A DNA stretch of 64,000 nucleotides, from contig CAYIDJ010000002.1 of NCBI GenBank assembly GCA_964362215.1, positions 911 through 64,910 of the forward strand, in the 5' to 3' direction. The notes beneath the pieces were generated by a model that was not told where the DNA came from, made no database searches, and worked only from the letters and a program-made list of their open reading frames with translations. A program made the translations under genes and the position numbers. The stretch is from an uncultured Candidatus Saccharibacteria bacterium (GTDB lineage Bacteria > Patescibacteriota > Minisyncoccia > UBA6257 > XYB1-36-10). The first letter of the stretch is position 1, and each line of letters opens with the position of its first letter. This document shows, in pieces, positions 1 through 64,000 of the stretch.

Positions 1-1755
1 GATAGCCGACATTCCTACAGAAAGAGGAACGTTACTTTCTTCAGCGGTGAAGAAGGCCAGACCCGAGGGGATGGGGGTGGGTGGGACGCGAGTTGGAGTC
101 GCGGTGCGGGTGGAGGTGGGCGGGACGCGAGTCGCGGTTGGACGTGGCGTCGCGGTGTTGGCGGGAGTGGCGGTGTTAGTGCCGGTCGGCGTAGCGGTGG
201 CAGTCGGTGTCGGGGTATTGGTCGTGCCAATACTTAAAGCCGACGTTGATGTCGGGGTGGCGGTGGGTTGGGGATCGACCACCGAAAACATTAATATTTG
301 AATTCGGGGTCGATTCTCGCTGTTAAAGGCGAGAATGGAGATTTCAAATTCTCCCGTCGCTGATGTTATCAGCGTGGCGAGGATGGCGCCAGCACTTTCA
401 TTAATGATGGAGATTTCGTCTCCAAACACTAAGAGATCCGCTGGGCGGCCGGATGGTTCGGCGGCGGTGATGAGAATAGACACACCCTGTGTTCCTTGAA
501 GAATGTTTTCCAAGGAACGTGAGCCGAACAGAAATGTAGAGATGATAATGTTCGGTGTGGAGGGGGTGGTGGTGGGGGATGGAGCGGGGGTTGCGGTTGG
601 CACCGAGGTCACGATCGGTTCCGGTTCGGCGACTGTAGGAGTCGCGGTGGCCGGGACTGGTGTGAAAGTCGGTGTTTGAGTCGCGGTGGCTATCGGTATA
701 GGCGTTGATGTCACCGTTGGGGTGGGGGTGGGAGTCGAAGGAGACTCAAATGGGAGCACATCGATTATCACGTCTCCGCTTTGAGTCATTGAATTGCTGT
801 TGTTACGCTCGGTTACATACCAGTGGATGATATCTACTCCGCTAAAACCTCTGTTTGGGACATAGGTAAAACTTCCGGTGCGGTTCATCACAGTGATGTC
901 ACTTTCTTCCCAATGCCCAAACTCTGGTGGGGGGATTATGAAGAAAGATAACGGATCACCTTCTGGATCGGTGGCGGGCAATAGAATGGGTAAAGGCGTG
1001 TTTATATAAGTCCTTACCCTCATCTGTCTGCTGATAACAGGAAGTCTGTTTTGTCCGCCGGAGCCGCTGCTGCCGCCCGAAGGGGCGGGAGTCGCGGTGG
1101 GCGGTACTGGCGTTGCGGTGGGCGAGCTTCCGCCACTTCCGCCGGATGGGGTGGAAGTAGGTGGTACCGGAGTGGCAGTAGGTGAACCACTACCTCCACC
1201 GGATGGGGTGGAAGTGGGCGGTACGGGAGTCGCGGTGGCGGTTGGAGAGTAAGTAAACTCTCCAGCGCTGCGGCTGACGCCGTCCACTGTCAGGTTTCCG
1301 ATGTACAAACTACCACCTCCTGATTTAAGAAAGGTGATTTCTTGGACATAGAATAGTGGACTTGCATAGTTTAGGAAGGGCGTAGAAAGACCACCGGCGG
1401 TGCCGATAGTAGCCCAATCGAAACTACTGCTTGTCTGAATACTGTTTAGTGAGGCGCCAGTTCCCGCGTACGGAATGCTACCGTTACTGTAAAACGTATG
1501 AAAGAAGTTAAGCGGTGGGCTGGCCCAAGAACTACCAGCGGAATTGTAGCTCACGATGTTGTGGAATAAACCTGGCTGGTCAGCTTTTCTGATAACAATA
1601 TGGGTTATCAGGGCGGCATCCCCCCTAATTTCTAGAGAAACGCCGAAACTGTTAAGGGTGGCGCCGGAGCTGATGGTTAACGCTGATGTTGGTGTTGCCG
1701 AAAAGAATACTAACAATACTGCCAATACTAATGCGGTGATCGGTGTTGCTTTCAT
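1..1755 (-). CDS. large secreted Thr/Pro-rich repeat surface protein (start at 1755, runs off window start; 5' partial of window only)
   Basis: Reverse-strand ATG at 1753-1755 preceded by GGAGAAGGA Shine-Dalgarno sequence. N-terminus MKATPITALVLAVLLVFFSATPTSALT looks like a signal peptide. The frame is open to position 1 (last 20 codons checked: LAFFTAEESNVPLSVGMSAI). Linker repeats TATPVPPTSTPSGG recur. Absent from the ORF track because no stop lies within the window. Confidence 0.6.
   Translation of the reverse strand, partial: MKATPITALVLAVLLVFFSATPTSALTISSGATLNSFGVSLEIRGDAALITHIVIRKADQPGLFHNIVSYNSAGSSWASPPLNFFHTFYSNGSIPYAGTGASLNSIQTSSSFDWATIGTAGGLSTPFLNYASPLFYVQEITFLKSGGGSLYIGNLTVDGVSRSAGEFTYSPTATATPVPPTSTPSGGGSGSPTATPVPPTSTPSGGSGGSSPTATPVPPTATPAPSGGSSGSGGQNRLPVISRQMRVRTYINTPLPILLPATDPEGDPLSFFIIPPPEFGHWEESDITVMNRTGSFTYVPNRGFSGVDIIHWYVTERNNSNSMTQSGDVIIDVLPFESPSTPTPTPTVTSTPIPIATATQTPTFTPVPATATPTVAEPEPIVTSVPTATPAPSPTTTPSTPNIIISTFLFGSRSLENILQGTQGVSILITAAEPSGRPADLLVFGDEISIINESAGAILATLITSATGEFEISILAFNSENRPRIQILMFSVVDPQPTATPTSTSALSIGTTNTPTPTATATPTGTNTATPANTATPRPTATRVPPTSTRTATPTRVPPTPIPSGLAFFTAEESNVPLSVGMSAI
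1078..1250 (-). repeat. about 60-bp tandem coding repeat (3 units) encoding TATPVPPTSTPSGGSG linkers
   Basis: Three near-identical units (gggagtcgcggtgggcggtac... / ccggatggggtggaagt...) are visible directly in the sequence. Confidence 0.6.
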
Positions 1756-1893
1756 TTTCCTTCTCCTTTTTTTTGGAATTTTTTCCAATATTTAGTTATC
1801 TAAGAACCGGTCAGATTATAGGATATTTTTATTGTAATGTCAACAATGCGGGCTATCGGCTGATAATTTGCAGTTGGTAGAAAAATAGAGGAA

Positions 1894-2000
1894 ACTGGAT
1901 TCCCGCTTTCACGGGAATGACAGAGGAGGGGACTGGATTCCAGCTTCCGCTGGAATAACAAGGCGGAAGGGATGGATTCCAGCTTTCGCTGGGACCCGCC
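1894..2000. repeat. tandem array of three about 38-bp hairpin units (GGACTGGATTCCCGCTTTC-GCGGGAATGACA family)
   Basis: Units at 1894-1922, 1931-1960 and 1971-2000 each form an 8-bp stem ATTCCNGC/GCNGGAAT with flanks GGACTGG and TGACA. Related copies occur at 4418, 12485 and 39885. Confidence 0.7.
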
Positions 2001-2041
2001 CAACGGAGTTGTTCGGGCAAGTGACAGAAAAGGAGAGGGAG

Positions 2042-2070
2042 TTGACAAGGGTTTTTATATGGTATATAAT
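2042..2070 (+). promoter_or_regulatory. sigma70-like promoter (TTGACA-17-TATAAT) for the 2132 gene
   Basis: TTGACA at 2042-2047, 17-nt spacer, TATAAT at 2065-2070. Confidence 0.55.
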
Positions 2071-2131
2071 ACGGCGGAATTAATATTCAGTCGGTTAGGG
2101 CGTTTATTTATTAGGTTTTAAGCAATAATTT

Positions 2132-3808
2132 ATGATTAATAAGTTTGTAGGTTTGTTAGTGGTCGGTTTGGTTATTACCAGCTTGTTTTCGGGTGCGCCG
2201 GTGGTCGTGGCGGCAAGCGTAACTCCAGCAAACGGCGGGCAGAATCTGCCAACTGGGTCGGGATTTGTGAATTTAACTAATGTGTTTATCAGTGAGGTAG
2301 TGGGAGGGGAGATAAGCGTGGGAACGCACATAATTAACCTTCCGGCCGGATGGGAATTTGATACCAGCGGCACGGTTGAGATTGTCACTACAAGTTCGCT
2401 TATGGTGATTTCTCCTACTTCACTTAATCCGGGAGCGAGTTCTTTTTCGTTTCAGATACAGTCGCCGTCAGTGCCGGCTTCTGATTTAGCGATTAAATCA
2501 ATGCGGGTGCGGCCGACGGGAACGGCGGGTGGCAATATCACTCACAGCGGCGCGGCGATTACCGGAATTGTAAATGGCGCGACGAGTTTGGGAGCGTTGT
2601 CAGTGGCGGGTGGTGGCGGAGGCGGTTCATCTTCCGTGGGGCCGCTTTTGGCGGCTGGTGGCGGGGGAGCGGGAGCGCCGATTGTTCCGCCCAGTGGTAT
2701 TTCCGTTCGTATTAACAACGGAGCGGAGACGACTAACAGCCGAACGGTAACGCTTTATATCGTAGCCACTTATGCCGGTGATATGATAATCGCTAACGAC
2801 GAGCCGATTTTTGAAAATTCCGTGCTGGAGTCGTTCGCGGAGCGTAAGACGTGGACATTGTCGGCGGGGGCGGGCGAGAAGCGAGTGCACATAAAGTTCC
2901 GCAGTCCGACCGGCGTTTATTCGGAAGCGGTTTCCGATTCTATCCGGTATGAGCCGGCCGCGGTGGCAGCGCCGATGCCGGAACCGGGTTCGCCCGACGT
3001 CAATATTGATGGAACGATTGATATTGGGGACGCGGCGACGGTTATCACCGGCTGGAACAATGCGGGAGCGACTGACATCAACCGTGATGGAGTTACGGAC
3101 ATAAAAGATTTCAACGCGGTGATGGCGGGGTGGGATGGGGCGGTTCCTTCCACTCGCAGCGGCGCGGCGGACACGATTTTCAGATTGTCTCCGATTATTA
3201 CCGAGGCACGCACTGGCGGGCAGGTGGCGGTGACAATTGAAGTTCTGCCGGGTTCAAACCCAATTTATACTACCCGTTTAGTGCTTAACTATTCGGCGAA
3301 TATGCTGGAGGTGGCACAAGTGAGTTATGAAAACGGATGGATGCCTTTATCTATCGGAATTAACGCGTCGGACGCGGCCGGCACATTGGTGCGGACGGCT
3401 GGGTTCCCTCGCGGATTGGATTCAAACCGGAATTTTATGAGAGTGGTGTTTAATGCCAAGCGGCCGGGGACGGCAACGGTGTCCGTTAACAGCGGCTCGG
3501 TGGCAATGGATGGACGCGGCTTAAATGAGTTTGGCGGCGGATTGGCGCAGACGGCGATAACGATTACCGGTACGCCAGTGGCGGCCGCGACGATAGTGAC
3601 GCCGGCGGCGAGAGTAACTTCGGTAGCGCCGACGGCGGGAACTGAAGCAGAAGCGCCGGTAACAGAGACAACGGAACAGCCGGTACAGCCGTTAGGAGCT
3701 TTGGTGGTGGATTTGTTTAGCAATTTGTCACCGGCGGCGTACGCGGCGGCGATAGCGATTTTGGCGGCGGCCGGATATGGGGCCAGACGGTGGTTTATGC
3801 CGTTCTAA
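2132..3808 (+). CDS. secreted Gly-rich cell-surface protein with dockerin-like Ca-binding repeats and C-terminal hydrophobic anchor
   Basis: Signal peptide MINKFVGLLVVGLVITSLFSGAPVVVAAS. Poly-Gly linkers. DVNIDGTIDIGDAATVITGW and DINRDGVTDIKDFNAVMAGW match dockerin type-I repeat logic (DxNxDGxIDxxD). C-terminal AAYAAAIAILAAAGYGA transmembrane-like tail. Confidence 0.6.
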   Translation: MINKFVGLLVVGLVITSLFSGAPVVVAASVTPANGGQNLPTGSGFVNLTNVFISEVVGGEISVGTHIINLPAGWEFDTSGTVEIVTTSSLMVISPTSLNPGASSFSFQIQSPSVPASDLAIKSMRVRPTGTAGGNITHSGAAITGIVNGATSLGALSVAGGGGGGSSSVGPLLAAGGGGAGAPIVPPSGISVRINNGAETTNSRTVTLYIVATYAGDMIIANDEPIFENSVLESFAERKTWTLSAGAGEKRVHIKFRSPTGVYSEAVSDSIRYEPAAVAAPMPEPGSPDVNIDGTIDIGDAATVITGWNNAGATDINRDGVTDIKDFNAVMAGWDGAVPSTRSGAADTIFRLSPIITEARTGGQVAVTIEVLPGSNPIYTTRLVLNYSANMLEVAQVSYENGWMPLSIGINASDAAGTLVRTAGFPRGLDSNRNFMRVVFNAKRPGTATVSVNSGSVAMDGRGLNEFGGGLAQTAITITGTPVAAATIVTPAARVTSVAPTAGTEAEAPVTETTEQPVQPLGALVVDLFSNLSPAAYAAAIAILAAAGYGARRWFMPF

Positions 3809-3966
3809 CTAGATAATAGATGGAAGATATAAGATAGAGAGAGGAGAGATTCTTCACTGCGTTCAGAATGACAGAAAGGGAGCGGAAATATTATAGATAA
3901 GATAAAAATCCGTCTCGACCTCAAGTCGGGGCGGATTTTTGTTGACGGGGAGGGGAAGGAGGATTT

Positions 3967-4410
3967 ATGATGAAGGCAGAAATTTTAAAATCATATTTTG
4001 AAGGTAAAGGAGGAAATAGCGCCATGATTTCATTTAATAAGGCAAAACGACAAAGTACGTGGCTGGATATAATTTTAAAGGAGCCGGAGTATTTTGGTGA
4101 ACCATATGTTTTAGAATTTGAGAAAGAAGTGGTGCTGGATGTGACGAATTTTGAAGTTCTAAACGATGTTTTAGGCGACCGGATGAATGAAGGAGTAAGA
4201 AAGTTGGTGGTTGATATGGGAAACGTCAGCCGTATGACCGCTAATGCTTTAGCGGTACTAACCGCCAAGAACGAAGAGTTTAAAGCGAAGGGCGGGGAGA
4301 TAGTGCTGGCTAACCTAACTTTGTTAATGGAGAATTTTTTAAGAGAATTGCACTTTGATACGATTTTCCGTATTTTTGGAAGTGTGGAGGAGGCGATGGA
4401 CTTATTTTAA
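3967..4410 (+). CDS. STAS-domain protein (anti-sigma-factor antagonist SpoIIAA-like)
   Basis: Strong GGAGGA Shine-Dalgarno sequence. Segment VVDMGNVSRMTANALAVLTAKNEEFKAKGGEIVLANL...FDTIFRIFGSVEEA is typical STAS architecture. Confidence 0.55.
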   Translation: MMKAEILKSYFEGKGGNSAMISFNKAKRQSTWLDIILKEPEYFGEPYVLEFEKEVVLDVTNFEVLNDVLGDRMNEGVRKLVVDMGNVSRMTANALAVLTAKNEEFKAKGGEIVLANLTLLMENFLRELHFDTIFRIFGSVEEAMDLF

Positions 4411-4417
4411 TGAAGAG

Positions 4418-4448
4418 GACTGGATTCCTGCTTTCGCAGGAATGACAC
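4418..4448. repeat. single copy of GGACTGGATTCC..GGAATGACA hairpin repeat immediately after STAS gene stop
   Basis: gactggattcctgctttcgcaggaatgacac. Confidence 0.65.
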
Positions 4449-4562
4449 GGAAGTAAAAGATAAATCCCGGAGATGATATCAAAGGGATTTTTTATTTTGG
4501 AAGCGAAGCCTGCCTACGCTCTGTCGAGCTTCGGCGGGGCGAAGTGGTATAATGAAAAGCAA

Positions 4563-5426
4563 ATGAGGAAGATATTTTTTATCGCAGTGATGGTGGTGGC
4601 GGTGGGGGGAGTTTGGTGGTGGGGACAACAAAACGGTATTTCCTGGCGAGAACTGCCGGCAGAGTTTATGGCGCTGGTTGAGGATTCTTTTAAGCGGGAA
4701 GTGGAGTGGAAGACGACGACGATAGGAGAGAATCGGAAGTTTACGGCGGATGTGCCGGAGAATTGGGAGGCGACGATTAGCGGGAACGGGCTTACCCTTT
4801 CCAGTCCGGAGTTAGGAGAGACAATAAAGATTGAAACAGCTTCAACAACGGTGACGTTGCCGGTGGAGGAAGTCAGCCGGAGCGAGACGGTTCAGGTTGG
4901 GGGGCAGGAAGCGGTGGTGGTGCGGGGAGAAGGAGAAGAACCGGATACGGCTTATGTGCCTTTGCCGGACGGGACGCAAGTAGTGGTGACGGGCAAGGGG
5001 GAAGTATTTGAAGAAACATATAAGCGGATTGACCCGACACCGAACGAGCCGGACTGGAAACTGTTGGGAGTGGAGGCGCCGGAGACGGAGAGAATCGCGG
5101 CGGTACTGGACGAGTATTTGCCGAAGTTCGCGCCGGAACCGGCGGCGGCCGGAAAAAAATGGCAGAGCGAGGCGGTAGTCAGAATTATCGGACAACCGTT
5201 CGCTTATGTGGGATATGGGGATGGGGAAAGTAAACAGACGCTGATTATTAATTTGATGACGCCAGCAGGAGAGGTACCGGCGACTATCGGCTATTACAAA
5301 ACGGAAATAAAACAACAAGGAGGAAAGTGGGTGGTGATGGGTTCGCCGGACAAGGCAATTGCGATTTTGCCGGAGGCGGCGGCGGGATACGCGAAGGGGA
5401 GTGGCGGCACGTGGGAGAAGAAGTAG
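4563..5426 (+). CDS. hypothetical membrane-anchored protein
   Basis: ORF with N-terminal transmembrane helix (KIFFIAVMVVAVGGVWWWG). ATG at 4563 chosen over the longer track start. No recognisable domain. Confidence 0.45.
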   Translation: MRKIFFIAVMVVAVGGVWWWGQQNGISWRELPAEFMALVEDSFKREVEWKTTTIGENRKFTADVPENWEATISGNGLTLSSPELGETIKIETASTTVTLPVEEVSRSETVQVGGQEAVVVRGEGEEPDTAYVPLPDGTQVVVTGKGEVFEETYKRIDPTPNEPDWKLLGVEAPETERIAAVLDEYLPKFAPEPAAAGKKWQSEAVVRIIGQPFAYVGYGDGESKQTLIINLMTPAGEVPATIGYYKTEIKQQGGKWVVMGSPDKAIAILPEAAAGYAKGSGGTWEKK

Positions 5427-5431
5427 GTTTT

Positions 5432-5536
5432 AGTAAAAGATAATTGTTTGTGAGACACGTGTATTTTCTGGCTGGAAAATCACTCTGATTCGCACCGCCG
5501 TGCTCCGCGCGGTCTCACAAACAATTATCTTTTACT
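5432..5536. repeat. long palindromic element, family B (perfect about 24-bp stems flanking conserved core CTCTGATTCGCACCGCCGTGCTCCGCGCGGTC)
   Basis: aaaagataattgtttgtgagac ... gtctcacaaacaattatctttt is perfectly self-complementary. The loop is nearly identical to the copy at 42665-42776. Confidence 0.7.
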
Positions 5537-5606
5537 GTACACTTGGCTCTGGCGAATGTTTTTGTCGATTGGATTGTGCCGAGGGGAAAGAAATTATATT
5601 TAAGAT

Positions 5607-5656
5607 AGCCTGCCTAAATTTTTACATGAGTAAAAAATTAGGCAGGCTTTAATTTT
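5607..5656 (+). terminator. hairpin terminator-like element (AGCCTGCCTAAATTTTT...AAAATTAGGCAGGCTTT)
   Basis: 17-bp stem followed by T-rich tract. Same GCCYGCC..GGCRGGC hairpin type as at 22835, 35080 and 58190. Confidence 0.4.
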
Positions 5657-5733
5657 TATACACAACCGAAGGCAGATTTTAGTTTCGGTTTGTGGTAAAA
5701 TTACGAAGGCGGTTAGAAATAATTTTTTATAAA

Positions 5734-6627
5734 ATGAATTTGTTTGATTTTAAGGAGCAGGGAATATTTGCGATGGCAGCGCTGGACCATCGGCGGAGTT
5801 TGATGAAGATGCTGGGGAGTGGCGGCAAGCGGAAAATGACGGAGTGGAAAGAAGAAGCGTTGGGTGGCCTTGCGGGGGTGGCGTCGGGAGTGTTGCTGGA
5901 TATGGAATACGGATTGCCGGCTTACCGGAAGTTAAAATTAAACAAGCCGTTTTTGTTGGCGATGGAGGCGAGCGGGTGGACGGGAACGGAAAATAATCGC
6001 CGGACGCGGCTGGCGCACTCGGCGAGAGAGATAAGAGAGGCGGGGGCGGGGGGAGCAAAGTTACTGGTTTATTATAATCCGGCGGCGAAGGGGGCGGGGG
6101 AAGTGAAAAAGACAGTGGCGCGGGCGGCGGAGCAGTGCCGAAGAGAGGAAATTCCGTTTTTGCTGGAAGTGATGACGTATAAAGTTGACGGGAGAGAAAA
6201 AAAAGCCGACTTGATTATTAAATCAATAAAAGAATTAGAGACGGGGAAAGTGGATGTATGGAAGCTGGAGTTTCCGGGAGACGCTAAAACGGCGGCAGGA
6301 AGGAAAAAAGCGGCAGAGGCGTGCCGGAAAATAACGGAGGTGCTTGGAGACAGACAATGGATACTGCTTTCGGCAGGAGATGATTTTAACGTGTTTAAGA
6401 GGCAGGTTGATGTGGCGACGGCGAATGGGGCGGCGGGGTTTTTGGCGGGTAGGGCTTTGTGGAAAGATTTTGGAAAATATAAGAATAGGAAAAAGTTTTT
6501 TACGGGAGTAACAAGGAGGCGTTTAGAGCAAATCAAAAAAATAGTGGTGGAAAATAAAGGGGGACACACTGACGTTTTTAGTCGTAGTTTCGGTCGGAGT
6601 TTGTGGTGGAAGGAGTTGTGGAGGTAG
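5734..6627 (+). CDS. class I aldolase, LacD/tagatose-1,6-bisphosphate aldolase family (likely glycolytic FBP aldolase role)
   Basis: N-terminal FAMAALDHRRSLMKMLG resembles the LacD ALDQRGALKRMM segment. Size is about 300 aa. Start ambiguous (GTG 5692 or ATG 5734). Confidence 0.5.
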   Translation: MNLFDFKEQGIFAMAALDHRRSLMKMLGSGGKRKMTEWKEEALGGLAGVASGVLLDMEYGLPAYRKLKLNKPFLLAMEASGWTGTENNRRTRLAHSAREIREAGAGGAKLLVYYNPAAKGAGEVKKTVARAAEQCRREEIPFLLEVMTYKVDGREKKADLIIKSIKELETGKVDVWKLEFPGDAKTAAGRKKAAEACRKITEVLGDRQWILLSAGDDFNVFKRQVDVATANGAAGFLAGRALWKDFGKYKNRKKFFTGVTRRRLEQIKKIVVENKGGHTDVFSRSFGRSLWWKELWR

Positions 6628-6789
6628 GTGTGTTTGAGTGGAGTTAAGGTAGCTGTCTTTTTACAAAAAAAGACAGCTTTTGATTTTTAGGAGCGGTGTT
6701 GTTGTTGACTGATTTTGATGGATGTGGTATACTAATTGAAGTTAAATAACTTTGATAATAAAAAAATAAATAAATAAGGGAGAAAAAAG

Positions 6790-7728
6790 ATGATAAGGAA
6801 AGCGGATGGAAAGAAGTTGCCGGTGATTGACGGGAAGTTGGTAGCGCATCTTGACCGGTGCGGGCGATTGATACGGCGAGCGCACATTGCTGTGGTAGCC
6901 ACGGTTTTCTTTTTACTGGCGAGTTTGTGCGCCGTTTACGTGACTCTTTCGGGAGTGTTTGTGGGAGTGGCGGCATACTATTTATTGTATGTTGATGGGT
7001 TTTTTGCCGCGGCAACTGTAATAAGTGCCGGACTTGTTTTCTGGTGGTTTAGAAAAGCTAGAAAGAACCGAGTGGGGGTGGAGATGATAAAGATTCGCTA
7101 TCAGCCGGGAGGAAAGAGCGAGGAGTTTATTATTATTTTTCCGGCTGACGGGAAGCCGCCTATTGAAGTGCCTTTCGTTGAGTTTAAAAAATTAGGCGGA
7201 AGGCACAAAATACCGCCGGTGTGTTATTATCGGGCGCCGGGCAAGACGACTGTGATTGCCTCTTGGAAGTTCTCGGTTATAGAAATGGAGTGTTTTGTTT
7301 TTATATGCGAGGATGCTTCGCCGGCGGCTTTGTTTAGATTCTGTCCAAAACCTCTAAAAGGAGCTGGTTTTGTTGAGCAAATGGAACTAGTTTTGGGAGA
7401 ATGGCTATCAAACAAATGCAGTGCCTGTAATGACGAGAAGCGAGTTTGGAAGCGGTTGGAAGCAGTAGGAGAATGCTTAAAACATAATAAGTATATTCCT
7501 TTCCGTTGCGGATTTTCAATTGAGGTGAAGGTTCGTAAAATACTGATGGACGGAAGGATGGTTTGGTCGGATGATATTATAATAAGAATATCAAAAAAAG
7601 CTCTTCGTGATATTCTGCGTCCCGGTAATCTGTGGCAACAAAGAGCTAAGAAAAGATTGCCGATGGGCAGAATTGAGCTAGTGGAAGATGACGATGTGAA
7701 AAAAAGAGTACATTCAGCCCTGCGTTAG
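6790..7728 (+). CDS. hypothetical membrane protein with Cys-rich C-terminal region
   Basis: Two N-terminal transmembrane helices. CSACN and CLKHNKYIPFRC motifs. No recognisable family. Confidence 0.45.
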   Translation: MIRKADGKKLPVIDGKLVAHLDRCGRLIRRAHIAVVATVFFLLASLCAVYVTLSGVFVGVAAYYLLYVDGFFAAATVISAGLVFWWFRKARKNRVGVEMIKIRYQPGGKSEEFIIIFPADGKPPIEVPFVEFKKLGGRHKIPPVCYYRAPGKTTVIASWKFSVIEMECFVFICEDASPAALFRFCPKPLKGAGFVEQMELVLGEWLSNKCSACNDEKRVWKRLEAVGECLKHNKYIPFRCGFSIEVKVRKILMDGRMVWSDDIIIRISKKALRDILRPGNLWQQRAKKRLPMGRIELVEDDDVKKRVHSALR

Positions 7729-7891
7729 CGGGGCTTTTTATTTTTAATTATTTTAGTAAAAACACAAAATAAAATATATGTTTTATTTTATTGCAGGAAC
7801 GTTTTTTATTCTGTGTTGTAAAGCCGCGTGTTTTATGGTTAATTTAAAAATAGAAGTTTGAGAATAAAAAACAGCGGAAGGGAGAAGGGTG

Positions 7892-9820
7892 ATGAAAAGC
7901 AAACGGTTGTTGATAGTAATGCTGGTTATGGTAGCGGTGATAACACAATCAGCAGAGGAAGGGATTACGAGATTTGACCAGTGGCGTGCCAATATACAGT
8001 TGGGGGATATATTGTATGACCCTTACGGTTTTGGGATCGGAGATGATACAAAAACTGGCCATATAGGGATTTACGTTGGCAGTTTGGAATATGGGGGACG
8101 GAGATGGGACAATCAGGTGATTGAGTCGACATTAACGGGTGATGGTGTTTATTTTATTGGAATTGAGACGTGGGATCCGTGGCATGGCCAGCAGGAAGCC
8201 TGGATTTTGCGGCCGCTGGAAGTTGATCAGTCGCGGAAGGCGGCGGCAGTTAATTTTGTCAAGCGGCAAATAGGAAAACCGTACAACTTGAATTTTTTTA
8301 GGGCGCCGCGCACTTCAGTGAATAATGAAAGTTGGTATTGCAGTGAATTAGTGTGGGCGGCTTATTGGAATGAGGGCAGAGGCGTTAATCTGGTGACGGT
8401 AGACGTACCGGAACTTTTCAGATTAAATTCTCGTGTTTCGCCGCTCGATATTTACAACAGTAATCGGATTGAAGCGATTAGTTATTACGGTCCGCAGTAT
8501 CCTTTGTTGCCAGGAGCGTTACGGGTGCATAATGTTTCCCTACAGCGCAATTACGGTTCTATAGCCGAAGCGCTGATTGAGGCGGCAACCGGCAATATCA
8601 TTTTTCTTGACGCTGGCAGTTATCTAGAAAGAGTGGTGGTGGAGACGCCGGGGATAAAATTTTATGCGCGGCCAACTGGTTTCAAAACCTATGCCGATAT
8701 TTATAAGAGGAACAGTGTTTGGGACACGATTCAGCAGATTTTTAGGATAGATAAAGACACTTTGACGGTTAAAGCGCCGGGGGCGAGTTTTTATGGAATA
8801 GTATTGCGCGGTTCGGCACACGGCGAGGATGACGGTGGCTTATTTGTGGACACGGGCGCCAATCGGACGACGGCGCGCAATTGTATATCTTTTGGAAACT
8901 CGGTGGGGTTGAAAATACGGTCTTCGTCAAATAATTATTTTTCCAGATTTGTCATGGATAACAATGAGCGTGGTTTCGGATGGGTTGCTTCTTTCGGTAA
9001 TACATTAATGATGTCGTCGGTTGCGGGGAGTAGTGATATCTCTGTTTTTACCGAGGATACCAGCTCCTGCCCGTCGGTGGTTTTAGCGGAACAGACCAGT
9101 AGCGGAACGTGGTTATCTAAAGCCAGAGTTTTCCGCGATAATTTGGCAAGCGAGAAGGCAATTCGACTCTACTACGAATTAGGACCGGGGCTGACGGAGT
9201 TTGTGCCACACGCCGAATGGGCATTGCCTACGGCGCGACGTTTAGCAGAACTGACGTTGAATTTAGACAGCCGCGACGGTTTGAAAAAAGTTTTAGTGGA
9301 GCGGCGGGATGTGGAATTGGCAAAGTTGATAGTAGCCGATTTGAAACGAGCGCCAGTTGAACAGGAAATATTATCTGAACTTAAGGAAATAATAGATAAA
9401 CTGGAAGATGGAGTAGGCCATTCAATATATTCTTGGCTTGAGGAGAATGGTTTATTGAGAGATGGGAACGGCGAGACGGAAAAGCTAAACGAGCGTCCGG
9501 TTTCTTATATTTATCTCAATGACTTCGGCGGAAATGACTATATTGGTCAGTCGGATTATTCGGATGGATTGATTGTGTGGAATTCGCCGCGGGAGTTGAA
9601 TTACATTTTTTCTGGACGCCGGCAGCGCGGTTATCTGGGAAATTATTGGGGGGGAGATGTTTCTTACTGGACAGACAGGAATGGAAACGGCGTGGCGGAT
9701 ACGGTGTTCAGCGACGACCGTTATCCTTTAGTAGCACCAGTTGCCAATTATTTTCCTCAATCTTCAAATAAGGATGTGGAGAATACGGAAACTGCTGTGA
9801 TGGGATGGGATATATATTAA
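7892..9820 (+). CDS. secreted multidomain protein with N-terminal permuted papain-like (NlpC/P60 superfamily, YiiX/C92-like) hydrolase domain and beta-helix-like middle region
   Basis: Shine-Dalgarno sequence GGAGAAGGG. Signal peptide. GDILYD...GHIGIYVG...ESWYCSELVWAAYW is the His-before-Cys permuted arrangement. Repetitive N/G/S-rich strands (NRTTARNCISFGNSVGLKIRSSSNNYF). Confidence 0.45.
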   Translation: MKSKRLLIVMLVMVAVITQSAEEGITRFDQWRANIQLGDILYDPYGFGIGDDTKTGHIGIYVGSLEYGGRRWDNQVIESTLTGDGVYFIGIETWDPWHGQQEAWILRPLEVDQSRKAAAVNFVKRQIGKPYNLNFFRAPRTSVNNESWYCSELVWAAYWNEGRGVNLVTVDVPELFRLNSRVSPLDIYNSNRIEAISYYGPQYPLLPGALRVHNVSLQRNYGSIAEALIEAATGNIIFLDAGSYLERVVVETPGIKFYARPTGFKTYADIYKRNSVWDTIQQIFRIDKDTLTVKAPGASFYGIVLRGSAHGEDDGGLFVDTGANRTTARNCISFGNSVGLKIRSSSNNYFSRFVMDNNERGFGWVASFGNTLMMSSVAGSSDISVFTEDTSSCPSVVLAEQTSSGTWLSKARVFRDNLASEKAIRLYYELGPGLTEFVPHAEWALPTARRLAELTLNLDSRDGLKKVLVERRDVELAKLIVADLKRAPVEQEILSELKEIIDKLEDGVGHSIYSWLEENGLLRDGNGETEKLNERPVSYIYLNDFGGNDYIGQSDYSDGLIVWNSPRELNYIFSGRRQRGYLGNYWGGDVSYWTDRNGNGVADTVFSDDRYPLVAPVANYFPQSSNKDVENTETAVMGWDIY

Positions 9821-9848
9821 TTTTTTTTAAATTTAGAATATTTTTTTG

Positions 9849-9877
9849 AACTGGGTATAAGTGCCCAGTTTTATTTT
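9849..9877 (+). terminator. rho-independent terminator
   Basis: AACTGGG-tataagtg-CCCAGTT followed by TTATTTT. Confidence 0.55.
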
Positions 9878-9966
9878 GGCGTGTTTGGTATAATTAAATT
9901 ACTAATTTTTAATTAAAGTAGCCCTTCGATAAACTCAGGGACTATTACGACTTTTTTTAACAGTTT

Positions 9967-11664
9967 GTGACGGATGTTTTTTTACAACTGGGGGTGGTAA
10001 TGGGCATCGCGGTAGCGGTGTCGTGTCTGGCGCGATGGTTGCGCCAGCCGATGCTGGTGGGTTATATCGCGACGGGACTTATTATCAGTATCGGCCTGGC
10101 AAACTGGGTTGATTTTGCGTCCATTGAGTCGTTCGCGCGTTTGGGAGTGGCGTTACTTTTGTTTATGGTGGGGATGGGGATAGCACCACACTTGGTTTAC
10201 GAGATGGGGCCGGTGGCGGCAGCGGTAGGTCTGGGGCAAATTGTTTTTACGGCGGTGATAGGTTATGGAATCGCGATGTTGTTGGGGTTTGCCAGTGTTA
10301 CGGCCCTGTATCTGGCAGTGGCATTTACTTTTTCCAGCACGATTATAATCGTACAGCTTCTGCATGAGCGGGGAGACACGGAAAAACTTTACGGAAGGAT
10401 AGTGATAGGAATGTTATTGGTGCAGGACTTGGTGGCAATGGTGATACTGCTTGGCATTTCTTTATTCCAACAGGCGGGCGGGGTGGCGGCGGGGTGGGAC
10501 AGTTTCACAAGTTTGCTGGTTTTTAATTTTGCCGCTGGCGCGCTTTTGGTTTATTTATTGGGGGTGTTCGTATTGCCGCGGGTGGATAAGTTTTTTGTCA
10601 AGAGCAGCGAGTCATTGCTTGTTTTTTCGCTGACAGTTTGTTTCGGGGTGATAGTGGCATTTAAATACTTGGGATTTCCGCCGGAAGTGGGAGCGTTGTT
10701 GGCGGGGGTGATGATGGCTTCCTCGCCGCACCAGCGTGAAATAGCGGCCAGGATAAAACCGCTGCGCGACTTTTTCCTGATTATGTTTTTCGTGATGCTG
10801 GGATTCACGCTGGAACCGTCGGCTTTAGCGGGGAATTGGTGGCCGGCGGCGGTATTTTCACTTTTTATAATTGTCGGCAATCCGCTGATTGTGATGACGG
10901 TAATGAAGGTGATGGGTTATTCGCTACGGACAATGTTTTACGCGGGGCTGACGGCGGCGCAGATAAGCGAATTTTCACTGATACTTTTAGTATTGGGAGT
11001 GTCGCTGGGACACATTCCGGCGGCGGTAGCGGCGCTGGGAACACTGGTGGGATTAGTAACAATCGCGGCCTCATCTTATATGATTACTTACGCGGACGGG
11101 CTGTACCGATATTTGCGTCCGTATTTGGAAGTTTTCAGCGACGGGCGGGCGCACCCGGAAGATAAGGAAAAAGGAGAGGAGTATGAGGTGTTTGTTTTTG
11201 GCGCGCATCGATTGGGGGGCGGGGTGATTGCTTCTTTGAAGCGCAAGAAGGTTAAATTTTTAGTGGTGGATTACGACCCGATAATTGTGGCGGAACTTAA
11301 AGCCAGGCGGGTGCTGGCGGTGTTCGGCGACGCGGGAGAACCGGATTTTCTGGAGGAATTAAAACTGAAGAGCGCGAAGATGATCATATCTTCCATTCCA
11401 GAGGCGGAGACGGCGATAAATATTATGAATTATTTGAAAAAGATACATTCGCGAGCGGTTTTTGTGACGGTGGCCGGTGCGGTTAGCGAAGCAGAAAAAC
11501 TTTATGAAGCGGGGACGCATTTTGTGATTATGCCGCATTATTTAGGTAGACGTTATTTAGTGGAGATGCTGGAGCGGCACGGGTTTGACAAGAAAAAGTA
11601 TAACCGGGAGCGAAGCAGGCATCAGCGAGAGTTGGTTTTAGCGGGGCAAGAGAAAACTCTTTAA
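9967..11664 (+). CDS. monovalent cation:proton antiporter-2 (CPA2, KefB/KefC-like) with C-terminal RCK/TrkA-N domain
   Basis: About 12 transmembrane helices of Na+/H+ exchanger type. C-terminal Rossmann segment VFVFGAHRLGGGVIASLKRKKVKFLVVDYDP...AVFGDAGEPDFLEE typical of TrkA-N. Confidence 0.8.
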   Translation: MTDVFLQLGVVMGIAVAVSCLARWLRQPMLVGYIATGLIISIGLANWVDFASIESFARLGVALLLFMVGMGIAPHLVYEMGPVAAAVGLGQIVFTAVIGYGIAMLLGFASVTALYLAVAFTFSSTIIIVQLLHERGDTEKLYGRIVIGMLLVQDLVAMVILLGISLFQQAGGVAAGWDSFTSLLVFNFAAGALLVYLLGVFVLPRVDKFFVKSSESLLVFSLTVCFGVIVAFKYLGFPPEVGALLAGVMMASSPHQREIAARIKPLRDFFLIMFFVMLGFTLEPSALAGNWWPAAVFSLFIIVGNPLIVMTVMKVMGYSLRTMFYAGLTAAQISEFSLILLVLGVSLGHIPAAVAALGTLVGLVTIAASSYMITYADGLYRYLRPYLEVFSDGRAHPEDKEKGEEYEVFVFGAHRLGGGVIASLKRKKVKFLVVDYDPIIVAELKARRVLAVFGDAGEPDFLEELKLKSAKMIISSIPEAETAINIMNYLKKIHSRAVFVTVAGAVSEAEKLYEAGTHFVIMPHYLGRRYLVEMLERHGFDKKKYNRERSRHQRELVLAGQEKTL

Positions 11665-11676
11665 GTTTGGGCGGAG

Positions 11677-12450
11677 GTGAGTTATACTCCGTGGGTTATG
11701 TCGCAGTATTATAAACCGAACCGAAATCCGGAGTGGAATTACGGGGGGCGGAACTGGAAATTGTCGCGGAGCAAGATTGATTTGTTTAAGGAGTGCCCGC
11801 GCTGTTTTTATATTGATAATAAGTTGGGGGTGGCGCGGCCGCCGGGGTATCCGTTTTCGCTGAACGCGGCGGTGGATGCTTTGTTAAAAAAAGAATTTGA
11901 TATTCATCGGGCGGCGGGAACAACGCATCCTTTGATGAAAGCGTACGGGATTGAGGCGGTGCCTTTTCGGCATTCTAAAATGAATGAGTGGCGAGATTCG
12001 CTAAGGGCGGGGGTGCAATTTTATCATGAGCCGACCGGTTTGCCGGTGAAGGGAGGAGTAGACGATATTTGGATGGGGCGGGACGGGAAGCTTTTTGTGG
12101 TTGATTATAAGGCGACGAGTAAGGAAGGGGAAGTTAATTTAGACGCGGCGTGGCAGGACGGGTATAAGCGGCAGATGGAAGTTTATCAGTGGCTGTTGCG
12201 GCACAACAGTTTTGTGGTTTCGGATACGGGATATTTTGTTTATGCTAACGGGCGGACGGACAGAGAAGCATTTGACGGGAAACTGGAGTTTGATGTAAAA
12301 GTAATTCCATACACCGGAGACGACGGATGGGTGGAGCCGACACTTTTTAAGATAAAAGAATGTCTGGAGGAGAAGGAAATACCGGCGGCGGGGGCGGATT
12401 GCGATTATTGCCGGTATAGGGGGGCGGTGGAGAAAGTTCAAAGTTTATAG
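11677..12450 (+). CDS. PD-(D/E)xK nuclease, Cas4/RecB-like with four-Cys cluster
   Basis: D...DYK motif (GGVDDIWMGRDGKLFVVDYKAT). N-terminal CPRC and C-terminal CDYCRY match the Cys arrangement of Cas4/AddB-type Fe-S nucleases. No CRISPR array nearby. Confidence 0.5.
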   Translation: MSYTPWVMSQYYKPNRNPEWNYGGRNWKLSRSKIDLFKECPRCFYIDNKLGVARPPGYPFSLNAAVDALLKKEFDIHRAAGTTHPLMKAYGIEAVPFRHSKMNEWRDSLRAGVQFYHEPTGLPVKGGVDDIWMGRDGKLFVVDYKATSKEGEVNLDAAWQDGYKRQMEVYQWLLRHNSFVVSDTGYFVYANGRTDREAFDGKLEFDVKVIPYTGDDGWVEPTLFKIKECLEEKEIPAAGADCDYCRYRGAVEKVQSL

Positions 12451-12484
12451 AGTACGTAAAATAAAAAGCAAATAGCGAATCTCG

Positions 12485-12542
12485 GGACTGGATTCCTCTG
12501 CCATTCGTCAGTTGGCGGAGGCGGAGGCGGACGGGAATGACA
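12485..12542. repeat. GGACTGGATTCC...GGGAATGACA hairpin repeat copy carrying an internal CAGTTGGCGGAGGCGGA insertion
   Basis: ggactggattcctctgccattcgtcagttggcggaggcggaggcggacgggaatgaca. Confidence 0.6.
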
Positions 12543-12576
12543 AGGCGGGAAGGGAATGATAGGATAAAATTTAAAT

Positions 12577-14115
12577 ATGACTGGCGGGGAGAGAAAAGGA
12601 AAAAAATTTTGGCGGAAGAAGAGATATATCGCGGCGGGAGCGGCAGTTTTAATAATCGCGGTTGTTTGGTGGGGGTGGGGTGGGGGGAGCGAGGGAAGAT
12701 ATGACACAGCGGCGGCGGCAAAGGGAGAGGTAGTACAGATAGTATCGGCTACCGGCAAAGTGATGGCAGTGGAAGACGTGGATTTGTCTTTTCAGGCGGG
12801 AGGAAGAGTAGGAGCGGTGTATGCGAATGTGGGTGATTATGTTTTAGCGGGACAGGTTTTGGCGCAGATTGACGATGCCGATATTAGAGCGCAGATAAGG
12901 GAGGCGCAGGCGAATGTGGCGGCGCAGGAGGCAAAACTTAGCCAGTCAAAGCGCGGGACAAGACCGGAGGAGATAGAGATAGCGGAAAACGATTTGACGA
13001 ACGCTTATCTGCCGGCGCCGGACATTATGAACGACGCGCGTATTAAGGCGGAGGACGCTCTTTTTAAGCAGGTAGACCCGATTTTTGACAACGATAATAC
13101 CTCTCCCACTCTGACTTTTACGGTTACGGACACGCAAGTTAAGAGCGACGCGGAATCTTGGCGCAATAAAATGACAGCTGAGCTTAACGGGTTGAGAGAT
13201 GATATTGATGGCGCGAAAGCAACGGAAACAGGCAGTTTAGATACGGCGCTGGTTTCGGTTAAGAAGAGATTAGCGGCGTTTGAAGATTTTTTGGCGTTGG
13301 CGTTAAGAGCGGTTAATTTATCGGTGGGGCTAACGGCGAGCGACGAGGCGGCTTACAAAGCGAATGTGAATACAGCGCGGGCGAATATAAATACAGCGAT
13401 TGACTCGGTAACGGCTCAACAAAAAATAATTGCCAGTGCCAAGAGCGCGTTGGCGTTGGAGCGGGCGGGGACGACGGCAGAGGATATCGTTTACCAGGAG
13501 GCGCAGGTGGAGCAGGCGCGGGCGAAGGTGGAGAGTTTGGAAGCGCAGATGACAAGGACGCGTCTGATAACGCCGATAAGCGGGGTGGTGGCGGCGCGGA
13601 CGATAGAAAGAGGAGAATATGCCGGAGCGGGGACGGACGCGTTTACAGTTATCAGTAGTTCTCGGTTTAAAGTGGAAAGCAACATTCCGGAGGCGGACAT
13701 CGCAAAAGTTAAGGCGGGAGACAAGGCGGAGGTGACATTGGACGCCTATACGAGCGACGATAAGTTCGCGGCGGGAGTGACAAAAATTGACCCGGCGGAG
13801 ACGGTCATTGAGGGAGTGTCAACTTACAAAATAACTTTGATTTTTAAAGAGAGAGACGAGCGGATTAAGCCGGGAATGACGGCTAATATTGAAATTAAGA
13901 CGGAAAAGCGGGAGGGAGTGCTGTTCGTGCCTTTGCGCGCCGTTATTAAAGAAGACGGGACAAGTTATGTGCGCATTAAGCCGCTTTCAGAAAAAATGGA
14001 GCCGGAGAAGCGCATAATTGGCGTGGGACTGCGCGGTTCGGACGGAAAGGCGGAGGTAACCTCGGGACTGGAGGAGGGAGAAGAGGTGATTGTTTTTGAC
14101 CGGCTGGCGCTTTAA
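12577..14115 (+). CDS. efflux periplasmic adaptor (HlyD/MacA membrane-fusion protein family)
   Basis: N-terminal transmembrane helix. Lipoyl-like and coiled-coil regions. C-terminal beta-barrel segment (LITPISGVVAARTIERGEY, KIDPAETVIEG). Directly upstream of the ABC ATPase and FtsX permease. Confidence 0.85.
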   Translation: MTGGERKGKKFWRKKRYIAAGAAVLIIAVVWWGWGGGSEGRYDTAAAAKGEVVQIVSATGKVMAVEDVDLSFQAGGRVGAVYANVGDYVLAGQVLAQIDDADIRAQIREAQANVAAQEAKLSQSKRGTRPEEIEIAENDLTNAYLPAPDIMNDARIKAEDALFKQVDPIFDNDNTSPTLTFTVTDTQVKSDAESWRNKMTAELNGLRDDIDGAKATETGSLDTALVSVKKRLAAFEDFLALALRAVNLSVGLTASDEAAYKANVNTARANINTAIDSVTAQQKIIASAKSALALERAGTTAEDIVYQEAQVEQARAKVESLEAQMTRTRLITPISGVVAARTIERGEYAGAGTDAFTVISSSRFKVESNIPEADIAKVKAGDKAEVTLDAYTSDDKFAAGVTKIDPAETVIEGVSTYKITLIFKERDERIKPGMTANIEIKTEKREGVLFVPLRAVIKEDGTSYVRIKPLSEKMEPEKRIIGVGLRGSDGKAEVTSGLEEGEEVIVFDRLAL

Positions 14116-14129
14116 GACCCTGTAATTTT

Positions 14130-14858
14130 ATGGCGCTAATAGAAGCAAAGAGGGTAGGAATGGTTTACGGCGAGGATGAGCCGGATTCCGCGCGGACGGT
14201 GGCACTTTGTGATATTGACTTAACGATAGAGAAAGGAGAATTTGTGGCTATTATGGGGCCGTCGGGGTCGGGGAAGTCAACCTTGCTTCATATTTTGGGA
14301 TTTTTGGACCGCAATACTTCCGGCGAGTACAGGTTCAACGACAAACTAATGGATGAGCTTGATGACAATGAATTGGCGCGAGTGCGGGGAAGAGAGATGG
14401 GTTTTGTTTTCCAATTTTTTAATTTGTTGCCGCGAATGAGTGTTTTAGATAATGTGATGTTACCGCTTATGTATTCAGATATGGCCGAACGGGAAGCGAC
14501 GGAGAGGGCGCGGGAGGCAATTGAGGCGGTGGGATTGACACACAGAATAGAGCATGAGCCATCGGAATTGTCGGGAGGAGAAAAACAAAGAGTGGCGATA
14601 GCGCGGGCGCTGATAAACGACCCGCTGGTTATTTTTGCCGATGAGCCGACTGGAAATTTGGACTCCAAGTCGGGGCAGGCAGTGATGGAGATTTTACGCG
14701 ATTTGAATAATGAGGGGAAAACGGTCTTGCTGATTACTCACGAGGAATATACGGCGCGGCACGCGGAGCGCATTATTCATATCCGCGACGGGCAGATTGA
14801 GAAGGAGAAGAGAGTGGATGGAGGGCAGAGAGCGGCGAGGGATGTTTTTAGGAAATAA
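14130..14858 (+). CDS. ABC transporter ATP-binding protein (MacB/LolD-type)
   Basis: Walker A GPSGSGKST, signature LSGGEKQRVAIARAL, Walker B IFADEPTGNLD. Confidence 0.9.
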   Translation: MALIEAKRVGMVYGEDEPDSARTVALCDIDLTIEKGEFVAIMGPSGSGKSTLLHILGFLDRNTSGEYRFNDKLMDELDDNELARVRGREMGFVFQFFNLLPRMSVLDNVMLPLMYSDMAEREATERAREAIEAVGLTHRIEHEPSELSGGEKQRVAIARALINDPLVIFADEPTGNLDSKSGQAVMEILRDLNNEGKTVLLITHEEYTARHAERIIHIRDGQIEKEKRVDGGQRAARDVFRK

Positions 14859-14913
14859 ATCATACTAAAGATAATTTTCAATTATCAATTATCAATTTTC
14901 AGTTATTGAAGAT

Positions 14914-16167
14914 ATGACTTTAAGGAGAATAATAAAAACATCACTGACGGGACTACAGACGAACCGGGGGCGGGCGGCGTTGACTATTTTGGGCATAGTG
15001 ATAGGAATCACGGCGATTATTATCGTGATGGCAGTGGGGCAGTCGGCGCAGAAACTAATTTTAGACCAGATTCAGGGTTTGGGTTCAAAGACGATAGCAA
15101 TTGTGCCCGGTAAACAGCCGGAGGGGCCGTCGGACGCGGCTAATGTGTTTTTAGATTCGCTGAAAGAGCGGGACGTGGAGAGTTTAAACAATAAGGGAAA
15201 TGTGCCTTACGCGGATTCGGTAATGCCGGTAGTGTTCGGAACGGCGCGGACGGGGTATGAGGAGGAGACATATCAGGCGACCGTTTTGGGACTGGGAAGC
15301 GCGACGGAAGATAATATAATAAGTAAGGTTTTTAGCATTGAGACGGATAAGGGAGATATGTTTTCCGCTGATGACGTTAGGTCCAGAACAAGCGTGGTGG
15401 TTATCGGCAGCAAGGTAAAAGAAAAGTTGTTTGGTTTGTCGGACGCGGTAGGAGAAAAAGTAAAAATAAACGGGCGGAATTTTCGGGTGGTGGGAACGTT
15501 GCCATCCAAGGGACAGGTATCGTTTTTCAATTTTGACGAGATGGTGCTAGCGCCATATACGACTGTTCAGCAGTATATTTTGGGGAGAAAATATTTTGAC
15601 CGGGTAATAGTGGTGGCGGGAAACGAGGCGTCAATAGAGCGGACAGTGAATGATATAGAGATTGTTTTGCGCAATAATCATGGCATTACAGACCCCGATA
15701 AAGATGACTTTTTTGTGGAGACGCAGGCGGACTTATTGGACAGAGTATCATCAGTAACGACGATTTTGACGATACTGCTGGCGGCGATCGCGGCAGTGTC
15801 GTTATTGGTGGGCGGGGTGGGAATAATGAATATCATGTTCGTGTCGGTGACGGAGCGGACAAAAGAGATAGGGCTGCGCAAAGCGGTGGGAGCGACGAAC
15901 GCGGACATAATGAAACAGTTTTTGTTTGAGGCGGTGTGGCTGACGCTGATTGGAGGGGTGGTGGGGGTGATTTTAGGAAGCGGGTTGGCGGCAACAGCCA
16001 CTTGGGCGATTGCCGTTTTTTACAATATTGATTTTTCATTTTCGTTTCCGTGGACGGCGGCGGTAATGGGGATAGGAGTGGCGGCGGGAGTAGGACTTAT
16101 CTTCGGGATTTATCCGGCGCGGCAGGCGGCGAGGAAGAGCCCGATTGAGGCATTGAGGTATGAATAA
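14914..16167 (+). CDS. ABC transporter permease (FtsX/MacB-like, 4 transmembrane helices with large periplasmic loop)
   Basis: MacB-type topology and conserved C-terminal transmembrane bundle. Operon with the membrane-fusion protein and ATPase. Confidence 0.85.
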   Translation: MTLRRIIKTSLTGLQTNRGRAALTILGIVIGITAIIIVMAVGQSAQKLILDQIQGLGSKTIAIVPGKQPEGPSDAANVFLDSLKERDVESLNNKGNVPYADSVMPVVFGTARTGYEEETYQATVLGLGSATEDNIISKVFSIETDKGDMFSADDVRSRTSVVVIGSKVKEKLFGLSDAVGEKVKINGRNFRVVGTLPSKGQVSFFNFDEMVLAPYTTVQQYILGRKYFDRVIVVAGNEASIERTVNDIEIVLRNNHGITDPDKDDFFVETQADLLDRVSSVTTILTILLAAIAAVSLLVGGVGIMNIMFVSVTERTKEIGLRKAVGATNADIMKQFLFEAVWLTLIGGVVGVILGSGLAATATWAIAVFYNIDFSFSFPWTAAVMGIGVAAGVGLIFGIYPARQAARKSPIEALRYE

Positions 16168-16203
16168 AGCTTGCCATACTAAAAAAATTTCTGGATGCTG
16201 GTA

Positions 16204-16347
16204 ATGCGGCTCATAATATACTCTCGCTACCGTCCATCTCCCCAGCGAGGAGATGGACTACGCCTCGCCCTCGCTCGTCCCGACTAAAGTCGGGACACCG
16301 TGCCTGCTCGGGCTCGGATGCGCGCTCGAGTATATTATGAGCCGCAT
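16204..16347. repeat. long palindromic element, family C (core CTACCGTCCATCTCCCCAGCGAGGAGATGGACTACGCCTCG)
   Basis: Perfect 20-bp outer stem atgcggctcataatatactc / gagtatattatgagccgcat. Conserved core shared with 63102-63257. Confidence 0.7.
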
Positions 16348-16439
16348 AGTGTATATTTTTTAGTGTGGACTCGTGGGGGTTAGTGGAGAGAGTCCATGGC
16401 GGTCTCGGAAGGAAGCTTTTTCTTTACGAGTGATGTTTA

Positions 16440-16575
16440 GGGGAAGTTTTGATATATACTTGTATAGAAGTCGCTAATGGCAATGGGGAGAATAAACCAC
16501 TCTTTTCTTTCCTACTTTAGGGGAGAGGTTGGATAATAAGGTAGTCCCGAATTACTCGGGACTTTTATTATATAA
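16440..16575. repeat. shared 3' module of composite repeats (TAGAAGTCGCYAATGG..GGGGAGAATA ... GGGAGAGGTTGGAT..GTAGYC + hairpin + T-run)
   Basis: Motif blocks recur at 22761-22875, 34991-35125, 42826-42880 and 63276-63340. Ends in GTCCCGAATTACTCGGGAC hairpin plus TTTTATT. Confidence 0.6.
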
Positions 16576-16616
16576 AGAATAATTTAAGAGAAGTAGATGA
16601 AAAAAAGAAAAGCCGC

Positions 16617-16943
16617 TCAGGAGTGAGTGGCTTGAGATAAAGGGGAAGGTTTAACTTCAACAATTAGTTTATTGCCAGAGAAGTCCAGAATAGTGAAGTC
16701 ATAATTGTGCATAATAAAAGGTATAGTTACAAGCGGTGTGGAGCGGGATATTTCCTTGTGCCAGGCCATAGCGGCATAGTCAACAAGACAGTGCGGAGTG
16801 ACGAAGTTGATTTTTTTCAGGCTTTGGTAAAATTCATCCCGTTTTATGCCGGAAACGGTCTTCATTTCTCGCCATTGAAGATAAATTTCCAGTTCTCCCG
16901 AGCGCTGATTAATAAGAGACCAGTTGGCGGTTTTTCTTTTCAT
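16617..16943 (-). CDS. hypothetical protein (108 aa)
   Basis: ORF trimmed to internal ATG (MKRKTANW...) to avoid overlap with the divergent glycerate kinase gene. No recognisable domain. Confidence 0.4.
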   Translation of the reverse strand: MKRKTANWSLINQRSGELEIYLQWREMKTVSGIKRDEFYQSLKKINFVTPHCLVDYAAMAWHKEISRSTPLVTIPFIMHNYDFTILDFSGNKLIVEVKPSPLSQATHS

Positions 16944-17140
16944 TTTTTCTATCCTTTCCGTTTTTAGTTTTTTATTTACTGGTTTTAATTTAGCGGGGTT
17001 GGGGTTGAGTGTCAAATTTGTGTGGGAGAAATGATGGAAGGAGGAGGGAATAGCGAAGGGAGAAGAAATTCCTCGCCCTACGGGCACTCCATGCAACAAA
17101 AGGGAGAATATGAATTTGTTGACGTGGTATAATCTAAATA

Positions 17141-18451
17141 ATGGTGAAAAATCTGGCGGAGTTGGCAAAAAGTCCGGCGCGGGAGAAGGCGCTGGAAATT
17201 CTTAACGCGGGATATGAGGCGATAAACATTCGGCGATTGGTTAGCCGCAAGGTGCGTTTAGAGGGTTCGCTATTTAAGGTTGAGGGGAGAGAATTTGATT
17301 TGAAAGAGTACAATCGTGTTTTTTTGGTGGCCTTTGGTAAGGGAGCGGCAGATTTCGCGTTGGCAGTGGCGGGGGTGTTGGGTGACAGATTGGAGCGAGG
17401 AATAGCGCTGGATATAATCAAGCCAGAGGCGGAATTACTGGAGGTTATTCCGGAAAGAATTGAGTTTTTAACGGGGACGCATCCGTTGCCGTCAGCGGCC
17501 AATATCGCGGCGACAAAAAAAATAGCAGGGCTGGCTGACCGACTGGGAAAGAGAGATTTGCTTTTGGTACTGGTTACCGGCGGCGGGTCGTCACTACTAA
17601 CAGCGTCGGAGCGAGAGTTTACGGACGCGCTGGTAGCGATAACAACATTGACTAAGGCGGGCGCACCGATTAATGAGCTCAACACGGTGCGCAAGCACTT
17701 GGGGGAGTTAAAAGGAGGAGGGTTGGCGCGGTTGGCGTATCCGGCGACGGTGGTCTCTTTAATCGCCTGTGATGTGTGTTATCGAGCGGATATTGATTTA
17801 TCCCTGGTGGCGTCAGGCCCGACGGTTGAAGATAAAAGCACAAAGCGTGAGGCGGAGGAGATACTGACGCGGTACGGGCTTAATCCATACTTATTTAATT
17901 TGCGGGAGACGCCGAAGGAGGAGATGTATTTTGAACGGGTGGAAAACATATTGGTGGCGTGTAATCAAGACGCGTTGGCGGCGATGGAGGAGAAGGCGGC
18001 TGAATTAGGACTATCGGCGAAAATTTTTTCCACGGCGGTGGCGGGGGAGGCACGGAATGTTTTTCACGCGATACTGGACAAGATAGAGCCGGGGGAAGTA
18101 GCGCTGGCCGGAGGGGAGACGACGGTTAAGATAAGAGGGAGGGGGCGTGGAGGAAGAAATCAGGAAGCGGTTTTAGGCGGGTTGAGATATGTTTATGGGC
18201 ACAAGGATTGGCCGGGGGGGACGTGGGCGATAATAAGCGCGGCTTCCGACGGAAGGGATAATACACCGGCGGCGGGGGCGATGGGGGACAATTTTACGTT
18301 TGAGGCGGCGCGGAAGCAGGGGTTGGATATGGTCAAGTTTTTGGACGATAACGATTCATTTAACTTCTTGGCGGCAACGGGAGACTTAATTTATGCGGAC
18401 CGGAAGAGTTTTAACGTGGCGGATTTGATGTTGGCGGTGAGGGAGAAATGA
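17141..18451 (+). CDS. glycerate 2-kinase (MOFRL family, GckA/TtuD-like)
   Basis: About 430 aa. N-terminal domain with LLVLVTGGGSSLL. C-terminal MOFRL-like segment (GGETTVKIRGRGRGGRNQE). Confidence 0.65.
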   Translation: MVKNLAELAKSPAREKALEILNAGYEAINIRRLVSRKVRLEGSLFKVEGREFDLKEYNRVFLVAFGKGAADFALAVAGVLGDRLERGIALDIIKPEAELLEVIPERIEFLTGTHPLPSAANIAATKKIAGLADRLGKRDLLLVLVTGGGSSLLTASEREFTDALVAITTLTKAGAPINELNTVRKHLGELKGGGLARLAYPATVVSLIACDVCYRADIDLSLVASGPTVEDKSTKREAEEILTRYGLNPYLFNLRETPKEEMYFERVENILVACNQDALAAMEEKAAELGLSAKIFSTAVAGEARNVFHAILDKIEPGEVALAGGETTVKIRGRGRGGRNQEAVLGGLRYVYGHKDWPGGTWAIISAASDGRDNTPAAGAMGDNFTFEAARKQGLDMVKFLDDNDSFNFLAATGDLIYADRKSFNVADLMLAVREK

Positions 18452-18467
18452 GGTACAATGGAATTGT

Positions 18468-18848
18468 ATGTTTAATTTTGAAAAACCGACGGGGGGTGGG
18501 GCGGAGGAGGTAAAAAAGAAAACATTAAAGGAAGAAGAAAAGGAGAGAAGCGCTCATATTTTAGATAAGAAGGCGGCGGAGATGTTTAGAAAAGCGGATG
18601 AAGCAGATAATTTGGGCGCAACAATAGCCGGCGTAGAAAATAAGTTAATGAAGGAGACCAACCCGCAAATACGGAAAACATTAGAGATCCAATTAAAACG
18701 GTTAAAGGAAGAGAGAGGAGCTATGGGGAAGAGAGAATTAGAAGAAGAGGCTAAAAAGCTTAGAGAAAAGTTTAGACCAAAGAGACAAGAAGAGCTCAAA
18801 GGAGATTACAGTAGAACAAGATTAGGAGGAAAAAGGAGAGTCGCTTGA
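18468..18848 (+). CDS. Lys/Glu-rich coiled-coil protein, hypothetical
   Basis: ORF with strongly charged low-complexity composition. Confidence 0.4.
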   Translation: MFNFEKPTGGGAEEVKKKTLKEEEKERSAHILDKKAAEMFRKADEADNLGATIAGVENKLMKETNPQIRKTLEIQLKRLKEERGAMGKRELEEEAKKLREKFRPKRQEELKGDYSRTRLGGKRRVA

Positions 18849-21259
18849 TTTTTGTTATGGCAGTTTATACAAAAAGGTTTAAGGAAGTAGGAATAAAGGA
18901 CGTGGCGGAGGCGGGGGGAAAGAACGCTTCGCTGGGGGAGATGATACGGCATTTGAAGCCGCGGGGAGTTAATATCCCCGACGGATTTGTGGTGACGGCG
19001 GGAGCTTACCGATATTTTTTAAAAGAGGCGGGACTGGAGAAAGAAATAAAACAGATATTAAGAGGACTTGATACGAGTAAGGTGGAAACACTTACAGAAA
19101 AAACGCGACAGGTGAGGGAACTTATTAAGAAGGCGGAACTGCCGAACGATTTGAAGCAGGAGATTATTTTGGGATATCGGGCAATGGAGAAGGAGTACGG
19201 GCGGCGGGTGGATGTAGCGGTGCGGTCGTCGGCGACGGCGGAGGATTTGCCGGACGCGAGTTTTGCCGGAGAGCATGAGACATATCTTAATGTGCGGGGG
19301 GCGGAGGAGGTGTTGGAAAAGGTAAAAGCGGCGATGGCGTCGCTTTTCACGGCGCGGGCGGTATCGTACCGCGTGGACAAGAAGTTTGACCACTTTAAGG
19401 TGGCCTTGTCGGTGGGAGTGCAGAAGATGGTGCGGAGCGATAAGGCGGCTTCGGGAGTGATGTTTACGCTGGACACCGAGTCGGGATTTCGCGAGGTGGT
19501 TATGATTGACGGCGTGTGGGGGTTGGGGGAGATGATTGTGCAGGGAGAAGTAACACCGGACGAGTGGATAGTTTTCAAACCGACCATGGGGGAATTCAAG
19601 CCGATTATTGATAAACGTTTAGGCAAGAAGGACAGAAAGATGATTTATAAAGCGGCGGGCGAGGGGACGAGGGTGGTGAGAGTGCCGGCGGAGGAGAGAG
19701 ATAAGTTTGTTTTGACTGACCGCGAGGTGATGAAGATGGCGGAGTGGGGGGTGTTGATTGAGGAGCATTATTCGCGGGCGCGCGGACGGTGGCAGCCGAT
19801 GGATATAGAGTGGGCTAAGGACGGGGAGAGTAATGAACTTTATATAGTGCAGGCGCGGCCGGAGACGGTGCACGCGACGCGGGATATGACAAAAGTGCGG
19901 ACGTATCGGAGGAGCGGGGAGGGGAAGGTAATATGCGCGGGCGCGTCGGTGGGAAGTAAGATCGCAAGCGGGCCGGCGCGATTGATTTTAGACGTGAAGG
20001 ATATCGGCAGTTTTAGGGCGGGAGAGGTGCTGGTGACGGACATGACGGACCCGGATTGGGAGCCAATTATGAAAATCGCGGCGGCGATTGTTACCGATAA
20101 GGGCGGACGGACTAGCCACGCGGCGATAGTGTCGCGGGAACTGGGGATTCCGTGCGTGGTGGGAACGGGAAGAGTGACAAAACTCATAAAAACGGGCGAG
20201 ATGGTGACAGTGGACACAACCGGAAGCGAAGGGGCGGTGCTGAAAGGTAAAGTGCCGTTTACGGTAAGTGAGATTGATATTAAAAAAATACCGAAGCCGC
20301 CGATTAAAATAATGATGAATATCGCGACGCCGGAATCGGCGTTTGAAAAGTCCTTTTTGCCGAATGATGGAGTGGGATTGGCGCGAGAAGAGTTTATCAT
20401 CGCGGGAGATATAGGCATTCATCCGATGGCGCTAATCAACTATAACCGGATGTCGGATAAAGTGAAGCGGGAAATAGACAGGCGGACAGCGGGGTGGCGG
20501 AGCCGGACGGATTTTTATGTGGATAAGCTGGCGTACGGGGTTGCTAAAATTGGGGCGGCTTTTTACCCCAAGCCAGTGATTGTGAGATTTTCGGATTTTA
20601 AGAGTAACGAGTACGCGGCACTTTTAGGAGGAGACGAATTTGAGCCGAAGGAAGAGAATCCGATGCTGGGGTGGCGAGGGGCGTCGCGGTATTATCATCC
20701 ACAGTTCGCGGAAGCGTTTATATTGGAGATAAGGGCGATAAAAAAGGCGCGAGAGGTATTCGGGCTGACTAACATTCAGACGATGATACCGTTTTGCCGG
20801 ACAGTAGAAGAAGGAAAGAAGGTGCTGTCAATTATGGAGAAAAACGGATTGGCTAGACCGCGGGGAAGGCAGGCGGACAAGGAAGGAGACCTTAAAGTTT
20901 ATGTAATGTGCGAGATTCCGAGTAATGTGATTTTAGCGGAGGAGTTTTTGGATGAGTTTGACGGGATGAGTATAGGGAGTAATGACTTAACACAACTGGC
21001 GCTGGGCCTGGACCGCGATGGAGGGGAGTTAATTCGCGGCGTGGCGGATGAGCGGGACGAGGCAGTGAAGGAATTAGTGAGACAGGTGATAAAGATTGCC
21101 AAGAAGCGGGGGAAATACATCGGTATCTGCGGACAGGCGCCGTCGGACTATCCGGAGTTCGCGGAGTTTTTAGTGAAGGCGGGGATAAACAGTATCTCCC
21201 TTAATCCGGACGCGGTAGTGCCGACGATTATGGCGCTGGCGAGGAAGAAAGGAAAATAA
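18845..21259 (+). CDS. ppsA: phosphoenolpyruvate synthase (pyruvate, water dikinase)
   Basis: GGKNASLGEM nucleotide-binding motif. Phosphohistidine segment GGRTSHAAIVSRELGIPCVVG. PEP-utilising C-terminal domain. TTG start 5 nt after AAGGAGAG Shine-Dalgarno sequence. Confidence 0.9.
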   Translation: MIFVMAVYTKRFKEVGIKDVAEAGGKNASLGEMIRHLKPRGVNIPDGFVVTAGAYRYFLKEAGLEKEIKQILRGLDTSKVETLTEKTRQVRELIKKAELPNDLKQEIILGYRAMEKEYGRRVDVAVRSSATAEDLPDASFAGEHETYLNVRGAEEVLEKVKAAMASLFTARAVSYRVDKKFDHFKVALSVGVQKMVRSDKAASGVMFTLDTESGFREVVMIDGVWGLGEMIVQGEVTPDEWIVFKPTMGEFKPIIDKRLGKKDRKMIYKAAGEGTRVVRVPAEERDKFVLTDREVMKMAEWGVLIEEHYSRARGRWQPMDIEWAKDGESNELYIVQARPETVHATRDMTKVRTYRRSGEGKVICAGASVGSKIASGPARLILDVKDIGSFRAGEVLVTDMTDPDWEPIMKIAAAIVTDKGGRTSHAAIVSRELGIPCVVGTGRVTKLIKTGEMVTVDTTGSEGAVLKGKVPFTVSEIDIKKIPKPPIKIMMNIATPESAFEKSFLPNDGVGLAREEFIIAGDIGIHPMALINYNRMSDKVKREIDRRTAGWRSRTDFYVDKLAYGVAKIGAAFYPKPVIVRFSDFKSNEYAALLGGDEFEPKEENPMLGWRGASRYYHPQFAEAFILEIRAIKKAREVFGLTNIQTMIPFCRTVEEGKKVLSIMEKNGLARPRGRQADKEGDLKVYVMCEIPSNVILAEEFLDEFDGMSIGSNDLTQLALGLDRDGGELIRGVADERDEAVKELVRQVIKIAKKRGKYIGICGQAPSDYPEFAEFLVKAGINSISLNPDAVVPTIMALARKKGK

Positions 21260-21269
21260 TTATATTTAT

Positions 21270-21328
21270 TTTCCCCATTACCCATAGCTCCGCTATTCGC
21301 TTAACGTGAACAAATAGGAATTTGTTTA
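21270..21328. repeat. fragment of family D repeat (CCCCATTACC..GCTCCGCTATTCGCTTAA) fused to GAACAAATAGGAATTTGTT palindrome
   Basis: Matches the 5' part of copies at 22590, 25987 and 34826. Confidence 0.55.
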
Positions 21329-21346
21329 TGTGATATACTTAAAAAA

Positions 21347-22573
21347 GTGAAGTTAGATGAGGCGACAGTAGAAATAATTAAGGACTCGCGGGGGAGCGAG
21401 ACAGTTTTGGCGCGGGTGGTGAGCGGAGATAACTGGGGAGAGGCATCGGTGCCATCGGGACGGAGCCGTTCCAGTTATGAAGCGTACGTGTTGGAGCCGC
21501 ACATTGCCCAGAAGCGTTTTTTGAGCGAGGTTAAGGAGAAGATGTTGGGGCGTAATTTTGAGCATCAAGATAAGTTTGATAATTTTTTGAGGCGGCTGGA
21601 CGGAACGGCGGACAAACGGCGACTGGGTGGAAACACGACCTTGGCGCTGTCTTTGGCTTTCGCGAGGACAGCGGCGCGGGAAAGGGGGTTGGAGCTTTAT
21701 GAATATATCAACCGGATATACCGCGGGGGCGGGCAGGCGATTCCACTTTCGTTGCCGCGCCTGATTTTTAATTTAATTAATGGAGGGAAGCATGCGATGG
21801 GGACAGATCTGTCTTTTCAGGAGTTTCAGGTTATTCCGCAACATGAGAGCGTGAGGGAGGGGGTGGCGGCGGGGAGAAATTTATATAAGCGGTTAGGAGA
21901 GGCGTTGAGGAAACAGTTTGGGAAGGATAATGTTGAGTTGGGAGATGAGGCGGGATACGCAGTTAAGTTTGGAAGTAACGAACGGGCGCTGGCCGCGCTG
22001 AAAGAGGCGGTGAGAGAAGATGCCTTTCGGAAAAGAGTGTCATTTGATTTGGGAATTGACGCGGCGGCTAATTCTTTTTATGACAAAGATAAAGGCATAT
22101 ATCGTGTGGGCAGAGAGGAGATGAAGGCGGGAGAGTTGGCGAAATATTACCGGCACTTGGCGCATAAGTACGGGCTGATGCTGATTGAGGATCCTTTTCA
22201 CGAGGAGGCGTTTGCTGATTTTGCGGGGTTGAATAAGACAACCGGATTTTACGTGGTGGCGGATGATTTGACGGCGACTAATTTAGCGAGAACGAAGATA
22301 GCGGTAGGGAACGCGGCGGCGGACGCGATGATTGTAAAGCCGAATCAGGCGGGAACACTAACGGAGACAGTTGAGGCGGCGCGGTACGCGCATCGTTCCG
22401 GCTGGCAGCTGATTGTCAGCCACCGGAGCGGGGAGACAGAGGACGATTTTATCGCGGACTTGGCAGTAGGAATCAACGCTTGGGGGATAAAGGCGGGGGC
22501 GCCGGAGACGGCAGTGAGGATGGCGAAGTATTATCGGTTGGAGAAAATTGAGAAGGAGTTGGAAGGGAAGTGA
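21347..22573 (+). CDS. eno: enolase (divergent)
   Basis: N-terminal IIKDSRGSETV...SVPSGRS and C-terminal SHRSGETEDDFIADLAV signatures. Confidence 0.85.
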   Translation: MKLDEATVEIIKDSRGSETVLARVVSGDNWGEASVPSGRSRSSYEAYVLEPHIAQKRFLSEVKEKMLGRNFEHQDKFDNFLRRLDGTADKRRLGGNTTLALSLAFARTAARERGLELYEYINRIYRGGGQAIPLSLPRLIFNLINGGKHAMGTDLSFQEFQVIPQHESVREGVAAGRNLYKRLGEALRKQFGKDNVELGDEAGYAVKFGSNERALAALKEAVREDAFRKRVSFDLGIDAAANSFYDKDKGIYRVGREEMKAGELAKYYRHLAHKYGLMLIEDPFHEEAFADFAGLNKTTGFYVVADDLTATNLARTKIAVGNAAADAMIVKPNQAGTLTETVEAARYAHRSGWQLIVSHRSGETEDDFIADLAVGINAWGIKAGAPETAVRMAKYYRLEKIEKELEGK

Positions 22574-22585
22574 AAAATATGTTTT

Positions 22586-22878
22586 GTGATATTCTCCCCA
22601 TTACCATCGGCTCCGCTATTCGCTTAAAGCGAGTAATATTCACTCCCCTCTAATTTGGCTTATAAAACGGCTGGTTCCCGTTCCTCCCAAGGGGATTTTC
22701 CGACCAGCCGTTTTATAAAAGCCAAATTCTTCGTTGCGTTCATTTATCGCTAATTAAGCTCATAGAAGTCGCCAATGGTAATAGGGAGAATAATTTACCC
22801 TTTTTATTTGGAGAGGGGGTTGGACTTAAGGTAGCCCGCCAAAATTTTTGCTTGCGCAAAAACTTAGGCGGGCTTTTG
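22586..22878. repeat. composite long palindromic element, family D plus shared 3' module and GCCCGCC hairpin
   Basis: attctccccattaccat...atggtaatagggagaat outer inverted repeat. Inner inverted repeat ttggcttataaaacggctggt/accagccgttttataaaagccaa. 3' end GGGAGAGGGGGTTGGACTTAAGGTAGCCCGCC-hairpin-TTTT. Confidence 0.7.
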
Positions 22879-22880
22879 TT

Positions 22881-22918
22881 TTATCCACTTATAATACATA
22901 TGTATTATAAGTGGATAT
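22881..22918. repeat. perfect palindrome TTATCCACTTATAATACATATGTATTATAAGTGGATAA (DnaA-box-like half-sites)
   Basis: 38-bp palindrome. Half-site TTATCCACT is one mismatch from the DnaA box TTATCCACA. Related sites at 37771, 46274 and 26081. Confidence 0.6.
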
Positions 22919-23120
22919 AATTAAAGAAATAGCCCCGAGGTGGGTCGGGGCTAATGATGTTTATGTGGATTAATAAAAAAAAGGAAAAGAAGGGAAATTA
23001 GAAGGAACAGATAGAAGATAATAAAGGCATCAGAGGTGCGGAGCATATTTTTTTCCTTTCTTGAATGAGAGCTGATTAAATTATACCGAAAACTTGGCAG
23101 AGATGCTATAATTAAAAAAT

Positions 23121-24137
23121 ATGAAAATAGGGGTTTGGCAGATGGAGGGGTGGGAGGCGGAATATTTTACGAAGGCATTAGCGGGGCAGGAGGTGGAAAT
23201 TTTTTCGGGCAAGCTGTCGGCGGAGGAGTTGCCGGAGAAGCGTGATTTTGAGGCGATTTGCGTGTTTGTGGGGTTGCCAGTTTCGGTGGAGGTGATTGAT
23301 GCCTTTCCGAAATTAAAATTGATTACCACCCGTTCTACCGGGTATGACCATATTGATTTGAAAGCGGCGGGGGCGAAGGGAATACAAGTCGGATACGTGC
23401 CAAGTTACGGAGAGAACACGGTAGCGGAGCACACTTTCGGGCTGCTTTTAACTTTATCGCACCATATTTACGAAGGGTATGACCGGTTGCGGGAGAAGGG
23501 GGAGTACAGTTTTGAGGGGTTGGAGGGATTTGATTTGAAAGGGAGGACAATAGGAGTGGTGGGAACAGGACGAATCGGAGTTCACTCCATAAGGATAGCC
23601 AAGGGATTTGAGATGAAGGTAATTGCTTATGACGCGTATCCCAAGGCAGGGTTGGATAAGGAGATAGGGTTTGAATATAAGAAAAGTTTGGAAGAGCTGC
23701 TGGCAGAGGCGGATGTGGTAACACTGCACGTGCCGTATATGTCGGAGACGCATCATCTGATAAACAAAGATAATATCGGGAAGTTTAAGAAGGGGGCGGT
23801 GCTGATAAATACGTCGCGGGGAGCGGTGGTGGAGACGGACGCGCTAGTCCGGGCTCTTAAGGAGGGGCATTTGGGCGGGGCGGGGTTGGACGTGATGGAA
23901 GAGGAGGGGGTGATGGCGGACGAGATGGGATACTTACTTTCGGGAAGCGAGAAGACGGATTTGAAGGTGGTGTTAGAAAACCACGCTTTAATTGATATGC
24001 CAAACGTAATAGTGACGCCGCATTCGGCGTTTAACACACGGGAGGCGAAGGAGAGGATTTTGAAGACAACGGTGGAGAATATATTGAGTTTTGCGGAGAG
24101 CGGAAAAACAAAAAATTCAGTAGAAGATATTAAGTAG
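23121..24137 (+). CDS. D-isomer-specific 2-hydroxyacid dehydrogenase (D-lactate dehydrogenase-like)
   Basis: NAD fold GVVGTGRIGVHSIRIAKGF. Catalytic-domain architecture of the D-2-hydroxyacid dehydrogenase family. Confidence 0.85.
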   Translation: MKIGVWQMEGWEAEYFTKALAGQEVEIFSGKLSAEELPEKRDFEAICVFVGLPVSVEVIDAFPKLKLITTRSTGYDHIDLKAAGAKGIQVGYVPSYGENTVAEHTFGLLLTLSHHIYEGYDRLREKGEYSFEGLEGFDLKGRTIGVVGTGRIGVHSIRIAKGFEMKVIAYDAYPKAGLDKEIGFEYKKSLEELLAEADVVTLHVPYMSETHHLINKDNIGKFKKGAVLINTSRGAVVETDALVRALKEGHLGGAGLDVMEEEGVMADEMGYLLSGSEKTDLKVVLENHALIDMPNVIVTPHSAFNTREAKERILKTTVENILSFAESGKTKNSVEDIK

Positions 24138-24202
24138 TAAGTATTAAATATAAGAAGGAGGGTGTTATGTGGGTGAATTTGGTTTTTGGAGAGATAAAAA
24201 AG

Positions 24203-24240
24203 TATAAAAAACCCGCGATTATACCTAATCGCGGGTTAAC
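24203..24240 (-). terminator. rho-independent terminator for the minus-strand repeat-protein gene (possibly bidirectional)
   Basis: AACCCGCGATT-atacctaa-TCGCGGGTT with T-run on the minus strand. Confidence 0.6.
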
Positions 24241-24247
24241 TTGTAAG

Positions 24248-24778
24248 TCATTGAGCAGCGGAAATTTCTTCTTTTTCAAGAATCGCTGCTATTTTCTTAA
24301 TACAGGCATAGGCCTTGGGAGAGTGGATGCTGGTAAAGCAAAAGATGTTTTTATATTCTTCCACGGTTGAGGCGAATTCCATGGCCTTCTCCAAGGCCTT
24401 TCTTTCCACCTCGCTGCCGCCTGGAGCTTTCCGGCAGATACCCAGACACTCTTTCACGGTTGAGGCGAATTCCATGGCCTTCTCCAAGGCCTTTTTTTTC
24501 ATCTCGCTGCCGCCTGGAGCTTTCTGGCAGATATCCAGACACTCTTCCACGGTTGAGGCGAATTCCATGGCCTTCTCCAAGGCCTTTTTTTCCACCTCGC
24601 TGCCGCCTGGAGCTTTCCGGCAGATACCCAGACACTCTTCCACGGTTGAGGCGGAGAGAAGTTTCTTCATTATGTCGGTTTCCTCCGGTAATGGCACATC
24701 GAGGGCTGAACAAACTTGGTCTCTTTTGTCTTGACCAAGAATCAGGCACAACCTATCAACTAACACTGAATTGTCCAT
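24248..24778 (-). CDS. hypothetical protein with four 31-aa tandem repeats (ALEKAMEFASTVEECLGICRKAPGGSEVEKK)
   Basis: Minus-strand ORF with GAAGGGAG Shine-Dalgarno sequence and TTGACA-17-ATATAT promoter upstream. Plus-strand ORFs through the same repeats are judged frame artefacts. Confidence 0.55.
   Translation of the reverse strand: MDNSVLVDRLCLILGQDKRDQVCSALDVPLPEETDIMKKLLSASTVEECLGICRKAPGGSEVEKKALEKAMEFASTVEECLDICQKAPGGSEMKKKALEKAMEFASTVKECLGICRKAPGGSEVERKALEKAMEFASTVEEYKNIFCFTSIHSPKAYACIKKIAAILEKEEISAAQ
24365..24690. repeat. 93-bp tandem repeat, about 3.5 units (coding)
   Basis: ggttgaggcgaattccatggcc recurs at 24365, 24458, 24551 and 24644. Confidence 0.8.
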
Positions 24779-24835
24779 AACAGAACTCCCTTCACTTTTT
24801 TGGGTTTTAATTAACACACCTTCAGGGTGTGACGC

Positions 24836-24871
24836 TGGGTATAATATATGATATTTATCACTTAATTGTCA
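24836..24871 (-). promoter_or_regulatory. sigma70-like promoter (minus strand TTGACA-17-ATATAT)
   Basis: Reverse complement reads cttgacaattaagtgataaatatcatatattatacc. Confidence 0.5.
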
Positions 24872-24911
24872 AGTTTGAGGGGGAAGGGAAATGGAGTAGA
24901 ATATAGGGACT

Positions 24912-25955
24912 ATGGAAATTGTTTTAATTGTGGCGGTGGTGGCGCTGGTGGGGGTGGTGGGGTGGTTAGGGTGGGAGGTAAGAAAAGGGCAGGCGAGGCC
25001 GGAGGAGAAGAAAGATGACACTTCGCTTATTTTGTTGCAGAAGCAGATGGAGGGAATGACGCACGCGCTGGATGAGCGGATGCGGAACTCGGCGGAGGCG
25101 GTGGAGAGACAATTTAAGAGCAGTTTGGGAATTGTGCGGGAGGTGACGGAGAAGCTGACAAAACTGGACGAGACCAACCGCCAAGTAGTGGGGTTTGCCG
25201 ACCAGTTGAAAAGTTTTGAAAATATTTTGAAAAATCCGAAACAGAGGGGAATTTTGGGCGAGTATTTTCTGGAGGCGGTGCTAAAAAATGTGCTGCCGCC
25301 AAACGCCTATCAGTTGCAGTACAAGTTCGCGGACGGGGAAATTGTGGACGCGGCGATTTTCGTGAAAGACAAGATTATTCCAGTGGACTCAAAATTTTCA
25401 CTGGAAAATTACAATCGGATTGTGGAAGAAGACGAGCCGGGGAGGCGGGAGGAGCTGGAGAAAGTTTTTAAGATGGATTTGAAGAAGCGAATTGATGAGA
25501 CGTCAAAATATATCCGGCCGAAAGAGAACACGACTGATTTTGCCTTTATGTTTATACCGGCGGAGGGGATTTATTATGATTTGTTAGTAAACCAGGTGGG
25601 GGCGATAAAAGCGAATACGCGGGACTTGATTGAGTACGCCTTTAAGGAAAAGCACGTGATTATAATTTCGCCGACGACTTTCCACGCGTATCTGCAGACA
25701 ATTTTGCAGGGGTTGCGGGGAATGGAGATTGAGAAGTCGGCGCAGGAGATAAGGAAGCGGGTGGAGGATTTGGGTCGGCATATTGGGAGCTATGAGGAAT
25801 ATTTTAAGAAGGTGGGGAATAATTTGGCGACGACGGTTAATTCTTACAACAGCGCTTACAAGGAGTTGGGGAAGATTGATAAGGACGTTTTGAAAATAAG
25901 CGGGCAGTCGGCGGGAGTGGAGCCGGAGATGCTGGAGAGGCCGAGGGAGGAGTAG
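24912..25955 (+). CDS. rmuC: DNA recombination protein RmuC
   Basis: N-terminal transmembrane helix plus long coiled coil. C-terminal RmuC-type region (FMFIPAEGIYYDL...IISPTTFHAYLQTILQG). Confidence 0.75.
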   Translation: MEIVLIVAVVALVGVVGWLGWEVRKGQARPEEKKDDTSLILLQKQMEGMTHALDERMRNSAEAVERQFKSSLGIVREVTEKLTKLDETNRQVVGFADQLKSFENILKNPKQRGILGEYFLEAVLKNVLPPNAYQLQYKFADGEIVDAAIFVKDKIIPVDSKFSLENYNRIVEEDEPGRREELEKVFKMDLKKRIDETSKYIRPKENTTDFAFMFIPAEGIYYDLLVNQVGAIKANTRDLIEYAFKEKHVIIISPTTFHAYLQTILQGLRGMEIEKSAQEIRKRVEDLGRHIGSYEEYFKKVGNNLATTVNSYNSAYKELGKIDKDVLKISGQSAGVEPEMLERPREE

Positions 25956-25986
25956 GGCGGGAGGAAAAAATATAAAGTTCAGGCAA

Positions 25987-26100
25987 TATTCTCCCCATTA
26001 CCACTGGCTCCGCTATTCGCTTAAAGCGGATAATATTCGCTCCAATCCAATTTGGCTTATAAAATGACCGGTTCCCGTTGTTTTATAAGTGGATAGAGTA
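25987..26100. repeat. truncated family D repeat ending in TTTTATAAGTGGATA half-palindrome
   Basis: atattctccccattaccactggctccgctattcgcttaaagcggataatattcgctcc matches copies at 22590 and 34826. Confidence 0.65.
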
Positions 26101-26144
26101 TAAAAAGGTGATGTCAGGGTGATAGTTGTTGTATAATAGCGGGG

Positions 26145-26843
26145 ATGGAAGAAATAGAGCGGAAGAGACTGGAGGTGGAGAGGGACAAGAAGTGGCGTGT
26201 ACTTGGCCGGCGGGCGGCGGTTTTTGAGTGGATGCCATTCGTGGAGGTGGCAATGGTCGCGGGAAGCATGGCGATGGGGACGGCGCGGATAGAGTCGGAT
26301 TTTGATTTGATTTTGGGAATGAAGACGAGGAGAATTTTTACGGGGAGATTTTTTTTGACGATGATTTTAGCGGGGATGGGATGGCGGAAGCGGCGAAATA
26401 GCCAGACAACTCATAATCGGTTTTGCCTGAACCATTTTGTGACGGCGGAGTTGTATTGTTTGCGGCCGCCATATAATGTTTACTGGGAGGAATTGTATCG
26501 GCGGCTGGTACCGGTTTATGGAAAGCGGGAGGAAATAAACAAGTTTTTGGCGGCGAATAGGTGGGCTAGAGCGGGGGAGTTTAGAGATGACGGACGGTGG
26601 CGGGGCGGAAAGCGAAGATGGTTAAAAAGAGCCACGGAGAGAGTTATGGGCGGGCGGTTTGGTAATTGGCTGGAGCGGCGATTAGGAATTTGGCAGTTGA
26701 AGCGAATAGCGCAGAGCGCGGCGGAGGATATGGGATACAAACCGCGGATGCATTATGACTGGACAGAGTTGGAATTTCATCCGGATACAAGAAGGATAGA
26801 AGAGTGGCTGAAACAAGAGGGATATATTTATCAAAACAAATAG
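26145..26843 (+). CDS. nucleotidyltransferase-domain protein (Pol beta superfamily minimal NTase), Trp/Arg-rich
   Basis: VAGSMAMGTARIESDFDLILG fits the hG[GS]x9-13DhDh NTase motif. Confidence 0.45.
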   Translation: MEEIERKRLEVERDKKWRVLGRRAAVFEWMPFVEVAMVAGSMAMGTARIESDFDLILGMKTRRIFTGRFFLTMILAGMGWRKRRNSQTTHNRFCLNHFVTAELYCLRPPYNVYWEELYRRLVPVYGKREEINKFLAANRWARAGEFRDDGRWRGGKRRWLKRATERVMGGRFGNWLERRLGIWQLKRIAQSAAEDMGYKPRMHYDWTELEFHPDTRRIEEWLKQEGYIYQNK

Positions 26844-26867
26844 GGACGCGACTTAATTTGACATTTT

Positions 26868-26896
26868 TTGAAATATGTTTATACTGTTCTGGTGTA
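26868..26896 (+). promoter_or_regulatory. sigma70-like promoter for groES-groEL (TTGACA-17-TATACT)
   Basis: tttgacattttttgaaatatgtttatactg. No CIRCE inverted repeat was found. Confidence 0.5.
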
Positions 26897-26953
26897 TAAA
26901 GTTGGGTGTGAAACAGGTCGTTTTTAATTATTAACAAGCATTATTGGATAAAT

Positions 26954-27238
26954 ATGATAAAGCCATTAGGAAATCGGGTGGTAATAGAGCCGGCGAAGGA
27001 GGAGGCGGCGACATCATCGGGAATTGTTTTGCCGGAGACGTCAGAGAAGAGGCCGGTAAAAGGGACGGTAATAGCGGTGGGGCCGGGAAAGCTTACCGAG
27101 AAGGGAGAACGTTTGCCGATGTCGGTTAAAGAGGGAGATAAAGTTATTTTCAGCGAGTACAGCACGACGGAATTTAAGGAAGGAGATAAAAAATATCTGG
27201 TGGTGCAGGAAGATGATATACTCGGAATTTTGGAGTAG
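26954..27238 (+). CDS. groES: co-chaperonin GroES
   Basis: MIKPLGNRVVIEP...GIVLPE...GTVIAVGPG... canonical GroES. Confidence 0.95.
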   Translation: MIKPLGNRVVIEPAKEEAATSSGIVLPETSEKRPVKGTVIAVGPGKLTEKGERLPMSVKEGDKVIFSEYSTTEFKEGDKKYLVVQEDDILGILE

Positions 27239-27300
27239 TACTCAAAAATTCCGGAATGACGAATTAATAATCAATAAATTACTAAATTTCTAATCAATAA

Positions 27301-28941
<1,641 letters not shown>

Positions 28942-29118
28942 AATTAGGAACTAGTGCCTAGTAAATGGTAACTAAGGAGAAAATAAAAACACTCTGGGAA
29001 ACCGGAGTGTTTTTTGCTTTTGATTTGTGGGAAAAAATGTTTTGTTGTATAATGACGTAGAGGGTTTTTACTATAGACAGCGGATGAGGAGGAAAATATA
29101 ATTAGGGTGTTTTAAATT

Positions 29119-29673
29119 ATGACAATTTTTTATATTGTCGGGGGAGTGGTGGCGGTAGTCGTAATATGGCTTATTGCCGCTTATAACGGCATGGTAAACT
29201 TGCGCAATCGGGCGGAGGAGGCGTTGTCTGACATTGACGTGCAATTGAAGCGCCGATTTGATTTAATTCCCAATTTGATTGAGGCGGTGAAGGGGTATAT
29301 GACGCACGAGCGGGAGGTGCTGGAAAAAGTAACGGTGGCGCGGGCGCAAGTGGCGGGAACGGGCGGAGACGCCTTGAAGAGGGAAAAACAGGAAAACGTT
29401 TTATCAGCGACGTTGAAGACGCTTTTCGCGGTGGCGGAGAATTATCCCGACCTTAAGGCGAATGCCAACTTTCTGGATTTACAGAGAGAGCTGGCGGACA
29501 CCGAAAATAAGATACAGGCGGCGCGGCGATTTTACAACACGACGGTGATGGAGTTTAACACACGGTTACAAACTTTCCCTAATAATACGATGGCGGGAAC
29601 TTTTGGTTTTGCCGATAAACAGTTTTTCACGGCGGAGGCGGCGGAAAAGGAAAATATAGCGGTGCAGTTTTAA
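29119..29673 (+). CDS. lemA: LemA family protein
   Basis: N-terminal transmembrane helix, then NGMVNLRNRAEEALSDIDVQLKRRFDLIPNLIE, the LemA signature. Confidence 0.85.
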   Translation: MTIFYIVGGVVAVVVIWLIAAYNGMVNLRNRAEEALSDIDVQLKRRFDLIPNLIEAVKGYMTHEREVLEKVTVARAQVAGTGGDALKREKQENVLSATLKTLFAVAENYPDLKANANFLDLQRELADTENKIQAARRFYNTTVMEFNTRLQTFPNNTMAGTFGFADKQFFTAEAAEKENIAVQF

Positions 29674-29690
29674 CATTTAATAAAAATAGA

Positions 29691-30149
29691 ATGACTCACT
29701 ATTTATCAAAGGAACGTTTGGCGGAGTTGCAGGCGGAATATCAGGAATTGGTTACAGGGCGGAGAATGGAGGTGGCGGATAGGTTAAAAAAAGCAAAGGA
29801 GTTCGGCGATTTGTCGGAAAACTCCGAGTATAACGAAGCCAAAGACGAGCAGTCGCAAGTGGAGCGGCGGATAATGGAGCTGGAGGATATATTAAAAAAC
29901 GCGGAGGTTATTACCAGAAGCGGCAAGCACGACGAGGTGAGTTTAGGGTCGGTGGTGGAGGTGGAGAAAGATGGCGGAATGAAAGCGGTTTATAACATTG
30001 TCGGGTCGCAGGAGGTTGACCCGGAGCAAGGTAAAATTTCCAACGAGTCGCCGGTGGGAGCGGCGCTAATGGGACACAAGGCGGGAGAGACAATTAAGGT
30101 AAGGACTCTTAAGGGAGAAGTTAATTACACTATTAAGTCAATTAAGTAG
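29691..30149 (+). CDS. greA: transcription elongation factor GreA
   Basis: LTKERLAELQAEYQEL...DLSENSEYNEAKDEQ N-terminal coiled coil and C-terminal FKBP-like domain. Confidence 0.9.
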   Translation: MTHYLSKERLAELQAEYQELVTGRRMEVADRLKKAKEFGDLSENSEYNEAKDEQSQVERRIMELEDILKNAEVITRSGKHDEVSLGSVVEVEKDGGMKAVYNIVGSQEVDPEQGKISNESPVGAALMGHKAGETIKVRTLKGEVNYTIKSIK

Positions 30150-30172
30150 GCGGCACAGAGGCCAGGAAAATT

Positions 30173-31621
30173 ATGCGCGAGGATATTATTCGTGACCGAA
30201 AAGAAAAACGGGAAAAACTCCAAAAGCTGGGGATTAATCCTTATCCGGCCAGGGTAAAGCGGACACATACAGTAGCGGAGGTGAAGGAAAGTTTCCAGAA
30301 GTTGGTGCAAGGAGGCAGTCCGGTTTTTATTGCCGGAAGAGTGCGGGGATTAAGAAAGCAGGGAGGAATAGTTTTTTTGGATGTGGAGGATGAGAGCGGG
30401 CGGATGCAGGCGGTAGCGAACGCGAAGACGACGGCGAATTTTAAAAAAATTGTCCCTAATTTAGACGGAGGTGATTTTGTGGCGGTGGGCGGAAAGTTAT
30501 TTACCACCAAGAGAGGAGAAAAAAGCGTAGAGGTGAAGAAGCTGGTTTTGCTTACCAAGAGTTTGAGGCCGCTGCCGGCGGATTACTATGGACTGGAAGA
30601 CACGGAGGTAAGATTGAGGCAAAGATACCTGGAAATGCTTATGAATCCGGAAGTGAGGCGGTTGTTTACCCGTAAAGCCAAGTTCTGGGCGACGATAAGG
30701 AGGGAATTGGCGGCGGCGGGGTTTACGGAGGTGGAGACAGGAGTGCTGGAGGCGATGCCGGGCGGAGCGGAAGCGGAGCCGTTTGTAACGCGCCACCGAG
30801 CGCTGGACGATGATTTTTATCTGCGCATTTCATTGGAAATCGCTTTGAAGAAGCTGATGGTGGGGGGGTGGGAGAAAATTTTTGAAATCGGACGAGTGTT
30901 TCGCAACGAGGGCATTGACGCGGAACATCTGCAGGACTATACCCAGATGGAGTTTTATTTGGCATACACGAATTATGAGGAGCTGATGGAGTTGGTAGAA
31001 AGAATGTATAAGAAAGTGATAAAGGAAACATTCGGGACGCTGATATTTGAATACAACGGAAAGAAAGTAAATTGGGGAAAGAAGTGGCCGAAAGTTGATT
31101 ATTTTGACATATTCAAAAAGAAGAGCGGCATTGATTTGAAGAAAGCGACAGAAGCAGAATTGAGGCGGAAGGCCGAGGCGTTGGGATTGAAGGTGGAGAG
31201 AGCGGCGGGGAAGGGACGAATCATAGACGCGATTTTTAAGAAGATGGCGAGGCCGACACTGGTGGAGCCGGTTATGCTGATTAATCCGCCGGTAGAGATA
31301 GAGCCGCTGGCCAAACGCCGACCGGAAGAGCTGAAACAGGTGGAGAGATTTCAGGTGATAGCGCACGGGACGGAACTGGGAAAGGGATTTTCGGAGGCCA
31401 ATGATCCGGTTGACCAGCGGGAGAGATTAGAGGAACAGGAGCGTCTAAGAGAAAAGGGAGACAAAGAAGCACAAAGATTGGATGAGGAATTTTTGACGGC
31501 GCTGGAATATGGAATGCCGCCGACGGCGGGGTTCGGAATGTCGGAGCGGCTATTCGCGGTTTTAGCGGGAAGGCCGATAAGAGAAACGGTTTTCTTTCCG
31601 CTAATGAAGAAAAAAGTTTAA
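30173..31621 (+). CDS. lysS: lysine--tRNA ligase (class II)
   Basis: OB-fold N-domain. Class II motifs 2 and 3 (FRNEGIDAEH..., GGAG...ERL). Confidence 0.9.
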   Translation: MREDIIRDRKEKREKLQKLGINPYPARVKRTHTVAEVKESFQKLVQGGSPVFIAGRVRGLRKQGGIVFLDVEDESGRMQAVANAKTTANFKKIVPNLDGGDFVAVGGKLFTTKRGEKSVEVKKLVLLTKSLRPLPADYYGLEDTEVRLRQRYLEMLMNPEVRRLFTRKAKFWATIRRELAAAGFTEVETGVLEAMPGGAEAEPFVTRHRALDDDFYLRISLEIALKKLMVGGWEKIFEIGRVFRNEGIDAEHLQDYTQMEFYLAYTNYEELMELVERMYKKVIKETFGTLIFEYNGKKVNWGKKWPKVDYFDIFKKKSGIDLKKATEAELRRKAEALGLKVERAAGKGRIIDAIFKKMARPTLVEPVMLINPPVEIEPLAKRRPEELKQVERFQVIAHGTELGKGFSEANDPVDQRERLEEQERLREKGDKEAQRLDEEFLTALEYGMPPTAGFGMSERLFAVLAGRPIRETVFFPLMKKKV

Positions 31622-31716
31622 AAATCAATCCGCCGTCCGCCAGTTGGCGGAGGCGGATAAAAATCAAAGTTGAAGTAATTTATTTCATAAATTTATATTT
31701 TTAATATTTTTAAAAT

Positions 31717-32949
31717 ATGCTGGATGTTGAGATAATAAGAAATAATTCGGAGATGGTGAAACAAAAACTGGCTTGGCGGGGAGTGCCAGAGATTCTGGTG
31801 GATGATTTTTTGGCGCACGATAAGGTCTGGCGGGAGGCGACGGCGGAGCGAGACGAGAAGCGGGCGTCCCAACGGGCATTAGGAGCCGATGAGAGAGAAA
31901 AGGCGCGGGCGATAAAAGAAGAAATTTTAACTTTAGAGAAGACGGCACAGGCGGAGGACGAAGCCAGGAGGGAGATTTTAGAGCGGTTGCCTAATTTGCC
32001 GGAAGACGGGGCGCCGGCGGGAAAGGATGAGAACGAAAACGTGGTGGTGCGAGAAGTGGGAGAAAAGCCGGAATTTAATTTTGAGCCGAAGGACCATATG
32101 GAGATAGGGGAGGCGCTTGGCATTATTGATACGGAGAGAGCGGCTAAGGTGGCGGGGACGCGGTTTGGTTATTTACTGGGAGAAGCGGCGCTGATGGAGT
32201 TTGCTTTGGTGAAAATGGTGATGGAGGAAGCAATGGCGGCCGGTTTTAAACCGGTAGTGCCGCCGGTAATGGTTAAGCCGGAGGTGATGAAGGGAATGGG
32301 GAAAGGCAGGTTTATAAAGGAAGAGGAGGCATTTTACCTGCCGGCGGATAATTTGTATTTAGTGGGAAGCGCGGAACACAGTTTAGGGCCGTTGCATATG
32401 AATGAGATTTTGCCGGCGGAGGAATTGCCGAGGCGGTATGTAGGGTTTTCCACAGCTTTTCGGCGGGAAGCCGGTTCTTACGGAAAAGACACGAAGGGAA
32501 TTATCCGCGTGCACCAGTTTGATAAAGTAGAGTTGTTTTCTTTCGTTCATCCGGAGGCCTCTAGCGAGGAACACCGGCTGATTTTGGGACTACAGGAGAA
32601 AATAGTAAGAAAATTGGGATTGCCGTATCGCGTGGTGGATATCTGCACGGGAGACATGACGTGGGGAGACAGACGGCAATTTGATATTGAGGTGTGGATG
32701 CCAAGTCAAAACTGTTACCGCGAGACGCACTCCTGTTCCAATACCGGCGATTATCAGGCGAGAGGAATAAAAGCCCGCTGGCGAGATAAAGAGGGAGTTA
32801 AATATCTTCACACTTTAAACGGCACGGGGATAGCGATTGGGCGGACGATAGCGGCTATTATTGAGAATAACCAACTGGCGGACGGAACAGTTAAGATACC
32901 GGGAGCGTTGCGTGATTATGTCGGCAAAGACACGATTCAGCGCGATTGA
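31717..32949 (+). CDS. serS: serine--tRNA ligase
   Basis: N-terminal coiled-coil arm. Class II core with FRREAGSYGKDTKGIIRVHQF. Confidence 0.9.
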   Translation: MLDVEIIRNNSEMVKQKLAWRGVPEILVDDFLAHDKVWREATAERDEKRASQRALGADEREKARAIKEEILTLEKTAQAEDEARREILERLPNLPEDGAPAGKDENENVVVREVGEKPEFNFEPKDHMEIGEALGIIDTERAAKVAGTRFGYLLGEAALMEFALVKMVMEEAMAAGFKPVVPPVMVKPEVMKGMGKGRFIKEEEAFYLPADNLYLVGSAEHSLGPLHMNEILPAEELPRRYVGFSTAFRREAGSYGKDTKGIIRVHQFDKVELFSFVHPEASSEEHRLILGLQEKIVRKLGLPYRVVDICTGDMTWGDRRQFDIEVWMPSQNCYRETHSCSNTGDYQARGIKARWRDKEGVKYLHTLNGTGIAIGRTIAAIIENNQLADGTVKIPGALRDYVGKDTIQRD

Positions 32950-34045
32950 TGCCATTGAGCCGCGGACGTGGGTGGAGATAAAGAAAGCGGCTTTGAGGCA
33001 TAACTATGACGCCGTTCGGCGGCGGCTGGCAAAAGGCGCACTTTTAATGGCAGTGGTGAAATCCAACGCTTACGGGCACGGGTTGACGGGCGCCGCGAAA
33101 ATTTTTAGTGAAGGCGGAGCGGAGTGGCTGGCGGTGGACGGTTTAGAAGAGGCAGCGGAACTTAAGGCGGCGGGAATAACGGCGCCGGTGATTGTGCTGG
33201 GGGCGACTTTACCGGAGAATTTCAGAGCGGCGGCGGCAATGGGAATAACTATCACCGTGTCAACGCGCGTTTGGCTGGAGGCGATAGCGCGGATGGCGAA
33301 GTCGCCAAAGTTTCATTTAAAAATTGATACCGGCATGCATCGGCAGGGTTTTTTGCCGCTGGAGATCGGGCGGGTTATTGAGATAATAAAAAGACAAAAG
33401 GGAGCGCGGGAAGCGTTAACGGGCATTTACACTCATTTCGCGGCGGCGAAAGATCCAATTTATCCTTACTTTACCGAGCAGCAGTTTGAAGAATTTATGA
33501 GGGTGGCGGAGTTGTTTAAGAGAGCGGGGTTTATTAATTTATTTCGGCACTGCGCGGCGAGCGCGGGCACGCTTTTGAATAAGAAATATCACTTGGACGG
33601 GGTGAGAGTGGGGATGGCGCTTTACGGTTATTTTCCGTCGCGGGAAATAGAAGCGGCTTTAGGAGAAGAAATAAAACTTAAGCCGGCGATGGATTGGAAA
33701 GCGGTGATTACCGAAGTGAAGGATGTTCCGGACGGCGCTTATGTGGGTTATGATCTGACGGAGAGGTTAAGGGGAAAAAGAAAGCTGGCGGTGGTGCCGG
33801 TCGGTTATTGGCACGGATTGCCGCGAACGCTTTCCAGTCGAGGCAGGTTTGTAGTTAAGGGTAAGCCAGTTAGAATAGTGGGAAGAGTAAGTATGGATAT
33901 GACGGTGATAGATGTGACGGGGATAGCAGTGGCGGTGGGAGACGAGGCGATTTTTGATATCCAGCATGGAATTGATACAAGTGAAATGATTCCTTATGAA
34001 TTTTTATCAAGAATAAATCCTTTAATAGAACGCCGATATATTTAG
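32918..34045 (+). CDS. alr: alanine racemase
   Basis: PLP site MAVVKSNAYGHG about 40 aa from the start. Start set at ATG 32918 (overlaps the serS end by 32 nt) by alignment logic with the TWAEID N-terminal region. Confidence 0.85.
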   Translation: MSAKTRFSAIDAIEPRTWVEIKKAALRHNYDAVRRRLAKGALLMAVVKSNAYGHGLTGAAKIFSEGGAEWLAVDGLEEAAELKAAGITAPVIVLGATLPENFRAAAAMGITITVSTRVWLEAIARMAKSPKFHLKIDTGMHRQGFLPLEIGRVIEIIKRQKGAREALTGIYTHFAAAKDPIYPYFTEQQFEEFMRVAELFKRAGFINLFRHCAASAGTLLNKKYHLDGVRVGMALYGYFPSREIEAALGEEIKLKPAMDWKAVITEVKDVPDGAYVGYDLTERLRGKRKLAVVPVGYWHGLPRTLSSRGRFVVKGKPVRIVGRVSMDMTVIDVTGIAVAVGDEAIFDIQHGIDTSEMIPYEFLSRINPLIERRYI

Positions 34046-34051
34046 ATAATT

Positions 34052-34786
34052 ATGGCGCAGAAACATGAATCAATAACGGAGAGGCGGTTATCACACCAAT
34101 TTAATAACCGGCGCCGGTTTTTGGCGGGAGCGGCGGTGGCGGCAGCCGCGTTGAGCTGGCTGATAATACACTACCAATTACTGGAAGTTAAGTCGGTATC
34201 GGTTAAGGGGGCAGGGGAGATAACAGCGGAGGCAATTATAAAACTCGCGGATATAAAATATATTTTTCAGACGGTTAAATGGAACGGAACATTACCTTTG
34301 GAAATTGAGGCAACCGAAATAAATAAAAATTATTGGACGAGGAAGGTGGTGATTGATGTTAGGAGCAGGGAGGAATATGGACAGTGGTGTAATTTTGGAG
34401 GAAGGGAGTGTTATTGGTTTGACCGGACGGGAGTGACGTTTAAAACAGCGCCGGCGGCGGGAGGGAAGATAGTGAGAGTAGTGACCGGACCGGAAGAAGT
34501 TAAACTGGGAGAAAAGATTATGCCGGAGCGGTTGTTCGCCAATTTAGTTAAATGGCTGGATGTTTTAGAGGAAGTAGAAGTGGCGGCGGGGAGGGTGGAG
34601 GTGGGAGAGGAGACGAGAGAGGAGGCGGTTATTCGTTTAGGGGTGGAAGAAGTGCCGGTTTATTTCAGTTTGCGGGACGAGCCGGCGGGCGTGAAGAGGG
34701 CGCTGGAGGCGTTGCGGGGTGATTTGGGGCGGTTGGAGTATATTGATTTGAGGAGTCCGAATAGGGTGTATTATAAGTATAGATAA
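34052..34786 (+). CDS. ftsQ: cell division protein FtsQ/DivIB-like (transmembrane helix + POTRA)
   Basis: N-terminal transmembrane helix. POTRA-like VSVKGAGEITAEAII. C-terminal ...IDLRSPNRVYYK. Confidence 0.5.
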   Translation: MAQKHESITERRLSHQFNNRRRFLAGAAVAAAALSWLIIHYQLLEVKSVSVKGAGEITAEAIIKLADIKYIFQTVKWNGTLPLEIEATEINKNYWTRKVVIDVRSREEYGQWCNFGGRECYWFDRTGVTFKTAPAAGGKIVRVVTGPEEVKLGEKIMPERLFANLVKWLDVLEEVEVAAGRVEVGEETREEAVIRLGVEEVPVYFSLRDEPAGVKRALEALRGDLGRLEYIDLRSPNRVYYKYR

Positions 34787-34821
34787 AGTATTAAGAGTAA
34801 GGAGAAGGGAATTGCGGCTTT

Positions 34822-35128
34822 TATATATTCCCCCACCACCATTCGCTCCGCTACTCGCTCAAAGCGAATAATATTCGCTCCGTTCTAATTTGGCTTATAA
34901 AATGACTGGTTCCCATTCCTCCCTCGATAGAACCTCGGGATTTTCCGACCAGTCATATTTATAGAAGCCAAATTGTTCATTCCGCTCATTTATCGCTTAT
35001 TAAGCTCGTAGAAGTCGCGAATAATGATGGGGAGAATATAAACTATTCTTCCTGGGGGAGAGGTTGGATGAGAATGTAGCCCGCCAAAATTTTTGCTTAC
35101 GCAAAAACTTAGGCGGGCTTTTGTTTAT
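34822..35128. repeat. composite long palindromic element, family D plus 3' module plus GCCCGCC hairpin
   Basis: Same block order as 22586-22878, with divergent outer stems. Ends GGGAGAGGTTGGATGAGAATGTAGCCCGCCAAAATTTTTGCTTACGCAAAAACTTAGGCGGGCTTTT. Confidence 0.7.
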
Positions 35129-35191
35129 ATGGGAAAATCGGAATTGAAAAAAAACAGCGCCGAGGGTTTGGGTTTTTTTAATGTTAGTTGG

Positions 35192-37120
35192 TTAGAGTTT
35201 GTAGATGAAGATGGAGGTGCCGGCGCGGTAGTCGGGAGGCGGGGGTTCGGCGAGGTTAACGGGTAAGCCGCGGGCGGTTTTTAGCCAGAGATACTCGTTT
35301 TCGGGAGCGCGGGCAAAGCCGGGAGCGGGGATGGCAGTGGCGGAAGCGAGAGTGTTGACGGAGACGGCCAGCCACTCAATTCCTTCTTCACGGGGATTGT
35401 TTTTTTCCGACCACCAAGGAACGAAGGCATTGCCGAGGCGATAAGAGGGAGAATCGCCGCCGAAGTAGTCAACGGCGATTTTGTCTATCCGGCGGCTATT
35501 TACAAAATCATCCAGGCGTTTTAGATCTTGTCCCCAGTCATAATTGGAATCGGTAACAACGCGATAGCCATTTAACGTACCTCCGCCGAGTTCATTGAAG
35601 TAGGAAAGGAAGAAAGGAGAGGTAACGGCGATGGTGATAGCGAGCCAGACGAGGAGAGCGCTTAAGGCGGTAAATTTAACAGCGAGACGGGAGAAAATAC
35701 CGACCAGAGAACGGAAACGGTTTAAGAATGAAACGGAGGAGAGATGATAAGGAAAAGAAACAATCCAGTTTTTAACGGAGCCGGCGGCGAGGATGTAGAG
35801 CATGGGAACAGTAGGTAAAATGTGGCGGACACCGATATTAAGCGGGCTGGTAATGCTGTAGCCCCAGTAAAAAACAACAAAGAGAATCAGAGAAAATTCA
35901 ATGAAATTTGTATGGAGGTATTCACCGAGAGTGAAGCCGCGGCGGGAGAAGGTGCGTTTCATTTTAATCAGTGCCAAGAGGAGGCCGGCCAGAATAAAAA
36001 TCAGGGAAGGAAGCGGTTCTTTAAGAAGGAAGATGACGGGAAAATAAGAGAGCCAGCCGGCGGCGGAGACTTCGCCTAAGAAGTAGCCGGTGTTGCCGGC
36101 GGCGGAGCGTTGAGAGACCATTAGGACGCCGAGCAGGTATTCACCCAGCGGCTGGGTCAGGCGGTGGCCGGAGAGAAATATATCAACATCAGCGAGGCAG
36201 CGCGCCGGACGGCAGGTTTGCCCGGCGGGAGTGGGGCCGCCAGCAAATGAGTTTAAACTGAAGACAGTATCACGGTGTTGGCGGGAGGTGGGGTAGCCGA
36301 TAGTAAATACAAAGTAAACGGCATAGATGACAACGGTTCCGATAAGGAAGACAGAAAGAAGTTGTCCCGCCTTTTTTAATTTTTCGCGAAAGAGGTAAAG
36401 AAGTTTTGTTTGGAGAGTAGTGTTTTTAAGGTTAACAGCGGCGTTGCGGATAAGGTGGACGGCAGTAATGATAATAAAGAACGGTATCAGGAGAACAACG
36501 GAGAATTTAAGAAGTTGGGCGAGGCCGAAAACGAGACCAGCAATAATTAAAGAGCGGCGATTAGGGCGTTCCAGAAAGTTAAGGAAAGCCCAAGAAGCGG
36601 CGAGGATACCCAGAGCGGCGCCGATGTCGGTGGTGACATAGTGGCCGTGAGCGAGGACGGTGGGAGAGAGAGATAAGAAGGCGGTGGGGAGAAGCGCCCA
36701 CCAGCGGCCGAGAAGACGGGAGGAAAGGCCATAGGTTATGATAATCAGAAGAAGAGTCAGAAGCATTGGGCCGAGGCGAGCGGAAAAGAGAATCTGGTCG
36801 GGATTATTTCCGGATTCAAAAAGGAATTGCGTGCCAGCGGTCCATTGGCCGTTAATGTCTTCCTGCCAGGAGGGGCGGTCGGAGGGGAAGTTGAGATTTA
36901 AAAAAAGAAGGGGAAGAGCGGAAATGACCTTAACGAGCGGAGGATGTTCGGGGTTAAGACGGTAATTAAAAAATTTTAGGTAGGAGTAGCCGGCGGGGAT
37001 ATGCGCCAGCTCATCCATAACAACAGAGTCGCTCGACGCGGCGGAGAGCATAAAAGAGAAAGAGACGGCGATAAGGGCGGCGACAAGGAACCAAGGAACG
37101 AAAGATCTGATTTTGTTCAT
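35192..37120 (-). CDS. GT-C family glycosyltransferase (PMT/ArnT-like, family 39/83-like) membrane protein
   Basis: About 12 transmembrane helices. N-terminal loop SDSVVMDELAH with the DE motif typical of GT-C enzymes. Confidence 0.6.
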   Translation of the reverse strand: MNKIRSFVPWFLVAALIAVSFSFMLSAASSDSVVMDELAHIPAGYSYLKFFNYRLNPEHPPLVKVISALPLLFLNLNFPSDRPSWQEDINGQWTAGTQFLFESGNNPDQILFSARLGPMLLTLLLIIITYGLSSRLLGRWWALLPTAFLSLSPTVLAHGHYVTTDIGAALGILAASWAFLNFLERPNRRSLIIAGLVFGLAQLLKFSVVLLIPFFIIITAVHLIRNAAVNLKNTTLQTKLLYLFREKLKKAGQLLSVFLIGTVVIYAVYFVFTIGYPTSRQHRDTVFSLNSFAGGPTPAGQTCRPARCLADVDIFLSGHRLTQPLGEYLLGVLMVSQRSAAGNTGYFLGEVSAAGWLSYFPVIFLLKEPLPSLIFILAGLLLALIKMKRTFSRRGFTLGEYLHTNFIEFSLILFVVFYWGYSITSPLNIGVRHILPTVPMLYILAAGSVKNWIVSFPYHLSSVSFLNRFRSLVGIFSRLAVKFTALSALLVWLAITIAVTSPFFLSYFNELGGGTLNGYRVVTDSNYDWGQDLKRLDDFVNSRRIDKIAVDYFGGDSPSYRLGNAFVPWWSEKNNPREEGIEWLAVSVNTLASATAIPAPGFARAPENEYLWLKTARGLPVNLAEPPPPDYRAGTSIFIYKL

Positions 37121-37183
37121 AGCGCGATTTTTTAAAAAAGGATATACTCTGGTTACTTATTATTATAGGCCATAAAGAGACAG

Positions 37184-37768
37184 ATGTTATTCACAAGAAG
37201 GAGTTTTGAGCCGCGAGCAACGGTGAGGTTGGCGAGGGAATTGCTGGGAAAGGTTTTAGTTCGCCGGATAGGACGGAAAGAAATACGGGCGGTAATTACG
37301 GAGACGGAGGCGTATCACGGGCTGAAAGACAAAGCCAGCCACGCGGCGAGAGGAAAGACGAAGCGGAACGCGCCGATGTGGGGAGCGGCCGGACACTGGT
37401 ATGTTTATTTTGTTTACGGAAATCACTGGATGCTTAACTTGGTGACGGGACCGGAAGAATACCCGGCCGCGATTTTAATAAGGGGAATTTCAAAAATTAA
37501 AAATCAAAAATCAAAATTTAGGAGGTCTGCTTCGCAGACTTTAATTAAAAATAAAGACGGTGTAGTCAGTGGGCCGGGGAGGGTGGCGAAGTTTTTGAAA
37601 ATTGACGGGAGTTTGAGCGGGCGGCCGGCAAGCCGGAAGACGGGACTATGGATTGAGGACGGAGGAGAAAAAATAAAGCCGTCGCGGATTAAGGCAGCGG
37701 CGAGAGTGGGGGTCAATTACGCGGGGAAGGAGTGGGCAGGGAAGAAGTGGAGGTTTAAATTACTTTAA
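37184..37768 (+). CDS. mpg: DNA-3-methyladenine glycosylase (Mpg/AAG family)
   Basis: ITETEAYHGLKDKASHAARGKTKRNAPMWGAAGHWYVYFVYGNHWMLNLVTG matches Mpg family blocks. Confidence 0.85.
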   Translation: MLFTRRSFEPRATVRLARELLGKVLVRRIGRKEIRAVITETEAYHGLKDKASHAARGKTKRNAPMWGAAGHWYVYFVYGNHWMLNLVTGPEEYPAAILIRGISKIKNQKSKFRRSASQTLIKNKDGVVSGPGRVAKFLKIDGSLSGRPASRKTGLWIEDGGEKIKPSRIKAAARVGVNYAGKEWAGKKWRFKLL

Positions 37769-37770
37769 TA

Positions 37771-37856
37771 TTATCCACTTATAAAACATATGTTTTATAA
37801 GTGGATAGGTTGGGTGTGGTTACTATAATTTTTCCACGGTCGTTGGAAAATTATAG
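37771..37856. repeat. pair of perfect palindromes immediately after mpg stop: TTATCCACTTATAAAACATATGTTTTATAAGTGGATA and CTATAATTTTTCCACGGTCGTTGGAAAATTATAG
   Basis: Both recur after the rnhA stop at 46231-46309, with the spacer between them conserved in layout. Confidence 0.65.
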
Positions 37857-37900
37857 TTGATATAAAAATTGTAGAATTTTTAGTAAATAAAAAAAGGGTG

Positions 37901-37975
37901 GTCGAGGTAACAATATATGGGCGAATAAATTCGCCATATGGGCGAATAAATTCGCCCCTCAAAGAGCTCCGTCGA
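37901..37975. repeat. tandem 21-bp unit (CATATGGGCGAATAAATTCGC x2) nested in GGGTGGTCGA / TCGACCACCC and CTCAAAGAGCT / AGCTCTTTGAG inverted repeats upstream of ychF
   Basis: Visible directly. Probable regulatory region. Confidence 0.5.
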
Positions 37976-38058
37976 CCACCCAAGATAGCTCTTTGAGTAT
38001 CTGGTTGTAATTATACTCCTATTTTTATTTTTTGTCAACAGGGAGTATATTAAAACCT

Positions 38059-39066
38059 ATGAAAATGTCACTGGGAATTGTGGGGATGCCGAACGTGGGA
38101 AAGTCCACCTTGTTTAAGATGCTGACGCGGCAGGAGGTAAATATCGCTAATTATCCGTTCGCGACGGTGGACCCGAACGTGGGAGTGGTGGCGGTGCCGG
38201 ATGAGCGGCTGGAAAAGTTGAATAAGATGTCGCGAAGTGCCAAGAAGATTCCGGCGGTGGTTGAGTTTTATGATATCGCGGGGCTGGTGAAGGGGGCACA
38301 CGAGGGAGAGGGGCTGGGCAACCAGTTTTTAGCCAATATTAGGGAGACGAACGCGATTGTCCACTTGGTCAGGTGTTTTAAGGACGAGGAGGTTATTCAC
38401 GTGGAGGGAGGAACGGATCCGGCGCGAGACGCGAAGGTGGTTAATTTAGAATTGATTTTTAAGGACCTGGAGACGATAGAAAAGCGGATAGGAAGTTTGG
38501 AAAAAGAGGCGAGGGCGGGAGATAAGGAGAAGGCAAAATCGCTTAAGGCGGCGAAGGAAGTGAAGGAAAAACTGCTGGCTGAAAAAATGGTCAACGAGAT
38601 GCCGGAGGAGTTGAGGGAAGACGCGGCGATAAGGGAACTTAATTTACTGACAGCCAAGCCGCAGATATTTTTACTGAACGGGAAAGAGGAGGAGGTGGGG
38701 AAAGAGATAAAGGATTATATTGCTTCTTTGGGAGCGGATTATCTGGTTTTGGATTTGAAAAAAGAAGAGGGGTTGGATAAGTTAATAAAAAAATCGTACG
38801 AGATTTTGGGGCTGATTAGCTTTTTTACCACCGGTGAGGACGAGACGCGGGCGTGGACGATTAGACGCGGGACAAAAGGGCCGGAGGCGGCGGGAACAAT
38901 CCACACGGATTTTGAGGCAAAGTTTATTCGGGCGGAGGTGGTGGGGTGGGAGGAGTTGTTGGCGGCGGGGAGTTGGGCGGCGGCCAAACAAAAAGGAAAG
39001 ATGAGATTAGAGGGAAAGGAGTATGTGGTGAGGGATGGGGATGTGGTGGAAATAAGGCATGGGTAG
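38059..39066 (+). CDS. ychF: ribosome-binding ATPase YchF (Obg-family GTPase with TGS domain)
   Basis: G1 GIVGMPNVGKSTLF. C-terminal TGS segment. Start set at ATG 38059 rather than the TTG 38032 track start. Confidence 0.9.
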   Translation: MKMSLGIVGMPNVGKSTLFKMLTRQEVNIANYPFATVDPNVGVVAVPDERLEKLNKMSRSAKKIPAVVEFYDIAGLVKGAHEGEGLGNQFLANIRETNAIVHLVRCFKDEEVIHVEGGTDPARDAKVVNLELIFKDLETIEKRIGSLEKEARAGDKEKAKSLKAAKEVKEKLLAEKMVNEMPEELREDAAIRELNLLTAKPQIFLLNGKEEEVGKEIKDYIASLGADYLVLDLKKEEGLDKLIKKSYEILGLISFFTTGEDETRAWTIRRGTKGPEAAGTIHTDFEAKFIRAEVVGWEELLAAGSWAAAKQKGKMRLEGKEYVVRDGDVVEIRHG

Positions 39067-39345
39067 TAGAAAGGTATGGTAATTGCTTTTTCCGCTATAT
39101 TTTGCCGGGTACGAACTGGCTCGCTCCAGCGGCGAGCCGTTCTCTGATCTCGCCGGCCGGAAGAACCAAGCCCGGCCGGCTCTGATAGCCCCTCTAAAAT
39201 ATAGCGGGAAAAGCAATAAAAAAATAAAACAATACTTTTTTAGAGGGAGAGTTAGGTAATATAGCGTCCGCCCAAGGCGGATTTTATTTTTATAAAAAAA
39301 CCGCTCAGGGCGAGCGGCGGAAAAAGGGTGGATTTGTCAAATGGT

Positions 39346-40908
39346 TTAGATATGGAAGACGGGGGCGGTGGGGGGAATAGAGTCGGTTTGAGGGGGGAGA
39401 AGGTAGAAGATGTTTTTGGTTTGGCGGTTTTCGGGTGACCAGGTATCGGTTAAGAATATTACGGTTTGGGCGGGCATGGGGAGGCCGCGGACGTCAACGC
39501 CGCCGGAGTCCACAATGACGTATTTTGGAATGGCGGAGGGAAGGGAGTTTATTTGAGCGGCGAGGTCAACATAGTTTTGGTTGAAGGCGCCGGCGGTTTC
39601 AGGATTTTGTCCCCATTTAAGGAAGTAGGTGTCGTAAGTATTTATAGTAATGGTGGCGAGGAAAATTATGGCAAGAGCAAAGAGAAAACGGCGCTGGCGG
39701 GGGAGAATGGTTTTAAGATGTTCATAAACATAGATACCGCCTAAAGCGGAGAGAATAAAGACGGGCGGAATCATCAGAATAGCGCGGAGGGCGTGGGGAA
39801 GGCCTTCGTTAGAAATTACTACCGGTAAGGCAGAGATAAATAACCAAGAAAATAAAATAATCGGAAGTAACAGCGATGAATTATGGACTGGATTCCCGCT
39901 TTCGCGGGAATGACGGAAGAGTGTATAAAGTGAAATGGGGATACCGATTAAGAACAGTATACCGACGGGCCAGTAGAGCTGGGGCGCGCCAGCAAGGTTG
40001 TGGCGCCAGTTGCCGTCGCCCGCAAAATTAAACATAGCGGCGGTTTTGGAGGTATTTATAACCAGGTCTTTAAGAGGAGAAGCGGAAGAAAAGACAGATA
40101 TTTGGGAGGTACGGCCGAGGAAATCGGCGGGGTTATTTAGGAAATACAGGCCGAGCGGGGCGGCGGTGATGACAGCGCCAATGGTGAAGGCGGCGGCGGC
40201 TTGCCAGAATTGTTTGGAGCGCCAGAAGAAAGGAATAAAGACAAGAAAGAGCAGGGGCATAGCGCGGTAGGCGATGTAAGAATATAAACCGAGGCCAAAT
40301 ATTATCCCACTAAGGACGGCGGGGATGATGAATAGCCGCCACCCGGCAGGTTTCGGCCGCGCCTGTTGGCGAGCGGGGGAAATGGATTTAAGAAAAAAAT
40401 AAAGAGCCCAGATGAGAAAAGCAGGAGCCATAATGGCGCGGAAGCCGACGCGGGAGAAGTTGATGTGCCAAAAGCTCACGGCGAGGAAAAAGGAGGAGAG
40501 AAGAGCAGTAACCTCGCCGCGAGAAATCCTAAATCCTATCCGCCAGCTGGCGGACGAAACTCTAAATAATTCTTTGGTTAGGAAAAATAGTCCCAGAACG
40601 GTTAAGATACCGAAGATAGCGGAAGGGAAGCGGAGCGCCCAGGGTTGGGTGGGGGAGATGCCGGAGTTTTCCAAAGAGCCGAGGAAGGCGGCCTGGATGT
40701 TTATGAAAAGTCCTTCGCGGCCGTTGTTTTCGGGGTAGAAAACTTTGTATCCGCCAGCTGGCGGACTTGTGTGAAGCGCTTCCAGAGCGTTGTTGCCATT
40801 CATGGCCTCGTCCGGATAGAGGCCGGGAGGGGTAGAGGAAAGATTATAAAGCCGGAAGAAGGAGGCAATAGCAATTATAAGAATGAGCCAAACCCAAGTT
40901 TTTTTCAT
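39346..40908 (-). CDS. GT-C family glycosyltransferase (ArnT/PMT-like) membrane protein, with in-frame hairpin-repeat insertion
   Basis: N-terminal GLYPDEAMNGNNA motif plus multiple transmembrane helices. Residues HSRESGNPV are encoded by the GGACTGGATTCCCGC...GGGAATGAC repeat. Confidence 0.6.
   Translation of the reverse strand: MKKTWVWLILIIAIASFFRLYNLSSTPPGLYPDEAMNGNNALEALHTSPPAGGYKVFYPENNGREGLFINIQAAFLGSLENSGISPTQPWALRFPSAIFGILTVLGLFFLTKELFRVSSASWRIGFRISRGEVTALLSSFFLAVSFWHINFSRVGFRAIMAPAFLIWALYFFLKSISPARQQARPKPAGWRLFIIPAVLSGIIFGLGLYSYIAYRAMPLLFLVFIPFFWRSKQFWQAAAAFTIGAVITAAPLGLYFLNNPADFLGRTSQISVFSSASPLKDLVINTSKTAAMFNFAGDGNWRHNLAGAPQLYWPVGILFLIGIPISLYTLFRHSRESGNPVHNSSLLLPIILFSWLFISALPVVISNEGLPHALRAILMIPPVFILSALGGIYVYEHLKTILPRQRRFLFALAIIFLATITINTYDTYFLKWGQNPETAGAFNQNYVDLAAQINSLPSAIPKYVIVDSGGVDVRGLPMPAQTVIFLTDTWSPENRQTKNIFYLLPPQTDSIPPTAPVFHI
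39885..39914. repeat. GGACTGGATTCCCGCTTTCGCGGGAATGAC hairpin repeat copy inside a CDS (in frame)
   Basis: Identical element type to 1894-2000. Translated as HSRESGNPV in both the GT gene and the spurious ORF 1800..2048. Confidence 0.7.
40539..40554. repeat. 16-bp perfect palindrome TCCGCCAGCTGGCGGA (copy 1, intragenic)
   Basis: Shares the 19-bp identical stretch TATCCGCCAGCTGGCGGAC with the copy at 40750. Confidence 0.7.
40750..40765. repeat. 16-bp perfect palindrome TCCGCCAGCTGGCGGA (copy 2, intragenic, different reading frame)
   Basis: Encodes SPPAGG here versus SASWRI at copy 1. Relatives CCAGTTGGCGGAGGCGGA at 31627 and 12515. Confidence 0.7.
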
Positions 40909-40923
40909 ATTACAAAATATTTG

Positions 40924-42552
40924 CTACTGGCCACTCTTTTGGATAGCGGCTTTGAGGAAGGCAAGGAAGAGGGGGTGAGGAGTGAGGGGGCGGGATTGGA
41001 GCTCGGGATGAAATTGAGTAGCAAGGAAGAAAGGGTGGTTAGGGAGTTCAAGAATTTCCACCAGATTTTGGTCGGGATTGACGCCGGAGAAGACGAGGCC
41101 GGCGGCGGCAAGTTGGTCGCGATAGTTATTATTGAGTTCGTAGCGGTGGCGGTGGCGTTCGGAGACAGTGTCGGCTTTGTAGGCGCGGTGGGCGAGAGTG
41201 TTTTTAGCGAGGGCGCAGGGGTAGCCGCCCAGACGCATAGAAGCGCCATAGTTTTTGTTTTTTACATTAGCAGCTTGTTCGGGAAGAATGTGAATAATAG
41301 GATGGGGAGTGTCGGGATTGATTTCGGTGGTGTGAGCGTCTTTGAGTCCGACAACGTTGCGGGCGAATTCCACGGCGGCCATTTGCATACCATAACAAAG
41401 TCCCAGGAAGGGGATGTTATTCCGGCGGATGTATTCAATAGCTTTTATTTTTCCTTCAATGCCGCGAGAACCGAAACCGCCGGGAATAATGATGCCGTCA
41501 TAGGATTTAAGCTCTTCCAGAGATACCGGATTTTTCTCAAAAGATTCAGAGTTGAGCCAGTCAATAACGGGGCGGCGTTTAAGGGCATAGCAGGCGTGTT
41601 TGATGGCCTCAATGACGGAAATGTAAGCGTCGGATAAAGTAAAGTCGCCGGAGGAAAAGTATTTGCCGACAATGCCGATGCGGACGGTGTCGGGAAAACG
41701 AGAGATTTTGAAACGCTTGTGCCACTCATGACCATTGCGGCGGCGGGGTTTGAGGCCGAATTTTTTGAGAATAACAGCGGAAAGATTGTCTTTTTCAAAG
41801 TTAATTGGTATCTGGTAGATGGATTTGACGTCGGGGGCGGAGATGACGTTTTCTTTGGGGACGTTGCAGAAGGTGGAGATTTTTTCTTTGCGGGGTTCGT
41901 CCAAAGAGGCGGAAGAGCGGGCGATGATGATGTCCGGCTGGATGCCGGCGGAATTCAGCAGGCGGGTGGCGTGCTGGGTGGGTTTTGTTTTCATCTCGCC
42001 AATCATTTTGGGAGTGGGAAGGTAGCTGACTAAAATAAAAGCTACGTTTTGCGGCTGGCGTGATTTAAGCAGACGGGCGGCTTCCAGAAAGAGCATATTT
42101 TCATACTCGCCGGCGGTGCCGCCGATTTCCACTAAAACAAAATTGGCTGACTCTTTGCGACTGACATGTTCCAAGCGTCTAATAACCTCTTCGGGGATGT
42201 GGGGGACAACTTGGACGCATTTGCCGCCATATTCCAGATTGCGTTCTTTCTGGATGACGGCGAGGTAGATGGAGCCGGTGGTCATGTAGTTGTCACTGGT
42301 TAAAGTGGTGTCCAGGAAGCGTTCGTAGTTGCCCATATCCTGGTCGCACTCGCGGCCGTCATTCAAAACAAATGTTTCACCGTGCTCAATGGGGTTCATA
42401 GTGCCGGCGTCAACGTTAATATAAGGGTCAATCTTGACGGCGGTGACTTTGAAGCCGAGGTCTTTAAGAATCCGCCCGATGGAGGCAGTGGTGACGCCTT
42501 TGCCAACTCCCGACATGACGCCGCCGACTACGAAGATGAACCGTGAAACCAT
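40924..42552 (-). CDS. pyrG: CTP synthase
   Basis: MVSRFIFVVGGVMSGVGKGVTTASIG... N-terminal synthetase domain and C-terminal glutamine amidotransferase domain with GLCYGMQ. Confidence 0.95.
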   Translation of the reverse strand: MVSRFIFVVGGVMSGVGKGVTTASIGRILKDLGFKVTAVKIDPYINVDAGTMNPIEHGETFVLNDGRECDQDMGNYERFLDTTLTSDNYMTTGSIYLAVIQKERNLEYGGKCVQVVPHIPEEVIRRLEHVSRKESANFVLVEIGGTAGEYENMLFLEAARLLKSRQPQNVAFILVSYLPTPKMIGEMKTKPTQHATRLLNSAGIQPDIIIARSSASLDEPRKEKISTFCNVPKENVISAPDVKSIYQIPINFEKDNLSAVILKKFGLKPRRRNGHEWHKRFKISRFPDTVRIGIVGKYFSSGDFTLSDAYISVIEAIKHACYALKRRPVIDWLNSESFEKNPVSLEELKSYDGIIIPGGFGSRGIEGKIKAIEYIRRNNIPFLGLCYGMQMAAVEFARNVVGLKDAHTTEINPDTPHPIIHILPEQAANVKNKNYGASMRLGGYPCALAKNTLAHRAYKADTVSERHRHRYELNNNYRDQLAAAGLVFSGVNPDQNLVEILELPNHPFFLATQFHPELQSRPLTPHPLFLAFLKAAIQKSGQ

Positions 42553-42640
42553 AATACCAAGTTAATTTTATATTAAGTGGCGGGGTAGAGCAATGGAGGA
42601 AGTGGATAGGTTGGTTTGTGTATAATTATGAATAACTTGC

Positions 42641-42780
42641 CAACATACTCTCGCTTAGCGGCAATCAGAAGCCCAGTTTCCTGTTTGTTGGACACGGATA
42701 TTTTTTTGCTAAAAAATTCCTCTGACTCGCACCGCCGTGCTCCGCGCGGTCCAACAAACAGGAAACTGGGCTTCTCTGGC
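42641..42780. repeat. long palindromic element, family B (perfect about 27-bp stems flanking conserved core CTCTGACTCGCACCGCCGTGCTCCGCGCGGTC), with family-C-like 5' lead CAACATACTCTCGCT
   Basis: cagaagcccagtttcctgtttgttggac ... gtccaacaaacaggaaactgggcttctc. Core nearly identical to 5461-5512. Confidence 0.7.
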
Positions 42781-42825
42781 TGATTTATGTGTTTTAAGTG
42801 AGTTGCTCTTAAATTTATCAACCTT

Positions 42826-42880
42826 AAGAGGAAGAGTTGGATGATAATGTAGCCTGCTTGCCGGCAGGCCTTGATTTGTA
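42826..42880. repeat. shared 3' module (GGAAGAGTTGGATGATAATGTAGCCTGC + hairpin)
   Basis: Same GAGnTTGGAT..GTAGCC block as the other composite repeats. GCCTGCTTGCCGGCAGGCC hairpin. Confidence 0.55.
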
Positions 42881-42896
42881 GCAGTACAAACAAAGC

Positions 42897-44021
42897 GTGT
42901 ATAATGGTTTAAAAATGGCAATACAATTTATTTCTAAAGCCAGCCGGAGGGAACTTACCGGGACGGCCATAGTACGGCTGGATTTTAATGACGCGGATGG
43001 GTGGCGGATAGAGCAGTCGGCGCGGACGATAAAGTTTCTGATTAAAAAAGCGGATAAGCTGGTTATTTTGGGGCACCGAGGCCGGCCGAAGCCGTCAATG
43101 CATATAACGCGGAACAATAAAGAGTTCTCGCTTAAGGGAGAGGAAGCGCGTCTGGCGAAAATTGTCGGGCGGTCGGTGGAATTTATCGCTCACAGCCGGA
43201 TATCGGAGGCGGCCAACGAGATACGGAACGCGGCGGTGGGCGCGGTTTTTCTGTTGGAGAATGTGCGGTTTTTAGACGGCGAGGAGGAGAATAACACGGA
43301 GTTGGCGCGGCACCTGGCGTCGCTGGGAGATTATTATGTAAATGAAGCGTTTGCCAACTGCCACCGGGCGCACGCTTCCATGGTGGGGATTACCAAGTTT
43401 GCGCCGAGTTATGGCGGGCTGCGACTGGAAGAGGAAATAGTTAATTTGTCGCGAGTGATGAAGAAGCCGAGACGTCCGCTGGTGATGATATTCGGCGGAG
43501 CGAAGGCGGACTCAAAACTGCCGGTGATTGCGCATTTTCGCAGGCGGGCGGATGCTTTTTTGGTGGGAGGAGCGCTGGGAAATACTTTGCTTTATTTAGA
43601 AGGTGTGAACATAGGGGAGTCAGTGGCGGAGAGAAAAATTGACGGCATGATATTGAAAGTGGCGCGGATGAAAAATATAAAGGGACTGGTTGATGCGCGG
43701 AGACGAGGCGGAAAGATCTTAGATATCGGACCGAAGACAGAGAAGATATTTATGGGGGAGATAAAGCGGGCGAAGACAATTGTTTGGAACGGGCCGTTGG
43801 GAATGATTGAGAAGCGCGGGTTTGAGAGCGGAACGAAGGTGGTCGCTCGGGCGGTGGCGAGAACGAAGGCGTTTTCGGTGGTGGGAGGTGGGGAGACGGT
43901 CAACTTTATCCGCAAGTTGAAACTAGAGAAAAAGATTAGTTTTCTTTCCACCGGCGGGGGAGCGATGCTTGATTTTTTGGCGGGGAAGAAATTGCCGGGG
44001 ATAGAGGCGTTGAGTAAATAA
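42897..44021 (+). CDS. pgk: phosphoglycerate kinase
   Basis: RLDFN..., NCHRAHASMVG, FGGAKADSKL motifs. Start possibly at internal ATG 42915. Confidence 0.85.
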   Translation: MYNGLKMAIQFISKASRRELTGTAIVRLDFNDADGWRIEQSARTIKFLIKKADKLVILGHRGRPKPSMHITRNNKEFSLKGEEARLAKIVGRSVEFIAHSRISEAANEIRNAAVGAVFLLENVRFLDGEEENNTELARHLASLGDYYVNEAFANCHRAHASMVGITKFAPSYGGLRLEEEIVNLSRVMKKPRRPLVMIFGGAKADSKLPVIAHFRRRADAFLVGGALGNTLLYLEGVNIGESVAERKIDGMILKVARMKNIKGLVDARRRGGKILDIGPKTEKIFMGEIKRAKTIVWNGPLGMIEKRGFESGTKVVARAVARTKAFSVVGGGETVNFIRKLKLEKKISFLSTGGGAMLDFLAGKKLPGIEALSK

Positions 44022-44035
44022 ATAGTAGAAATAGG

Positions 44036-44065
44036 AAAAAAGCCCCGAGTAGATCGGGGCGTTTT
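44036..44065. terminator. bidirectional rho-independent terminator (GCCCCGA-gtaga-TCGGGGC, A-run before, T-run after)
   Basis: Sits between convergent pgk and the 44080 minus-strand gene. Confidence 0.65.
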
Positions 44066-44079
44066 AACTATGAAGAGAG

Positions 44080-44478
44080 TTAGTTATCAGACTCTTTCGG
44101 TTCTACGGCGGGGGTGTAGATGACGAAAGCGTCCCACGGATTAGAAAATGAAGTTAGTTTTATTTTTTTATCAATCCTCAAAAAAGACACTCGTATAGAT
44201 TCCCCCTTTTTGAAAGACGAATCCATAGAGGCGACGAGCCAACCGTTGAAGGGAGTGCCGGTATCGGGATCAGCAACGGCAATGTGATAAATCTTACCGT
44301 TTATACCGGGAAGGTCTACCGGTACGGGAACAGAGGTGACGATGGCGTCAAAGACATTGAGATTATTTGGAACGGACACTAAGAGCTCAATGTTTTGGGG
44401 AAGGGGTTGGGCAGCGAAGGCCGGAGTGAAAAAAACGAATAAAAATGTTAAGAAAGGTAACAATCTAAAAAGTTTCAT
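44080..44478 (-). CDS. small secreted protein, hypothetical
   Basis: Signal peptide MKLFRLLPFLTFLFVFFTPAFAA. GGAGAAGAA Shine-Dalgarno sequence. Confidence 0.5.
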   Translation of the reverse strand: MKLFRLLPFLTFLFVFFTPAFAAQPLPQNIELLVSVPNNLNVFDAIVTSVPVPVDLPGINGKIYHIAVADPDTGTPFNGWLVASMDSSFKKGESIRVSFLRIDKKIKLTSFSNPWDAFVIYTPAVEPKESDN

Positions 44479-44580
44479 TATTCTTCTCCTACTTCGATTT
44501 TTAATGTGCAGAGTAAAGCTGATTAGTTTATAATTCAGTTTTTGACTGATGTCAATACTTTTGGACTTACACTACTCGTT

Positions 44581-44618
44581 AAACTATTCTAATGTTCTCA
44601 AGAACATTAGAATAGTTT
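44581..44618. promoter_or_regulatory. 38-bp perfect palindrome AAACTATTCTAATGTTCTCAAGAACATTAGAATAGTTT (operator-like)
   Basis: Lies in the divergent promoter region. Core AATGTTCTYRAGAACRTT also occurs at 51817-51834. Confidence 0.5.
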
Positions 44619-44669
44619 AGAGGTGTTAGTAAGTGGTTTTTTTAAGGGAGACAGTTTAGAATTAGATGA

Positions 44670-45539
44670 ATGAAGAATGAGATAAAACAGAAGAAGATTG
44701 TAGTGCTGTACCATGGGGAGTGTTTAGATGGATTTACGGCGGCGTGGGCGGCGTGGAAAAAGTTGGGGGGGAGGGCGGTTTATATACCGACTTTTTATCA
44801 ACAGCCGTTACCGGAAGGCCTTAAGGATAAAGAGGTTTATATGATTGATTTTTCTTATCCGGCGGAGATGGTTATAAAACTTAAGGCGGCGAATAAAAAA
44901 GTGGTGATTATTGACCATCACCGGACGGCGGAGGAGTCGGCAAAGGCGGCAAACGAGTGTTTATTTGATTTGAAACACTCGGGAGCGTACTTGGCCTGGA
45001 AATATTTTCATCCGGGGAAGCCGGTACCGATGCTGGCGAGGTACGTGGAAGACGGTGATTTGTGGAATTTTAAGCTGCCGGAGGCGCGGGCGATTTTATC
45101 CTGTTTATCCTTGGAAAGATTAGGTAGTTTTGTTAAATGGGAAAAACTGGCGCGGGAGATGGAGACGGCGGGGAAACGCCGCGAGATGGTTAAAAAAGGA
45201 AAATTAATTTTGATTTACGAGCAGGCGATAATTGATTTTATGTCTAAGGAAGCGGAGCTGGTGGAGTTTGAGGGAAAAAAAGTTTTAGCGGTAAACTTTT
45301 CTTACAAGCCGTTGACGTCCGAATTGGCGTATGCCTTGTATAAGAAGCGGCCGCCGATGTCTATTGTCTGGAGAGAGATAAACGGAGAAAAGCGGGTATC
45401 GCTGCGTTCGGACGGGACGGTGGATGTGTCGGCGATAGCGAAGAAGTATGGCGGCGGCGGACATAAGGCAGCAGCGGGATTTAATTTGCCGGCGAGCACG
45501 CTTTTGCCGTGGAGTGGCATAAAGCCGGTCAAAAGTTGA
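44670..45539 (+). CDS. DHH/DHHA1 phosphoesterase (NrnA-like oligoribonuclease/pAp phosphatase)
   Basis: DHH motif IIDHHRT. DHHA1 motif GGGGHKAAAGF. Confidence 0.8.
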   Translation: MKNEIKQKKIVVLYHGECLDGFTAAWAAWKKLGGRAVYIPTFYQQPLPEGLKDKEVYMIDFSYPAEMVIKLKAANKKVVIIDHHRTAEESAKAANECLFDLKHSGAYLAWKYFHPGKPVPMLARYVEDGDLWNFKLPEARAILSCLSLERLGSFVKWEKLAREMETAGKRREMVKKGKLILIYEQAIIDFMSKEAELVEFEGKKVLAVNFSYKPLTSELAYALYKKRPPMSIVWREINGEKRVSLRSDGTVDVSAIAKKYGGGGHKAAAGFNLPASTLLPWSGIKPVKS

Positions 45540-45576
45540 AAGTCCATAAAATTATACAAAGAAGAGAAATTAAAAT

Positions 45577-45651
45577 ATGAAAAAACAATTATTTAATTTA
45601 AACAAGATTGTTATTTATACGGACGGGGGAGCGAGAGGGAATCCCGGACCG
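45577..45651 (+). pseudogene. truncated duplicate of the rnhA 5' end (first 25 codons, about 80% identical to 45764-45838)
   Basis: MKKQLFNLNKIVIYTDGGARGNPGP versus MNNKLFGLNKVIIYTDGGARGNPGL of the full gene. The frame then runs into unrelated sequence and stops. Confidence 0.6.
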
Positions 45652-45755
45652 TCGTCCCTCGGTAAACTCGGGACTCCCACGAACCCAGCGGTTCGTGGAC
45701 TCCGCCACGGGGAAACTCATGTTTCCCCGACCCCTTTCCTCGGTCCAGGATTTTT
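45652..45755 (+). other. about 105-nt GC-rich structured insert between the rnhA fragment and the intact rnhA (stable hairpins CCACGAAC/GTTCGTGG and CGGGGAAAC/GTTTCCCCG bracketed by GGACCG/CGGTCC)
   Basis: GC-rich in an AT-rich intergenic context. Could not be folded as a tRNA. Confidence 0.4.
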
Positions 45756-45763
45756 TAATAACT

Positions 45764-46189
45764 ATGAATAATAAATTGTTTGGCCTAAATAAGGTGATAA
45801 TTTATACCGATGGAGGGGCGAGAGGAAATCCTGGACTGGCGGCGATGGCGGTAATAGTTAACGGGAAGAAGTATGGCGAATATATCGGGAAGGCGACTAA
45901 TAATGAAGCCGAGTACAGAGCGGTTATTTTGGGACTGACGAAAGCGCGACAGATGTTAGGGAAGACGAAGGCGAGAGAAGCGGAAATTGAGGTGCGAATG
46001 GATAGTGAGCTTATAGAGAGGCAGTTGAATGGAGAATATCGGGTGAAAGAGGAGAATCTGAAGGGATTATATGTGGACGCGCACAACCTATGTTTTGAGT
46101 TTAAAAAAGTTATTTTTACGCACGTGCCGCGGGAGAAAAACAGGGAAGCAGACCGGCTGGTGAATGAGGTGCTGAACAGTCAAAAGTGA
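45764..46189 (+). CDS. rnhA: ribonuclease HI (type 1 RNase H)
   Basis: IIYTDGGARGNPG..., EAEYRAVILGL, ...HVPREKNREADRLVNE catalytic DEDD-family blocks. Confidence 0.85.
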   Translation: MNNKLFGLNKVIIYTDGGARGNPGLAAMAVIVNGKKYGEYIGKATNNEAEYRAVILGLTKARQMLGKTKAREAEIEVRMDSELIERQLNGEYRVKEENLKGLYVDAHNLCFEFKKVIFTHVPREKNREADRLVNEVLNSQK

Positions 46190-46230
46190 AAAGTCATAAA
46201 GTCCATTAAATTTTGTTCTTTTAACACCAA

Positions 46231-46309
46231 CTACAATTTTTCCACGGCCGTGGAAAAATTGTAGTAACTATACCTATCCACTTTCAACACATATGAACTG
46301 AAAGTGGAT
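46231..46309. repeat. pair of palindromes after rnhA stop: CTACAATTTTTCCACGGCCGTGGAAAAATTGTAG and TATCCACTTTCAACACATATGAACTGAAAGTGGATA
   Basis: Same two-palindrome arrangement as 37771-37856. Confidence 0.65.
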
Positions 46310-46534
46310 AAAATTATAATTAACTATACTCTAATAACTTTGTTTCAAGAGTGCGGTGGGGAAAAAATTTCTGACACGGCAAAATAAGGACGGGATTATT
46401 TATTTCTGACTATGGGAGTACCTATAGAGAAATGCTGAGGTTATCCACACTTGACACGAGAAATGAGTATTATATAGTGCGTTTGGTACTTTGTGGGCGT
46501 GAATATTAAAGTTATTACTGAAAGGAGAGGTGGA

Positions 46535-46729
46535 ATGGTAGATGGAGAGAAAATAAAAGAGGCCGCGAGTGCGGCTAAAAACCAAAATGAGTTGCACCGT
46601 AATTTCAAACGACTGGGAATACTGGTAGCTAAACTTACGGTGCGCGGCAATGAGTGGAATGCTTTGATTCTTCTTCCTGGGGAAAGGAAGAAAAGATTAT
46701 TGGCTACAATGAGCGGGAGGTGGCTTTAA
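46535..46729 (+). CDS. small hypothetical protein (64 aa)
   Basis: AAAGGAGAGG Shine-Dalgarno sequence. Upstream TTGACA-like promoter. Terminator follows. Confidence 0.45.
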   Translation: MVDGEKIKEAASAAKNQNELHRNFKRLGILVAKLTVRGNEWNALILLPGERKKRLLATMSGRWL

Positions 46730-46743
46730 GGTATTGGCGCTGT

Positions 46744-46780
46744 AGCCCCCTTTGTCGAAAGACGAGGGGGTTTTGTTTTT
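46744..46780 (+). terminator. rho-independent terminator
   Basis: GCCCCCT...AGGGGG stem plus TTTTGTTTTTT. Confidence 0.6.
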
Positions 46781-46793
46781 TACCACCATTGAC

Positions 46794-46822
46794 TTGACAG
46801 ATTAGCCGTTATCTGCTATACT
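46794..46822 (+). promoter_or_regulatory. sigma70-like promoter TTGACA-17-TATACT
   Basis: ttgacagattagccgttatctgctatact, followed by an about 100-nt structured leader before the 46927 gene. Confidence 0.6.
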
Positions 46823-46926
46823 AAAACATCAATAGTTGAGAAATCGTCTTTTAACTAAAAGAGCGGTCTTTAGCTGTTGCGAGGATTTGCTCTTTTACAA
46901 AACCTTTTTAAAGGAGGAGAAATAAA

Positions 46927-47187
46927 ATGAAAGAGAAAGACTATACTTGTAATTGTCCCGGGTATGCGTATGAGAAATGCGCTCCTGGGGCAAGGGGGGG
47001 GTCGTACCAGGCCTGCGTGAACTGCGGTAAAGCAGTTCGACCAAGGAATGACGACTCCTATCGGTATTTTTATGCGGAGACGGAAAATTGGTGTTCATGT
47101 GCCAACCCGTCCCCATCTCCAAAAAAAGAATACCATCAGGTATGGTGCAATTCGAGACGAGATGAGTTTCCCGAATTGCATAAGTGA
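46927..47187 (+). CDS. small Cys-rich protein (8 Cys; CxC, CxxC, CxC motifs), hypothetical metal-binding
   Basis: Strong AAAGGAGGAG Shine-Dalgarno sequence, own promoter and terminator. Confidence 0.5.
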   Translation: MKEKDYTCNCPGYAYEKCAPGARGGSYQACVNCGKAVRPRNDDSYRYFYAETENWCSCANPSPSPKKEYHQVWCNSRRDEFPELHK

Positions 47188-47203
47188 AGAAGAAACTCAC
47201 ACC

Positions 47204-47240
47204 AAGACCCAGTGAGTATAAATAAGGGTCTTTTTTTTCC
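47204..47240 (+). terminator. rho-independent terminator
   Basis: AAGACCC-agtgagtataaataa-GGGTCTTTTTTTT. Confidence 0.65.
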
Positions 47241-47529
47241 AAAAAAACTAAAAAACTTCCTTATTAAATTTTAACCAGCTACGCAATATTTTACCTAACG
47301 TTTAAGAATAAAAGAAGCCCCGCGCCGATTAAGAGTATGAAACTTATTCTGTCCTTAAAGATTGTTAAATGGAACTAACTCTATTATATCACAGAACTAA
47401 GGCGCGAGATTTGGGAAAATTCTGAGCTGAGGCATTTTCCTTTTATTCTTTGTTAGGCGAGAGTGAGCGAAAGCGCAGCGTCCCCGTAGCGTTTTCTTTC
47501 AAATTATTTTTTGCGATCGAGTACATGTA

Positions 47530-47559
47530 CTTGACAAACTACTGACTTTTAGGGTAAAA
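47530..47559 (+). promoter_or_regulatory. sigma70-like promoter for rnpB (TTGACA-17-TAAAAT)
   Basis: ttgacaaactactgacttttagggtaaaat. Confidence 0.6.
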
Positions 47560-47565
47560 TATAAG

Positions 47566-48063
47566 TAGCCAGTTGTAAGACAGCTACTGGATGCCTTAAA
47601 AAGTATCTAGAGGAAAGTCCGGACACCAGCCAGTGCTATGCGCTGGCTATGGATAGTCGCTAACGGCGACCGGGGGAAACTCCAGGGAAAGTGCAACAGA
47701 AAATATACCGCCGAACACTCAATTTATTGAGTGTTCGGTAAGGTTGAAATCGTGCGGTAAGAGCGCACGCGTTCTGGCCGTGAGGTTAGAATGTGGCAAA
47801 CCCTATCCGGTGCAAGGTCGTATTCCAGTGCTTCGCATTGGGAATATCAATAACTAAGAAACAATAGTACAAAAACATTCTCTTTATAGTTTTAATTTTG
47901 TGGTTTGATGTTTGTTTGGAATTTGTATCTTGGAATTTGGTGCTTCCAATGCGGAGCATTGGTCTGTGCCGCTTGACTCCGGCGCGCAAGCGCCGAAGCA
48001 GATAAATTGCTGTCATTCGCCGATGAGGCGAAACAGAATCCGGCTTATAAGCAACTGGCTAAA
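47566..48063 (+). ncRNA. rnpB: RNase P RNA (bacterial type, with unusual about 90-nt AT-rich insertion near 47845-47935)
   Basis: P4 strands GAGGAAAGTCCGGAC and ACAGAATCCGGCTTAT. Conserved GGTAAGGTTGAAATCGTGCGGTAAGAGCGCAC block. P1 pairing TAGCCAGTTG/CAACTGGCTA and P2 GACAGC/GCTGTC. Ends are approximate. Confidence 0.85.
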
Positions 48064-48073
48064 AAATATATCA

Positions 48074-48108
48074 TTTCACCCGCCCCCCGGCGGGTGAAAT
48101 GCTTTTTA
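48074..48108 (+). terminator. rho-independent terminator after rnpB
   Basis: TTTCACCCGCC-cccc-GGCGGGTGAAA then TGCTTTTT. Confidence 0.65.
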
Positions 48109-48215
48109 GTGAATATCCAAATAAAATATATTCTTTTTGGGTGTGTGGATAAGTGTGGGTTGCGGTGGAGAACTGGTGGTGTAAAATGTTTATAAGTGGG
48201 GGAAAGTGGGGAAAT

Positions 48216-48647
48216 ATGTTTTTAGGAGAACACCGATATACGGTGGACCCGAAAGGTCGGATGGCTCTGCCGCCTAAGTTTAGAAGCATTCTGAAAGGAG
48301 GCGCCATTATTACCCGCGGACTGGACTCATGTTTATTCCTGTTTGGAGCGTTAGAGTGGTCGGTGTTGGTCGAGAAGATTAAGGCCTTACCGCTGACACA
48401 GTCGGACTCTCGCGCTTTTACCCGCTTAATGTTCTCGGGAGCAATGGATGTTGATATAGACAAACAAGGGCGCATTTTAATACCGGACTACCTGCGCGCG
48501 TACGCGGGAATGAAACGGGGGGCGGTGGTGATAGGACTAATTAGCCGCGTGGAGGTATGGAGCGAGGAGCGGTGGCGGACATATAAAGGCCGGACAGAAA
48601 AAAATTCTGACCGGATAGCCGAGTCGCTGAATGATTTGGGGATATGA
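48216..48647 (+). CDS. mraZ: transcriptional regulator MraZ
   Basis: MFLGEHRYTVDPKGRMALPPKFR is the canonical MraZ N-terminus. Upstream GTGGG-type direct repeats (gtgtgg / gtgtggg / gcggtgg) are MraZ-operator-like. Confidence 0.9.
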   Translation: MFLGEHRYTVDPKGRMALPPKFRSILKGGAIITRGLDSCLFLFGALEWSVLVEKIKALPLTQSDSRAFTRLMFSGAMDVDIDKQGRILIPDYLRAYAGMKRGAVVIGLISRVEVWSEERWRTYKGRTEKNSDRIAESLNDLGI

Positions 48648-49528
48648 CGCACACGCCGGTTTTGTTGCCAGAGGCGATGGAGCTGCTTAATCCGCAGCGA
48701 GGCGAGTTTTTTGTGGATGGGACGGTGGGGGGAGGCGGGCACGCGCGGGCGATTCTGGAGCGATTAGGAGAAAAAGGAACACTGCTGGCGATTGATTGGG
48801 ATAAGGAAACGGCGGTGGCGTTTGCGGCCGAGAGCAGGCGTTATGAAGCAAAAGTGATAGTAGAGCAGGCCAACTATGCCGATTTGCCGCGAGTTTTAGA
48901 AAAGCACGGACTGGGGAAGGCGGACGGACTGATACTGGATTTGGGATTTTCTTCGTGGCAGGTGGATGAGTCGGGACGGGGTTTCAGTTTTCGCAAGGAC
49001 GAGCCGCTCTATATGACTTACGACGAAGAGCAGGAGTCGGTGGCCAGTGTTTTGTCGCGACTGACGGAACAGGAGCTGGCACAAATAATCCATGAACTGG
49101 GAGGAGAAAGGTATGCGGGAAGAATTGCCAAGGCGATAAAAGAAAGGGTGAAAAAAGAAGCGATTATTTCCAGTTTGGAGCTGGCAGAAATAGTGAAGGC
49201 AGCAGTGCCGGCGGGATATGAGAGAGGAAGAATTGATCCGGCGACGCGCACCTTTCAAGCGTTGCGCATTTACGCTAATGAGGAACTGGAAAACCTAAAG
49301 GAGGTTTTAGATGAATTACCGGAAGTGATGGCGGCAGGCGGAAGAGCGGCAATTATCAGTTTTCATTCGCTGGAGGACGGAATGGTGAAACGACATTTTC
49401 GGAAAATGGCGGCGGAGGGAAAGGGAAAAATACTGACAGCGCGTCCGATAAGACCAGCGGACGAAGAGAAGGAGAATAATCCGCGCAGCCGTTCGGCCAA
49501 GTTGAGAGCTTTTATTTTCAATGATTAA
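48644..49528 (+). CDS. rsmH: 16S rRNA (cytosine1402-N4)-methyltransferase RsmH
   Basis: HTPVLL...VDGTVGGGGHA SAM motif. Full-length RsmH. Confidence 0.95.
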   Translation: MTHTPVLLPEAMELLNPQRGEFFVDGTVGGGGHARAILERLGEKGTLLAIDWDKETAVAFAAESRRYEAKVIVEQANYADLPRVLEKHGLGKADGLILDLGFSSWQVDESGRGFSFRKDEPLYMTYDEEQESVASVLSRLTEQELAQIIHELGGERYAGRIAKAIKERVKKEAIISSLELAEIVKAAVPAGYERGRIDPATRTFQALRIYANEELENLKEVLDELPEVMAAGGRAAIISFHSLEDGMVKRHFRKMAAEGKGKILTARPIRPADEEKENNPRSRSAKLRAFIFND

Positions 49529-49540
49529 TTTTTAAAAAAT

Positions 49541-49831
49541 ATGACAGTTTTAGCGCCTAAATACACTTCTGACACAGAGAGAATAATAAAGATAATAGCG
49601 CTGGCAACGTTCGTGGCGGCGGCGGCGTGGGTTTATCTTTATACCCAGACGGTAACGGCCAGCTACAGCCTGCGCCAGCTGGAGGACAATCTACAAAGGG
49701 AGCGAGTGGCTAACGCCGAACTTAAAGAGAAACTTTATGGGTATCTCAATCCATCGGATTTGGATAAGTTTGTTTCCGAACGCAATTTAATTAGGGATAA
49801 CTATCCGCAGTTTGTGAGCGTGGTGAGGTAG
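49541..49831 (+). CDS. ftsL: small single-transmembrane protein, FtsL-like (by position between rsmH and ftsI)
   Basis: One transmembrane helix IIALATFVAAAAWVYLY plus coiled-coil tail. Synteny mraZ-rsmH-ftsL-ftsI. Confidence 0.45.
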   Translation: MTVLAPKYTSDTERIIKIIALATFVAAAAWVYLYTQTVTASYSLRQLEDNLQRERVANAELKEKLYGYLNPSDLDKFVSERNLIRDNYPQFVSVVR

Positions 49832-49892
49832 AATAATTAGAAGACAATAAGGTGACTCTGACTTAGGTTAGAGTCAATCTACGAGCAGAGTA

Positions 49893-49914
49893 TGAACAAA
49901 TAGGAATTTGTTCA
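49893..49914. promoter_or_regulatory. palindrome TGAACAAATAGGAATTTGTTCA immediately upstream of ftsI (second copy upstream of eno at 21306-21328)
   Basis: Two copies, both about 25-35 nt upstream of a start codon. Confidence 0.5.
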
Positions 49915-49939
49915 GGTGTGATACAATAGAATAAGAAAA

Positions 49940-51589
49940 ATGAAATTGCGTTTTTTTGGATTGATTTCTTTTTTTACCCTGCTGTACGGGGTTTTGGTTT
50001 TTAATCTCTACTCCATTCAGGTGAAGAATGGAGATTTTTATGTGGCGCGGGCGGAGTCACAACTGGCGGCGGGGGCGGGGACGCTAGTGGCGCTGCGAGG
50101 AACAATTTTCTTTTCCGACAAGGAAGGAAACTTTGTGCCGGCGGCGGTGGAAAAAGAATATATGGAGATTTACGCGGTGCCGACGGAAGTCGCGGATGCG
50201 GAGGAGACGGGAAGAACAGTAGCTTTTCTTTTGGGTTTGCCGGAAGAGGAGATGGTGGTAAAACTTAAAAAAGCGGGTGACCAGTATGAGTTGTTGGTGA
50301 AGAAGGCGACGCCGGAACAGATTAAGGCGTTAGCCGAGGCGGGTGAGATAGCGGGCATATACAGCCGTAAGTATGGCAGCCGGTTTTATCCGCTGGGGAC
50401 AACAGCGGCACAGCTTATCGGATTTACGGCAGTTAATGAAGACAATGACAGGCCGACGGGCGTTTACGGCATAGAGAGGTATTTTGAGGAGAGGTTGGCT
50501 GGAGTTTCAGGAAAGACGGATGGAGATTATGTTAAAAGGCCGGTAGCGGGGAAGGATGTTTATCTTTCCATTGACCGTAACATTCAGTCACAAGCGGAAG
50601 AGATATTAACGTCGCTGGCCAGGAGATTTACAGCGAGCGGGGGATCGGTGATAGTGGAGGACCCGAAGACGGGGAGGATGCTGGCGATGGCTAATTATCC
50701 TCTGTTTAATCCGAATGATTATTCGGTATACAACTTAGGCGTCTTTCAAAATCCAGCGGTGGAGTCGGTTTACGAGCCCGGGTCGGTATTTAAAATAATA
50801 ACAATGTCGGCCGGTATAGACAGCGGCAAGATAACACCGGAGACGGTTTACTACGATTCGGGAGAGGTAAAACTAAACGGCCGGACAATAAGGAATTGGG
50901 ATTTGAAGGCCTATGGGAGGCAGACGATGACGGGGGTGATAGAACACTCGCTTAACACAGGCACGGTTTTTGCCGAGCGGCAGATGGGACATAGTGTTTT
51001 CAGTGAATATCTGGAGCGGTTTCAAATAGATGAGGCGACAGGAATATCTCTGCCGGGAGAGGTGGAGGGCAGTTTAGGGGCGATGACGGGGGCGAGTCCG
51101 CAGGATATAAATTTTGCCACCGCTTCGTTCGGGCAGGGAGTGTCGGTAACGCCGATTGGATTACTAACAGCGGCGGCGACAATTGCTAACAGGGGGATGA
51201 TGATGAGGCCGATTTTAGAGGTTAATGAACAGCCGCAAGAGGTGGGACAAATAATAAGCGCGGAGGCGGCGCGGAAAGTTACGGCGATGATGGTGTCGGC
51301 GGTGGATGGAGCGGTAGTGGCTAAAATTCCCGGGTACACGGTGGCCGGCAAGACGGGCACGGCGCAGGTGCCGGACTTTAAACGCGGCGGATATACCGAA
51401 CAGTATATTCATACTTATATTGGCTTTGTTCCGGCATACAACCCGAAGTTTATCGTGATGATAAAACTGGATAAGCCATCGGCGATACTGGCGGGACAGA
51501 CGGTAGTGCCGGCGTTTAAGGAGCTGGCGCAGTTTATAATAAATTACTATAATATCGCGCCGGACAAATTGGCGACGAATAACGAATAA
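49940..51589 (+). CDS. ftsI: peptidoglycan D,D-transpeptidase (class B PBP, FtsI/PBP2 type)
   Basis: N-terminal transmembrane helix. SVFK (SxxK), SLN and KTGTA motifs. Confidence 0.9.
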   Translation: MKLRFFGLISFFTLLYGVLVFNLYSIQVKNGDFYVARAESQLAAGAGTLVALRGTIFFSDKEGNFVPAAVEKEYMEIYAVPTEVADAEETGRTVAFLLGLPEEEMVVKLKKAGDQYELLVKKATPEQIKALAEAGEIAGIYSRKYGSRFYPLGTTAAQLIGFTAVNEDNDRPTGVYGIERYFEERLAGVSGKTDGDYVKRPVAGKDVYLSIDRNIQSQAEEILTSLARRFTASGGSVIVEDPKTGRMLAMANYPLFNPNDYSVYNLGVFQNPAVESVYEPGSVFKIITMSAGIDSGKITPETVYYDSGEVKLNGRTIRNWDLKAYGRQTMTGVIEHSLNTGTVFAERQMGHSVFSEYLERFQIDEATGISLPGEVEGSLGAMTGASPQDINFATASFGQGVSVTPIGLLTAAATIANRGMMMRPILEVNEQPQEVGQIISAEAARKVTAMMVSAVDGAVVAKIPGYTVAGKTGTAQVPDFKRGGYTEQYIHTYIGFVPAYNPKFIVMIKLDKPSAILAGQTVVPAFKELAQFIINYYNIAPDKLATNNE

Positions 51590-51693
51590 CGAACCTGTAT
51601 TAGGATTGTGAGATAGAATAGTTAATGTAATAAATTACTTGATAGGAAGGTGGGTTTGGGGTATTTTAGTAGGTGTTATTTGAAGATAATAAT

Positions 51694-51765
51694 GGCCCTT
51701 TCGTCTAGCGGCTAGGACGTCGCCCTCTCACGGCGGAAACACGGGTTCGATTCCCGTAGGGGTCA
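51694..51765 (+). tRNA. tRNA-Glu (anticodon CUC), CCA not encoded
   Basis: Cloverleaf: acceptor GGCCCTT/AGGGGTC, anticodon stem TCGCC/GGCGG with loop CTCTCAC, T-arm ACGGGTTCGATTCCCGT. Confidence 0.85.
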
Positions 51766-51771
51766 CAAAAT

Positions 51772-51800
51772 AAAATGCCGCTTAAGCGGCATTTTATAAT
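51772..51800 (+). terminator. hairpin after tRNA-Glu (AAATGCCGC-ttaa-GCGGCATTT)
   Basis: Visible directly. Confidence 0.55.
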
Positions 51801-51865
51801 TGAGATAAGACATTTTAATGTTCTTGAGAACGTTGGAATGAAATTTTGAGGTTTTGGCACGGGTG

Positions 51866-51894
51866 ATTGACTTTTTGATATGAGTATGATATAA
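51866..51894 (+). promoter_or_regulatory. sigma70-like promoter TTGACT-17-TATAAT
   Basis: ttgactttttgatatgagtatgatataat upstream of the 51949 gene. Confidence 0.55.
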
Positions 51895-51948
51895 TGCGGG
51901 CAGACGGAAAATTGACAGCTAAAAATTAAAAAATGGAAGGATAAGGAA

Positions 51949-52677
51949 ATGAATACGGAAATTCTTTTAGTGGTGACAATGGCCACAAAACAGCAGATAG
52001 GTCTTATCTGGATGGGGATAATTGCGGCGGCTGGTCTGGCTTTTTTTTCTGGGTGGGCGCTCCATGAAGTTATGAATTCTGCCACTGAAGGTGGTGGAAA
52101 GAGTAAAAAGGAAGATGAAAACTTGCCAATGGGAATTGGCAAGGGGGCTAATCCTAAAAGAGTAAAACCTGGAGAAAAAGCAGGGTTTGCTCCTCCGGCG
52201 TCTATAAATCCGGGCGATAAAATAATGCAGATTGGCCCTGGGGGAAAAGGGGAGGCGCTAGTAAAAGTAATCAAGAGAGATAAAGTTTCAGTTAAGAAGT
52301 GCATTAAAATTTTTCTGAAGGGAGTTACTTATTTTGAAACGTCTCCTTCCACTTATTTTATGGTTTATATAAAGGGAGAAGGGGATGCTTGGCGGAAAGG
52401 AAGTGAATTGGAAGTTGGAATGATGTTGGGTGGAAAGGAGATTGAGAAAATAGAAGTAATAGAAAAAGAAACGGATGTTTATCGTTTCCAGGTTGAGGGG
52501 CAGAAAGTTATAAAGAGTCTTTTAGCGATGGTTGGCGATACAACTATAGCATTTTTTGCTCAGCCGTCGATGGAAGATATAGCGCCGCCGGTGAAGAATG
52601 GCAACGGAAAGAACGGAGGTGGGAAGAGTGATTCTAAACGGCCGGCGCCGACAGATAGACGGCGGGGTCGCAGGTAA
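51949..52677 (+). CDS. hypothetical membrane-anchored protein (AT-rich gene directly after tRNA-Glu)
   Basis: N-terminal transmembrane helix, Lys/Gly-rich. GC is noticeably lower than in flanking genes. Confidence 0.45.
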   Translation: MNTEILLVVTMATKQQIGLIWMGIIAAAGLAFFSGWALHEVMNSATEGGGKSKKEDENLPMGIGKGANPKRVKPGEKAGFAPPASINPGDKIMQIGPGGKGEALVKVIKRDKVSVKKCIKIFLKGVTYFETSPSTYFMVYIKGEGDAWRKGSELEVGMMLGGKEIEKIEVIEKETDVYRFQVEGQKVIKSLLAMVGDTTIAFFAQPSMEDIAPPVKNGNGKNGGGKSDSKRPAPTDRRRGRR

Positions 52678-52750
52678 AGAGGTGTTGATGATAAGAATTT
52701 ACGGGAGAGAAATCTCCCGTTTTTTGTTTGCTTGTGGTAGTATTTTAGAT

Positions 52751-53476
52751 ATGCGTGGGAAAACAATATTTTTTAATTGGAAGATGAAGCCGGAAACGGC
52801 AGGGGAGGCGAGACGGATTATGAAGGCGGTTTTGGCGGCGAGTAGAAAAAGAATAACAGGTGAAATAATAGTAGCGTCGCCTTTTGTTTATATTGCCGAG
52901 ATGGCACGGATGGCTAAGGGAAGCGGAGTAAAGATTGCCGGGCAGAATTGTTTTATACAGGCGGCGGGAGCTTTTACGGGAGAAATTTCGCCGACAATGC
53001 TAAAAGATGCGGGGGCGGAATATGTGATTATCGGACACTCGGAGAGGCGGGCGATGGGAGAAGATGATGGGCTTATAAATAGGAAAGTTAAGGCGGCAAT
53101 AAGCGCGGGACTCAAAGTGATTTTAGCGGTGGGGGAGGCAAAAAAGAAGGGAGTAGCAGAAGCGGTTAGGGTTGCGGGAAAACAAGTAAGTCGGGGACTC
53201 GTGGGTGTGGTTAAAGAAGATTATAAAAAAGTGATACTGGCTTATGAGCCGGTGTGGGCAATAAGCACCAGCCGGGGAGTAAAACAGGCAGAACCGGAGT
53301 ATGTGGGAAAGGTGATGGCGTTGCTTAATAAGTGGGGCATGCCGGTACTTTATGGCGGTTCGGTGGGAGCGGAAAACATTAGTGATTTTCTTTCACTGGA
53401 CGCGGCGGACGGAGTTTTAGTGGGAGGAGCTTCGCTTAAAGTGGAGGCTTTACAAAAAATTATAAATAGTTTATAA
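52751..53476 (+). CDS. tpiA: triosephosphate isomerase
   Basis: IFFNWKM, IAGQNCF, GHSERR, AYEPVWAI, GGASLK motifs. Start set at ATG 52751. Confidence 0.9.
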   Translation: MRGKTIFFNWKMKPETAGEARRIMKAVLAASRKRITGEIIVASPFVYIAEMARMAKGSGVKIAGQNCFIQAAGAFTGEISPTMLKDAGAEYVIIGHSERRAMGEDDGLINRKVKAAISAGLKVILAVGEAKKKGVAEAVRVAGKQVSRGLVGVVKEDYKKVILAYEPVWAISTSRGVKQAEPEYVGKVMALLNKWGMPVLYGGSVGAENISDFLSLDAADGVLVGGASLKVEALQKIINSL

Positions 53477-53528
53477 TAAAATCTCGTTGCTTGCGGGGAG
53501 GTATTCTGCGGAGATATAATAAAAACAT

Positions 53529-54278
53529 ATGGAAAAAGAAAAATTATTCAGCACTTTAAGATGGGCGGTGTGGGTATTGGTGGCACTGGCGGTTTACGGC
53601 ATATTTTGGGGTCCGCCGGCGCAGTTGGCGCGAGCGTTGCCGCCGGCGCGAACAGTGGTGGTGGCCGGCACGGGTAAGGCGGTGGGCATTCCGGACAAGG
53701 CGACAGTGAATTTCTCGGTGGTATCCAGCGGCAGTAATCCGGCGAAAGTGCAGGAGCAGAACACAAAGATGATGAACGAAGTAATCGCGTATCTTAAAGA
53801 ACAAGAAGTGGGAGAGAAGGATATAAAGACGAGCGGATATAATTTGTTACCAAAGTATTCTTATAATCAAGAAACCGGTAAGTCGGATATTTATGGCTAT
53901 GAGCTTAACCAGACGGTGACGGTGACGATAGGGGACTTGGGGAAAGTGGGGACGATAATCGGCGGTTTGGGTCAAAGAGGCATCAATCAGATCGGAAGTT
54001 TGTATTTTGAGGTGGAAAATAAAGATGAGTTGATGGCGGCGGCGAGGGAGGAGGCGTTTACAAAGGCGAAAGAAAAAGCAAAGGAGATGGCGAGTGCGGC
54101 CGGCGTGCGGCTAGGCAGAGCCATTTCTTTCTCGGAGTCGGGAGGTGGTTCGCCGATATTTTATGAGAAAGCGATGGCTTACGGTGTAGGCGGCGGAGAC
54201 AGTGTTTCATCGCCGCAGATAGAGCCGGGAAGCCAGGAGATAAACGTGAATGTGACGGTAACTTACGAGTTGAAGTAG
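53529..54278 (+). CDS. SIMPL-domain protein (DUF541/BP26-like periplasmic protein)
   Basis: Transmembrane/signal segment, then TVVVAGTGKAVGIPDKATVNFSV...TSGYNLLPKY, typical SIMPL. Confidence 0.75.
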   Translation: MEKEKLFSTLRWAVWVLVALAVYGIFWGPPAQLARALPPARTVVVAGTGKAVGIPDKATVNFSVVSSGSNPAKVQEQNTKMMNEVIAYLKEQEVGEKDIKTSGYNLLPKYSYNQETGKSDIYGYELNQTVTVTIGDLGKVGTIIGGLGQRGINQIGSLYFEVENKDELMAAAREEAFTKAKEKAKEMASAAGVRLGRAISFSESGGGSPIFYEKAMAYGVGGGDSVSSPQIEPGSQEINVNVTVTYELK

Positions 54279-54279
54279 G

Positions 54280-54966
54280 ATGAAACTCCGCCCTGTTGCA
54301 CTTAAAACCGTGGACGGGCGCCGGATAGTCGGCTTGTTCGGTGCTGTGCCGGAGCCGCGCGGGTGGGTTTTATTTTTGCATATGATGCTGGCGACGAAAG
54401 AATCGTGGGGAGAACTGGCGGAGCGGATGCGTGAGGAGGGGATAGCGACATTGGCGATAGACCTGCGCGGGCATGGAGAGTCGGAGGGCGGACCGGAGGG
54501 ATATAAGCAATTTTCGGATGAAGAGCACCAGGCAAGCTGGTATGATGTGAAAGCGGCGATTGAATTTTTAAGGAGTGAAGGAGCGGAGAAGAAAAAAGTA
54601 CTTTTAGTCGGAGCGTCTATCGGAGCAAATTTGGCTTTGCGGTATTTGGCGGAAAAGGAAGAGATAAAGGCGGCGGTATTTCTGTCACCGGGATTAAACT
54701 ATTATGGAGTTAACGGAGAGGAGGCGGCGGGAAAATTACACAGCGGACAAAGGGTTCTTTTGGTAGCGGTGCGTGACGATGAGCGAAGAAGTGGGGGAAG
54801 GGCGGCGGATATGACACAGACGCTTTATGAGGAGGTGCCGATTGACGTAGATAAAAAAATTATAATTTATGAGCGAGGCGGGCATGGAACAGATATGCTA
54901 AAAACGGAGGAGTTGCCCAATTTGACGGAGGCAATCATTACTTTTACGCGGGAGAATAAAATATGA
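54280..54966 (+). CDS. alpha/beta hydrolase (dienelactone hydrolase-like)
   Basis: HG..E oxyanion region. Nucleophile elbow GASIGANLAL. C-terminal GGHG. Confidence 0.65.
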   Translation: MKLRPVALKTVDGRRIVGLFGAVPEPRGWVLFLHMMLATKESWGELAERMREEGIATLAIDLRGHGESEGGPEGYKQFSDEEHQASWYDVKAAIEFLRSEGAEKKKVLLVGASIGANLALRYLAEKEEIKAAVFLSPGLNYYGVNGEEAAGKLHSGQRVLLVAVRDDERRSGGRAADMTQTLYEEVPIDVDKKIIIYERGGHGTDMLKTEELPNLTEAIITFTRENKI

Positions 54967-55448
54967 TAAAGCAGTTTGTGAAATTTGGGCTGGTAGGAGC
55001 GTTTAACACGTTGCTGGATATAATGGTTTTGAACGCGCTGATGTGGACTTTCGGCATTACGGCAGGCATCGGGTTTTCCATTTTTAAAACGATATCTTTT
55101 ACGGCGGCGGTGGGGAACAGTTATTGGCTCAATAAATATTGGACTTTTCGGGATCGGAGTCGGAGTGAGGTGGGGCAGATAAGCCAGTTTTTATTGGTTT
55201 CTGTTGTGGGGGCGATAATTAATGTGGGGGTGGCATCTCTTATCGTCAACTGGGTTCAGCCGATAGAGGCACTGATTAGAATGGGAGCGGCAATACTGGC
55301 AATGGCGGGTATAGAGATGCCGGCGGGGCAGATATGGGCAAACGCGGCCACTTTTTTGGCGATTGCGGTGTCAATGATTTGGAACTTTACCGTATACAAG
55401 TTGGTGGTGTTTAAAGAGAATGACGAAGCGCGAATGACGAATGACTAG
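54963..55448 (+). CDS. GtrA-family membrane protein
   Basis: MIKQFVKFGLVGAFNTLLDIMVLN canonical GtrA N-terminus. 4 transmembrane helices. Confidence 0.8.
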   Translation: MIKQFVKFGLVGAFNTLLDIMVLNALMWTFGITAGIGFSIFKTISFTAAVGNSYWLNKYWTFRDRSRSEVGQISQFLLVSVVGAIINVGVASLIVNWVQPIEALIRMGAAILAMAGIEMPAGQIWANAATFLAIAVSMIWNFTVYKLVVFKENDEARMTND

Positions 55449-55530
55449 TTAATAACCAAATTAACAAATAACCGATTAAATTAACTTAAAAAGTTAGACG
55501 GGAGAAAAATAGCTTATCCACAGTAAAATG

Positions 55531-55560
55531 TTGACAAGTGGGGGGTGGGGGGTGTATACT
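55531..55560 (+). promoter_or_regulatory. sigma70-like promoter TTGACA-18-TATACT
   Basis: ttgacaagtggggggtggggggtgtatact. Confidence 0.55.
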
Positions 55561-55566
55561 GTGTGG

Positions 55567-55670
55567 TGAATGAGTGTAAATAGGCGGACTTAGGCGAAAT
55601 TCGACCCAAGTTTAACTATTAGCTCTATTGTTTGGCTAAACGGGCGCTTCGGCGCCTGTTTAGTTTTTTG
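55567..55670 (+). ncRNA. candidate about 100-nt small RNA bounded by promoter and UUCG-capped terminator
   Basis: Transcription start predicted 7 nt after the -10. Terminator CTAAACGGGCGC-ttcg-GCGCCTGTTTAG plus TTTTTT. No convincing ORF. Confidence 0.4.
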
Positions 55671-55869
55671 CTTTCAAAAAGAGGAGGAGTTATGATATTA
55701 GAGACCATATTCGGGCTTTCTAAGCGGTTGCGGACAGAGCACTCATTCAACAACAAACAATGGAGGTCACCATTCGCAGCCGCTTAGAAAGCCTGATTTT
55801 TATTGTGGACAAGAAGGCAGTTTTGGTTTATTTTATTAAGTAATGCTGGTTTTTATCAGCAGACAGTTT

Positions 55870-55943
55870 TGCGGGATCGTCTAATGGTAGGACATCGCCC
55901 TTTGGAGGCGAGTATCTAGGTTCGAATCCTAGTCCCGCAGCCA
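55870..55943 (+). tRNA. tRNA-Gln (anticodon UUG), CCA encoded
   Basis: Acceptor TGCGGGA/TCCCGCA, anticodon stem TCGCC/GGCGA with loop CTTTGGA, T-arm CTAGGTTCGAATCCTAG, 3' GCCA. Confidence 0.85.
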
Positions 55944-56018
55944 CATTGTATGAATTGGAAAGGTTGCCTCGCGGCTTCGCCTCATGTTTAGATATAGACT
56001 AAATAAAGAAAAGTAATT

Positions 56019-56630
56019 ATGGAAGAAATGAAACCAATCGAAAACAAAGAAGTAGAGTTGTTAGTTTCTGATCTAGAAACTCTTTTTGCTCGACTTGCTA
56101 AACTGAAAGCAGAAAAAGGGACTCTATGGTTTGGTATTAGCGGAAGTTGGAGAAAAACAAACGAGCAAGTCGAGCAAGGAGTGCGCGAAGCTGTTCGCAA
56201 AATAATCAAGCGTGGAGATGGAATTGTTTCTGGCGGTGCGCTAAATGTAGATTATTTTGCGACTGACGAAGCACTAAAACTCAATCCTACCGCAGATAGA
56301 ATAAAAATATTTCTTCCTGTTGTTTTAGATTTATATGCGGCTCACTACCGAAAAAGAGCGACAGAGGGCGTTATAACTTCTGAACAAGCAGAAGCCCTCG
56401 TCGCTCAACTAGAAAGTTTGAGAGCCACAAACTCCGACGCCCTCATTGGAAATCCACAAAATACTATAGTAGACACAAAAACTTATTTTGAACGGAATAC
56501 AGATGTGGTAAGTGCTTCAGACGCTCTCGTTGGATTTCAGGTAAATGAGAGCGAGGGTGTCGGGGACACAGCCAAGAAGGCGATTGAGCAAGGCAAACCG
56601 GTTTGTTTAGAAAAGTTTATAATTGAATAG
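56019..56630 (+). CDS. DprA-like SLOG-family Rossmann-fold protein (stand-alone, no SAM/winged-helix domains)
   Basis: LWFGISGSWRKT (beta1-G-rich loop), IVSGGALNVDYFATDEAL, KIFLPVV, and FERNTDVVSASDALVGFQVNESEGVGDTAKKAIEQGKPVCL. These parallel the DprA blocks (IVGTRNPT / VVSGLARGIDAAAH / AVLG / FPRRNRIIAGLS..VVEA..SGSL.TA..A.EQGR.VFA). AT-rich. Confidence 0.55.
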   Translation: MEEMKPIENKEVELLVSDLETLFARLAKLKAEKGTLWFGISGSWRKTNEQVEQGVREAVRKIIKRGDGIVSGGALNVDYFATDEALKLNPTADRIKIFLPVVLDLYAAHYRKRATEGVITSEQAEALVAQLESLRATNSDALIGNPQNTIVDTKTYFERNTDVVSASDALVGFQVNESEGVGDTAKKAIEQGKPVCLEKFIIE

Positions 56631-56819
56631 CCGCCGGATTTTTTCGCCGAAATGCCAGAAGTGAGGGCGCGGCGGAAGGGGGGTGTGGGGGGAATTCCGC
56701 CGCGCCCGAGCGTTCCGCCGGAGCGAAGCGGAGGCGGTCATTCTTCCGGATTCGTTTGGTAAAAAGTTCGGATTTTATTCAGGAGGGACAGCAAGTGTTC
56801 TGTTTACTAAAATAAATTT

Positions 56820-57239
56820 ATGGATATAAAAAATAAGTTGAGGGAACTTGGTTTGAATCCAGACAATTCTGTTGTAATCGGGTCCGGTATTTTGAATGCT
56901 TTGAATATTAGGGAAAGTGAAGATATTGATATAGTGGTGTCAATCGATAAGTACGAGAGCTTAGGCAGGGATAGCCGTTTTAAGAAAAAGGAAAATCATG
57001 GACGAGAAGTGCTCGCGGATGATATTTTTGAGATTGGAACCAGTTGGACGGTGTTAGATAAAGATTGGAAATTTGATGATTTTTTAGATTACTCGGATGT
57101 TATAGATGGGGTTAGATATAATACTTTACAGTTTTTATTGGATGTTAAGCGCCGATGGATCGCTGATGGGGATATACGTCAAAAAGATATAGATGACGTG
57201 AAATTGATGGAAAATTATTTGAGAGAAATGCAGAAATAA
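56820..57239 (+). CDS. minimal nucleotidyltransferase (Pol beta superfamily, MNT-like)
   Basis: VVIGSGILNALNIRESEDIDIVV fits hG[GS]x9-13[DE]hDh. 139 aa. AT-rich. Confidence 0.55.
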   Translation: MDIKNKLRELGLNPDNSVVIGSGILNALNIRESEDIDIVVSIDKYESLGRDSRFKKKENHGREVLADDIFEIGTSWTVLDKDWKFDDFLDYSDVIDGVRYNTLQFLLDVKRRWIADGDIRQKDIDDVKLMENYLREMQK

Positions 57240-57254
57240 GATATCGTTGTAAAT

Positions 57255-57800
57255 ATGAAAAAAATAATTTTGTGGATAGTGGTTTTGGGGGTGGTGGGGA
57301 CAGGAGTTTGGGTGTTTGGAGGCAGGTGGCAGAAGAGTGAACAAGGGGGAGAGGGGAGTACGCAGGCGGATTACCAAAATATAGCGTACGAGATTGAAGG
57401 AAAGATGATTAAACTTATGGACGGCGCGGCTCAAACAGAAGCGGCACCGGGATCGGCGTCAATGATAACCACAAAGTATTTTGGGAATAAGGCGGAAGGG
57501 GATTTGAACGGGGACGGGTTGGCGGATGTTGTTTTTATAATCACGCAGGATGGCGGAGGGAGCGGCACGTTTTACTACGCGGTGGCGGCATTGAAGACAG
57601 ACGCGGGAGGGTACATAGGCACGAACGCGGTTTTACTGGGGGATAGAATTGCTCCGCAGACGACGGAGTTTCATGATGGAACAGTGGTAGTGAACTACGC
57701 GGAGCGAAATCCGGACGAGCCGATGACAGTGAGTCCGTCGGTGGGAGTGTCAAAATATTTGAAGGTTGAGGAGGGAAAATTAGTAATTAGTGAACAGTAA
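57255..57800 (+). CDS. secreted/membrane-anchored hypothetical protein
   Basis: Signal/transmembrane segment MKKIILWIVVLGVVGTGVWVF. GC is host-like. Confidence 0.45.
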   Translation: MKKIILWIVVLGVVGTGVWVFGGRWQKSEQGGEGSTQADYQNIAYEIEGKMIKLMDGAAQTEAAPGSASMITTKYFGNKAEGDLNGDGLADVVFIITQDGGGSGTFYYAVAALKTDAGGYIGTNAVLLGDRIAPQTTEFHDGTVVVNYAERNPDEPMTVSPSVGVSKYLKVEEGKLVISEQ

Positions 57801-58351
57801 CGAGTAAATAAGGAAAGGACAGAAAAGTCATTCTGACGTTACGCCCGAACATTGGAATGACACAAGGAAGTTTGAACTTTGGGGTGGTTTGTGGGAAAAT
57901 AGGCGATAGTAGAGATTTATAAAAGAATAAAGAAAGAGAGGATTTGGCGATGGTAGGTTTAGTTAATCCAGCAGGTCCGCCTGTTTTGGGGGTTTTTAAG
58001 GTGACGTATCCAAATCCAATAAAGGAGATACCGAGCGGGATTAAGCGGTTAGAGGGTCCTTTTGCGCCGGAGAGTTCGCCTTCACAAATTATTATCGCTG
58101 ACACAAGGCAGTTTCGGCGTTGGCCGGTGCTTCATCCGTACAAGGGGCATAATTTAGATGTCCTCGCGTGAAATAAATAAGGATAACGCCGCCCGCCTAA
58201 ATTTTTTCCTAAGCAAAAATTTAGGCGGGTTTTTGTTTATTTATGTATTGCCGAATTCAGGCAGTTTTTGTGATAAAATAAATTCCAATGAAAATAATGG
58301 CGAGAATATAAAAACTTTAACTCGGGCGGGGTTTGTATTATTATTTAGTTA

Positions 58352-61300
58352 ATGCCGGAAAGATTTCCCGACCGTCCGGAAAGAAATGAAGAAAACCTAA
58401 AGAAGGCGGGGTTAGAGTTGGAAAAAGAGGAAAAATCAGAAAAAGAGAAGATTTCGGAAGAAGTAATTCCGGAAGAAAAAACGCCCACGGAGATAGAAAA
58501 AGAAGTTATATTAAACAGTTTGAGTTTAGAAACTGAGCTTGAAAAAGACGCGACAAAAGAATTTAAAAAAGAAAGAAATGAAGAGTGGGAAGAGAAAAAG
58601 GATAATCTGACAATAACCGAGCTTAAAGAAACGGTAGAATTTAATGAATCACAAATAAAGAATCTATTGCATTACGGAGATTCTTTCTTTCACTTATCAG
58701 AAGAAGAGGGGGAGAAGATAGAGAAACTAAACATAAACTTGCCGGAAGAGACGGAGGAGGTTTATTTTTCCCTGAATAAAATAAAAGATTTTATGGAGAA
58801 GGCGCAGAATTATCGCCAAAAAGCTTTTAATCTGATCGGAATAACGGAAGAAGCAGAAGGTGTTTACATAAATAAGCAAGCGCAAGAAGGAGGATGGTCC
58901 TCTTTTCAGGAATTAAAAGAAGAGCATGAGCGACTCGAGGAAGAGATGATGAATTTAGACGAGAAACTAACTTATAACAAATCCTTGAAAAAGTTTATTT
59001 TTGATAAAGAATACCGACAAGAGAGGAAACAGGATAAGCAAAAATTTAAGGAAGTAAAAAAAGAGTACGAGCACAATGAAAAACTATTCCATCCATTAAG
59101 CTATTATAATTTTAGTATTAGAGAACAGATAAGAGGATTTAACCAACTTTTGGATATGTATGGACAAAATACTAAATATTTTACTGAAAAAATTGGAGAT
59201 AAATTAAGAGAAAAATTCATTCAGTATATAAAAAATAAACAAAAGGAAATGGCGCCGGCGGATGAGTTTAAAGATTATGATTTAAGTTTATGGGGACAAA
59301 ATTTTTCTAAGGTAAAAAACTGTTTAACAATTGAAAAAAGCTTAAAGGAGGTGATAACCGCGATGGAGGATAGGGAAAAATGGTATGTTTTTGATATTAA
59401 TAAATTAAAAGGAAGTATGGTTAAGAGTTCAATAAGTCAACACATTATTGAATTTTTTAAAGATGTTTCGTTTAATGACTGGGAGAAGTTTTGCGCGGAT
59501 AATGAAAACACCCTGACCGAAGAAATACGAAAGACAGTCAGCGGAGTTATAACGGATAGAATTCTGGAAACCAGAGAAAAATTTGACGATGGCCGTTTGC
59601 AGAGAGAGGCGGATAGCCTTAGTAACAGTTCTTTTGTTTTTGCTGATAAAGAAACAATGCCGATAGCCGTTATTAATTTACTTAATATTAGTGATTATTA
59701 TGATCGGGTTATGGTGGAAAATAGAGCAGCCGCTGTTTTTGAAAAGTTTAAAGAGGAGAATTTTGACGTTCCGGGAATAAAGAAAATTGTAAAAGCAAAG
59801 GAGATGGTTAATTCTGTTGGTGAATTTTTAAGAGGGGAAAGAGAAATGTATACTCGGTATTTATTAGCAGATGGTTTACTGGAGGCCGGTTCTTTTTACT
59901 TAAAATCAAACGATCCACGAATGCAGGTTTTGGGGGCTTTGTCTTTGCGTGAAATAGACAGATATGAAGGTGCCGACTCAAATAGATCCGATGAGGTTTA
60001 TAAAATGTTTAATAATGTTTATAAAGAAAAAAATCTTAATGAACGGGTAATAGGGGCCATTGGAAAAGTAGCCTTAGATGAGGTATGGTACACAAAAAAT
60101 TTTTATGCCAAGCAAATAGCTTTTAATTTAATTAAAGATTATGACCGTTTGTCTAATGTTAACCAGTGGAAAATAAAGGAGGCGGCGCCCAGGATGGTAG
60201 GATTGTTTGTTTCTAAAAATGAAGTTAGTAATATAAACGAAGAAGAAGCGGAAGTTTTAGCTAAAGTTCTTGAAATAGAACCAAAGGACCTTATAAAAAC
60301 AATTAATTTAATTAATTTGGCAATTAATACTCTTAACGTCAACCATGATTACAGCCCGTTAGAATTTAAACTTTATCATCGTTTGGCTAAAATTGAAGAT
60401 GCGGAAGATTTTTTGGTGAAATTAAATAATCTGGGTTGTCATTTTAGAATAGACAGCACGGATAAATTATTGAAAATACACGAAAACAAAGAGGAATTCA
60501 TAAGTAGAGTTAAACAATTAAAAAATTCCCTTAGTGATTCCGCCTCTTTTAATTTCATAGAGAGAGATGAAGATGTTTATAAAATAACCGATAGCAATCT
60601 TTTAGAAATTTTAGGCAGTTTTAAATCAGATAAGGGTTTGCAGAATTTTGTTCTAAACAATCTTGATAAAATCTTGGCTATTACTTCAGAAAGAAGAGAG
60701 AATTACATTAAAATTCTTGATAAAATAGAACATTCTCCCTCGCAAGAAATTCAAAAACTTAAAAACCAGATTCTTTCTGAAATTGTTTCCACTGATAATC
60801 CGGAGATATCTTATGAAAAGATAGAGCAAGTATTTTTAAAGAACAATCTGCCGGCGGTAGGGAAAATTTACCGCATTTTCGAGACGCTTTATCCGGCATA
60901 TAAAATAAAAAGTTTGATAAATTATCAATCCAGTCCGGTTTTACAGAAAGCCGGACCGACCAGACGGCGCCATATTTTTTACCAAGATTTATTAAAAACG
61001 CATATCCGTTCGGCTAACCGTTCACTTAGAGAATACGCGGAAGCTTTTTTAAGCGGCGAGGGAGTATTGGCTAAAGCGGAGCGGGACGGATTTGATAATT
61101 TAGCAGGAGAAGAAAAAGAGCGGTTAAAATATTTCTTCGGACGATTGAATACATTATTTTTAAGTTCTTCGCTGGGAGAAAACATCAAGGCGGTTGAAAG
61201 AGGTTTATCTTTAGAAGACGAATATAAAAGATTAAAGATAAGTTTGGTGGTTAAAGAAGGACAAACCGTTAAGGAGAGGGTGGAAGAAATGTTTTTGCGA

Positions 61301-62863
61301 CCGGCCGGGCTTGATTCCCTGGGAGCTCTGCTCGATGAAATGGCGGAAGCTAAAAGAGAAGCCCACGAACGAAATATGGAATTGGCTAAAAATCTTAAGG
61401 CCGGTGATCTTAATTTATCTCCGGGAGATATACTGAAGGGGGTTAATGAGAAATTTATTAACTTAATTTTACAAAATGGTTCCGTTTCCAAAGAGTTTTT
61501 AGGCGCGGATACGCCGGGTTCGGATAGTACTCCTTTTGACACGGACGTCAGTGTAGTTTTAAAGCAGGACGTGGAAAACGGAAAAAATAACGCCTTTAAA
61601 AATTCAATGGCGGCTTCTTTTGGTAATCTTGTCTTAGCCATACGCGACCGGGGGCAATTCCAAGTTACAAGACGGCATGGCCAAGAACTTGGCCGCCAGC
61701 AAACAGATAACGGTAAAATGGAACTTTTTAGCACTGGCGGGGGAGGACAACATTACGGCGTCCGTACCGGGTTTCCCTCCACGGAGATAGATTTTATTAT
61801 CGCCAGAGATTCTTTTCTTGAAAAAGGTTATGGCTACAACGAGGGGAAGGTGGAAGAATTGTATTATGAAATAGCCCAAAACGGATTTTACATACCGGTA
61901 ACAGATGAGGAAGGAGAAATTGTTTTCACTCCGGAAATGTACAACGAGTACCGAAAAACATTTGACGGTTTGGACCGTTTTGACGGTAATCCATTGGAAA
62001 TTAAAAGATTGTCAACTGGCGATTCTTATTTACAACAGGTTAAAGAAATAACTAAGGAAATGAAAAAAGACAGAAAAGAGGTGGTAAATTTATCCGACGG
62101 GATTATCAAAGAAGTCCGCCGAGCTTTAGGTGTTTTGGGAATAACTTTTAAGGATAAATATGATCCGGGAATATTGGGGGCGGAACTTTTAGATATCGGC
62201 TCTACCGGGCGGGGAACCAATATGCCAGGCGATTATGATTTTGATTTTACTTTAAAATTAGATGATAAGGATTTTGAATCCGCGGAGGTGATAGCTAAAA
62301 ATATAAAATCGGAAATGGAGTTTCAGGAGGATAAATCTCATCCGGAGGCAAGCGGCTATTATCAGTTGCGTTTGATGGGAATTACTAAAATCGGAAAAAT
62401 TAAATTAAAAGAATCACTTGACCTTGATATTGGATTTGTTAAAAAATCGGATTTGGCGGTTTTTGGTTCTCATAATGCCATTGAAGAAAAATTAGAGTGG
62501 ATAAAAGATAACTTGGGAGAAGACGCCTATTGGGAAGTTTTGGGTAATATTGTCTTGGCTAAAAAAATCCTTAAAGAGGGCGGGGCTTATAAAAGGGTAG
62601 AGCAAGGGGGGTTTGGCGGTATCGGGACGGAAAATTGGATATTGGCTAATTCCGGTAATTTGGAAGAAGCGTTTAGAACTTTCCGCGGGGCCGCTTATGA
62701 AAATGGAAAAATTATTTCCTTTGATGAATTTATGAAAAAATATAAAATTTTTAACGCCGGTATGAATATTAAACATCTTTTCCACGATAACTATATTAAA
62801 AATATGACGGAGAGCGGATATGCTGCTTTTGTTAAAACGGCTGATGAGTTTTTATCTAAATAA
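58352..62863 (+). CDS. giant Lys/Glu-rich protein (1503 aa) with C-terminal Pol-beta-superfamily nucleotidyltransferase module(s)
   Basis: Uninterrupted low-GC ORF. Residues about 1283-1299 IGSTGRGTNMPGDYDFDF (nt 62198-62248) form a cGAS/DncV/SMODS-style GS...DxDx motif, with a later acidic DLDIGF. An upstream second NTase-like segment GGGGQHYGVRTGFPSTEIDFII lies at about aa 1127-1150. No signal peptide. Confidence 0.6.
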   Translation: MPERFPDRPERNEENLKKAGLELEKEEKSEKEKISEEVIPEEKTPTEIEKEVILNSLSLETELEKDATKEFKKERNEEWEEKKDNLTITELKETVEFNESQIKNLLHYGDSFFHLSEEEGEKIEKLNINLPEETEEVYFSLNKIKDFMEKAQNYRQKAFNLIGITEEAEGVYINKQAQEGGWSSFQELKEEHERLEEEMMNLDEKLTYNKSLKKFIFDKEYRQERKQDKQKFKEVKKEYEHNEKLFHPLSYYNFSIREQIRGFNQLLDMYGQNTKYFTEKIGDKLREKFIQYIKNKQKEMAPADEFKDYDLSLWGQNFSKVKNCLTIEKSLKEVITAMEDREKWYVFDINKLKGSMVKSSISQHIIEFFKDVSFNDWEKFCADNENTLTEEIRKTVSGVITDRILETREKFDDGRLQREADSLSNSSFVFADKETMPIAVINLLNISDYYDRVMVENRAAAVFEKFKEENFDVPGIKKIVKAKEMVNSVGEFLRGEREMYTRYLLADGLLEAGSFYLKSNDPRMQVLGALSLREIDRYEGADSNRSDEVYKMFNNVYKEKNLNERVIGAIGKVALDEVWYTKNFYAKQIAFNLIKDYDRLSNVNQWKIKEAAPRMVGLFVSKNEVSNINEEEAEVLAKVLEIEPKDLIKTINLINLAINTLNVNHDYSPLEFKLYHRLAKIEDAEDFLVKLNNLGCHFRIDSTDKLLKIHENKEEFISRVKQLKNSLSDSASFNFIERDEDVYKITDSNLLEILGSFKSDKGLQNFVLNNLDKILAITSERRENYIKILDKIEHSPSQEIQKLKNQILSEIVSTDNPEISYEKIEQVFLKNNLPAVGKIYRIFETLYPAYKIKSLINYQSSPVLQKAGPTRRRHIFYQDLLKTHIRSANRSLREYAEAFLSGEGVLAKAERDGFDNLAGEEKERLKYFFGRLNTLFLSSSLGENIKAVERGLSLEDEYKRLKISLVVKEGQTVKERVEEMFLRPAGLDSLGALLDEMAEAKREAHERNMELAKNLKAGDLNLSPGDILKGVNEKFINLILQNGSVSKEFLGADTPGSDSTPFDTDVSVVLKQDVENGKNNAFKNSMAASFGNLVLAIRDRGQFQVTRRHGQELGRQQTDNGKMELFSTGGGGQHYGVRTGFPSTEIDFIIARDSFLEKGYGYNEGKVEELYYEIAQNGFYIPVTDEEGEIVFTPEMYNEYRKTFDGLDRFDGNPLEIKRLSTGDSYLQQVKEITKEMKKDRKEVVNLSDGIIKEVRRALGVLGITFKDKYDPGILGAELLDIGSTGRGTNMPGDYDFDFTLKLDDKDFESAEVIAKNIKSEMEFQEDKSHPEASGYYQLRLMGITKIGKIKLKESLDLDIGFVKKSDLAVFGSHNAIEEKLEWIKDNLGEDAYWEVLGNIVLAKKILKEGGAYKRVEQGGFGGIGTENWILANSGNLEEAFRTFRGAAYENGKIISFDEFMKKYKIFNAGMNIKHLFHDNYIKNMTESGYAAFVKTADEFLSK

Positions 62864-62866
62864 CAG

Positions 62867-63085
62867 ATGAAAATTTTGGTTAAGGTAAAGGCGAGAGCGA
62901 AGGCGGAGAAGGTGGTGGAGATGGGCGGCTGGTATTTTGAGGTGTGGGTGAAAGAGCCGCCGATTGAGGGGAGAGCGAATGAGGCGGTGGAGAGGGCGCT
63001 GGCGGATTATTTTGGCGTGGCCAAATCCAAAGTGAATATCGTTTCGGGACAGACGAGCCGGAAGAAGGTGGTGGAGATTGGTTAA
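62867..63085 (+). CDS. DUF167 (YggU/UPF0235) family protein
   Basis: KVKARAKAEKV...VKEPPIEGRANEAVERALADYFGV...IVSGQTSRKKVVEI matches the YggU pattern. Confidence 0.7.
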   Translation: MKILVKVKARAKAEKVVEMGGWYFEVWVKEPPIEGRANEAVERALADYFGVAKSKVNIVSGQTSRKKVVEIG

Positions 63086-63101
63086 GTTAGGAGGATAGAT
63101 A

Positions 63102-63257
63102 GCATCTCGTCAACATACTCTCCCTACCGTCCATTCCCCCAGCGAGGGAATGGACTACGCCTCGGTCTCGCTCCCGAGCACTCAAATTAAGAAATACGAG
63201 TGTTCGGACCATGCCCACTCGACCTCGGATGCGCGCTCAAGTATATTGGCGAGATGC
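63102..63257. repeat. long palindromic element, family C (second copy)
   Basis: catctcgtcaacatactctccctaccgtccattcccccagcgagggaatggactacgcctcg ... ctcggatgcgcgctcaagtatattggcgagatg. Outer stems imperfect (16/19). Confidence 0.65.
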
Positions 63258-63275
63258 TTTTTTGATTTACCTATG

Positions 63276-63340
63276 AACCTTGAGGTAAGAGTTAGACATG
63301 GTGTAACCCGCCTATGTTTTACTAAGTAAAACATAGGCGG
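63276..63340. repeat. shared 3' module (GAGGTAAGAGTTAGACATGGTGTAACCCGCC + hairpin + TTTATT)
   Basis: ACCCGCCTATGTTTTACTAAGTAAAACATAGGCGGGT hairpin. Same block order as the other composite repeats. Confidence 0.55.
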
Positions 63341-63392
63341 GTCTTTATTATTAAAATTTGTGCGGCAGGGAAGATTGGGTGATAATAAATAA

Positions 63393-64000
63393 ATGGAAAT
63401 TGGGGATTGGGTGAGGAATAATATATTTGAAGCGCCGACTAAACTTGGGAAGTTGAGGGTGGTGGTGGTGGGGGTGGGAATAGTGGCCGCGATAATAGCG
63501 GCGGTTTTTTATATAAACTTTTGGGCGGCGCCGGAGAAGGGCGCGGAGGTAGAACGGTTTGTGGTGCCGATAGGGTATGACAGCCAGCAGGTGGCGGTAA
63601 GGTTGAAAGAGGAGGGATTTATTAAGAGTGAGACCGGCTGGAAAATAGCGATATGGATGAGAGGGGGAGAAATAGCGCCGGGCGGATATAAGCTGTCAAA
63701 ATCAATTTCGGCTTGGCAGATAGCCGGAATATTGAAGGGCGCATCTTATATGAAATGGGTGGTGATTCCGGAAGGGATGCGAAAAGAAGAGACGGCGGAA
63801 ATACTGGCGCGAGAACTCGGCTGGAGCGAGGCCGAAAAAGAAAGGTGGATTACAGTGGATACGGCAATTGATTATGACCACACGGAAGGAGTTTATTTTC
63901 CGGACACGTATCTTATATCAACAGAAGAAGAGCTGGCGATGGTAGCGGAAAGAATGCGAACAACATTCAATGAAAAGTTCGCGCCATACGCGGCGGAGGC
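63393..64000 (+). CDS. mltG: endolytic murein transglycosylase MltG (YceG-like), 3' partial
   Basis: N-terminal transmembrane helix, then PIGYDSQQVAVRLKEEGFIKS...GGYKLSKSISAWQIAGIL...VVIPEGMRKEE is YceG-like. Open to the window end. Confidence 0.75.
   Translation, partial: MEIGDWVRNNIFEAPTKLGKLRVVVVGVGIVAAIIAAVFYINFWAAPEKGAEVERFVVPIGYDSQQVAVRLKEEGFIKSETGWKIAIWMRGGEIAPGGYKLSKSISAWQIAGILKGASYMKWVVIPEGMRKEETAEILARELGWSEAEKERWITVDTAIDYDHTEGVYFPDTYLISTEEELAMVAERMRTTFNEKFAPYAAE

Follow-up and report, generated by a model that had tools for sequence, protein, structure and literature searches.

A short dispersed hairpin repeat with a conserved apical domain and covarying stems in groundwater Paceibacteria

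Two hairpins in one stretch of bacterial chromosome carry closely similar loops on very different stems, and in both of them the two arms are fully complementary. This raises the question of whether the stem belongs to the repeated unit or is taken up from the DNA in which the loop has come to lie. A first-pass annotation of the window (the whole stretch of 64,000 nucleotides that was analysed, with positions counted from its first letter) had located both hairpins correctly, and had explained them either by a fold-back or template-switch mobile element that copies its flanking target DNA in inverted orientation or by homogenisation of the hairpins at the DNA level. The arms of the first copy (W1) and the second copy (W2) are 25 nt and 27 nt long, respectively, and each pair of arms encloses exactly 55 nt. 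In this study, the two copies were divided into the following parts.

5432-5456, + strand: W1, 5' arm of the basal helix P1 (25 nt), 100% complementary to 5512-5536.
5459-5483, + strand: W1, hairpin P2 of 10 bp with a bulged T at 5462 and the loop GGCT; four P2 pairs covary and are almost always Watson-Crick.
5484-5491, + strand: W1, junction strand TCTGATTC, conserved in 16 of 16 copies save one Y position.
5492-5503, + strand: W1, hairpin P3 (GCAC/GTGC) with the loop CGCC; the pairing is swapped to GCTC/GAGC in copies a and b of contig L064.
5504-5511, + strand: W1, junction strand TCCGCGCG, conserved and lying inside the 20-mer used for retrieval.
5512-5536, + strand: W1, 3' arm of P1, defined by its complementarity to 5432-5456.
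42667-42693, + strand: W2, 5' arm of P1 (27 nt, stem type S1), 100% complementary to 42749-42775.
42696-42720, + strand: W2, hairpin P2 with the loop TGCT, placed by the covariation of P2.
42721-42728, + strand: W2, junction strand TCTGACTC, conserved across copies.
42729-42740, + strand: W2, hairpin P3, placed by its pairing in the alignment.
42741-42748, + strand: W2, junction strand TCCGCGCG, placed by its conservation in the alignment.
42749-42775, + strand: W2, 3' arm of P1, defined by its complementarity to 42667-42693.

W1 and W2 are the two longest inverted repeats of the 64-kb window, and a 30-nt core occurs exactly twice in it, with 0.00 occurrences expected from shuffled sequences. 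The description of the loops as near-identical and about 55 nt long held for their length, and they can be aligned without an indel, but 9 of the 55 positions differ. The stems, which had been called entirely different, turned out to be the same in 14 of 27 pairs when compared in register, with 12 pairs changed on both sides and 1 changed on one side. Identical sequences were found in independent assemblies (L001 is identical to the window, and L048 from JGI is identical to L057 from ENA), which shows that the hairpins are not an assembly artefact. The window itself contains ordinary chromosomal genes, including glycolysis genes, groEL/ES, aminoacyl-tRNA synthetases, mraZ/mraW and RNase P RNA, and no transposase, HUH/Y1 enzyme, integrase, reverse transcriptase or Nop-domain protein was found within its 64 kb. 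The two hairpins are genuine copies of a previously undescribed repeat of ~109 nt (about 105-110 nt), which is referred to here as family B.

Further copies were sought in public metagenomes with an exact 20-mer from the loop. This search returned 55 matches, of which 43 were chance matches in G+C-rich genomes, and yielded 11 further true loci, one of them also present as a truncated duplicate (L054). A covariance model was built on 13 copies and applied to the window and to L064, a contig reached via ruvB synteny. It detected no additional diverged copies within the window and three more copies on L064, none of which contains the exact 20-mer. Together with W1 and W2, the 14 further copies from related metagenome contigs gave 16 aligned copies from at least 13 loci. 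The exact 20-mer supplied 11 of the 14 extra copies, which biases the set to intact loops, and only ~3 genomes are sampled. Alignment columns 64-83 are fixed by the search pattern, and all three copies found by synteny differ there; for example, copy c of L064 has one C>T change in the TCCGCGCG junction strand. The invariance of TCCGCGCG is therefore partly an effect of ascertainment, because this strand lies inside the retrieval 20-mer of those 11 copies.

Searches of wider collections returned nothing of the kind. Among the GTDB representative genomes, a 23-mer core gave 0 matches and a degenerate pattern gave 1 chance match in a Polyangiaceae genome; the repeat had 0 matches in IMG/VR and no BLAST match in plasmid and phage collections, and the core sequence had no match in the literature. 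At a permissive threshold, Rfam 15 returned only miRNA-like hairpins that scored far below threshold, such as mir-3914 (26 bits, compared with a gathering threshold of 97). The flanking protein is also present in assemblies of the 0.1-um filtrate of the Hainich aquifer, and pgk and ruvB have their nearest named relatives among the Paceibacteria/Parcubacteria of the candidate phyla radiation (CPR). Family B is restricted to a small, narrow clade of groundwater Paceibacteria.

The 16 copies align nearly gap-free and support a three-way junction made up of P1, P2 and P3. The basal helix P1 is kept within 22-27 bp; 24 of its 27 pairs are changed on both sides among the 16 copies, and no part of the arms is invariant except GAC/GTC at their inner end. 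The hairpin P2 spans 10 bp, is rich in A/T and contains a bulged T; 99.4% of its cells are paired. In P3, an A-T to T-A swap in copies a and b of L064 keeps the pairing, and as this swap is a single evolutionary event, the covariation support for P3 is weak. Over the whole fold, 29 of 41 pairs show changes on both sides in the 16 copies, and none of 500 shuffles reached the observed values. The proportion of paired cells was 95.4%, compared with 72.5% in the shuffles and 41-51% in controls with slid partners. The fold is thus conserved across copies, and the same covariation is expected from a hairpin of single-stranded DNA. Apart from its one Y position, the motif CTCTGAYTCGC, which is TCTGATTC extended by one C on its left and GC on its right, is kept in all 16 copies; its last base alone lies within the search 20-mer.

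The mismatches in the stem were also counted. Among 432 stem cells, Watson-Crick, G-T, A-C and other combinations accounted for 396, 7, 14 and 15, respectively. G-T thus makes up 1.6% of stem cells and is not commoner than A-C on the + strand, a comparison made on small counts in which one recurrent column holds between about a third and half of the A-C cases. The A-C mismatch at pair 17 recurs across stem types (5 of 13 copies, about a third). A fully perfect stem was present in 6 of the 16 copies and ordinary mismatches in the other 10, so perfect complementarity, which had been taken from W1 and W2 as a property of the elements, does not extend to the family.

Individual stem types recur at different loci. 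The S1 stem of W2, AGAAGCCnnnnTTCCTrTTTnnTGGAC, was found in six gene contexts, namely at pgk (W2 and the orthologous site in L048/L057), dnaJ (L010), efp/truB (L016), ruvB (L019), recG (L036) and upstream of ruvB (L064a). S3, a second type, is present at two places in L064 and as variants in L018 and L021, and an arm of the type in L005 was found again as a remnant in L018. Distinct stem types are also alike in register, with 36.5% identity compared with 26.9 +/- 1.6% after shuffling. Each sub-type also carries with it approximately 10-15 nt of the sequence on the left of its stem; for example, the left flank GTTGGCrGTGATA is common to L010 and L019, and the left flank TGTCTTTC is common to L018 and L064c. 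Six copies (W1, L006, L013, L018, L056 and L064c) have private stems that are perfect or nearly so. The recurrence of S1 and S3, the mismatches and the in-register likeness indicate that the element includes its stem and that the stem is not a captured flank. The whole hairpin, including its stem, is the repeated unit, and the stem has diverged by paired changes; closely similar loops on very different complementary stems are explicable without capture of the target.

The flanks of the copies were compared with one another as well. Direct matches from flank to flank were at chance level in 15 of the 16 copies, the exception being a 14-mer that lies inside both flanking genes, and no target-site duplication of fixed length was found in the 16 copies. 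Three candidates were rejected: a likeness of the left arm of W1 to the region upstream of DeoC in L063 (local score 23, null 21.6 +/- 2), a 32-nt direct repeat between the left boundary of W1 and the start of DeoC (72% identity, not above chance in the flank test), and a repeat resembling a target-site duplication around L064c, which was at chance level.

Family B is not the only hairpin family of the window. The CTCTGAYTCGC motif recurs as CTCTGATCTCGC in an element that otherwise looks unrelated:

39082-39217, + strand: element of a probable sister family (family D), with a 22-bp outer stem, an inner hairpin, CTCTGATCTCGC and a second hairpin, the same architecture as family B.

A second member of family D, with a different and perfect 23-bp stem, lies downstream of ruvB in L065. 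Further siblings are family A, a set of 200-nt nested palindromes, and an insert at rnhA, and modules common to these families and family B include a hairpin with a CCAGCG loop and the junction CTCTGAY(C)TCGC. The rnhA insert is 105 nt long, lies at the 5' end of the gene and is flanked by an 82-nt target duplication; its outer stem pairs target coding sequence (AATCCCGGACCG) with an inverted copy of it at the far end of the insert. This structure suggests that fold-back copying of a target may occur in this genome. As estimated from the coordinates of the elements, long-stem hairpin families with conserved apical motifs occupy ~2% of the window.

The occupancy of family B sites changes between close relatives. 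In L063, in which the W1-flanking protein has 76% amino acid identity, the same upstream gene is followed after 6 nt by an inverted downstream gene, with no element and no arm-like sequence between them. This comparison of an empty with a filled site, proposed by the first-pass annotation, gave a clean absence and none of the arm-like sequence that copying from the flank would have used. The ruvB-LTD spacer carries S1 in L019, S3 in L064, a family-D element in L065 (a 75% relative) and nothing in the more distant L066. The RuvB proteins of L019 and L064 are 91% identical, yet the two contigs have different sub-types at this site and immediate flanks that cannot be aligned; upstream of ruvB there is a family B copy in L064 and a family-A element in L019. 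The copies are also mosaic. The apical parts of L064a and L064b are identical at 62 of 62 positions and their stems are different, whereas L064b and L064c have the stem in common and differ in the loop. Besides one full copy, L018 contains the remnant of another and a partial duplicate of 90 nt. Copies have been gained, lost, replaced and recombined over ~10-25% protein divergence. No two copies are identical over their full length, so no recent transposition event has been caught. Within-genome concerted evolution of the stems was considered and set aside, as column-based distances showed no clear clustering by genome.

One pair of copies is orthologous. W2 and L048 occupy the same pyrG/pgk site, and their flanks are 79-81% identical. 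The loop is kept at 53 of 55 positions, and the two differences form one compensated pair; if the loop evolved like its ~80%-identical flanks, the probability of such conservation would be ~5e-4. The two arms differ at 6 and 4 positions, respectively, with 4 pairs changed on both sides, including one swap from C-G to G-C, and the stem is perfect in W2 where that of L048 has 3 mismatches. The retention of the loop points to purifying selection at the level of the host or of the element, and fits a functional RNA equally well.

All copies also have the same orientation with respect to the composition of the chromosome. The G-C skew of the window is +0.24 to +0.39 throughout and is positive even over minus-strand genes, and when the related loci are turned to match the window, the + strand of the element has a positive G-C skew over every gene there, whichever strand the gene is on. 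The polarity relative to this strand disparity is the same in 16 of 16 copies, and each element family of the window is rich in C on the strand that is itself G-rich. Most genes lie on the same strand, so the polarity could reflect transcription and not replication; the element of L018, which is antisense to rpsJ-rplC yet has the same skew polarity, is the sole discordant case for the direction of transcription. Comparable whole-strand G/C disparity has been reported in Microgenomates (CPR) genomes, where it possibly results from unidirectional replication (PMC7143001).

Several known systems resemble family B in part. Correia elements (CREE/NEMIS) and other bacterial MITEs are described as dispersed, intergenic, non-coding repeats of ~100-150 bp with inverted-repeat ends of ~26 bp and a long hairpin, often co-transcribed with their neighbours, polymorphic between strains, and bound or cut by RNase III in Neisseria (PMC2649163, PMC10969869). 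Like MITEs, family B is short, non-coding, multi-copy and dispersed, with polymorphism for presence and absence. In MITEs, however, the terminal inverted repeats are the conserved part, since the transposase recognises them, and the target duplication is fixed (TA in Correia elements), whereas in family B the arms vary and covary, the interior is conserved, there is neither a detectable target duplication nor a known parent insertion sequence, and the 64-kb window contains no insertion sequence. With no conserved terminal repeats and no target duplication, family B does not belong to the MITEs. REP/BIME elements and REPINs, which RAYT (Y1/HUH) transposases mobilise, are likewise abundant, modular intergenic repeats with mixed motifs that form hairpins, are thought to act as single-stranded DNA and lie at sites resembling 3' UTRs. 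The stem of a REP is conserved and carries a 5' GTAG, and the loop of a REPIN is variable; family B shows the opposite pattern, which excludes it from the REPs, and no RAYT gene was found within the 64-kb window. BOX elements of pneumococcus and ERIC/IRU elements of enterobacteria are imperfect modular palindromes of ~100-130 nt in intergenic regions and 3' UTRs, with uncertain mobility and possible effects at the RNA level (PMC3049150, PMC2229807), but their sequences and hosts are different and they do not combine a conserved three-way-junction apex with sub-types of covarying stems.

Studies have shown that quasi-palindrome correction turns imperfect inverted repeats into perfect ones, with several apparently compensatory changes in a single event (PMC8794818, PMC7202029). 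This agrees with the perfect stems, with the small number of G-T pairs and with the double changes that cluster between W2 and L048, but it is a mutational process and leaves the conserved apex, the dispersal and the polarity unexplained. The TIGR systems of phages and CPR bacteria, which supply guide RNAs to Tas/Nop proteins, have variable and consistently palindromic stems with short conserved loop motifs and occur in parasitic bacteria; their loops hold two variable spacers of 8-12 nt flanked by box C/D, and the units form tandem arrays next to a tas gene (PMC12045711). A TIGR unit was rejected on the ground that the family B loop is conserved (its variable positions are paired in P2), the copies are dispersed and there is no Nop-domain protein in the window. 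Integron attC sites (R''/R' core sites RYYYAAC ... GTTRRRY, with extrahelical bases, in cassette arrays with intI nearby) were rejected as well, since the arms end in AGAAG.../...CTTCT or in private sequence, the stems are perfect or have random mismatches, the neighbours are housekeeping genes and the window has no integrase. An inverton (invertible promoter switch) does not agree with the single orientation of 16 of 16 copies relative to the strand disparity, or with an enclosed segment of only 55 bp. A -35/-10-like pair is present inside the element. The scan for intrinsic terminators called neither copy, and the hairpins have a 55-nt loop and no T run behind them. By eye, hammerhead and other ribozymes were rejected too, as CTGAYTC is not CUGAUGA and there is no conserved GAAA.

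We tentatively favour, with slightly less than even confidence, the reading of family B as a non-autonomous mobile or recombining hairpin DNA repeat that acts as a folded single strand. The apical domain would be kept through sequence-specific recognition by a putative factor and may be homogenised by recombination between copies. The basal stem would need only to pair, so that its sequence could drift while selection for folding would keep the inverted repeat exact. Template switching within the hairpin at replication probably helps to maintain this exactness, as it could perfect a quasi-palindrome in one step, and it is an established source of perfect stems (PMC8794818, PMC7202029). We favour a DNA-level constraint over one on RNA alone because G-T is scarce, because G-T is about as frequent as A-C, and because the polarity follows the strand disparity. 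DNA-level homogenisation, the second proposal of the first-pass annotation, agrees with some of the data, namely the scarcity of G-T, the paired changes between W2 and L048 and the perfect W2 stem opposite three mismatches, and template switching would fit this comparison. Against the mobile-DNA reading stand the lack of a mobilising enzyme in the 64-kb window and the lack of a target-site duplication.

A serious though less likely rival is that family B works as a structured RNA of the host, which would be transcribed from the G-rich strand and would either act in cis within 3' UTRs and intergenic transcripts or form a set of sibling small RNAs. The perfect stem of 25-27 bp would then be a double-stranded substrate or barrier for RNase III or exonucleases, and the apical three-way junction would bind a protein or pair with targets via its C-rich junction strand; targets complementary to this strand were sought in the window, and none was found beyond the elements themselves. 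The strong covariation in P1, P2 and P3, the constrained stem length of 22-27 bp and a loop conserved well beyond its flanks at the orthologous site are all consistent with such an RNA, as is a T-G pair in the putative P3, which is a mismatch on the opposite strand. The positions of the elements agree in part. W1, which begins 5 nt past a stop codon and has a terminator-like hairpin with a long stem (5607-5648) downstream of it, is probably transcribed. A promoter-like motif (GTGTATAAT) stands before W2 and a terminator-like site (42852-42869) after it, and the sibling families lie mostly just downstream of + strand genes. However, the orthologue L048/L057 does not share the promoter-like and terminator-like sites seen around W2. 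Divergent genes flank five copies, which lie upstream of both short-leader promoters, convergent genes flank two, and one is antisense to a ribosomal-protein operon. A G-U frequency of 1.6% of stem cells, with no excess over A-C, would be unusual under selection for RNA pairing alone. The replacement of the element at the same site in close relatives by another sub-type, by another family or by nothing also speaks against a host function, as does the lack of an Rfam match.

A broader and doubtful proposal takes family B and its siblings together as an undescribed, modular and strand-polar hairpin system of CPR bacteria. Template switching at replication, without a transposase, would then both spread and reshape the elements; fold-back copying would renew their arms, and target duplications of 50-90 nt would border some of the insertions. 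Alternatively, the system would consist of new lineage-specific structured RNAs that bind protein.

Still less probable, in our view, is a chromosomal site that the host keeps as cis-acting single-stranded DNA for replication or DNA uptake, such as a priming, loading or pause site on the template strand when it is exposed, and that would not be selfish. The uniform polarity relative to the strand disparity, independent of gene orientation, would suit such a site, as would the DNA-like pairing with few G-T, the conservation of the apical domain at the orthologous site and the whole-strand disparity of other CPR genomes (PMC7143001). However, there is no precedent for one with a structured 55-nt loop and variable stems, the spacing of copies is irregular (three within 2 kb in L064, two in the 64-kb window), and copies are gained and lost between close relatives.

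Fold-back capture, in which the mobile unit would be the loop with a few inner pairs and the adjacent target would be copied in inverted orientation to give a private, perfect outer stem, is very unlikely: the six private stems and the rnhA insert, built from target coding sequence and its inverted copy, are what it would produce, but stem types recur at unrelated loci, the stems of W1 and W2 are homologous in register (14 of 27 pairs), the A-C at pair 17 crosses stem types, nothing resembling an arm is present at the empty site in L063 and the 16 copies show no significant flank duplication. The first-pass annotation had itself stated that the same stem in further copies, or ordinary mismatches, would count against this model. 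The same stem was found for S1, for S3 and for the L005-type remnant, and the mismatches were found in the 36 stem cells that are not Watson-Crick.

CPR genomes are tiny and streamlined, yet several families of long-stem hairpins are present here. Family B is the clearest case, with unusually strong covariation in a three-way junction, a pattern of conservation opposite to that of MITEs and REPs, and strict polarity amid an extreme G/C disparity. If the repeat acts at the DNA level, it would offer a natural system for the exactness of inverted repeats, by template switching or by selection for single-stranded DNA folding, and for spread without a recognisable transposase. If it acts at the RNA level, it would be a new class of structured RNA in an uncultured phylum. 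Either way, the covariance model and the set of loci give a means of addressing this question with groundwater metagenomes and metatranscriptomes that already exist.

Besides the approximately 109-nt hairpin repeat family B, two further families of palindromic elements were found in the window and on related metagenome contigs, together with an insert in the RNase H gene (rnhA), and these share a hairpin with a CCAGCG loop:
Window 16204-16347 and 63101-63259, L010 approximately 2407-2564 (L010 reverse strand) and L019 1-125: family A elements.
Window 39082-39217 and L065 6073-6212: family D elements.
Window 16242, 39126, 45685 and 63139, and also L010, L019 and L065: CCAGCG-loop hairpins.

The family A elements are palindromes of about 145-160 nt with copy-specific outer arms, and their members share an inner AAYATACTCTCGCTACC as well as a hairpin that covaries and has CCAGCGA as its loop. 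The family D elements have private stems of 22-23 bp and contain a CCAGCG-loop hairpin, the junction CTCTGATCTCGC that family B also has, and a further hairpin with the loop GAACCAAGC. The family D copy of L065 was located at the ruvB-downstream site where two other genomes hold B copies. In the CCAGCG-loop hairpin, the apical loop is conserved and the stem is variable and covarying. The occurrence of this hairpin in family A, family D and the rnhA insert suggests a common binding module.

Families A and B were also found together. Family-A-like left-arm sequence precedes the B hairpin in L016 and L036, and partly (42642-42658) at W2, the window B copy at the pyrG/pgk site, while A-like right-arm sequence is also present downstream of the B hairpin in L016 and L036. 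This indicates that in these two loci the B hairpin is nested inside A-like arms.

At the 5' end of the RNase H gene, 82 nt that include the start codon were present twice (45573-45654 and 45760-45841, 73% identity), and the two copies are separated by a C-rich insert of 105 nt that contains three hairpins. The outer stem of this insert consists of the target coding sequence (AATCCCGGACCG) and an inverted copy of it at the far end of the insert. The insert with its long target duplication looks like a fold-back or template-switch insertion.

Duplicated or stem-enclosed segments were also found elsewhere. In L018 (2600-2915), a 90-nt direct duplication brackets a 136-nt segment with a remnant of another B copy carrying an L005-type arm, all within the 650-nt rpsJ/rplC spacer. 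The duplicated sequence extends from the 3' part of the loop of B across the right arm into the flank, of which it includes 60 nt. In L064 (1750-1905), a perfect 21-bp stem (AAAAAACTTGGATCTGTGGGC / GCCCACAGATCCAAGTTTTTT) surrounds a G-rich segment of about 100 nt, which sits between B copies a and b of this contig and had no match in Rfam. A unit of approximately 90 nt is repeated in tandem about three and a half times at window 24340-24650, inside a minus-strand ORF (24248-24817) that had no Pfam match.

Other recurring features of the window were as follows:
22590-22790 and 34830-35030, just 3' of plus-strand genes: two copies of a nested palindrome of about 200 nt.
22873-22926, 37772-37807, 37822-37857, 44580-44619 and 46230-46265: short palindromes.
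5582-5655, 22810-22885, 35055-35125, 42835-42885 and 63280-63350: purine-rich motif with a terminator-like hairpin.

The nested palindrome has outer arms TATTCTCCCCATTACCAT.../...ATGGTAATAGGGAGAATA and a CCTCCC loop on its inner hairpin, and a related copy was present in L016. The short palindromes (17-27 nt, perfect or near-perfect, with centres of 0-2 nt) fall into recurring types, such as TATCCACTTATAA... and ACTAyAATTTTTCCACG..., and look like operators. L058, a distant relative, has a related ATTCTAATGTTCT palindrome upstream of its pgk gene.

The purine-rich motif, approximately GAGGnnAGAGTTGGAynnnAAkGTAGCCyGCC, leads into a long-stem hairpin resembling an intrinsic terminator, 40-80 nt past each palindromic element. 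In the W2 orthologue (L048/L057), the terminator-like hairpin was deleted and the purine-rich motif was retained. A GTGTATAAT motif, conserved in L048, lies within 42897-42920, about 10 nt ahead of the pgk ATG (42915), which suggests mRNAs that are leaderless or have a very short leader. The motif occurs again at 42618-42630, about 37 nt upstream of W2.

The strand G/C disparity was extreme, with a G-C skew of +0.24 to +0.39 in each 4-kb bin of window 1-64000, and the skew was still positive in minus-strand genes. To our knowledge, whole-strand disparity of this kind has not been reported for Paceibacteria. The related contigs (L005-L064) showed the same disparity as the window. Similar whole-strand disparity has been described in Microgenomates genomes (PMC7143001). 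The minus-strand ORF with the tandem repeats was the sole gene-sized stretch of negative skew.

The window also contains a class A RNase P RNA (47568-48063; 214 bits), which is 496 nt long versus 367 nt for the model and has an A/T-rich insertion of roughly 100 nt at about 47838-47940, unrelated to family B. An RmuC-family gene was found at 24912-25955. In E. coli, a role in restricting inversions between short inverted repeats has been attributed to RmuC, and this gene may be of relevance given the palindrome-rich genome.

Follow-up and report, generated by a model that had tools for sequence, protein, structure and literature searches.

Modular palindromic hairpin repeats in intergenic DNA of an uncultured Patescibacteria lineage

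Several composite, non-coding repeats recur in the 64,000-nt stretch of a Patescibacteria contig analysed here (hereafter, the window), and the question that they raise is whether such units behave as DNA elements or as RNAs. [quoted passage not shown] We found that this set of modular hairpin repeats is real and previously undescribed. Its three families, B, C, and D, are best regarded, with a probability of roughly 0.6, as lineage-specific, non-coding palindromic repeat families that spread and rearrange as DNA, being of the same kind as the RPE, ERIC, and BOX-RUP-SPRITE repeats.

The window contains two copies each of families B, C, and D and four fragments. Each unit forms one long self-complementary hairpin of 105–215 nt and is small, non-coding, multi-copy, mostly intergenic, and without a conserved ORF. 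The units follow a common plan, in which an asymmetric, C-rich core containing small covarying hairpins is kept and the long outer stem is free in sequence provided that pairing holds; the outer stems are unlike between copies and complementary within each copy. Every copy named in the preliminary description is present, far above chance. Family C is represented by C16 (16204–16347, + strand, as for all parts of the window composites; ~20-bp outer stem; 169.5 bits with the covariance model R2) and C63 (63102–63259; 175.7 bits), which are 87% identical over 62 nt (E = 1e-15) and share a second block. C16 comprises hairpin 1 with an invariant loop, CCAGCGA, a variable middle hairpin, and conserved C-rich junctions. 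The two full-length copies of family D, D22 (22590–22792, an imperfect hairpin of ~203 nt) and D34 (34825–35038), match at 80% over 304 nt (E = 5e-68), and the truncated copies of this family were recovered as left-arm fragments, one located between the PPDK and enolase genes (21267–21313) and the other, a left half (25986–26079), abutting half of a TTATAAGTGGATA palindrome. Family B comprises B5 (5432–5536; 23-bp perfect outer stem, conserved 59-nt core; 117.8 bits with model R1) and B42 (42667–42775; 25-bp perfect outer stem around the core; 129.4 bits). The family C lead noticed ahead of B42, CAACATACTCTCGCT, is also genuine and is located at 42641–42655 as an orphan left arm.

Many copies had further been thought to end in one shared 3′ module. 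The component blocks exist, but they do not form a single unit, because the presumed module consists of the closing arm of family D, a loose purine-rich motif, and an intrinsic terminator. The block TAGAAGTCGC.AATGG.AAT.GGGAGAATA is the closing (right) arm of D and occurs only at 16465, 22763, and 35009; downstream of C16 (16465–16494), it is an orphan whose left arm is absent. The purine-rich motif is present as GGGGAGAGGTTGGATAATAAGGT at 16520–16542 and as GGGGGAGAGGTTGGATGAGAATGTAG downstream of D34, and GGAGAGGTTGGAT is found in exact form only at 16522 and 35057. The motif copies at 22811, 42830, and 63284, downstream of D22, B42 (as GAGGAAGAGTTGGATGATAATGTAG), and C63 (as GAGGTAAGAGTTAGAC), respectively, differ at at least three positions, and the pattern alone is indistinguishable from purine-rich background; these degenerate copies are supported by their position and by conservation in L137, L103, L118, and L096 (L numbers denote loci on other contigs).

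The last component, a G+C-rich hairpin followed by a T-run, is a predicted intrinsic terminator. A terminator scan detected + strand hairpins of this type at 16543–16563 (AGTCCCGAATTACTCGGGACT, reaching 16575 with its T-run), 42852–42869, and 63306–63342 (17 bp, with a T-rich tail), and hairpins with T-runs at 5607–5648, 22835–22873, and 35080–35118 were found by eye and by a hairpin search. Motif, where present, and terminator together occupy 5607–5655 at the close of the B5 composite, 22811–22881, 35055–35126, 42826–42875, and 63276–63350. One terminator hairpin sequence constitutes a four-copy family of its own (5607, 22835, 35080, and 58192). Between C16 and the orphan D arm lies another module, GTGTGGACTCG-N5-GGTTAG (16363–16397), which was also found 3′ of elements in L133, L119, and L097. 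We rejected a small peptide encoded in the 3′ module, because the 19-codon ORF at 16477 and 22775 is, by eye, broken by a stop codon in the copy at 35009. The GTAG sequence that precedes some of the terminal hairpins was likewise rejected as a REP signature, because it represents GT plus the AG...CT stem ends that are general to terminators in this genome.

Other repeats are also present in the window. Perfect or near-perfect palindromes with 14–21-bp arms and 0–2-nt loops are located at 22879–22920, 27223–27253, 37772–37807, 44580–44619, 46230–46265, and 51770–51797, and may represent operator sites or landing sites for elements. One of these sequences, TTATCCACTTATAA.ACAT/ATGT.TTATAAGTGGATAA, is found at 22879 and 37772; a diverged version lies at 46266, and a half copy lies beside the truncated D at 26079. 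A short hairpin repeat, ACTGGATTCCCGCTTTCGCGGGAATGAC, which is presumably family A of the preliminary description, occurs at 1894–1928, 1932–1966, 4419–4453, and 39887–39921, with a weak copy at 48487; the gene at 2132 has two tandem copies upstream, and a single copy immediately precedes the gene at 4473. Three tandem 93-nt units (24357–24653; 94–98% identical), each containing a small GGCCTTCTCCAAGGCC hairpin, lie inside a minus-strand ORF (24248–24817). Very large ORFs without a Pfam match on record were also seen, at 58352–62863 of the window (1503 residues) and at 1808–5110 of L152 (1100 residues).

The core of family B consists, in order, of ACAC, a 10-bp hairpin (KGCT loop) in which one T is bulged, TCTGACTC, a 4-bp hairpin with a CGCC loop, and TCCGCGCGGT; the bulged T of the main hairpin is conserved. 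Covariation, which the preliminary description had proposed as a check, is strong in this family. In an alignment of 18 copies, both sides have changed with pairing kept at 34 of the 40 consensus pairs, and paired cells account for 94.2%, versus 41–52% in slid-partner controls. The covariation score is 0.68 versus 0.09–0.17, and the observed values were reached by none of 500 shuffles. In family C, where the invariant loop is carried on a covarying stem accompanied by a covarying 4-bp helix and the middle hairpin is unlike in every copy, 12 of 47 pairs are altered on both sides; in family D, this is the case for 12–16 pairs. The minus strand of both C and D folds as well as or better than the plus strand. 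Wobble pairs in the outer stem of D favour the minus strand, and the apex of D contains invariant U.G pairs on the plus strand.

A sharp distinction between core and stem was observed in family B. Four core haplotypes were identified, each of which is paired with two unrelated stems, and among copies of the same haplotype, identity is 100% inside the core and random immediately outside it. The stems are near-constant in length (23–25 bp, about 25), end in AG...CT, and contain 406 Watson-Crick pairs, 5 G.U pairs on the plus strand, 10 G.U-equivalent pairs on the minus strand, and 8 other pairs. Between the orthologues B42 (also called W42) and L137, only 2 of 59 core positions have changed, versus 6 of 25 in the stem, three of which are compensated. 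Stems are common to, and evolve by descent within, one subfamily (W42, L133, L103, L137, and L120).

The window matches contigs from well H43 of the Hainich aquifer (0.1 µm fraction); the closest relatives, Patescibacteria of the Paceibacteria type, have protein identities of 69% or less (PPDK and permease homologs). Beyond the window, further copies of the repeats were found on contigs from this aquifer as well as in other metagenomes. A stem-tolerant B-core pattern yielded 66 matches, among which ~20 are real copies on low-GC metagenome contigs; the remainder are chance matches in high-GC soil DNA. Contigs bearing B also carry C (L103 and L120), D (L118), the terminator family (L096), and the purine-rich motif. 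Model R1 detected further, more divergent members of B in L018, L129, and L062, and B is present in several divergent lineages of the Paceibacteria type. Model R2 detected only four copies of C, all in this lineage and none beyond it in 0.9 Mb. The D-arm pattern had no match among the GTDB species representatives, indicating that this genome and its close kin are absent from that collection. The contigs of L111, L146, and L120 begin or end within B or C elements, which points to repeats abundant enough to interrupt assembly.

Comparison with Rfam 15, another check that had been proposed, identified no family for the elements at gathering or permissive thresholds, using either the whole window or the elements alone. 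The best score over the elements was that of RsaF (25.6 bits versus a threshold of 60), the rest being generic hairpin matches, and no family reached even half its gathering score over any element. Elsewhere in the window, 47568–48063 encodes a bacterial class A RNase P RNA (214 bits), in which an AT-rich insertion of ~95 nt (~47836–47934) lies outside the family model. A phage or plasmid origin was rejected, because BLAST searches against plasmid and phage collections gave no match and three scans of viral contigs, which used conserved-core patterns and not arm sequences, detected only chance matches in high-GC coding DNA. In the literature, we found no description of dispersed hairpin repeats like these for Patescibacteria.

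Several independent observations favour spread at the DNA level over RNA genes. The modular, recombining, and dispersed nature that the preliminary description had ascribed to these non-coding elements is borne out by the copies on other contigs and by nesting, truncation, absence from a syntenic relative, and an in-frame copy. Orphan arms or truncated halves are present at 16465, 21267, 25986, and 42641. A complete B element lies inside a C shell in L133, L118, and L120, and the shell in L133 is nearly identical to that of C16. In L119 (2600–2910), the 3′ part of B and ~50 nt of its downstream flank are directly duplicated around a 190-nt insert. The whole W42 composite, located upstream of pgk in the window, recurs upstream of dnaJ in L103, to which 42664–42894 is ~75% identical. 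Units have been copied into intergenic DNA, where the adjacent housekeeping genes are unrelated, and in one case into a reading frame: at 17907–18022 (minus strand) of L062, tsaD contains an in-frame B-like hairpin, and the 30 residues that it contributes separate positions that are neighbours in solved TsaD structures, although the match scores weakly (32 bits, E of roughly 1e-4).

For an empty-site comparison, L157 was the sole syntenic relative identified; it shares the gene order of the window between the MacB permease and RmuC. None of its four orthologous junctions contains an element, and its intergenic lengths are 25, 177, and 38 nt, versus 973, 547, and 189 nt in the window. L157 is a distant relative (51–72% protein identity), and loss in its lineage may be another account of this absence. 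No insertion polymorphism was seen among close strains, L001 and L002 (the same strain) being identical to the window.

The window has a GC skew of +0.24 to +0.39 in every 4-kb bin, including the stretches of minus-strand genes (35192–37120 and 39346–42552), and a positive AT skew in all 4-kb bins except 1–4000 and 8001–12000; nearly all of its genes are on the + strand. The GC skew of L157 is +0.01. The strand asymmetry of the window is unusually strong and lineage-specific, and because the GC skew is uniform even over minus-strand genes, the + strand is probably the leading strand. At high-skew loci, the G-rich strand holds 23 of 24 independent copies, although a general tendency of genes to lie on the same strand confounds this orientation. 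The only copy on the C-rich strand of a high-skew locus is the inverted member of two B-family elements of L018 that lie head to head, 52 nt apart (3525–3639, +, and 3692–3807, −). G-rich-strand copies were found alike in divergent (pyrG/pgk, ZIP/dnaG, and NYN/xer) and convergent (efp/truB and hypothetical/PMT_2) gene contexts, and neither a 3′-UTR role nor a 5′-leader role covers all of these copies. The earlier statement that all copies lie at gene 3′ ends or between convergent genes fails for B42, which is located between the divergent genes pyrG (−) and pgk (+). The genes downstream of B include deoC-like, pgk, glycerate kinase, xer, dnaJ, dnaG, glyA, scpB, and argS genes, and a riboswitch or cis-regulatory leader was ruled out because they are functionally unrelated.

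The strongest rival explanation, though an unlikely one in our judgement, is that the repeats are genuine structured non-coding RNA families, either cis-acting 3′/5′-UTR modules or small RNA genes copied by ordinary duplication, in which hairpins are kept for protein binding, processing, or protection of mRNA 3′ ends and each unit has its own intrinsic terminator. The very strong covariation and the invariant loops agree with this explanation, as do the much better conservation of the core than of flanking intergenic DNA at orthologous loci and the conservation of B across divergent genomes of the Paceibacteria type. Moreover, same-strand terminator-like hairpins end the composites, and five of the six window composites begin 6–38 nt past a co-directional stop codon. 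Covariation is indeed what a non-coding RNA is expected to exhibit, yet the same signal is expected of a DNA hairpin. On the transcribed strand, wobble pairs are normally tolerated in RNA helices; here, however, the plus-strand stems show no G.U enrichment, the minus strand folds equally well or better, and GNRA or UNCG-type loops are absent. A promoter inside or upstream of B was rejected, because no conserved, promoter-like box is present at a fixed distance upstream and predicted promoter-like sites gave no usable signal. The lack of functional relationship among the genes beside the elements, the element-free orthologous sites of L157, and the lack of an Rfam match also argue against RNA families. 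The terminator-capped RNA originally envisaged accounts well for the conserved secondary structure and poorly for orphan arms, nesting, duplications, wobble-free stems, and the in-frame intragenic copy.

Classical MITEs, which are deletion derivatives of IS elements and depend on a DDE transposase that acts in trans, binding conserved terminal inverted repeats and generating target-site duplications, provide a distinctly improbable explanation. The repeats resemble MITEs in general properties, being small, non-coding, multi-copy, intergenic, stem-loop-forming, and lineage-variable (PMC10969869). However, conservation in B and C is lowest in the terminal inverted repeats, which are unrelated between copies that share identical cores. 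The best flanking direct repeat averages 3.0 nt, versus 2.56 ± 0.25 nt in controls, with no consistent length or sequence; in this test, element boundaries are uncertain, and the TA beside D is inseparable from an extension of the stem. No cognate transposase, for which the preliminary description had advised a search, is present in ~76 kb of this contig, and neither relatives of the repeats nor a related autonomous insertion sequence were detected in phage and plasmid collections. A strand orientation this strong is also unexpected for DDE cut-and-paste transposition. The dispersed, modular repeat part of the MITE proposal holds, whereas conserved terminal repeats, target-site duplication, and, in the ~76 kb of contig, a transposase were not found.

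It is scarcely credible that the variable 23–25-bp stems are guide-like sequences acquired on the constant core scaffold of hairpin RNAs: near-constant stem length, hypervariable stem sequence, and a conserved scaffold would suit such RNAs, and RNA-guided systems whose arrays are poorly conserved have been described in the phylum (TIGR-Tas, PMC12045711), but the arms match only their own partners and sibling copies in the ~2 Mb of DNA searched, the stems are shared and related by descent within the subfamily described above, and the elements are dispersed rather than arrayed, with no effector gene recurring beside them (the viral scans, which targeted core patterns, have no bearing on this reading).

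Returning to palindromic repeats that spread as DNA, we infer that copying would proceed via a folded single strand rather than by a cut-and-paste transposase that reads the element ends. Such copying would explain why target-site duplications are lacking, why the ends are not conserved, and why the copies follow a strand rule and have Watson-Crick-perfect stems. The 59-nt core of B would move, or be converted, independently of its stem and would probably land at the apex of long palindromes, which are plentiful in this genome; ten empty ones, with arms of 14–21 bp, are present in the window. Template switching within palindromes would then keep the stems perfect, and changes would look compensated, with which the W42/L137 pair is consistent. 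Where a composite is co-transcribed with its neighbours, the transcript would form a long RNA hairpin with an intrinsic terminator 3′ of it and could act as a 3′-end or insulator cassette, and would be a likely substrate for RNase III.

A more specific and rather doubtful version of this mechanism is that the core of B and, by analogy, those of C and D are minimal mobile units that are recognized as folded single strands and integrated, in a fork-oriented manner, into the apex of a pre-existing palindrome. If this is true, the B core would be a hairpin-targeting micro-element without terminal repeats or target-site duplication, and apex integration would create the design of a conserved core with unrelated, perfect stems and would progressively build nested composite hairpins. 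As to the main reading, landing in arbitrary palindromes leaves the near-constant 25-bp stem and its AG...CT ends unexplained. Also against the main reading, a core kept far better than its flanks and the presence of B in divergent lineages would equally be expected of a functional RNA or a protein-binding site. As for the mobilizing enzyme, no transposase, RAYT, or reverse transcriptase was detected in ~76 kb of the contig or in selected flanking ORFs at other loci.

Although the genomes of Patescibacteria are tiny and streamlined, intergenic regions enlarged 3- to 40-fold by structured repeats, which are missing from the syntenic L157, are tolerated in this lineage. The architecture of these repeats inverts that of an ordinary MITE, in that conservation is confined to the centre, sequence is free at the ends, and the strand rule is strict, which points to a copying route that reads the folded strand. 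Such a route would offer a new handle on how RPE, ERIC, and REP elements spread with no transposase in sight. In practical terms, the repeats supply covariance models for the annotation of these genomes and mark sites where transcripts are predicted to carry long, perfect duplexes and terminators.

Among known systems, the Rfam RNA families are similar only in having a conserved secondary structure with covariation. REP/BIME-RAYT and IS200/IS605-type systems operate by hairpin recognition and leave no target-site duplication, and a replication-linked strand bias is expected of single-stranded-DNA (HUH/Y1) enzymes. In the present repeats, too, recognition would depend on hairpins and not on terminal repeats, and the main core hairpin of B carries its conserved bulged T. 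IS200/IS605-type elements have subterminal hairpins, an orientation tied to the lagging-strand template, and a Y1 transposase. The lack of target-site duplication and the location of 23 of 24 copies on the G-rich strand would fit such an element, but no transposase was found, and the outer stem of D pairs better on the other strand. REP/BIME elements are defined by a palindrome of 20–40 nt after a GTAG-type tetranucleotide and by a RAYT gene; the units here do not follow this definition, being three to six times longer than REPs, and no Y1/RAYT gene was seen in ~76 kb of the contig.

ERIC and the Correia elements of Neisseria are intergenic imperfect palindromes that are co-transcribed and affect mRNA processing or stability (PMC10969869). 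The repeats described here are similarly imperfect palindromes in intergenic regions. Correia elements possess conserved 26-bp terminal repeats and a TA duplication, whereas neither conserved terminal repeats nor target-site duplication was found in this study. The pneumococcal BOX, RUP, and SPRITE elements cluster and insert into one another, and RPE and ERIC occur intragenically (PMC10969869). Modularity, stem-loop folding, clustering, and mutual insertion are shared with BOX/RUP/SPRITE, and SPRITE is a separate terminator-like repeat family (PMC10969869), which parallels the repeated terminator hairpin here. These pneumococcal repeats belong to another phylum and have no sequence similarity to the present elements; BOX modules are conserved in sequence throughout, whereas the outer stems here are unrelated between copies.

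The properties of RPEs are described in part in PMC10969869. The repeats have no sequence relationship to RPEs, and only one, weakly scoring, intragenic copy was found here. A conserved core with a hypervariable stem and a strand rule are not known as features of RPEs. Like RPEs, however, they are palindromic, non-coding units of ~100–150 nt that are dispersed in a reduced genome without a known transposase, and RPEs likewise occupy intergenic sites as well as in-frame sites within conserved genes, a habit paralleled here by the copy inside tsaD of L062.

Follow-up and report, generated by a model that had tools for sequence, protein, structure and literature searches.

The NTS/SRM hairpins (NTS, Neisseria Transformation Sequence) are ssDNA substrates of the Ssn nucleases, which are small single-domain GIY-YIG enzymes (cd10448) that cut one strand only, a few nt 5′ of the element (Chenal et al., Nat Commun 2025, PMC11893778). 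For SsnA, both cutting and binding depend critically on the GTC head and on the C after the palindrome, and the form it binds is ssDNA, not RNA (PMC11893778). For N. meningitidis, 2% of NTS were found inside genes, and a transformation phenotype was published, in which Ssn/NTS modulates recombination of incoming ssDNA (PMC11893778). The Rickettsia palindromic elements (RPE) are another palindromic family, whose members sit in frame within ORFs (for a review, see PMC10969869).

The repeat analyzed here is located in a 64-kb window, meaning the whole stretch of DNA under study (64,000 nt), which belongs to the ultra-small genome of a groundwater bacterium of the Patescibacteria, a group absent from the main text of PMC11893778. 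It has the same 28-nt consensus and oriented flanks as NTS/SRM, is likewise multi-copy and clustered near envelope/surface-protein genes, and NTS-ssn-NTS cassettes were observed in the loci examined, including one in Patescibacteria. The differences are that 1 of the 4 window sites with a recognizable copy is in a CDS, in frame, compared with 2% inside genes in N. meningitidis, and that no ssn is present within the window. The Neisseria NIME arrays are constructed of 50–150-bp RS blocks, each bounded by dRS3. With dRS3/NIME our repeat shares the core 20-bp palindrome ATTCCC-N8-GGGAAT and intergenic clustering, but it exhibits a 38-nt period with 10-nt linkers in place of the RS blocks and has no phage or IS110-type recombinase in its vicinity. 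Like RPE, it is a palindromic repeat that sits in frame in housekeeping genes unrelated to one another, in a reduced genome and at fold-compatible positions. RPE, however, measure ~100–150 bp and specify a conserved peptide from a single frame, whereas the present element is ~30 nt, its frames vary by gene and orthologue, and it has a known partner nuclease family.

Identity and Copies of the Repeat

The initial annotation quoted a 30-mer at 39885–39914 as a dispersed hairpin repeat, which proved to be genuine: with 3 mismatches or fewer allowed, the window has 3 occurrences against 0.00 expected. The stem pattern ATTCCCGC-N4-GCGGGAAT (up to 2 mismatches) gave 4 window occurrences against 0.02 expected, and the 5′ flank CTGGATTCC gave 5 against 0.42, on the + strand every time. 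The repeat had been described as REP-like; instead, the hairpin at 39885–39915 (−) matched the NTS consensus CGTCATTCCCGCGMAVGCGGGAATCYRG at 28 of 28 positions, which makes it an NTS/SRM hairpin with the Ssn GIY-YIG ssDNA nuclease as its partner (PMC11893778). Scanning the window with this consensus identified 39888–39915 (−) with 0 mismatches, 1895–1922 (−) with 2, and 4420–4447 (−) with 3, where 0.00 was expected; the criterion of the original study allowed 1 mismatch (PMC11893778). The degenerate SRM pattern HGTCWYN(0-2)YYVSBRHN(0-5)WNVSBRGN(0-2)RNCYNB matched twice in the window, whereas 100 first-order Markov simulations averaged 0.13 matches. An alignment of the copies showed that the intact ones keep the GTC head and the C just 3′ of the palindrome. 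Judged by its sequence, the repeat is an NTS/SRM hairpin and a predicted ssDNA target of Ssn, namely a known element in a new host and context. The host gene, the copies, and the promoter-like sites adjoining the array are as follows (z, folding score against shuffles).

39346..40908, minus strand: host gene, GT39/PMT_2-type GT-C glycosyltransferase, intact 520-aa ORF
39885..39915, minus strand: intact NTS/SRM hairpin, CGTCATTCCCGCGAAAGCGGGAATCCAGTCC on the minus strand, in frame as RHSRESGNPV (GT39 residues 332–341)
1890..1922, minus strand: array unit 1, TGTCATTCCCGTGAAAGCGGGAATCCAG, G.T wobble at the loop-closing pair (NTS strand), 2 mismatches, z −4.36
1930..1960, minus strand: array unit 2, stem ATTCCAGC/GCTGGAAT, compensatory A:T pair, GTC head changed to GTT, z −4.30
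1970..1996, minus strand: array unit 3, decayed, with GCTGGGAC in place of the lost 3′ arm, folding no better than shuffles, z −1.2
4417..4447, minus strand: single NTS copy, stem ATTCCTGC/GCAGGAAT, compensatory C:G to T:A, 3 mismatches, z −4.45
12484..12542, minus strand: split NTS copy, 5′ half GGGACTGGATTCC and 3′ half GGGAATGACA ~36 nt apart, z 0.0
3846..3874, minus strand: degenerate SRM-like relic, GAGATTCTTCACTGCGTTCAGAATGACAG on the + strand, weak fold, z −0.88
57827..57862, no strand assigned: possible relic GTCATTC ... GGAATGACA, two head motifs face to face, alone not significant, z 0.03
1815..1843, minus strand: perfect sigma70-like promoter site (12/12), pointing left to the gene starting at 1755, left bound of the array
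2042..2070, plus strand: perfect sigma70-like promoter site (12/12), serving the 2132–3808 gene, right bound of the array

Tandem Repeats Finder reported 1894–1992 with a period of 38 and 2.6 copies. The tandem triplet of the initial annotation was hence recovered with its period and with units 1 and 2 as intact hairpins, but its third unit is decayed. Its likeness to a mini-array extends to a head-to-tail NTS cluster with 10-nt purine-rich linkers, located between two divergent promoter-like sites, and not to a CRISPR-like organization. The gene on its right (2132–3808) gave weak dockerin/cohesin matches. The single copy assigned to the position after the STAS gene was found there, 7 nt past the stop codon and 26 nt ahead of the next ORF. 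The copy thought to carry an internal insertion near 12485 is indeed split by ~36 nt, and this insert contains (GGCGGA)x3; the stable hairpin is gone, and an additional 3′ half-site GGGAATGATA lies nearby at 12552–12561. The recurring GAATGACA tails do exist at 3846–3874 and 57827–57862, but as weak relics, neither of which forms a significant hairpin. The decayed state of several window copies also fits a dead family.

The cleavable NTS strand is the C-rich minus strand in all window copies, a bias that is not significant with only four independent sites. Local GC skew was rejected as a determinant of NTS orientation, as 53 of 105 single-orientation loci amount to no association. Other assemblies containing the neighboring genes were 100% identical and all came from the same Hainich well, H43, so that they are uninformative on copy-number variation. 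The same sequence in an independent ENA assembly from this site indicates that the repeat is not an assembly artefact.

The four intact window copies form 8-bp hairpins with z values of −4.3 to −4.65, the lowest being that of the intragenic copy (z −4.65; −9.0 kcal/mol as ssDNA). Within the stems of the window copies, 97.9% of cells were paired, and C:G, A:T, and T:A were all seen at stem position 6. The single free stem position was Watson–Crick in 309 of 315 copies (240 loci), comprising all four pair types. The hairpin stem is kept by compensatory change.

As RNA, too, the hairpin is stable (−13.6 kcal/mol, z −4.2), the intragenic copy is certainly transcribed, and so, probably, are the copies at 4417 and 12484, each in a short spacer between co-directional genes; this would suit a role at the RNA level, such as an mRNA stabilizer, a processing site, or a translation-pausing structure, that keeps the in-gene copy. 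We regard such a role as quite improbable, since the three-unit array lies between divergent promoter-like sites and is probably untranscribed, none of the copies is followed by a T-run, a search of 1500–4600 revealed no terminator-like site, and Rfam gave no family at the repeat positions. It is also the ssDNA, not RNA, that SsnA binds (PMC11893778), and the oriented unpaired flanks are kept, matching the requirements of the nuclease.

The Copy within the Glycosyltransferase Gene

Homologues of the host protein (4084) were named GT family 39 and carry PF13231/PF02366, while the Pfam and NCBIfam models gave no score on the window protein itself. All of the family-invariant residues are kept, including D33 and E34 of the acidic motif in the first loop. 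Its AlphaFold (AF2) model was obtained with a pLDDT of 89.6, and Foldseek matched this model to AglB/STT3, Pmt4, and ArnT. The host gene thus appears to encode an intact, functional-looking GT-C enzyme. As the initial annotation had proposed, one copy of the repeat is in frame in this gene and in a loop between helices: it encodes HSRESGNPV (residues 333–341), which comprises the end of helix 313–336 and the short loop before helix 344–364 in the AlphaFold model. This loop is probably cytoplasmic. Its length, measured from G322 to W355, is 32 residues; the family has a median of 29.5 and ranges from 17 to 96. The loop is hence not visibly longer than in orthologues, indicating that the repeat makes up the loop itself and does not lengthen it by 10 clearly extra residues, and the net insertion of 9–10 residues that had been suggested was not demonstrable.

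The closest orthologue, denoted L001 (~75% amino-acid identity), carries the same hairpin in the same loop, where GTCATTCCCGCAAAGGCGGAAATCCAG is read as VIPAKAEIQ. The hairpin is identical at 24 of 27 nt inside a loop that is otherwise unalignable; this excess is marginal against the gene-wide nucleotide identity of 75.8% (P = 0.08) and evident against third-position identity (P = 0.0009). One hairpin read in two frames between orthologues indicates that the shared feature is the DNA and not the peptide. Among 120 homologues, HSRESGNP was found in none, and the repeat itself only in the closest orthologue, in the other frame; that is, orthologues sharing the residues without the repeat, which the initial annotation had taken as a sign of coincidental similarity, were not seen. 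That the GT39 loop needs HSRESGNPV-like residues, or that the match is a coincidence, would agree with the open reading frame and with nothing else observed. Selection on the peptide is refuted by the homologue search and by the orthologue's different frame, and coincidence by the chance expectation of 0.00 for the 28-mer, leaving practically no probability for either.

In a metagenome scan, no NTS was found to precede the conserved PVVISNEG motif (0 matches), and a protein-guided scan returned the L001 sequence again (L250) together with one independent case in another loop. NTS-like copies were present in 2 of 79 other GT39 loci (289 kb), 5 copies in total, showing that NTS presence is patchy across these loci. 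In-frame copies were thus identified in GT39 twice independently, in different loops, and also, in other small-genome lineages, in genes for TGT and for a DNA methylase, the repeat being read in three different frames across different genes. In-frame tolerance had been considered uncommon, which is true of Neisseria with its 2% in genes, but several cases were met among the few small-genome loci examined. Tolerance of the in-gene copy may be ascribed to the length of the element (~30 nt), its lack of stop codons in five of six frames, and the hypervariability of the loop.

Association with Ssn Nucleases

Scanning a genome collection with a 27-mer pattern identified at least 120 loci in many phyla, including Neisseria, Paceibacteria, Parcubacteria, Uhrbacteria, Saccharibacteria, and Daviesbacteria, and the same pattern was found in at least 120 contigs of a viral collection. 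Genes of the 94-aa GIY-YIG type in the scanned loci had an NTS within ~50 nt in 6 of 6 cases, and the six proteins share invariant Y6, Y17, and E64, which are the residues mutated in SsnA. A cassette was also observed in a Saccharimonadales MAG, where the ssn gene has def and fmt as its neighbors and inverted NTS copies on both sides. NTS-derived peptides were also fused to protein ends in 15 of the best 150 Ssn-family representatives. A small GIY-YIG gene beside a GT39 homologue (L296) was YhbQ/UPF0213-like by motif inspection, had no NTS flanks, and was not counted. No ssn or other GIY-YIG gene was detected in the 64-kb window by regex, tblastn, Pfam, or three ssn HMMs of increasing breadth, built on 120 close homologues, by iteration, and on 150 diverse representatives. 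The Pfam scan, which covered ~55 ORFs including intergenic ones, gave no transposase in the window. The window encodes a DprA-like protein and RmuC.

Other classes were considered for the repeat: a REP/BIME mobilized by a RAYT (Y1 transposase), a MITE, and a CRISPR-like array in degenerate form. The repeat is short, palindromic, and dispersed, its copies cluster, and its gene-flanking layout recalls REP–RAYT, an analogy also drawn in PMC11893778; in both systems, short clustered hairpins are recognized as ssDNA and inverted copies flank the partner gene. The partner of REP/BIME is however an HUH-Y1 (IS200/IS605-like) enzyme, whereas it was GIY-YIG in all six cases here, and NTS/Ssn is not known to transpose. 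The GTAG head of REP is replaced by GTC-ATTCC, and the window ORFs gave no Y1 or any other transposase. For a MITE, the element is too short and lacks a target-site duplication. CRISPR arrays have unique spacers of ~26–72 nt, a leader, and cas genes, whereas the present array has 10-nt linkers and 2.6 units, and no cas gene appeared in the Pfam scans of the window ORFs. Membership in any of these classes is very improbable.

The absence of ssn from the window also raises the reading that the lineage once hosted an NTS-ssn element and lost the nuclease, so that all copies, including the in-gene one, drift neutrally to decay. The graded series from intact copies to unit 3, the split copy, and the two relics would be expected in this case, as would the patchy presence of NTS-like copies (2 of 79 other GT39 loci). 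Set against these are one perfect copy (28/28) and two more that are nearly perfect, the compensatory nature of the window stem changes, and the retention of the hairpin in both orthologues despite a surrounding loop too divergent to align; moreover, the 64 kb cover a small part of the genome. We consider this explanation unlikely, though less so than an RNA-level role.

The repeat belongs to the NTS/SRM family, and it is probable that its copies stem from an Ssn-associated spread followed by uneven decay, and that one of them was taken up by the GT39 loop. Small Ssn GIY-YIG nucleases (cd10448) bind the oriented hairpin repeats of this family, ~28–32 nt long, as ssDNA, and NTS-ssn-NTS cassettes behave like a mobile unit. 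The window copies may derive from the spread of such an element, then decaying at unequal rates, and one copy may have landed in, or replaced, a short sequence-unconstrained loop of GT39. The genome presumably encodes Ssn outside the window, by which the window copies might be cut or bound in vivo, and by analogy with N. meningitidis they may modulate recombination of incoming ssDNA.

Implications

A puzzling "REP-like" repeat of a candidate-phyla-radiation genome is now placed in a family with a known biochemical partner. The Neisseria 28-mer consensus also occurs in Patescibacteria, where the NTS-ssn-NTS cassette exists as well (Saccharimonadales genome). Hairpins of the NTS type can become parts of proteins, as observed for GT39 (twice), TGT, and DNA methylase. 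The repeat origin explains the recurrent predicted-protein peptides VIPAKAGIQ, SFPRKRES, HSRESGNP, DSRFRGND, and WIPAFAGMT, which is of use to annotators; no mention of repeat-derived peptides was found in the literature searched.

More speculatively, Ssn-related hairpins of ultra-small genomes (Patescibacteria, possibly DPANN archaea) could recurrently supply in-frame loop segments of essential proteins and be maintained at the DNA level, an idea to which we assign a low probability. If true, it would generalize the RPE phenomenon of Rickettsia and tie it to a defined ssDNA nuclease, and the in-gene copy would be kept for the hairpin itself and not merely tolerated, which would account for the survival of the hairpin through a frame change between orthologues. 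Such a hairpin could, for example, label genes of envelope glycosylation so that Ssn controls their recombination with incoming DNA. Patescibacteria are thought to depend on DNA uptake. Ssn/NTS may act in these organisms, and a role in the control of recombination would thereby become testable there.

Identity and Copies of the Repeat

The 30-mer reported by the initial annotation is present at 39885–39914 of the window. Its palindrome, ATTCCC-N8-GGGAAT, is that of the Neisseria dRS3 element. A 28-nt Neisseria Transformation Sequence (NTS), CGTCATTCCCGCGMAVGCGGGAATCYRG, in which dRS3 is included, was described by Chenal et al. (2025; PMC11893778), who also defined a degenerate Ssn-related motif (SRM). 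The minus strand of 39888–39915 was identical to the NTS consensus at 28 of 28 positions, and two and three mismatches were found at 1895–1922 and 4420–4447, respectively, where 0.00 matches are expected in the window. The SRM pattern was satisfied by two window copies (0.13 expected). The repeat family was hence identified as NTS/SRM. Within the window, the 30-mer with up to three mismatches gave three matches (0.00 expected), the stem pattern four (0.02 expected), and the 5′ flank CTGGATTCC five, all on the plus strand (0.42 expected). In addition to the intragenic copy, the following were located, with the cleavable NTS strand being the minus strand in every window copy.

Copies of the NTS repeat in the window
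1890–1922: array unit 1, from sequence reading
1930–1960: array unit 2, stem ATTCCAGC/GCTGGAAT
1970–1996: array unit 3, decayed, from sequence reading
3846–3874: weak relic, from sequence reading
4417–4447: single copy beginning 7 nt past the STAS stop codon, stem ATTCCTGC/GCAGGAAT
12484–12542: split copy, from sequence reading
57827–57862: weak relic, from sequence reading

The triplet array proposed earlier thus consists of three units at 1890–1996 with a period of 38, of which the third is decayed; Tandem Repeats Finder reported 2.6 copies of this period at 1894–1992. The tail recurrences noted near 3869 and 57851 exist as weak relics that fold no better than shuffles. When folded as ssDNA, the four intact copies formed an 8-bp stem with z-scores of −4.3 to −4.65 against shuffled sequences, and the decayed, split, and relic copies did not rise above the shuffles. 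Orientation of NTS agreed with GC skew at 53 of 105 loci, showing no association, so that no conclusion was drawn from the uniform minus-strand placement. Separately, three clustered GAATGAC motifs, which match the NTS tail, lie at 55418–55445 in the 3′ end of a GtrA-like gene (54963–55448) and code for its final residues (KENDEARMTND); they possibly represent what is left of SRM halves.

An exact scan with CTGGATTCCNGCNNNNGCNGGAATGAC over one genome per species gave at least 120 loci. The matches listed include Neisseria, many other Proteobacteria, Dehalococcoidia, Nitrospirota, Planctomycetota, Bacteroidota, and Gemmatimonadota, together with Paceibacteria, Parcubacteria, Uhrbacteria, Saccharibacteria, Daviesbacteria, and one Nanoarchaeota MAG, and at least 120 contigs of a viral collection matched the NTS pattern. 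A single stem pair left unconstrained in the scan pattern was Watson–Crick in 309 of 315 copies (C:G 225, G:C 60, T:A 15, A:T 9). An alignment of 12 copies from the window and other Patescibacteria had 97.9% of cells paired, with C:G, A:T, and T:A occurring at one position. Judged from this covariation, selection acts on the hairpin structure of NTS.

The In-Frame Copy in the GT39 Gene

The host gene, 39346..40908 (−), is an intact ORF of 520 aa, for which 4084 homologues were obtained. Among the best 120 of these, those with names were overwhelmingly from Patescibacteria and mostly called “glycosyltransferase family 39”, and most contained PF13231 (PMT_2) with or without PF02366, while the window protein itself was not scored by Pfam or NCBIfam models. 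All columns invariant in a 36-sequence alignment are conserved in it, and this alignment gave an AlphaFold model (pLDDT 89.6, pTM 0.91) that matched AglB/STT3 oligosaccharyltransferases, Pmt4, and ArnT in Foldseek. These results confirm the earlier assignment as a GT-C glycosyltransferase, and the gene looks functional.

As had been described, the repeat encodes HSRESGNPV in frame, at residues 333–341. This segment comprises the end of helix 313–336 and a short link to helix 344–364, where pLDDT falls to 76–79; the link is probably cytoplasmic, judging by the positive-inside rule and by the conserved loops on either side of it. The sequence was identical in an independent ENA assembly of groundwater from the same well. 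The initial annotation described the repeat as inserted in frame and proposed an alignment to see if the 9–10 residues are an insertion. The G322–W355 stretch is hypervariable in the GT39 alignment, ranging from 17 to 96 residues (median 29.5) with 32 in the window protein, so that a net gain of approximately 10 residues is not demonstrable; the repeat constitutes the loop.

HSRESGNP was found in none of the best 120 of 4084 homologues. Among these, only the closest one, P0001, possesses a repeat-derived peptide, VIPAKAEIQ, encoded by the same DNA in a different frame. This protein is 72% identical to the window protein in BLASTP (75.5% over aligned codons). Its gene (locus L001) contains GTCATTCCCGCAAAGGCGGAAATCCAG at the same loop site, immediately behind the conserved (L/I)F codons, and an unrelated second repeat comes next. 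The hairpins are identical at 24 of 27 positions and the remaining loop is unalignable. The probability of 24 or more matches is 0.08 under the gene-wide nucleotide identity of 75.8%, and 0.0009 under the third-position identity of 59.6%. Such sharing of one site in two frames refutes both a peptide-level explanation and the possibility that orthologues hold the same residues without the nucleotide repeat. The repeat accordingly sits in frame within an intact gene and is shared as DNA rather than as peptide. This is compatible with either a single ancestral insertion whose DNA was retained while its reading frame changed, or two separate insertions at one site. In-frame tolerance is made easier by the element itself, since five of its six frames, on sequence reading, have no stop codon.

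Similar in-frame repeats were detected in other genes.

In-frame repeats at other loci
L302, 2709–2774: GT39 homologue (40% identity) whose next loop holds an in-frame inverted NTS pair, SFPRRRES...WIPAFAGMT
L030, 6522–7505: Parcubacteria TGT ORF, NTS pair read as VIPAKAGIQ...DSRLRGND
L067, 965–2716: N6_N4 DNA methylase ORF of a Nanoarchaeota MAG, NTS pair read as DSCFRRND...VIPAQAGIQ just before the FxGxG motif
L117, 7277–7999: Daviesbacteria ORF, single NTS read as VIPAEAGIQ
L249, 1343–1446 and 1688–1791: 104-nt GC-rich repeat with internal hairpins in the P0033 gene, 94% identical

The TGT ORF carries a disrupting frameshift downstream of the repeats. In-frame NTS looks recurrent in small genomes, given these small numbers and MAG taxonomy as annotated. 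GT39 loops also hold other repeat families, as in the gene of the homologue P0033, where the 104-nt repeat occupies two different loops, both copies being in frame and encoding a peptide of ~34 aa. An A-rich repeat, AAAATCAAAAATCAAAA, was observed at 37485–37518 of the window, encoding KIKNQKSKF in frame within a methylpurine-DNA glycosylase gene (37184–37768); it resembles the QKSKIKNQN-type peptides occupying the same GT39 loop in homologues P0009, P0012, and P0030.

Association of NTS with Ssn Nucleases

SsnA is a 94-aa single-domain GIY-YIG protein (cd10448) that binds NTS solely as ssDNA, on one strand, and cleaves a few nucleotides upstream of it (PMC11893778). For cutting, the trinucleotide on the 5′ side of the palindrome is most important, and for binding the C immediately 3′ of it (PMC11893778); the intact window copies retain both the GTC head and this C. 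NTS frequently lie on both sides of ssn genes (PMC11893778). A motif scan of fetched loci located a 94-aa GIY-YIG ORF (PF01541) immediately beside NTS on a Methylotenera contig, and relatives of its product invariantly carry Y6, Y17, and E64, which were the mutated positions in SsnA. HMM searches detected five further GIY-YIG genes in viral loci, each with NTS within ~50 nt and with inverted copies on two sides wherever both were visible. The family comprised 14,505 clusters at 50% identity (E up to 0.001; library of 1.84 billion proteins). NTS-derived terminal peptides occurred in 15 of its best 150 representatives, indicating gene calls extended into adjoining hairpins.

One Ssn homologue was annotated as from a Candidatus Saccharimonadales MAG (L330; DATIJS010000015.1, a 24.8-kb contig).

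The ssn cassette of L330
7968–7995: NTS TGTCATTCCCGCGTAGGCGGGAATCCAG flanking ssn
8001–8291: ssn, between def and fmt
8344–8371: inverted NTS copy flanking ssn

This flanking pair shows that an NTS-ssn-NTS cassette, built on the hairpin seen in the window, occurs in Patescibacteria. An additional variant hairpin, GTCATCCCCATGCAAATGGGGATCCAG, was observed at 8301–8327 within the cassette (7968–8371). The L330 Ssn shares 68% identity with the query P0302. Named close relatives of P0302 are Desulfosarcina proteins, pointing to transfer of ssn between phyla. By gene adjacency, the fetched loci, one of them from Patescibacteria, establish the association of NTS with the nuclease. On an unclassified metagenome contig (L296), a small GIY-YIG gene at 835–1236 adjoins a GT39 homologue; it looks YhbQ/UPF0213-type on motif inspection, is without NTS flanks, and matched the Ssn profile weakly (E 3.7e-12).

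Other Features of the Window

Strand asymmetry was extreme: (G−C)/(G+C) was +0.32 over 1–64000 and 0.24–0.39 in each 4-kb bin. It remained +0.25 to +0.33 across minus-strand genes, so the coding strand is not its driver. The skew of L001 was equally large (−0.31 when taken in gene orientation), and the median absolute skew of 79 other GT39 loci was 0.05. Similar whole-chromosome G/C disparity is reported for some Microgenomates (PMC7143001). Several further repeats were observed.

Further repeats in the window
16464–16506, 21267–21313, 22589–22804, 25986–26079, 34824–35050: dispersed intergenic element of up to ~200 nt (families D3, D5, D13, D18), 3–5 copies, 70–88% identity
5445–5523, 42682–42760: two copies of a 79-nt element with 14-nt inverted repeat ends, TGTTTGTGAGAC...GTCTCACAAACA, 84% identity
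5575–5655, 22801–22881, 35046–35126, 58158–58238; also 22873–22917, 37763–37807, 46266–46310: two intergenic hairpin families, one terminator-like (GCCCGCC...GGCGGGCTTTTGTTT) and one a perfect palindrome (TATCCACTTATAA...TTATAAGTGGATA)
24357–24653: 93-nt tandem repeat, 3.2 copies, 94% matches, inside ORF 24248–24817 (−) without Pfam match

A 1.4-kb stretch without convincing ORF (46190–47567) lies immediately upstream of the RNase P RNA gene (47568–48063) and gave no Rfam match below E = 0.3.

Possible Role of the NTS Copies

Perfect (12/12) sigma70-like sites bracket the array, one on each side, and both point away from it.

Sigma70-like sites beside the array
1843–1815 (−)
2042–2070 (+)

The array is hence probably untranscribed, which is evidence against an RNA role of the array; no terminator-like site was found within 1500–4600. 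Its flanking genes encode a protein of 558 aa that matches dockerin and cohesin weakly, and a large protein without Pfam match. This is reminiscent, as a single case, of the NTS clusters that adjoin envelope genes (PMC11893778). In N. meningitidis, just 2% of NTS are intragenic, and the presence of SsnA lowers transformation by NTS-flanked DNA (PMC11893778). By analogy, this genome would encode an Ssn, the window copies would be its substrates in vivo, and they may affect how incoming ssDNA recombines. The window encodes a DprA-like protein and RmuC; regex, tblastn, three HMMs, and Pfam on ~55 ORFs detected no ssn, other GIY-YIG gene, or transposase in its 64 kb. The main alternative is that the NTS copies are relics of a lost system.

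The element class itself has been known since 2025. What is new is Patescibacteria as a host group, with a perfect consensus match there, and an in-frame copy common to orthologues that read it in different frames; there is also a hint that small-genome proteins repeatedly contain such copies.
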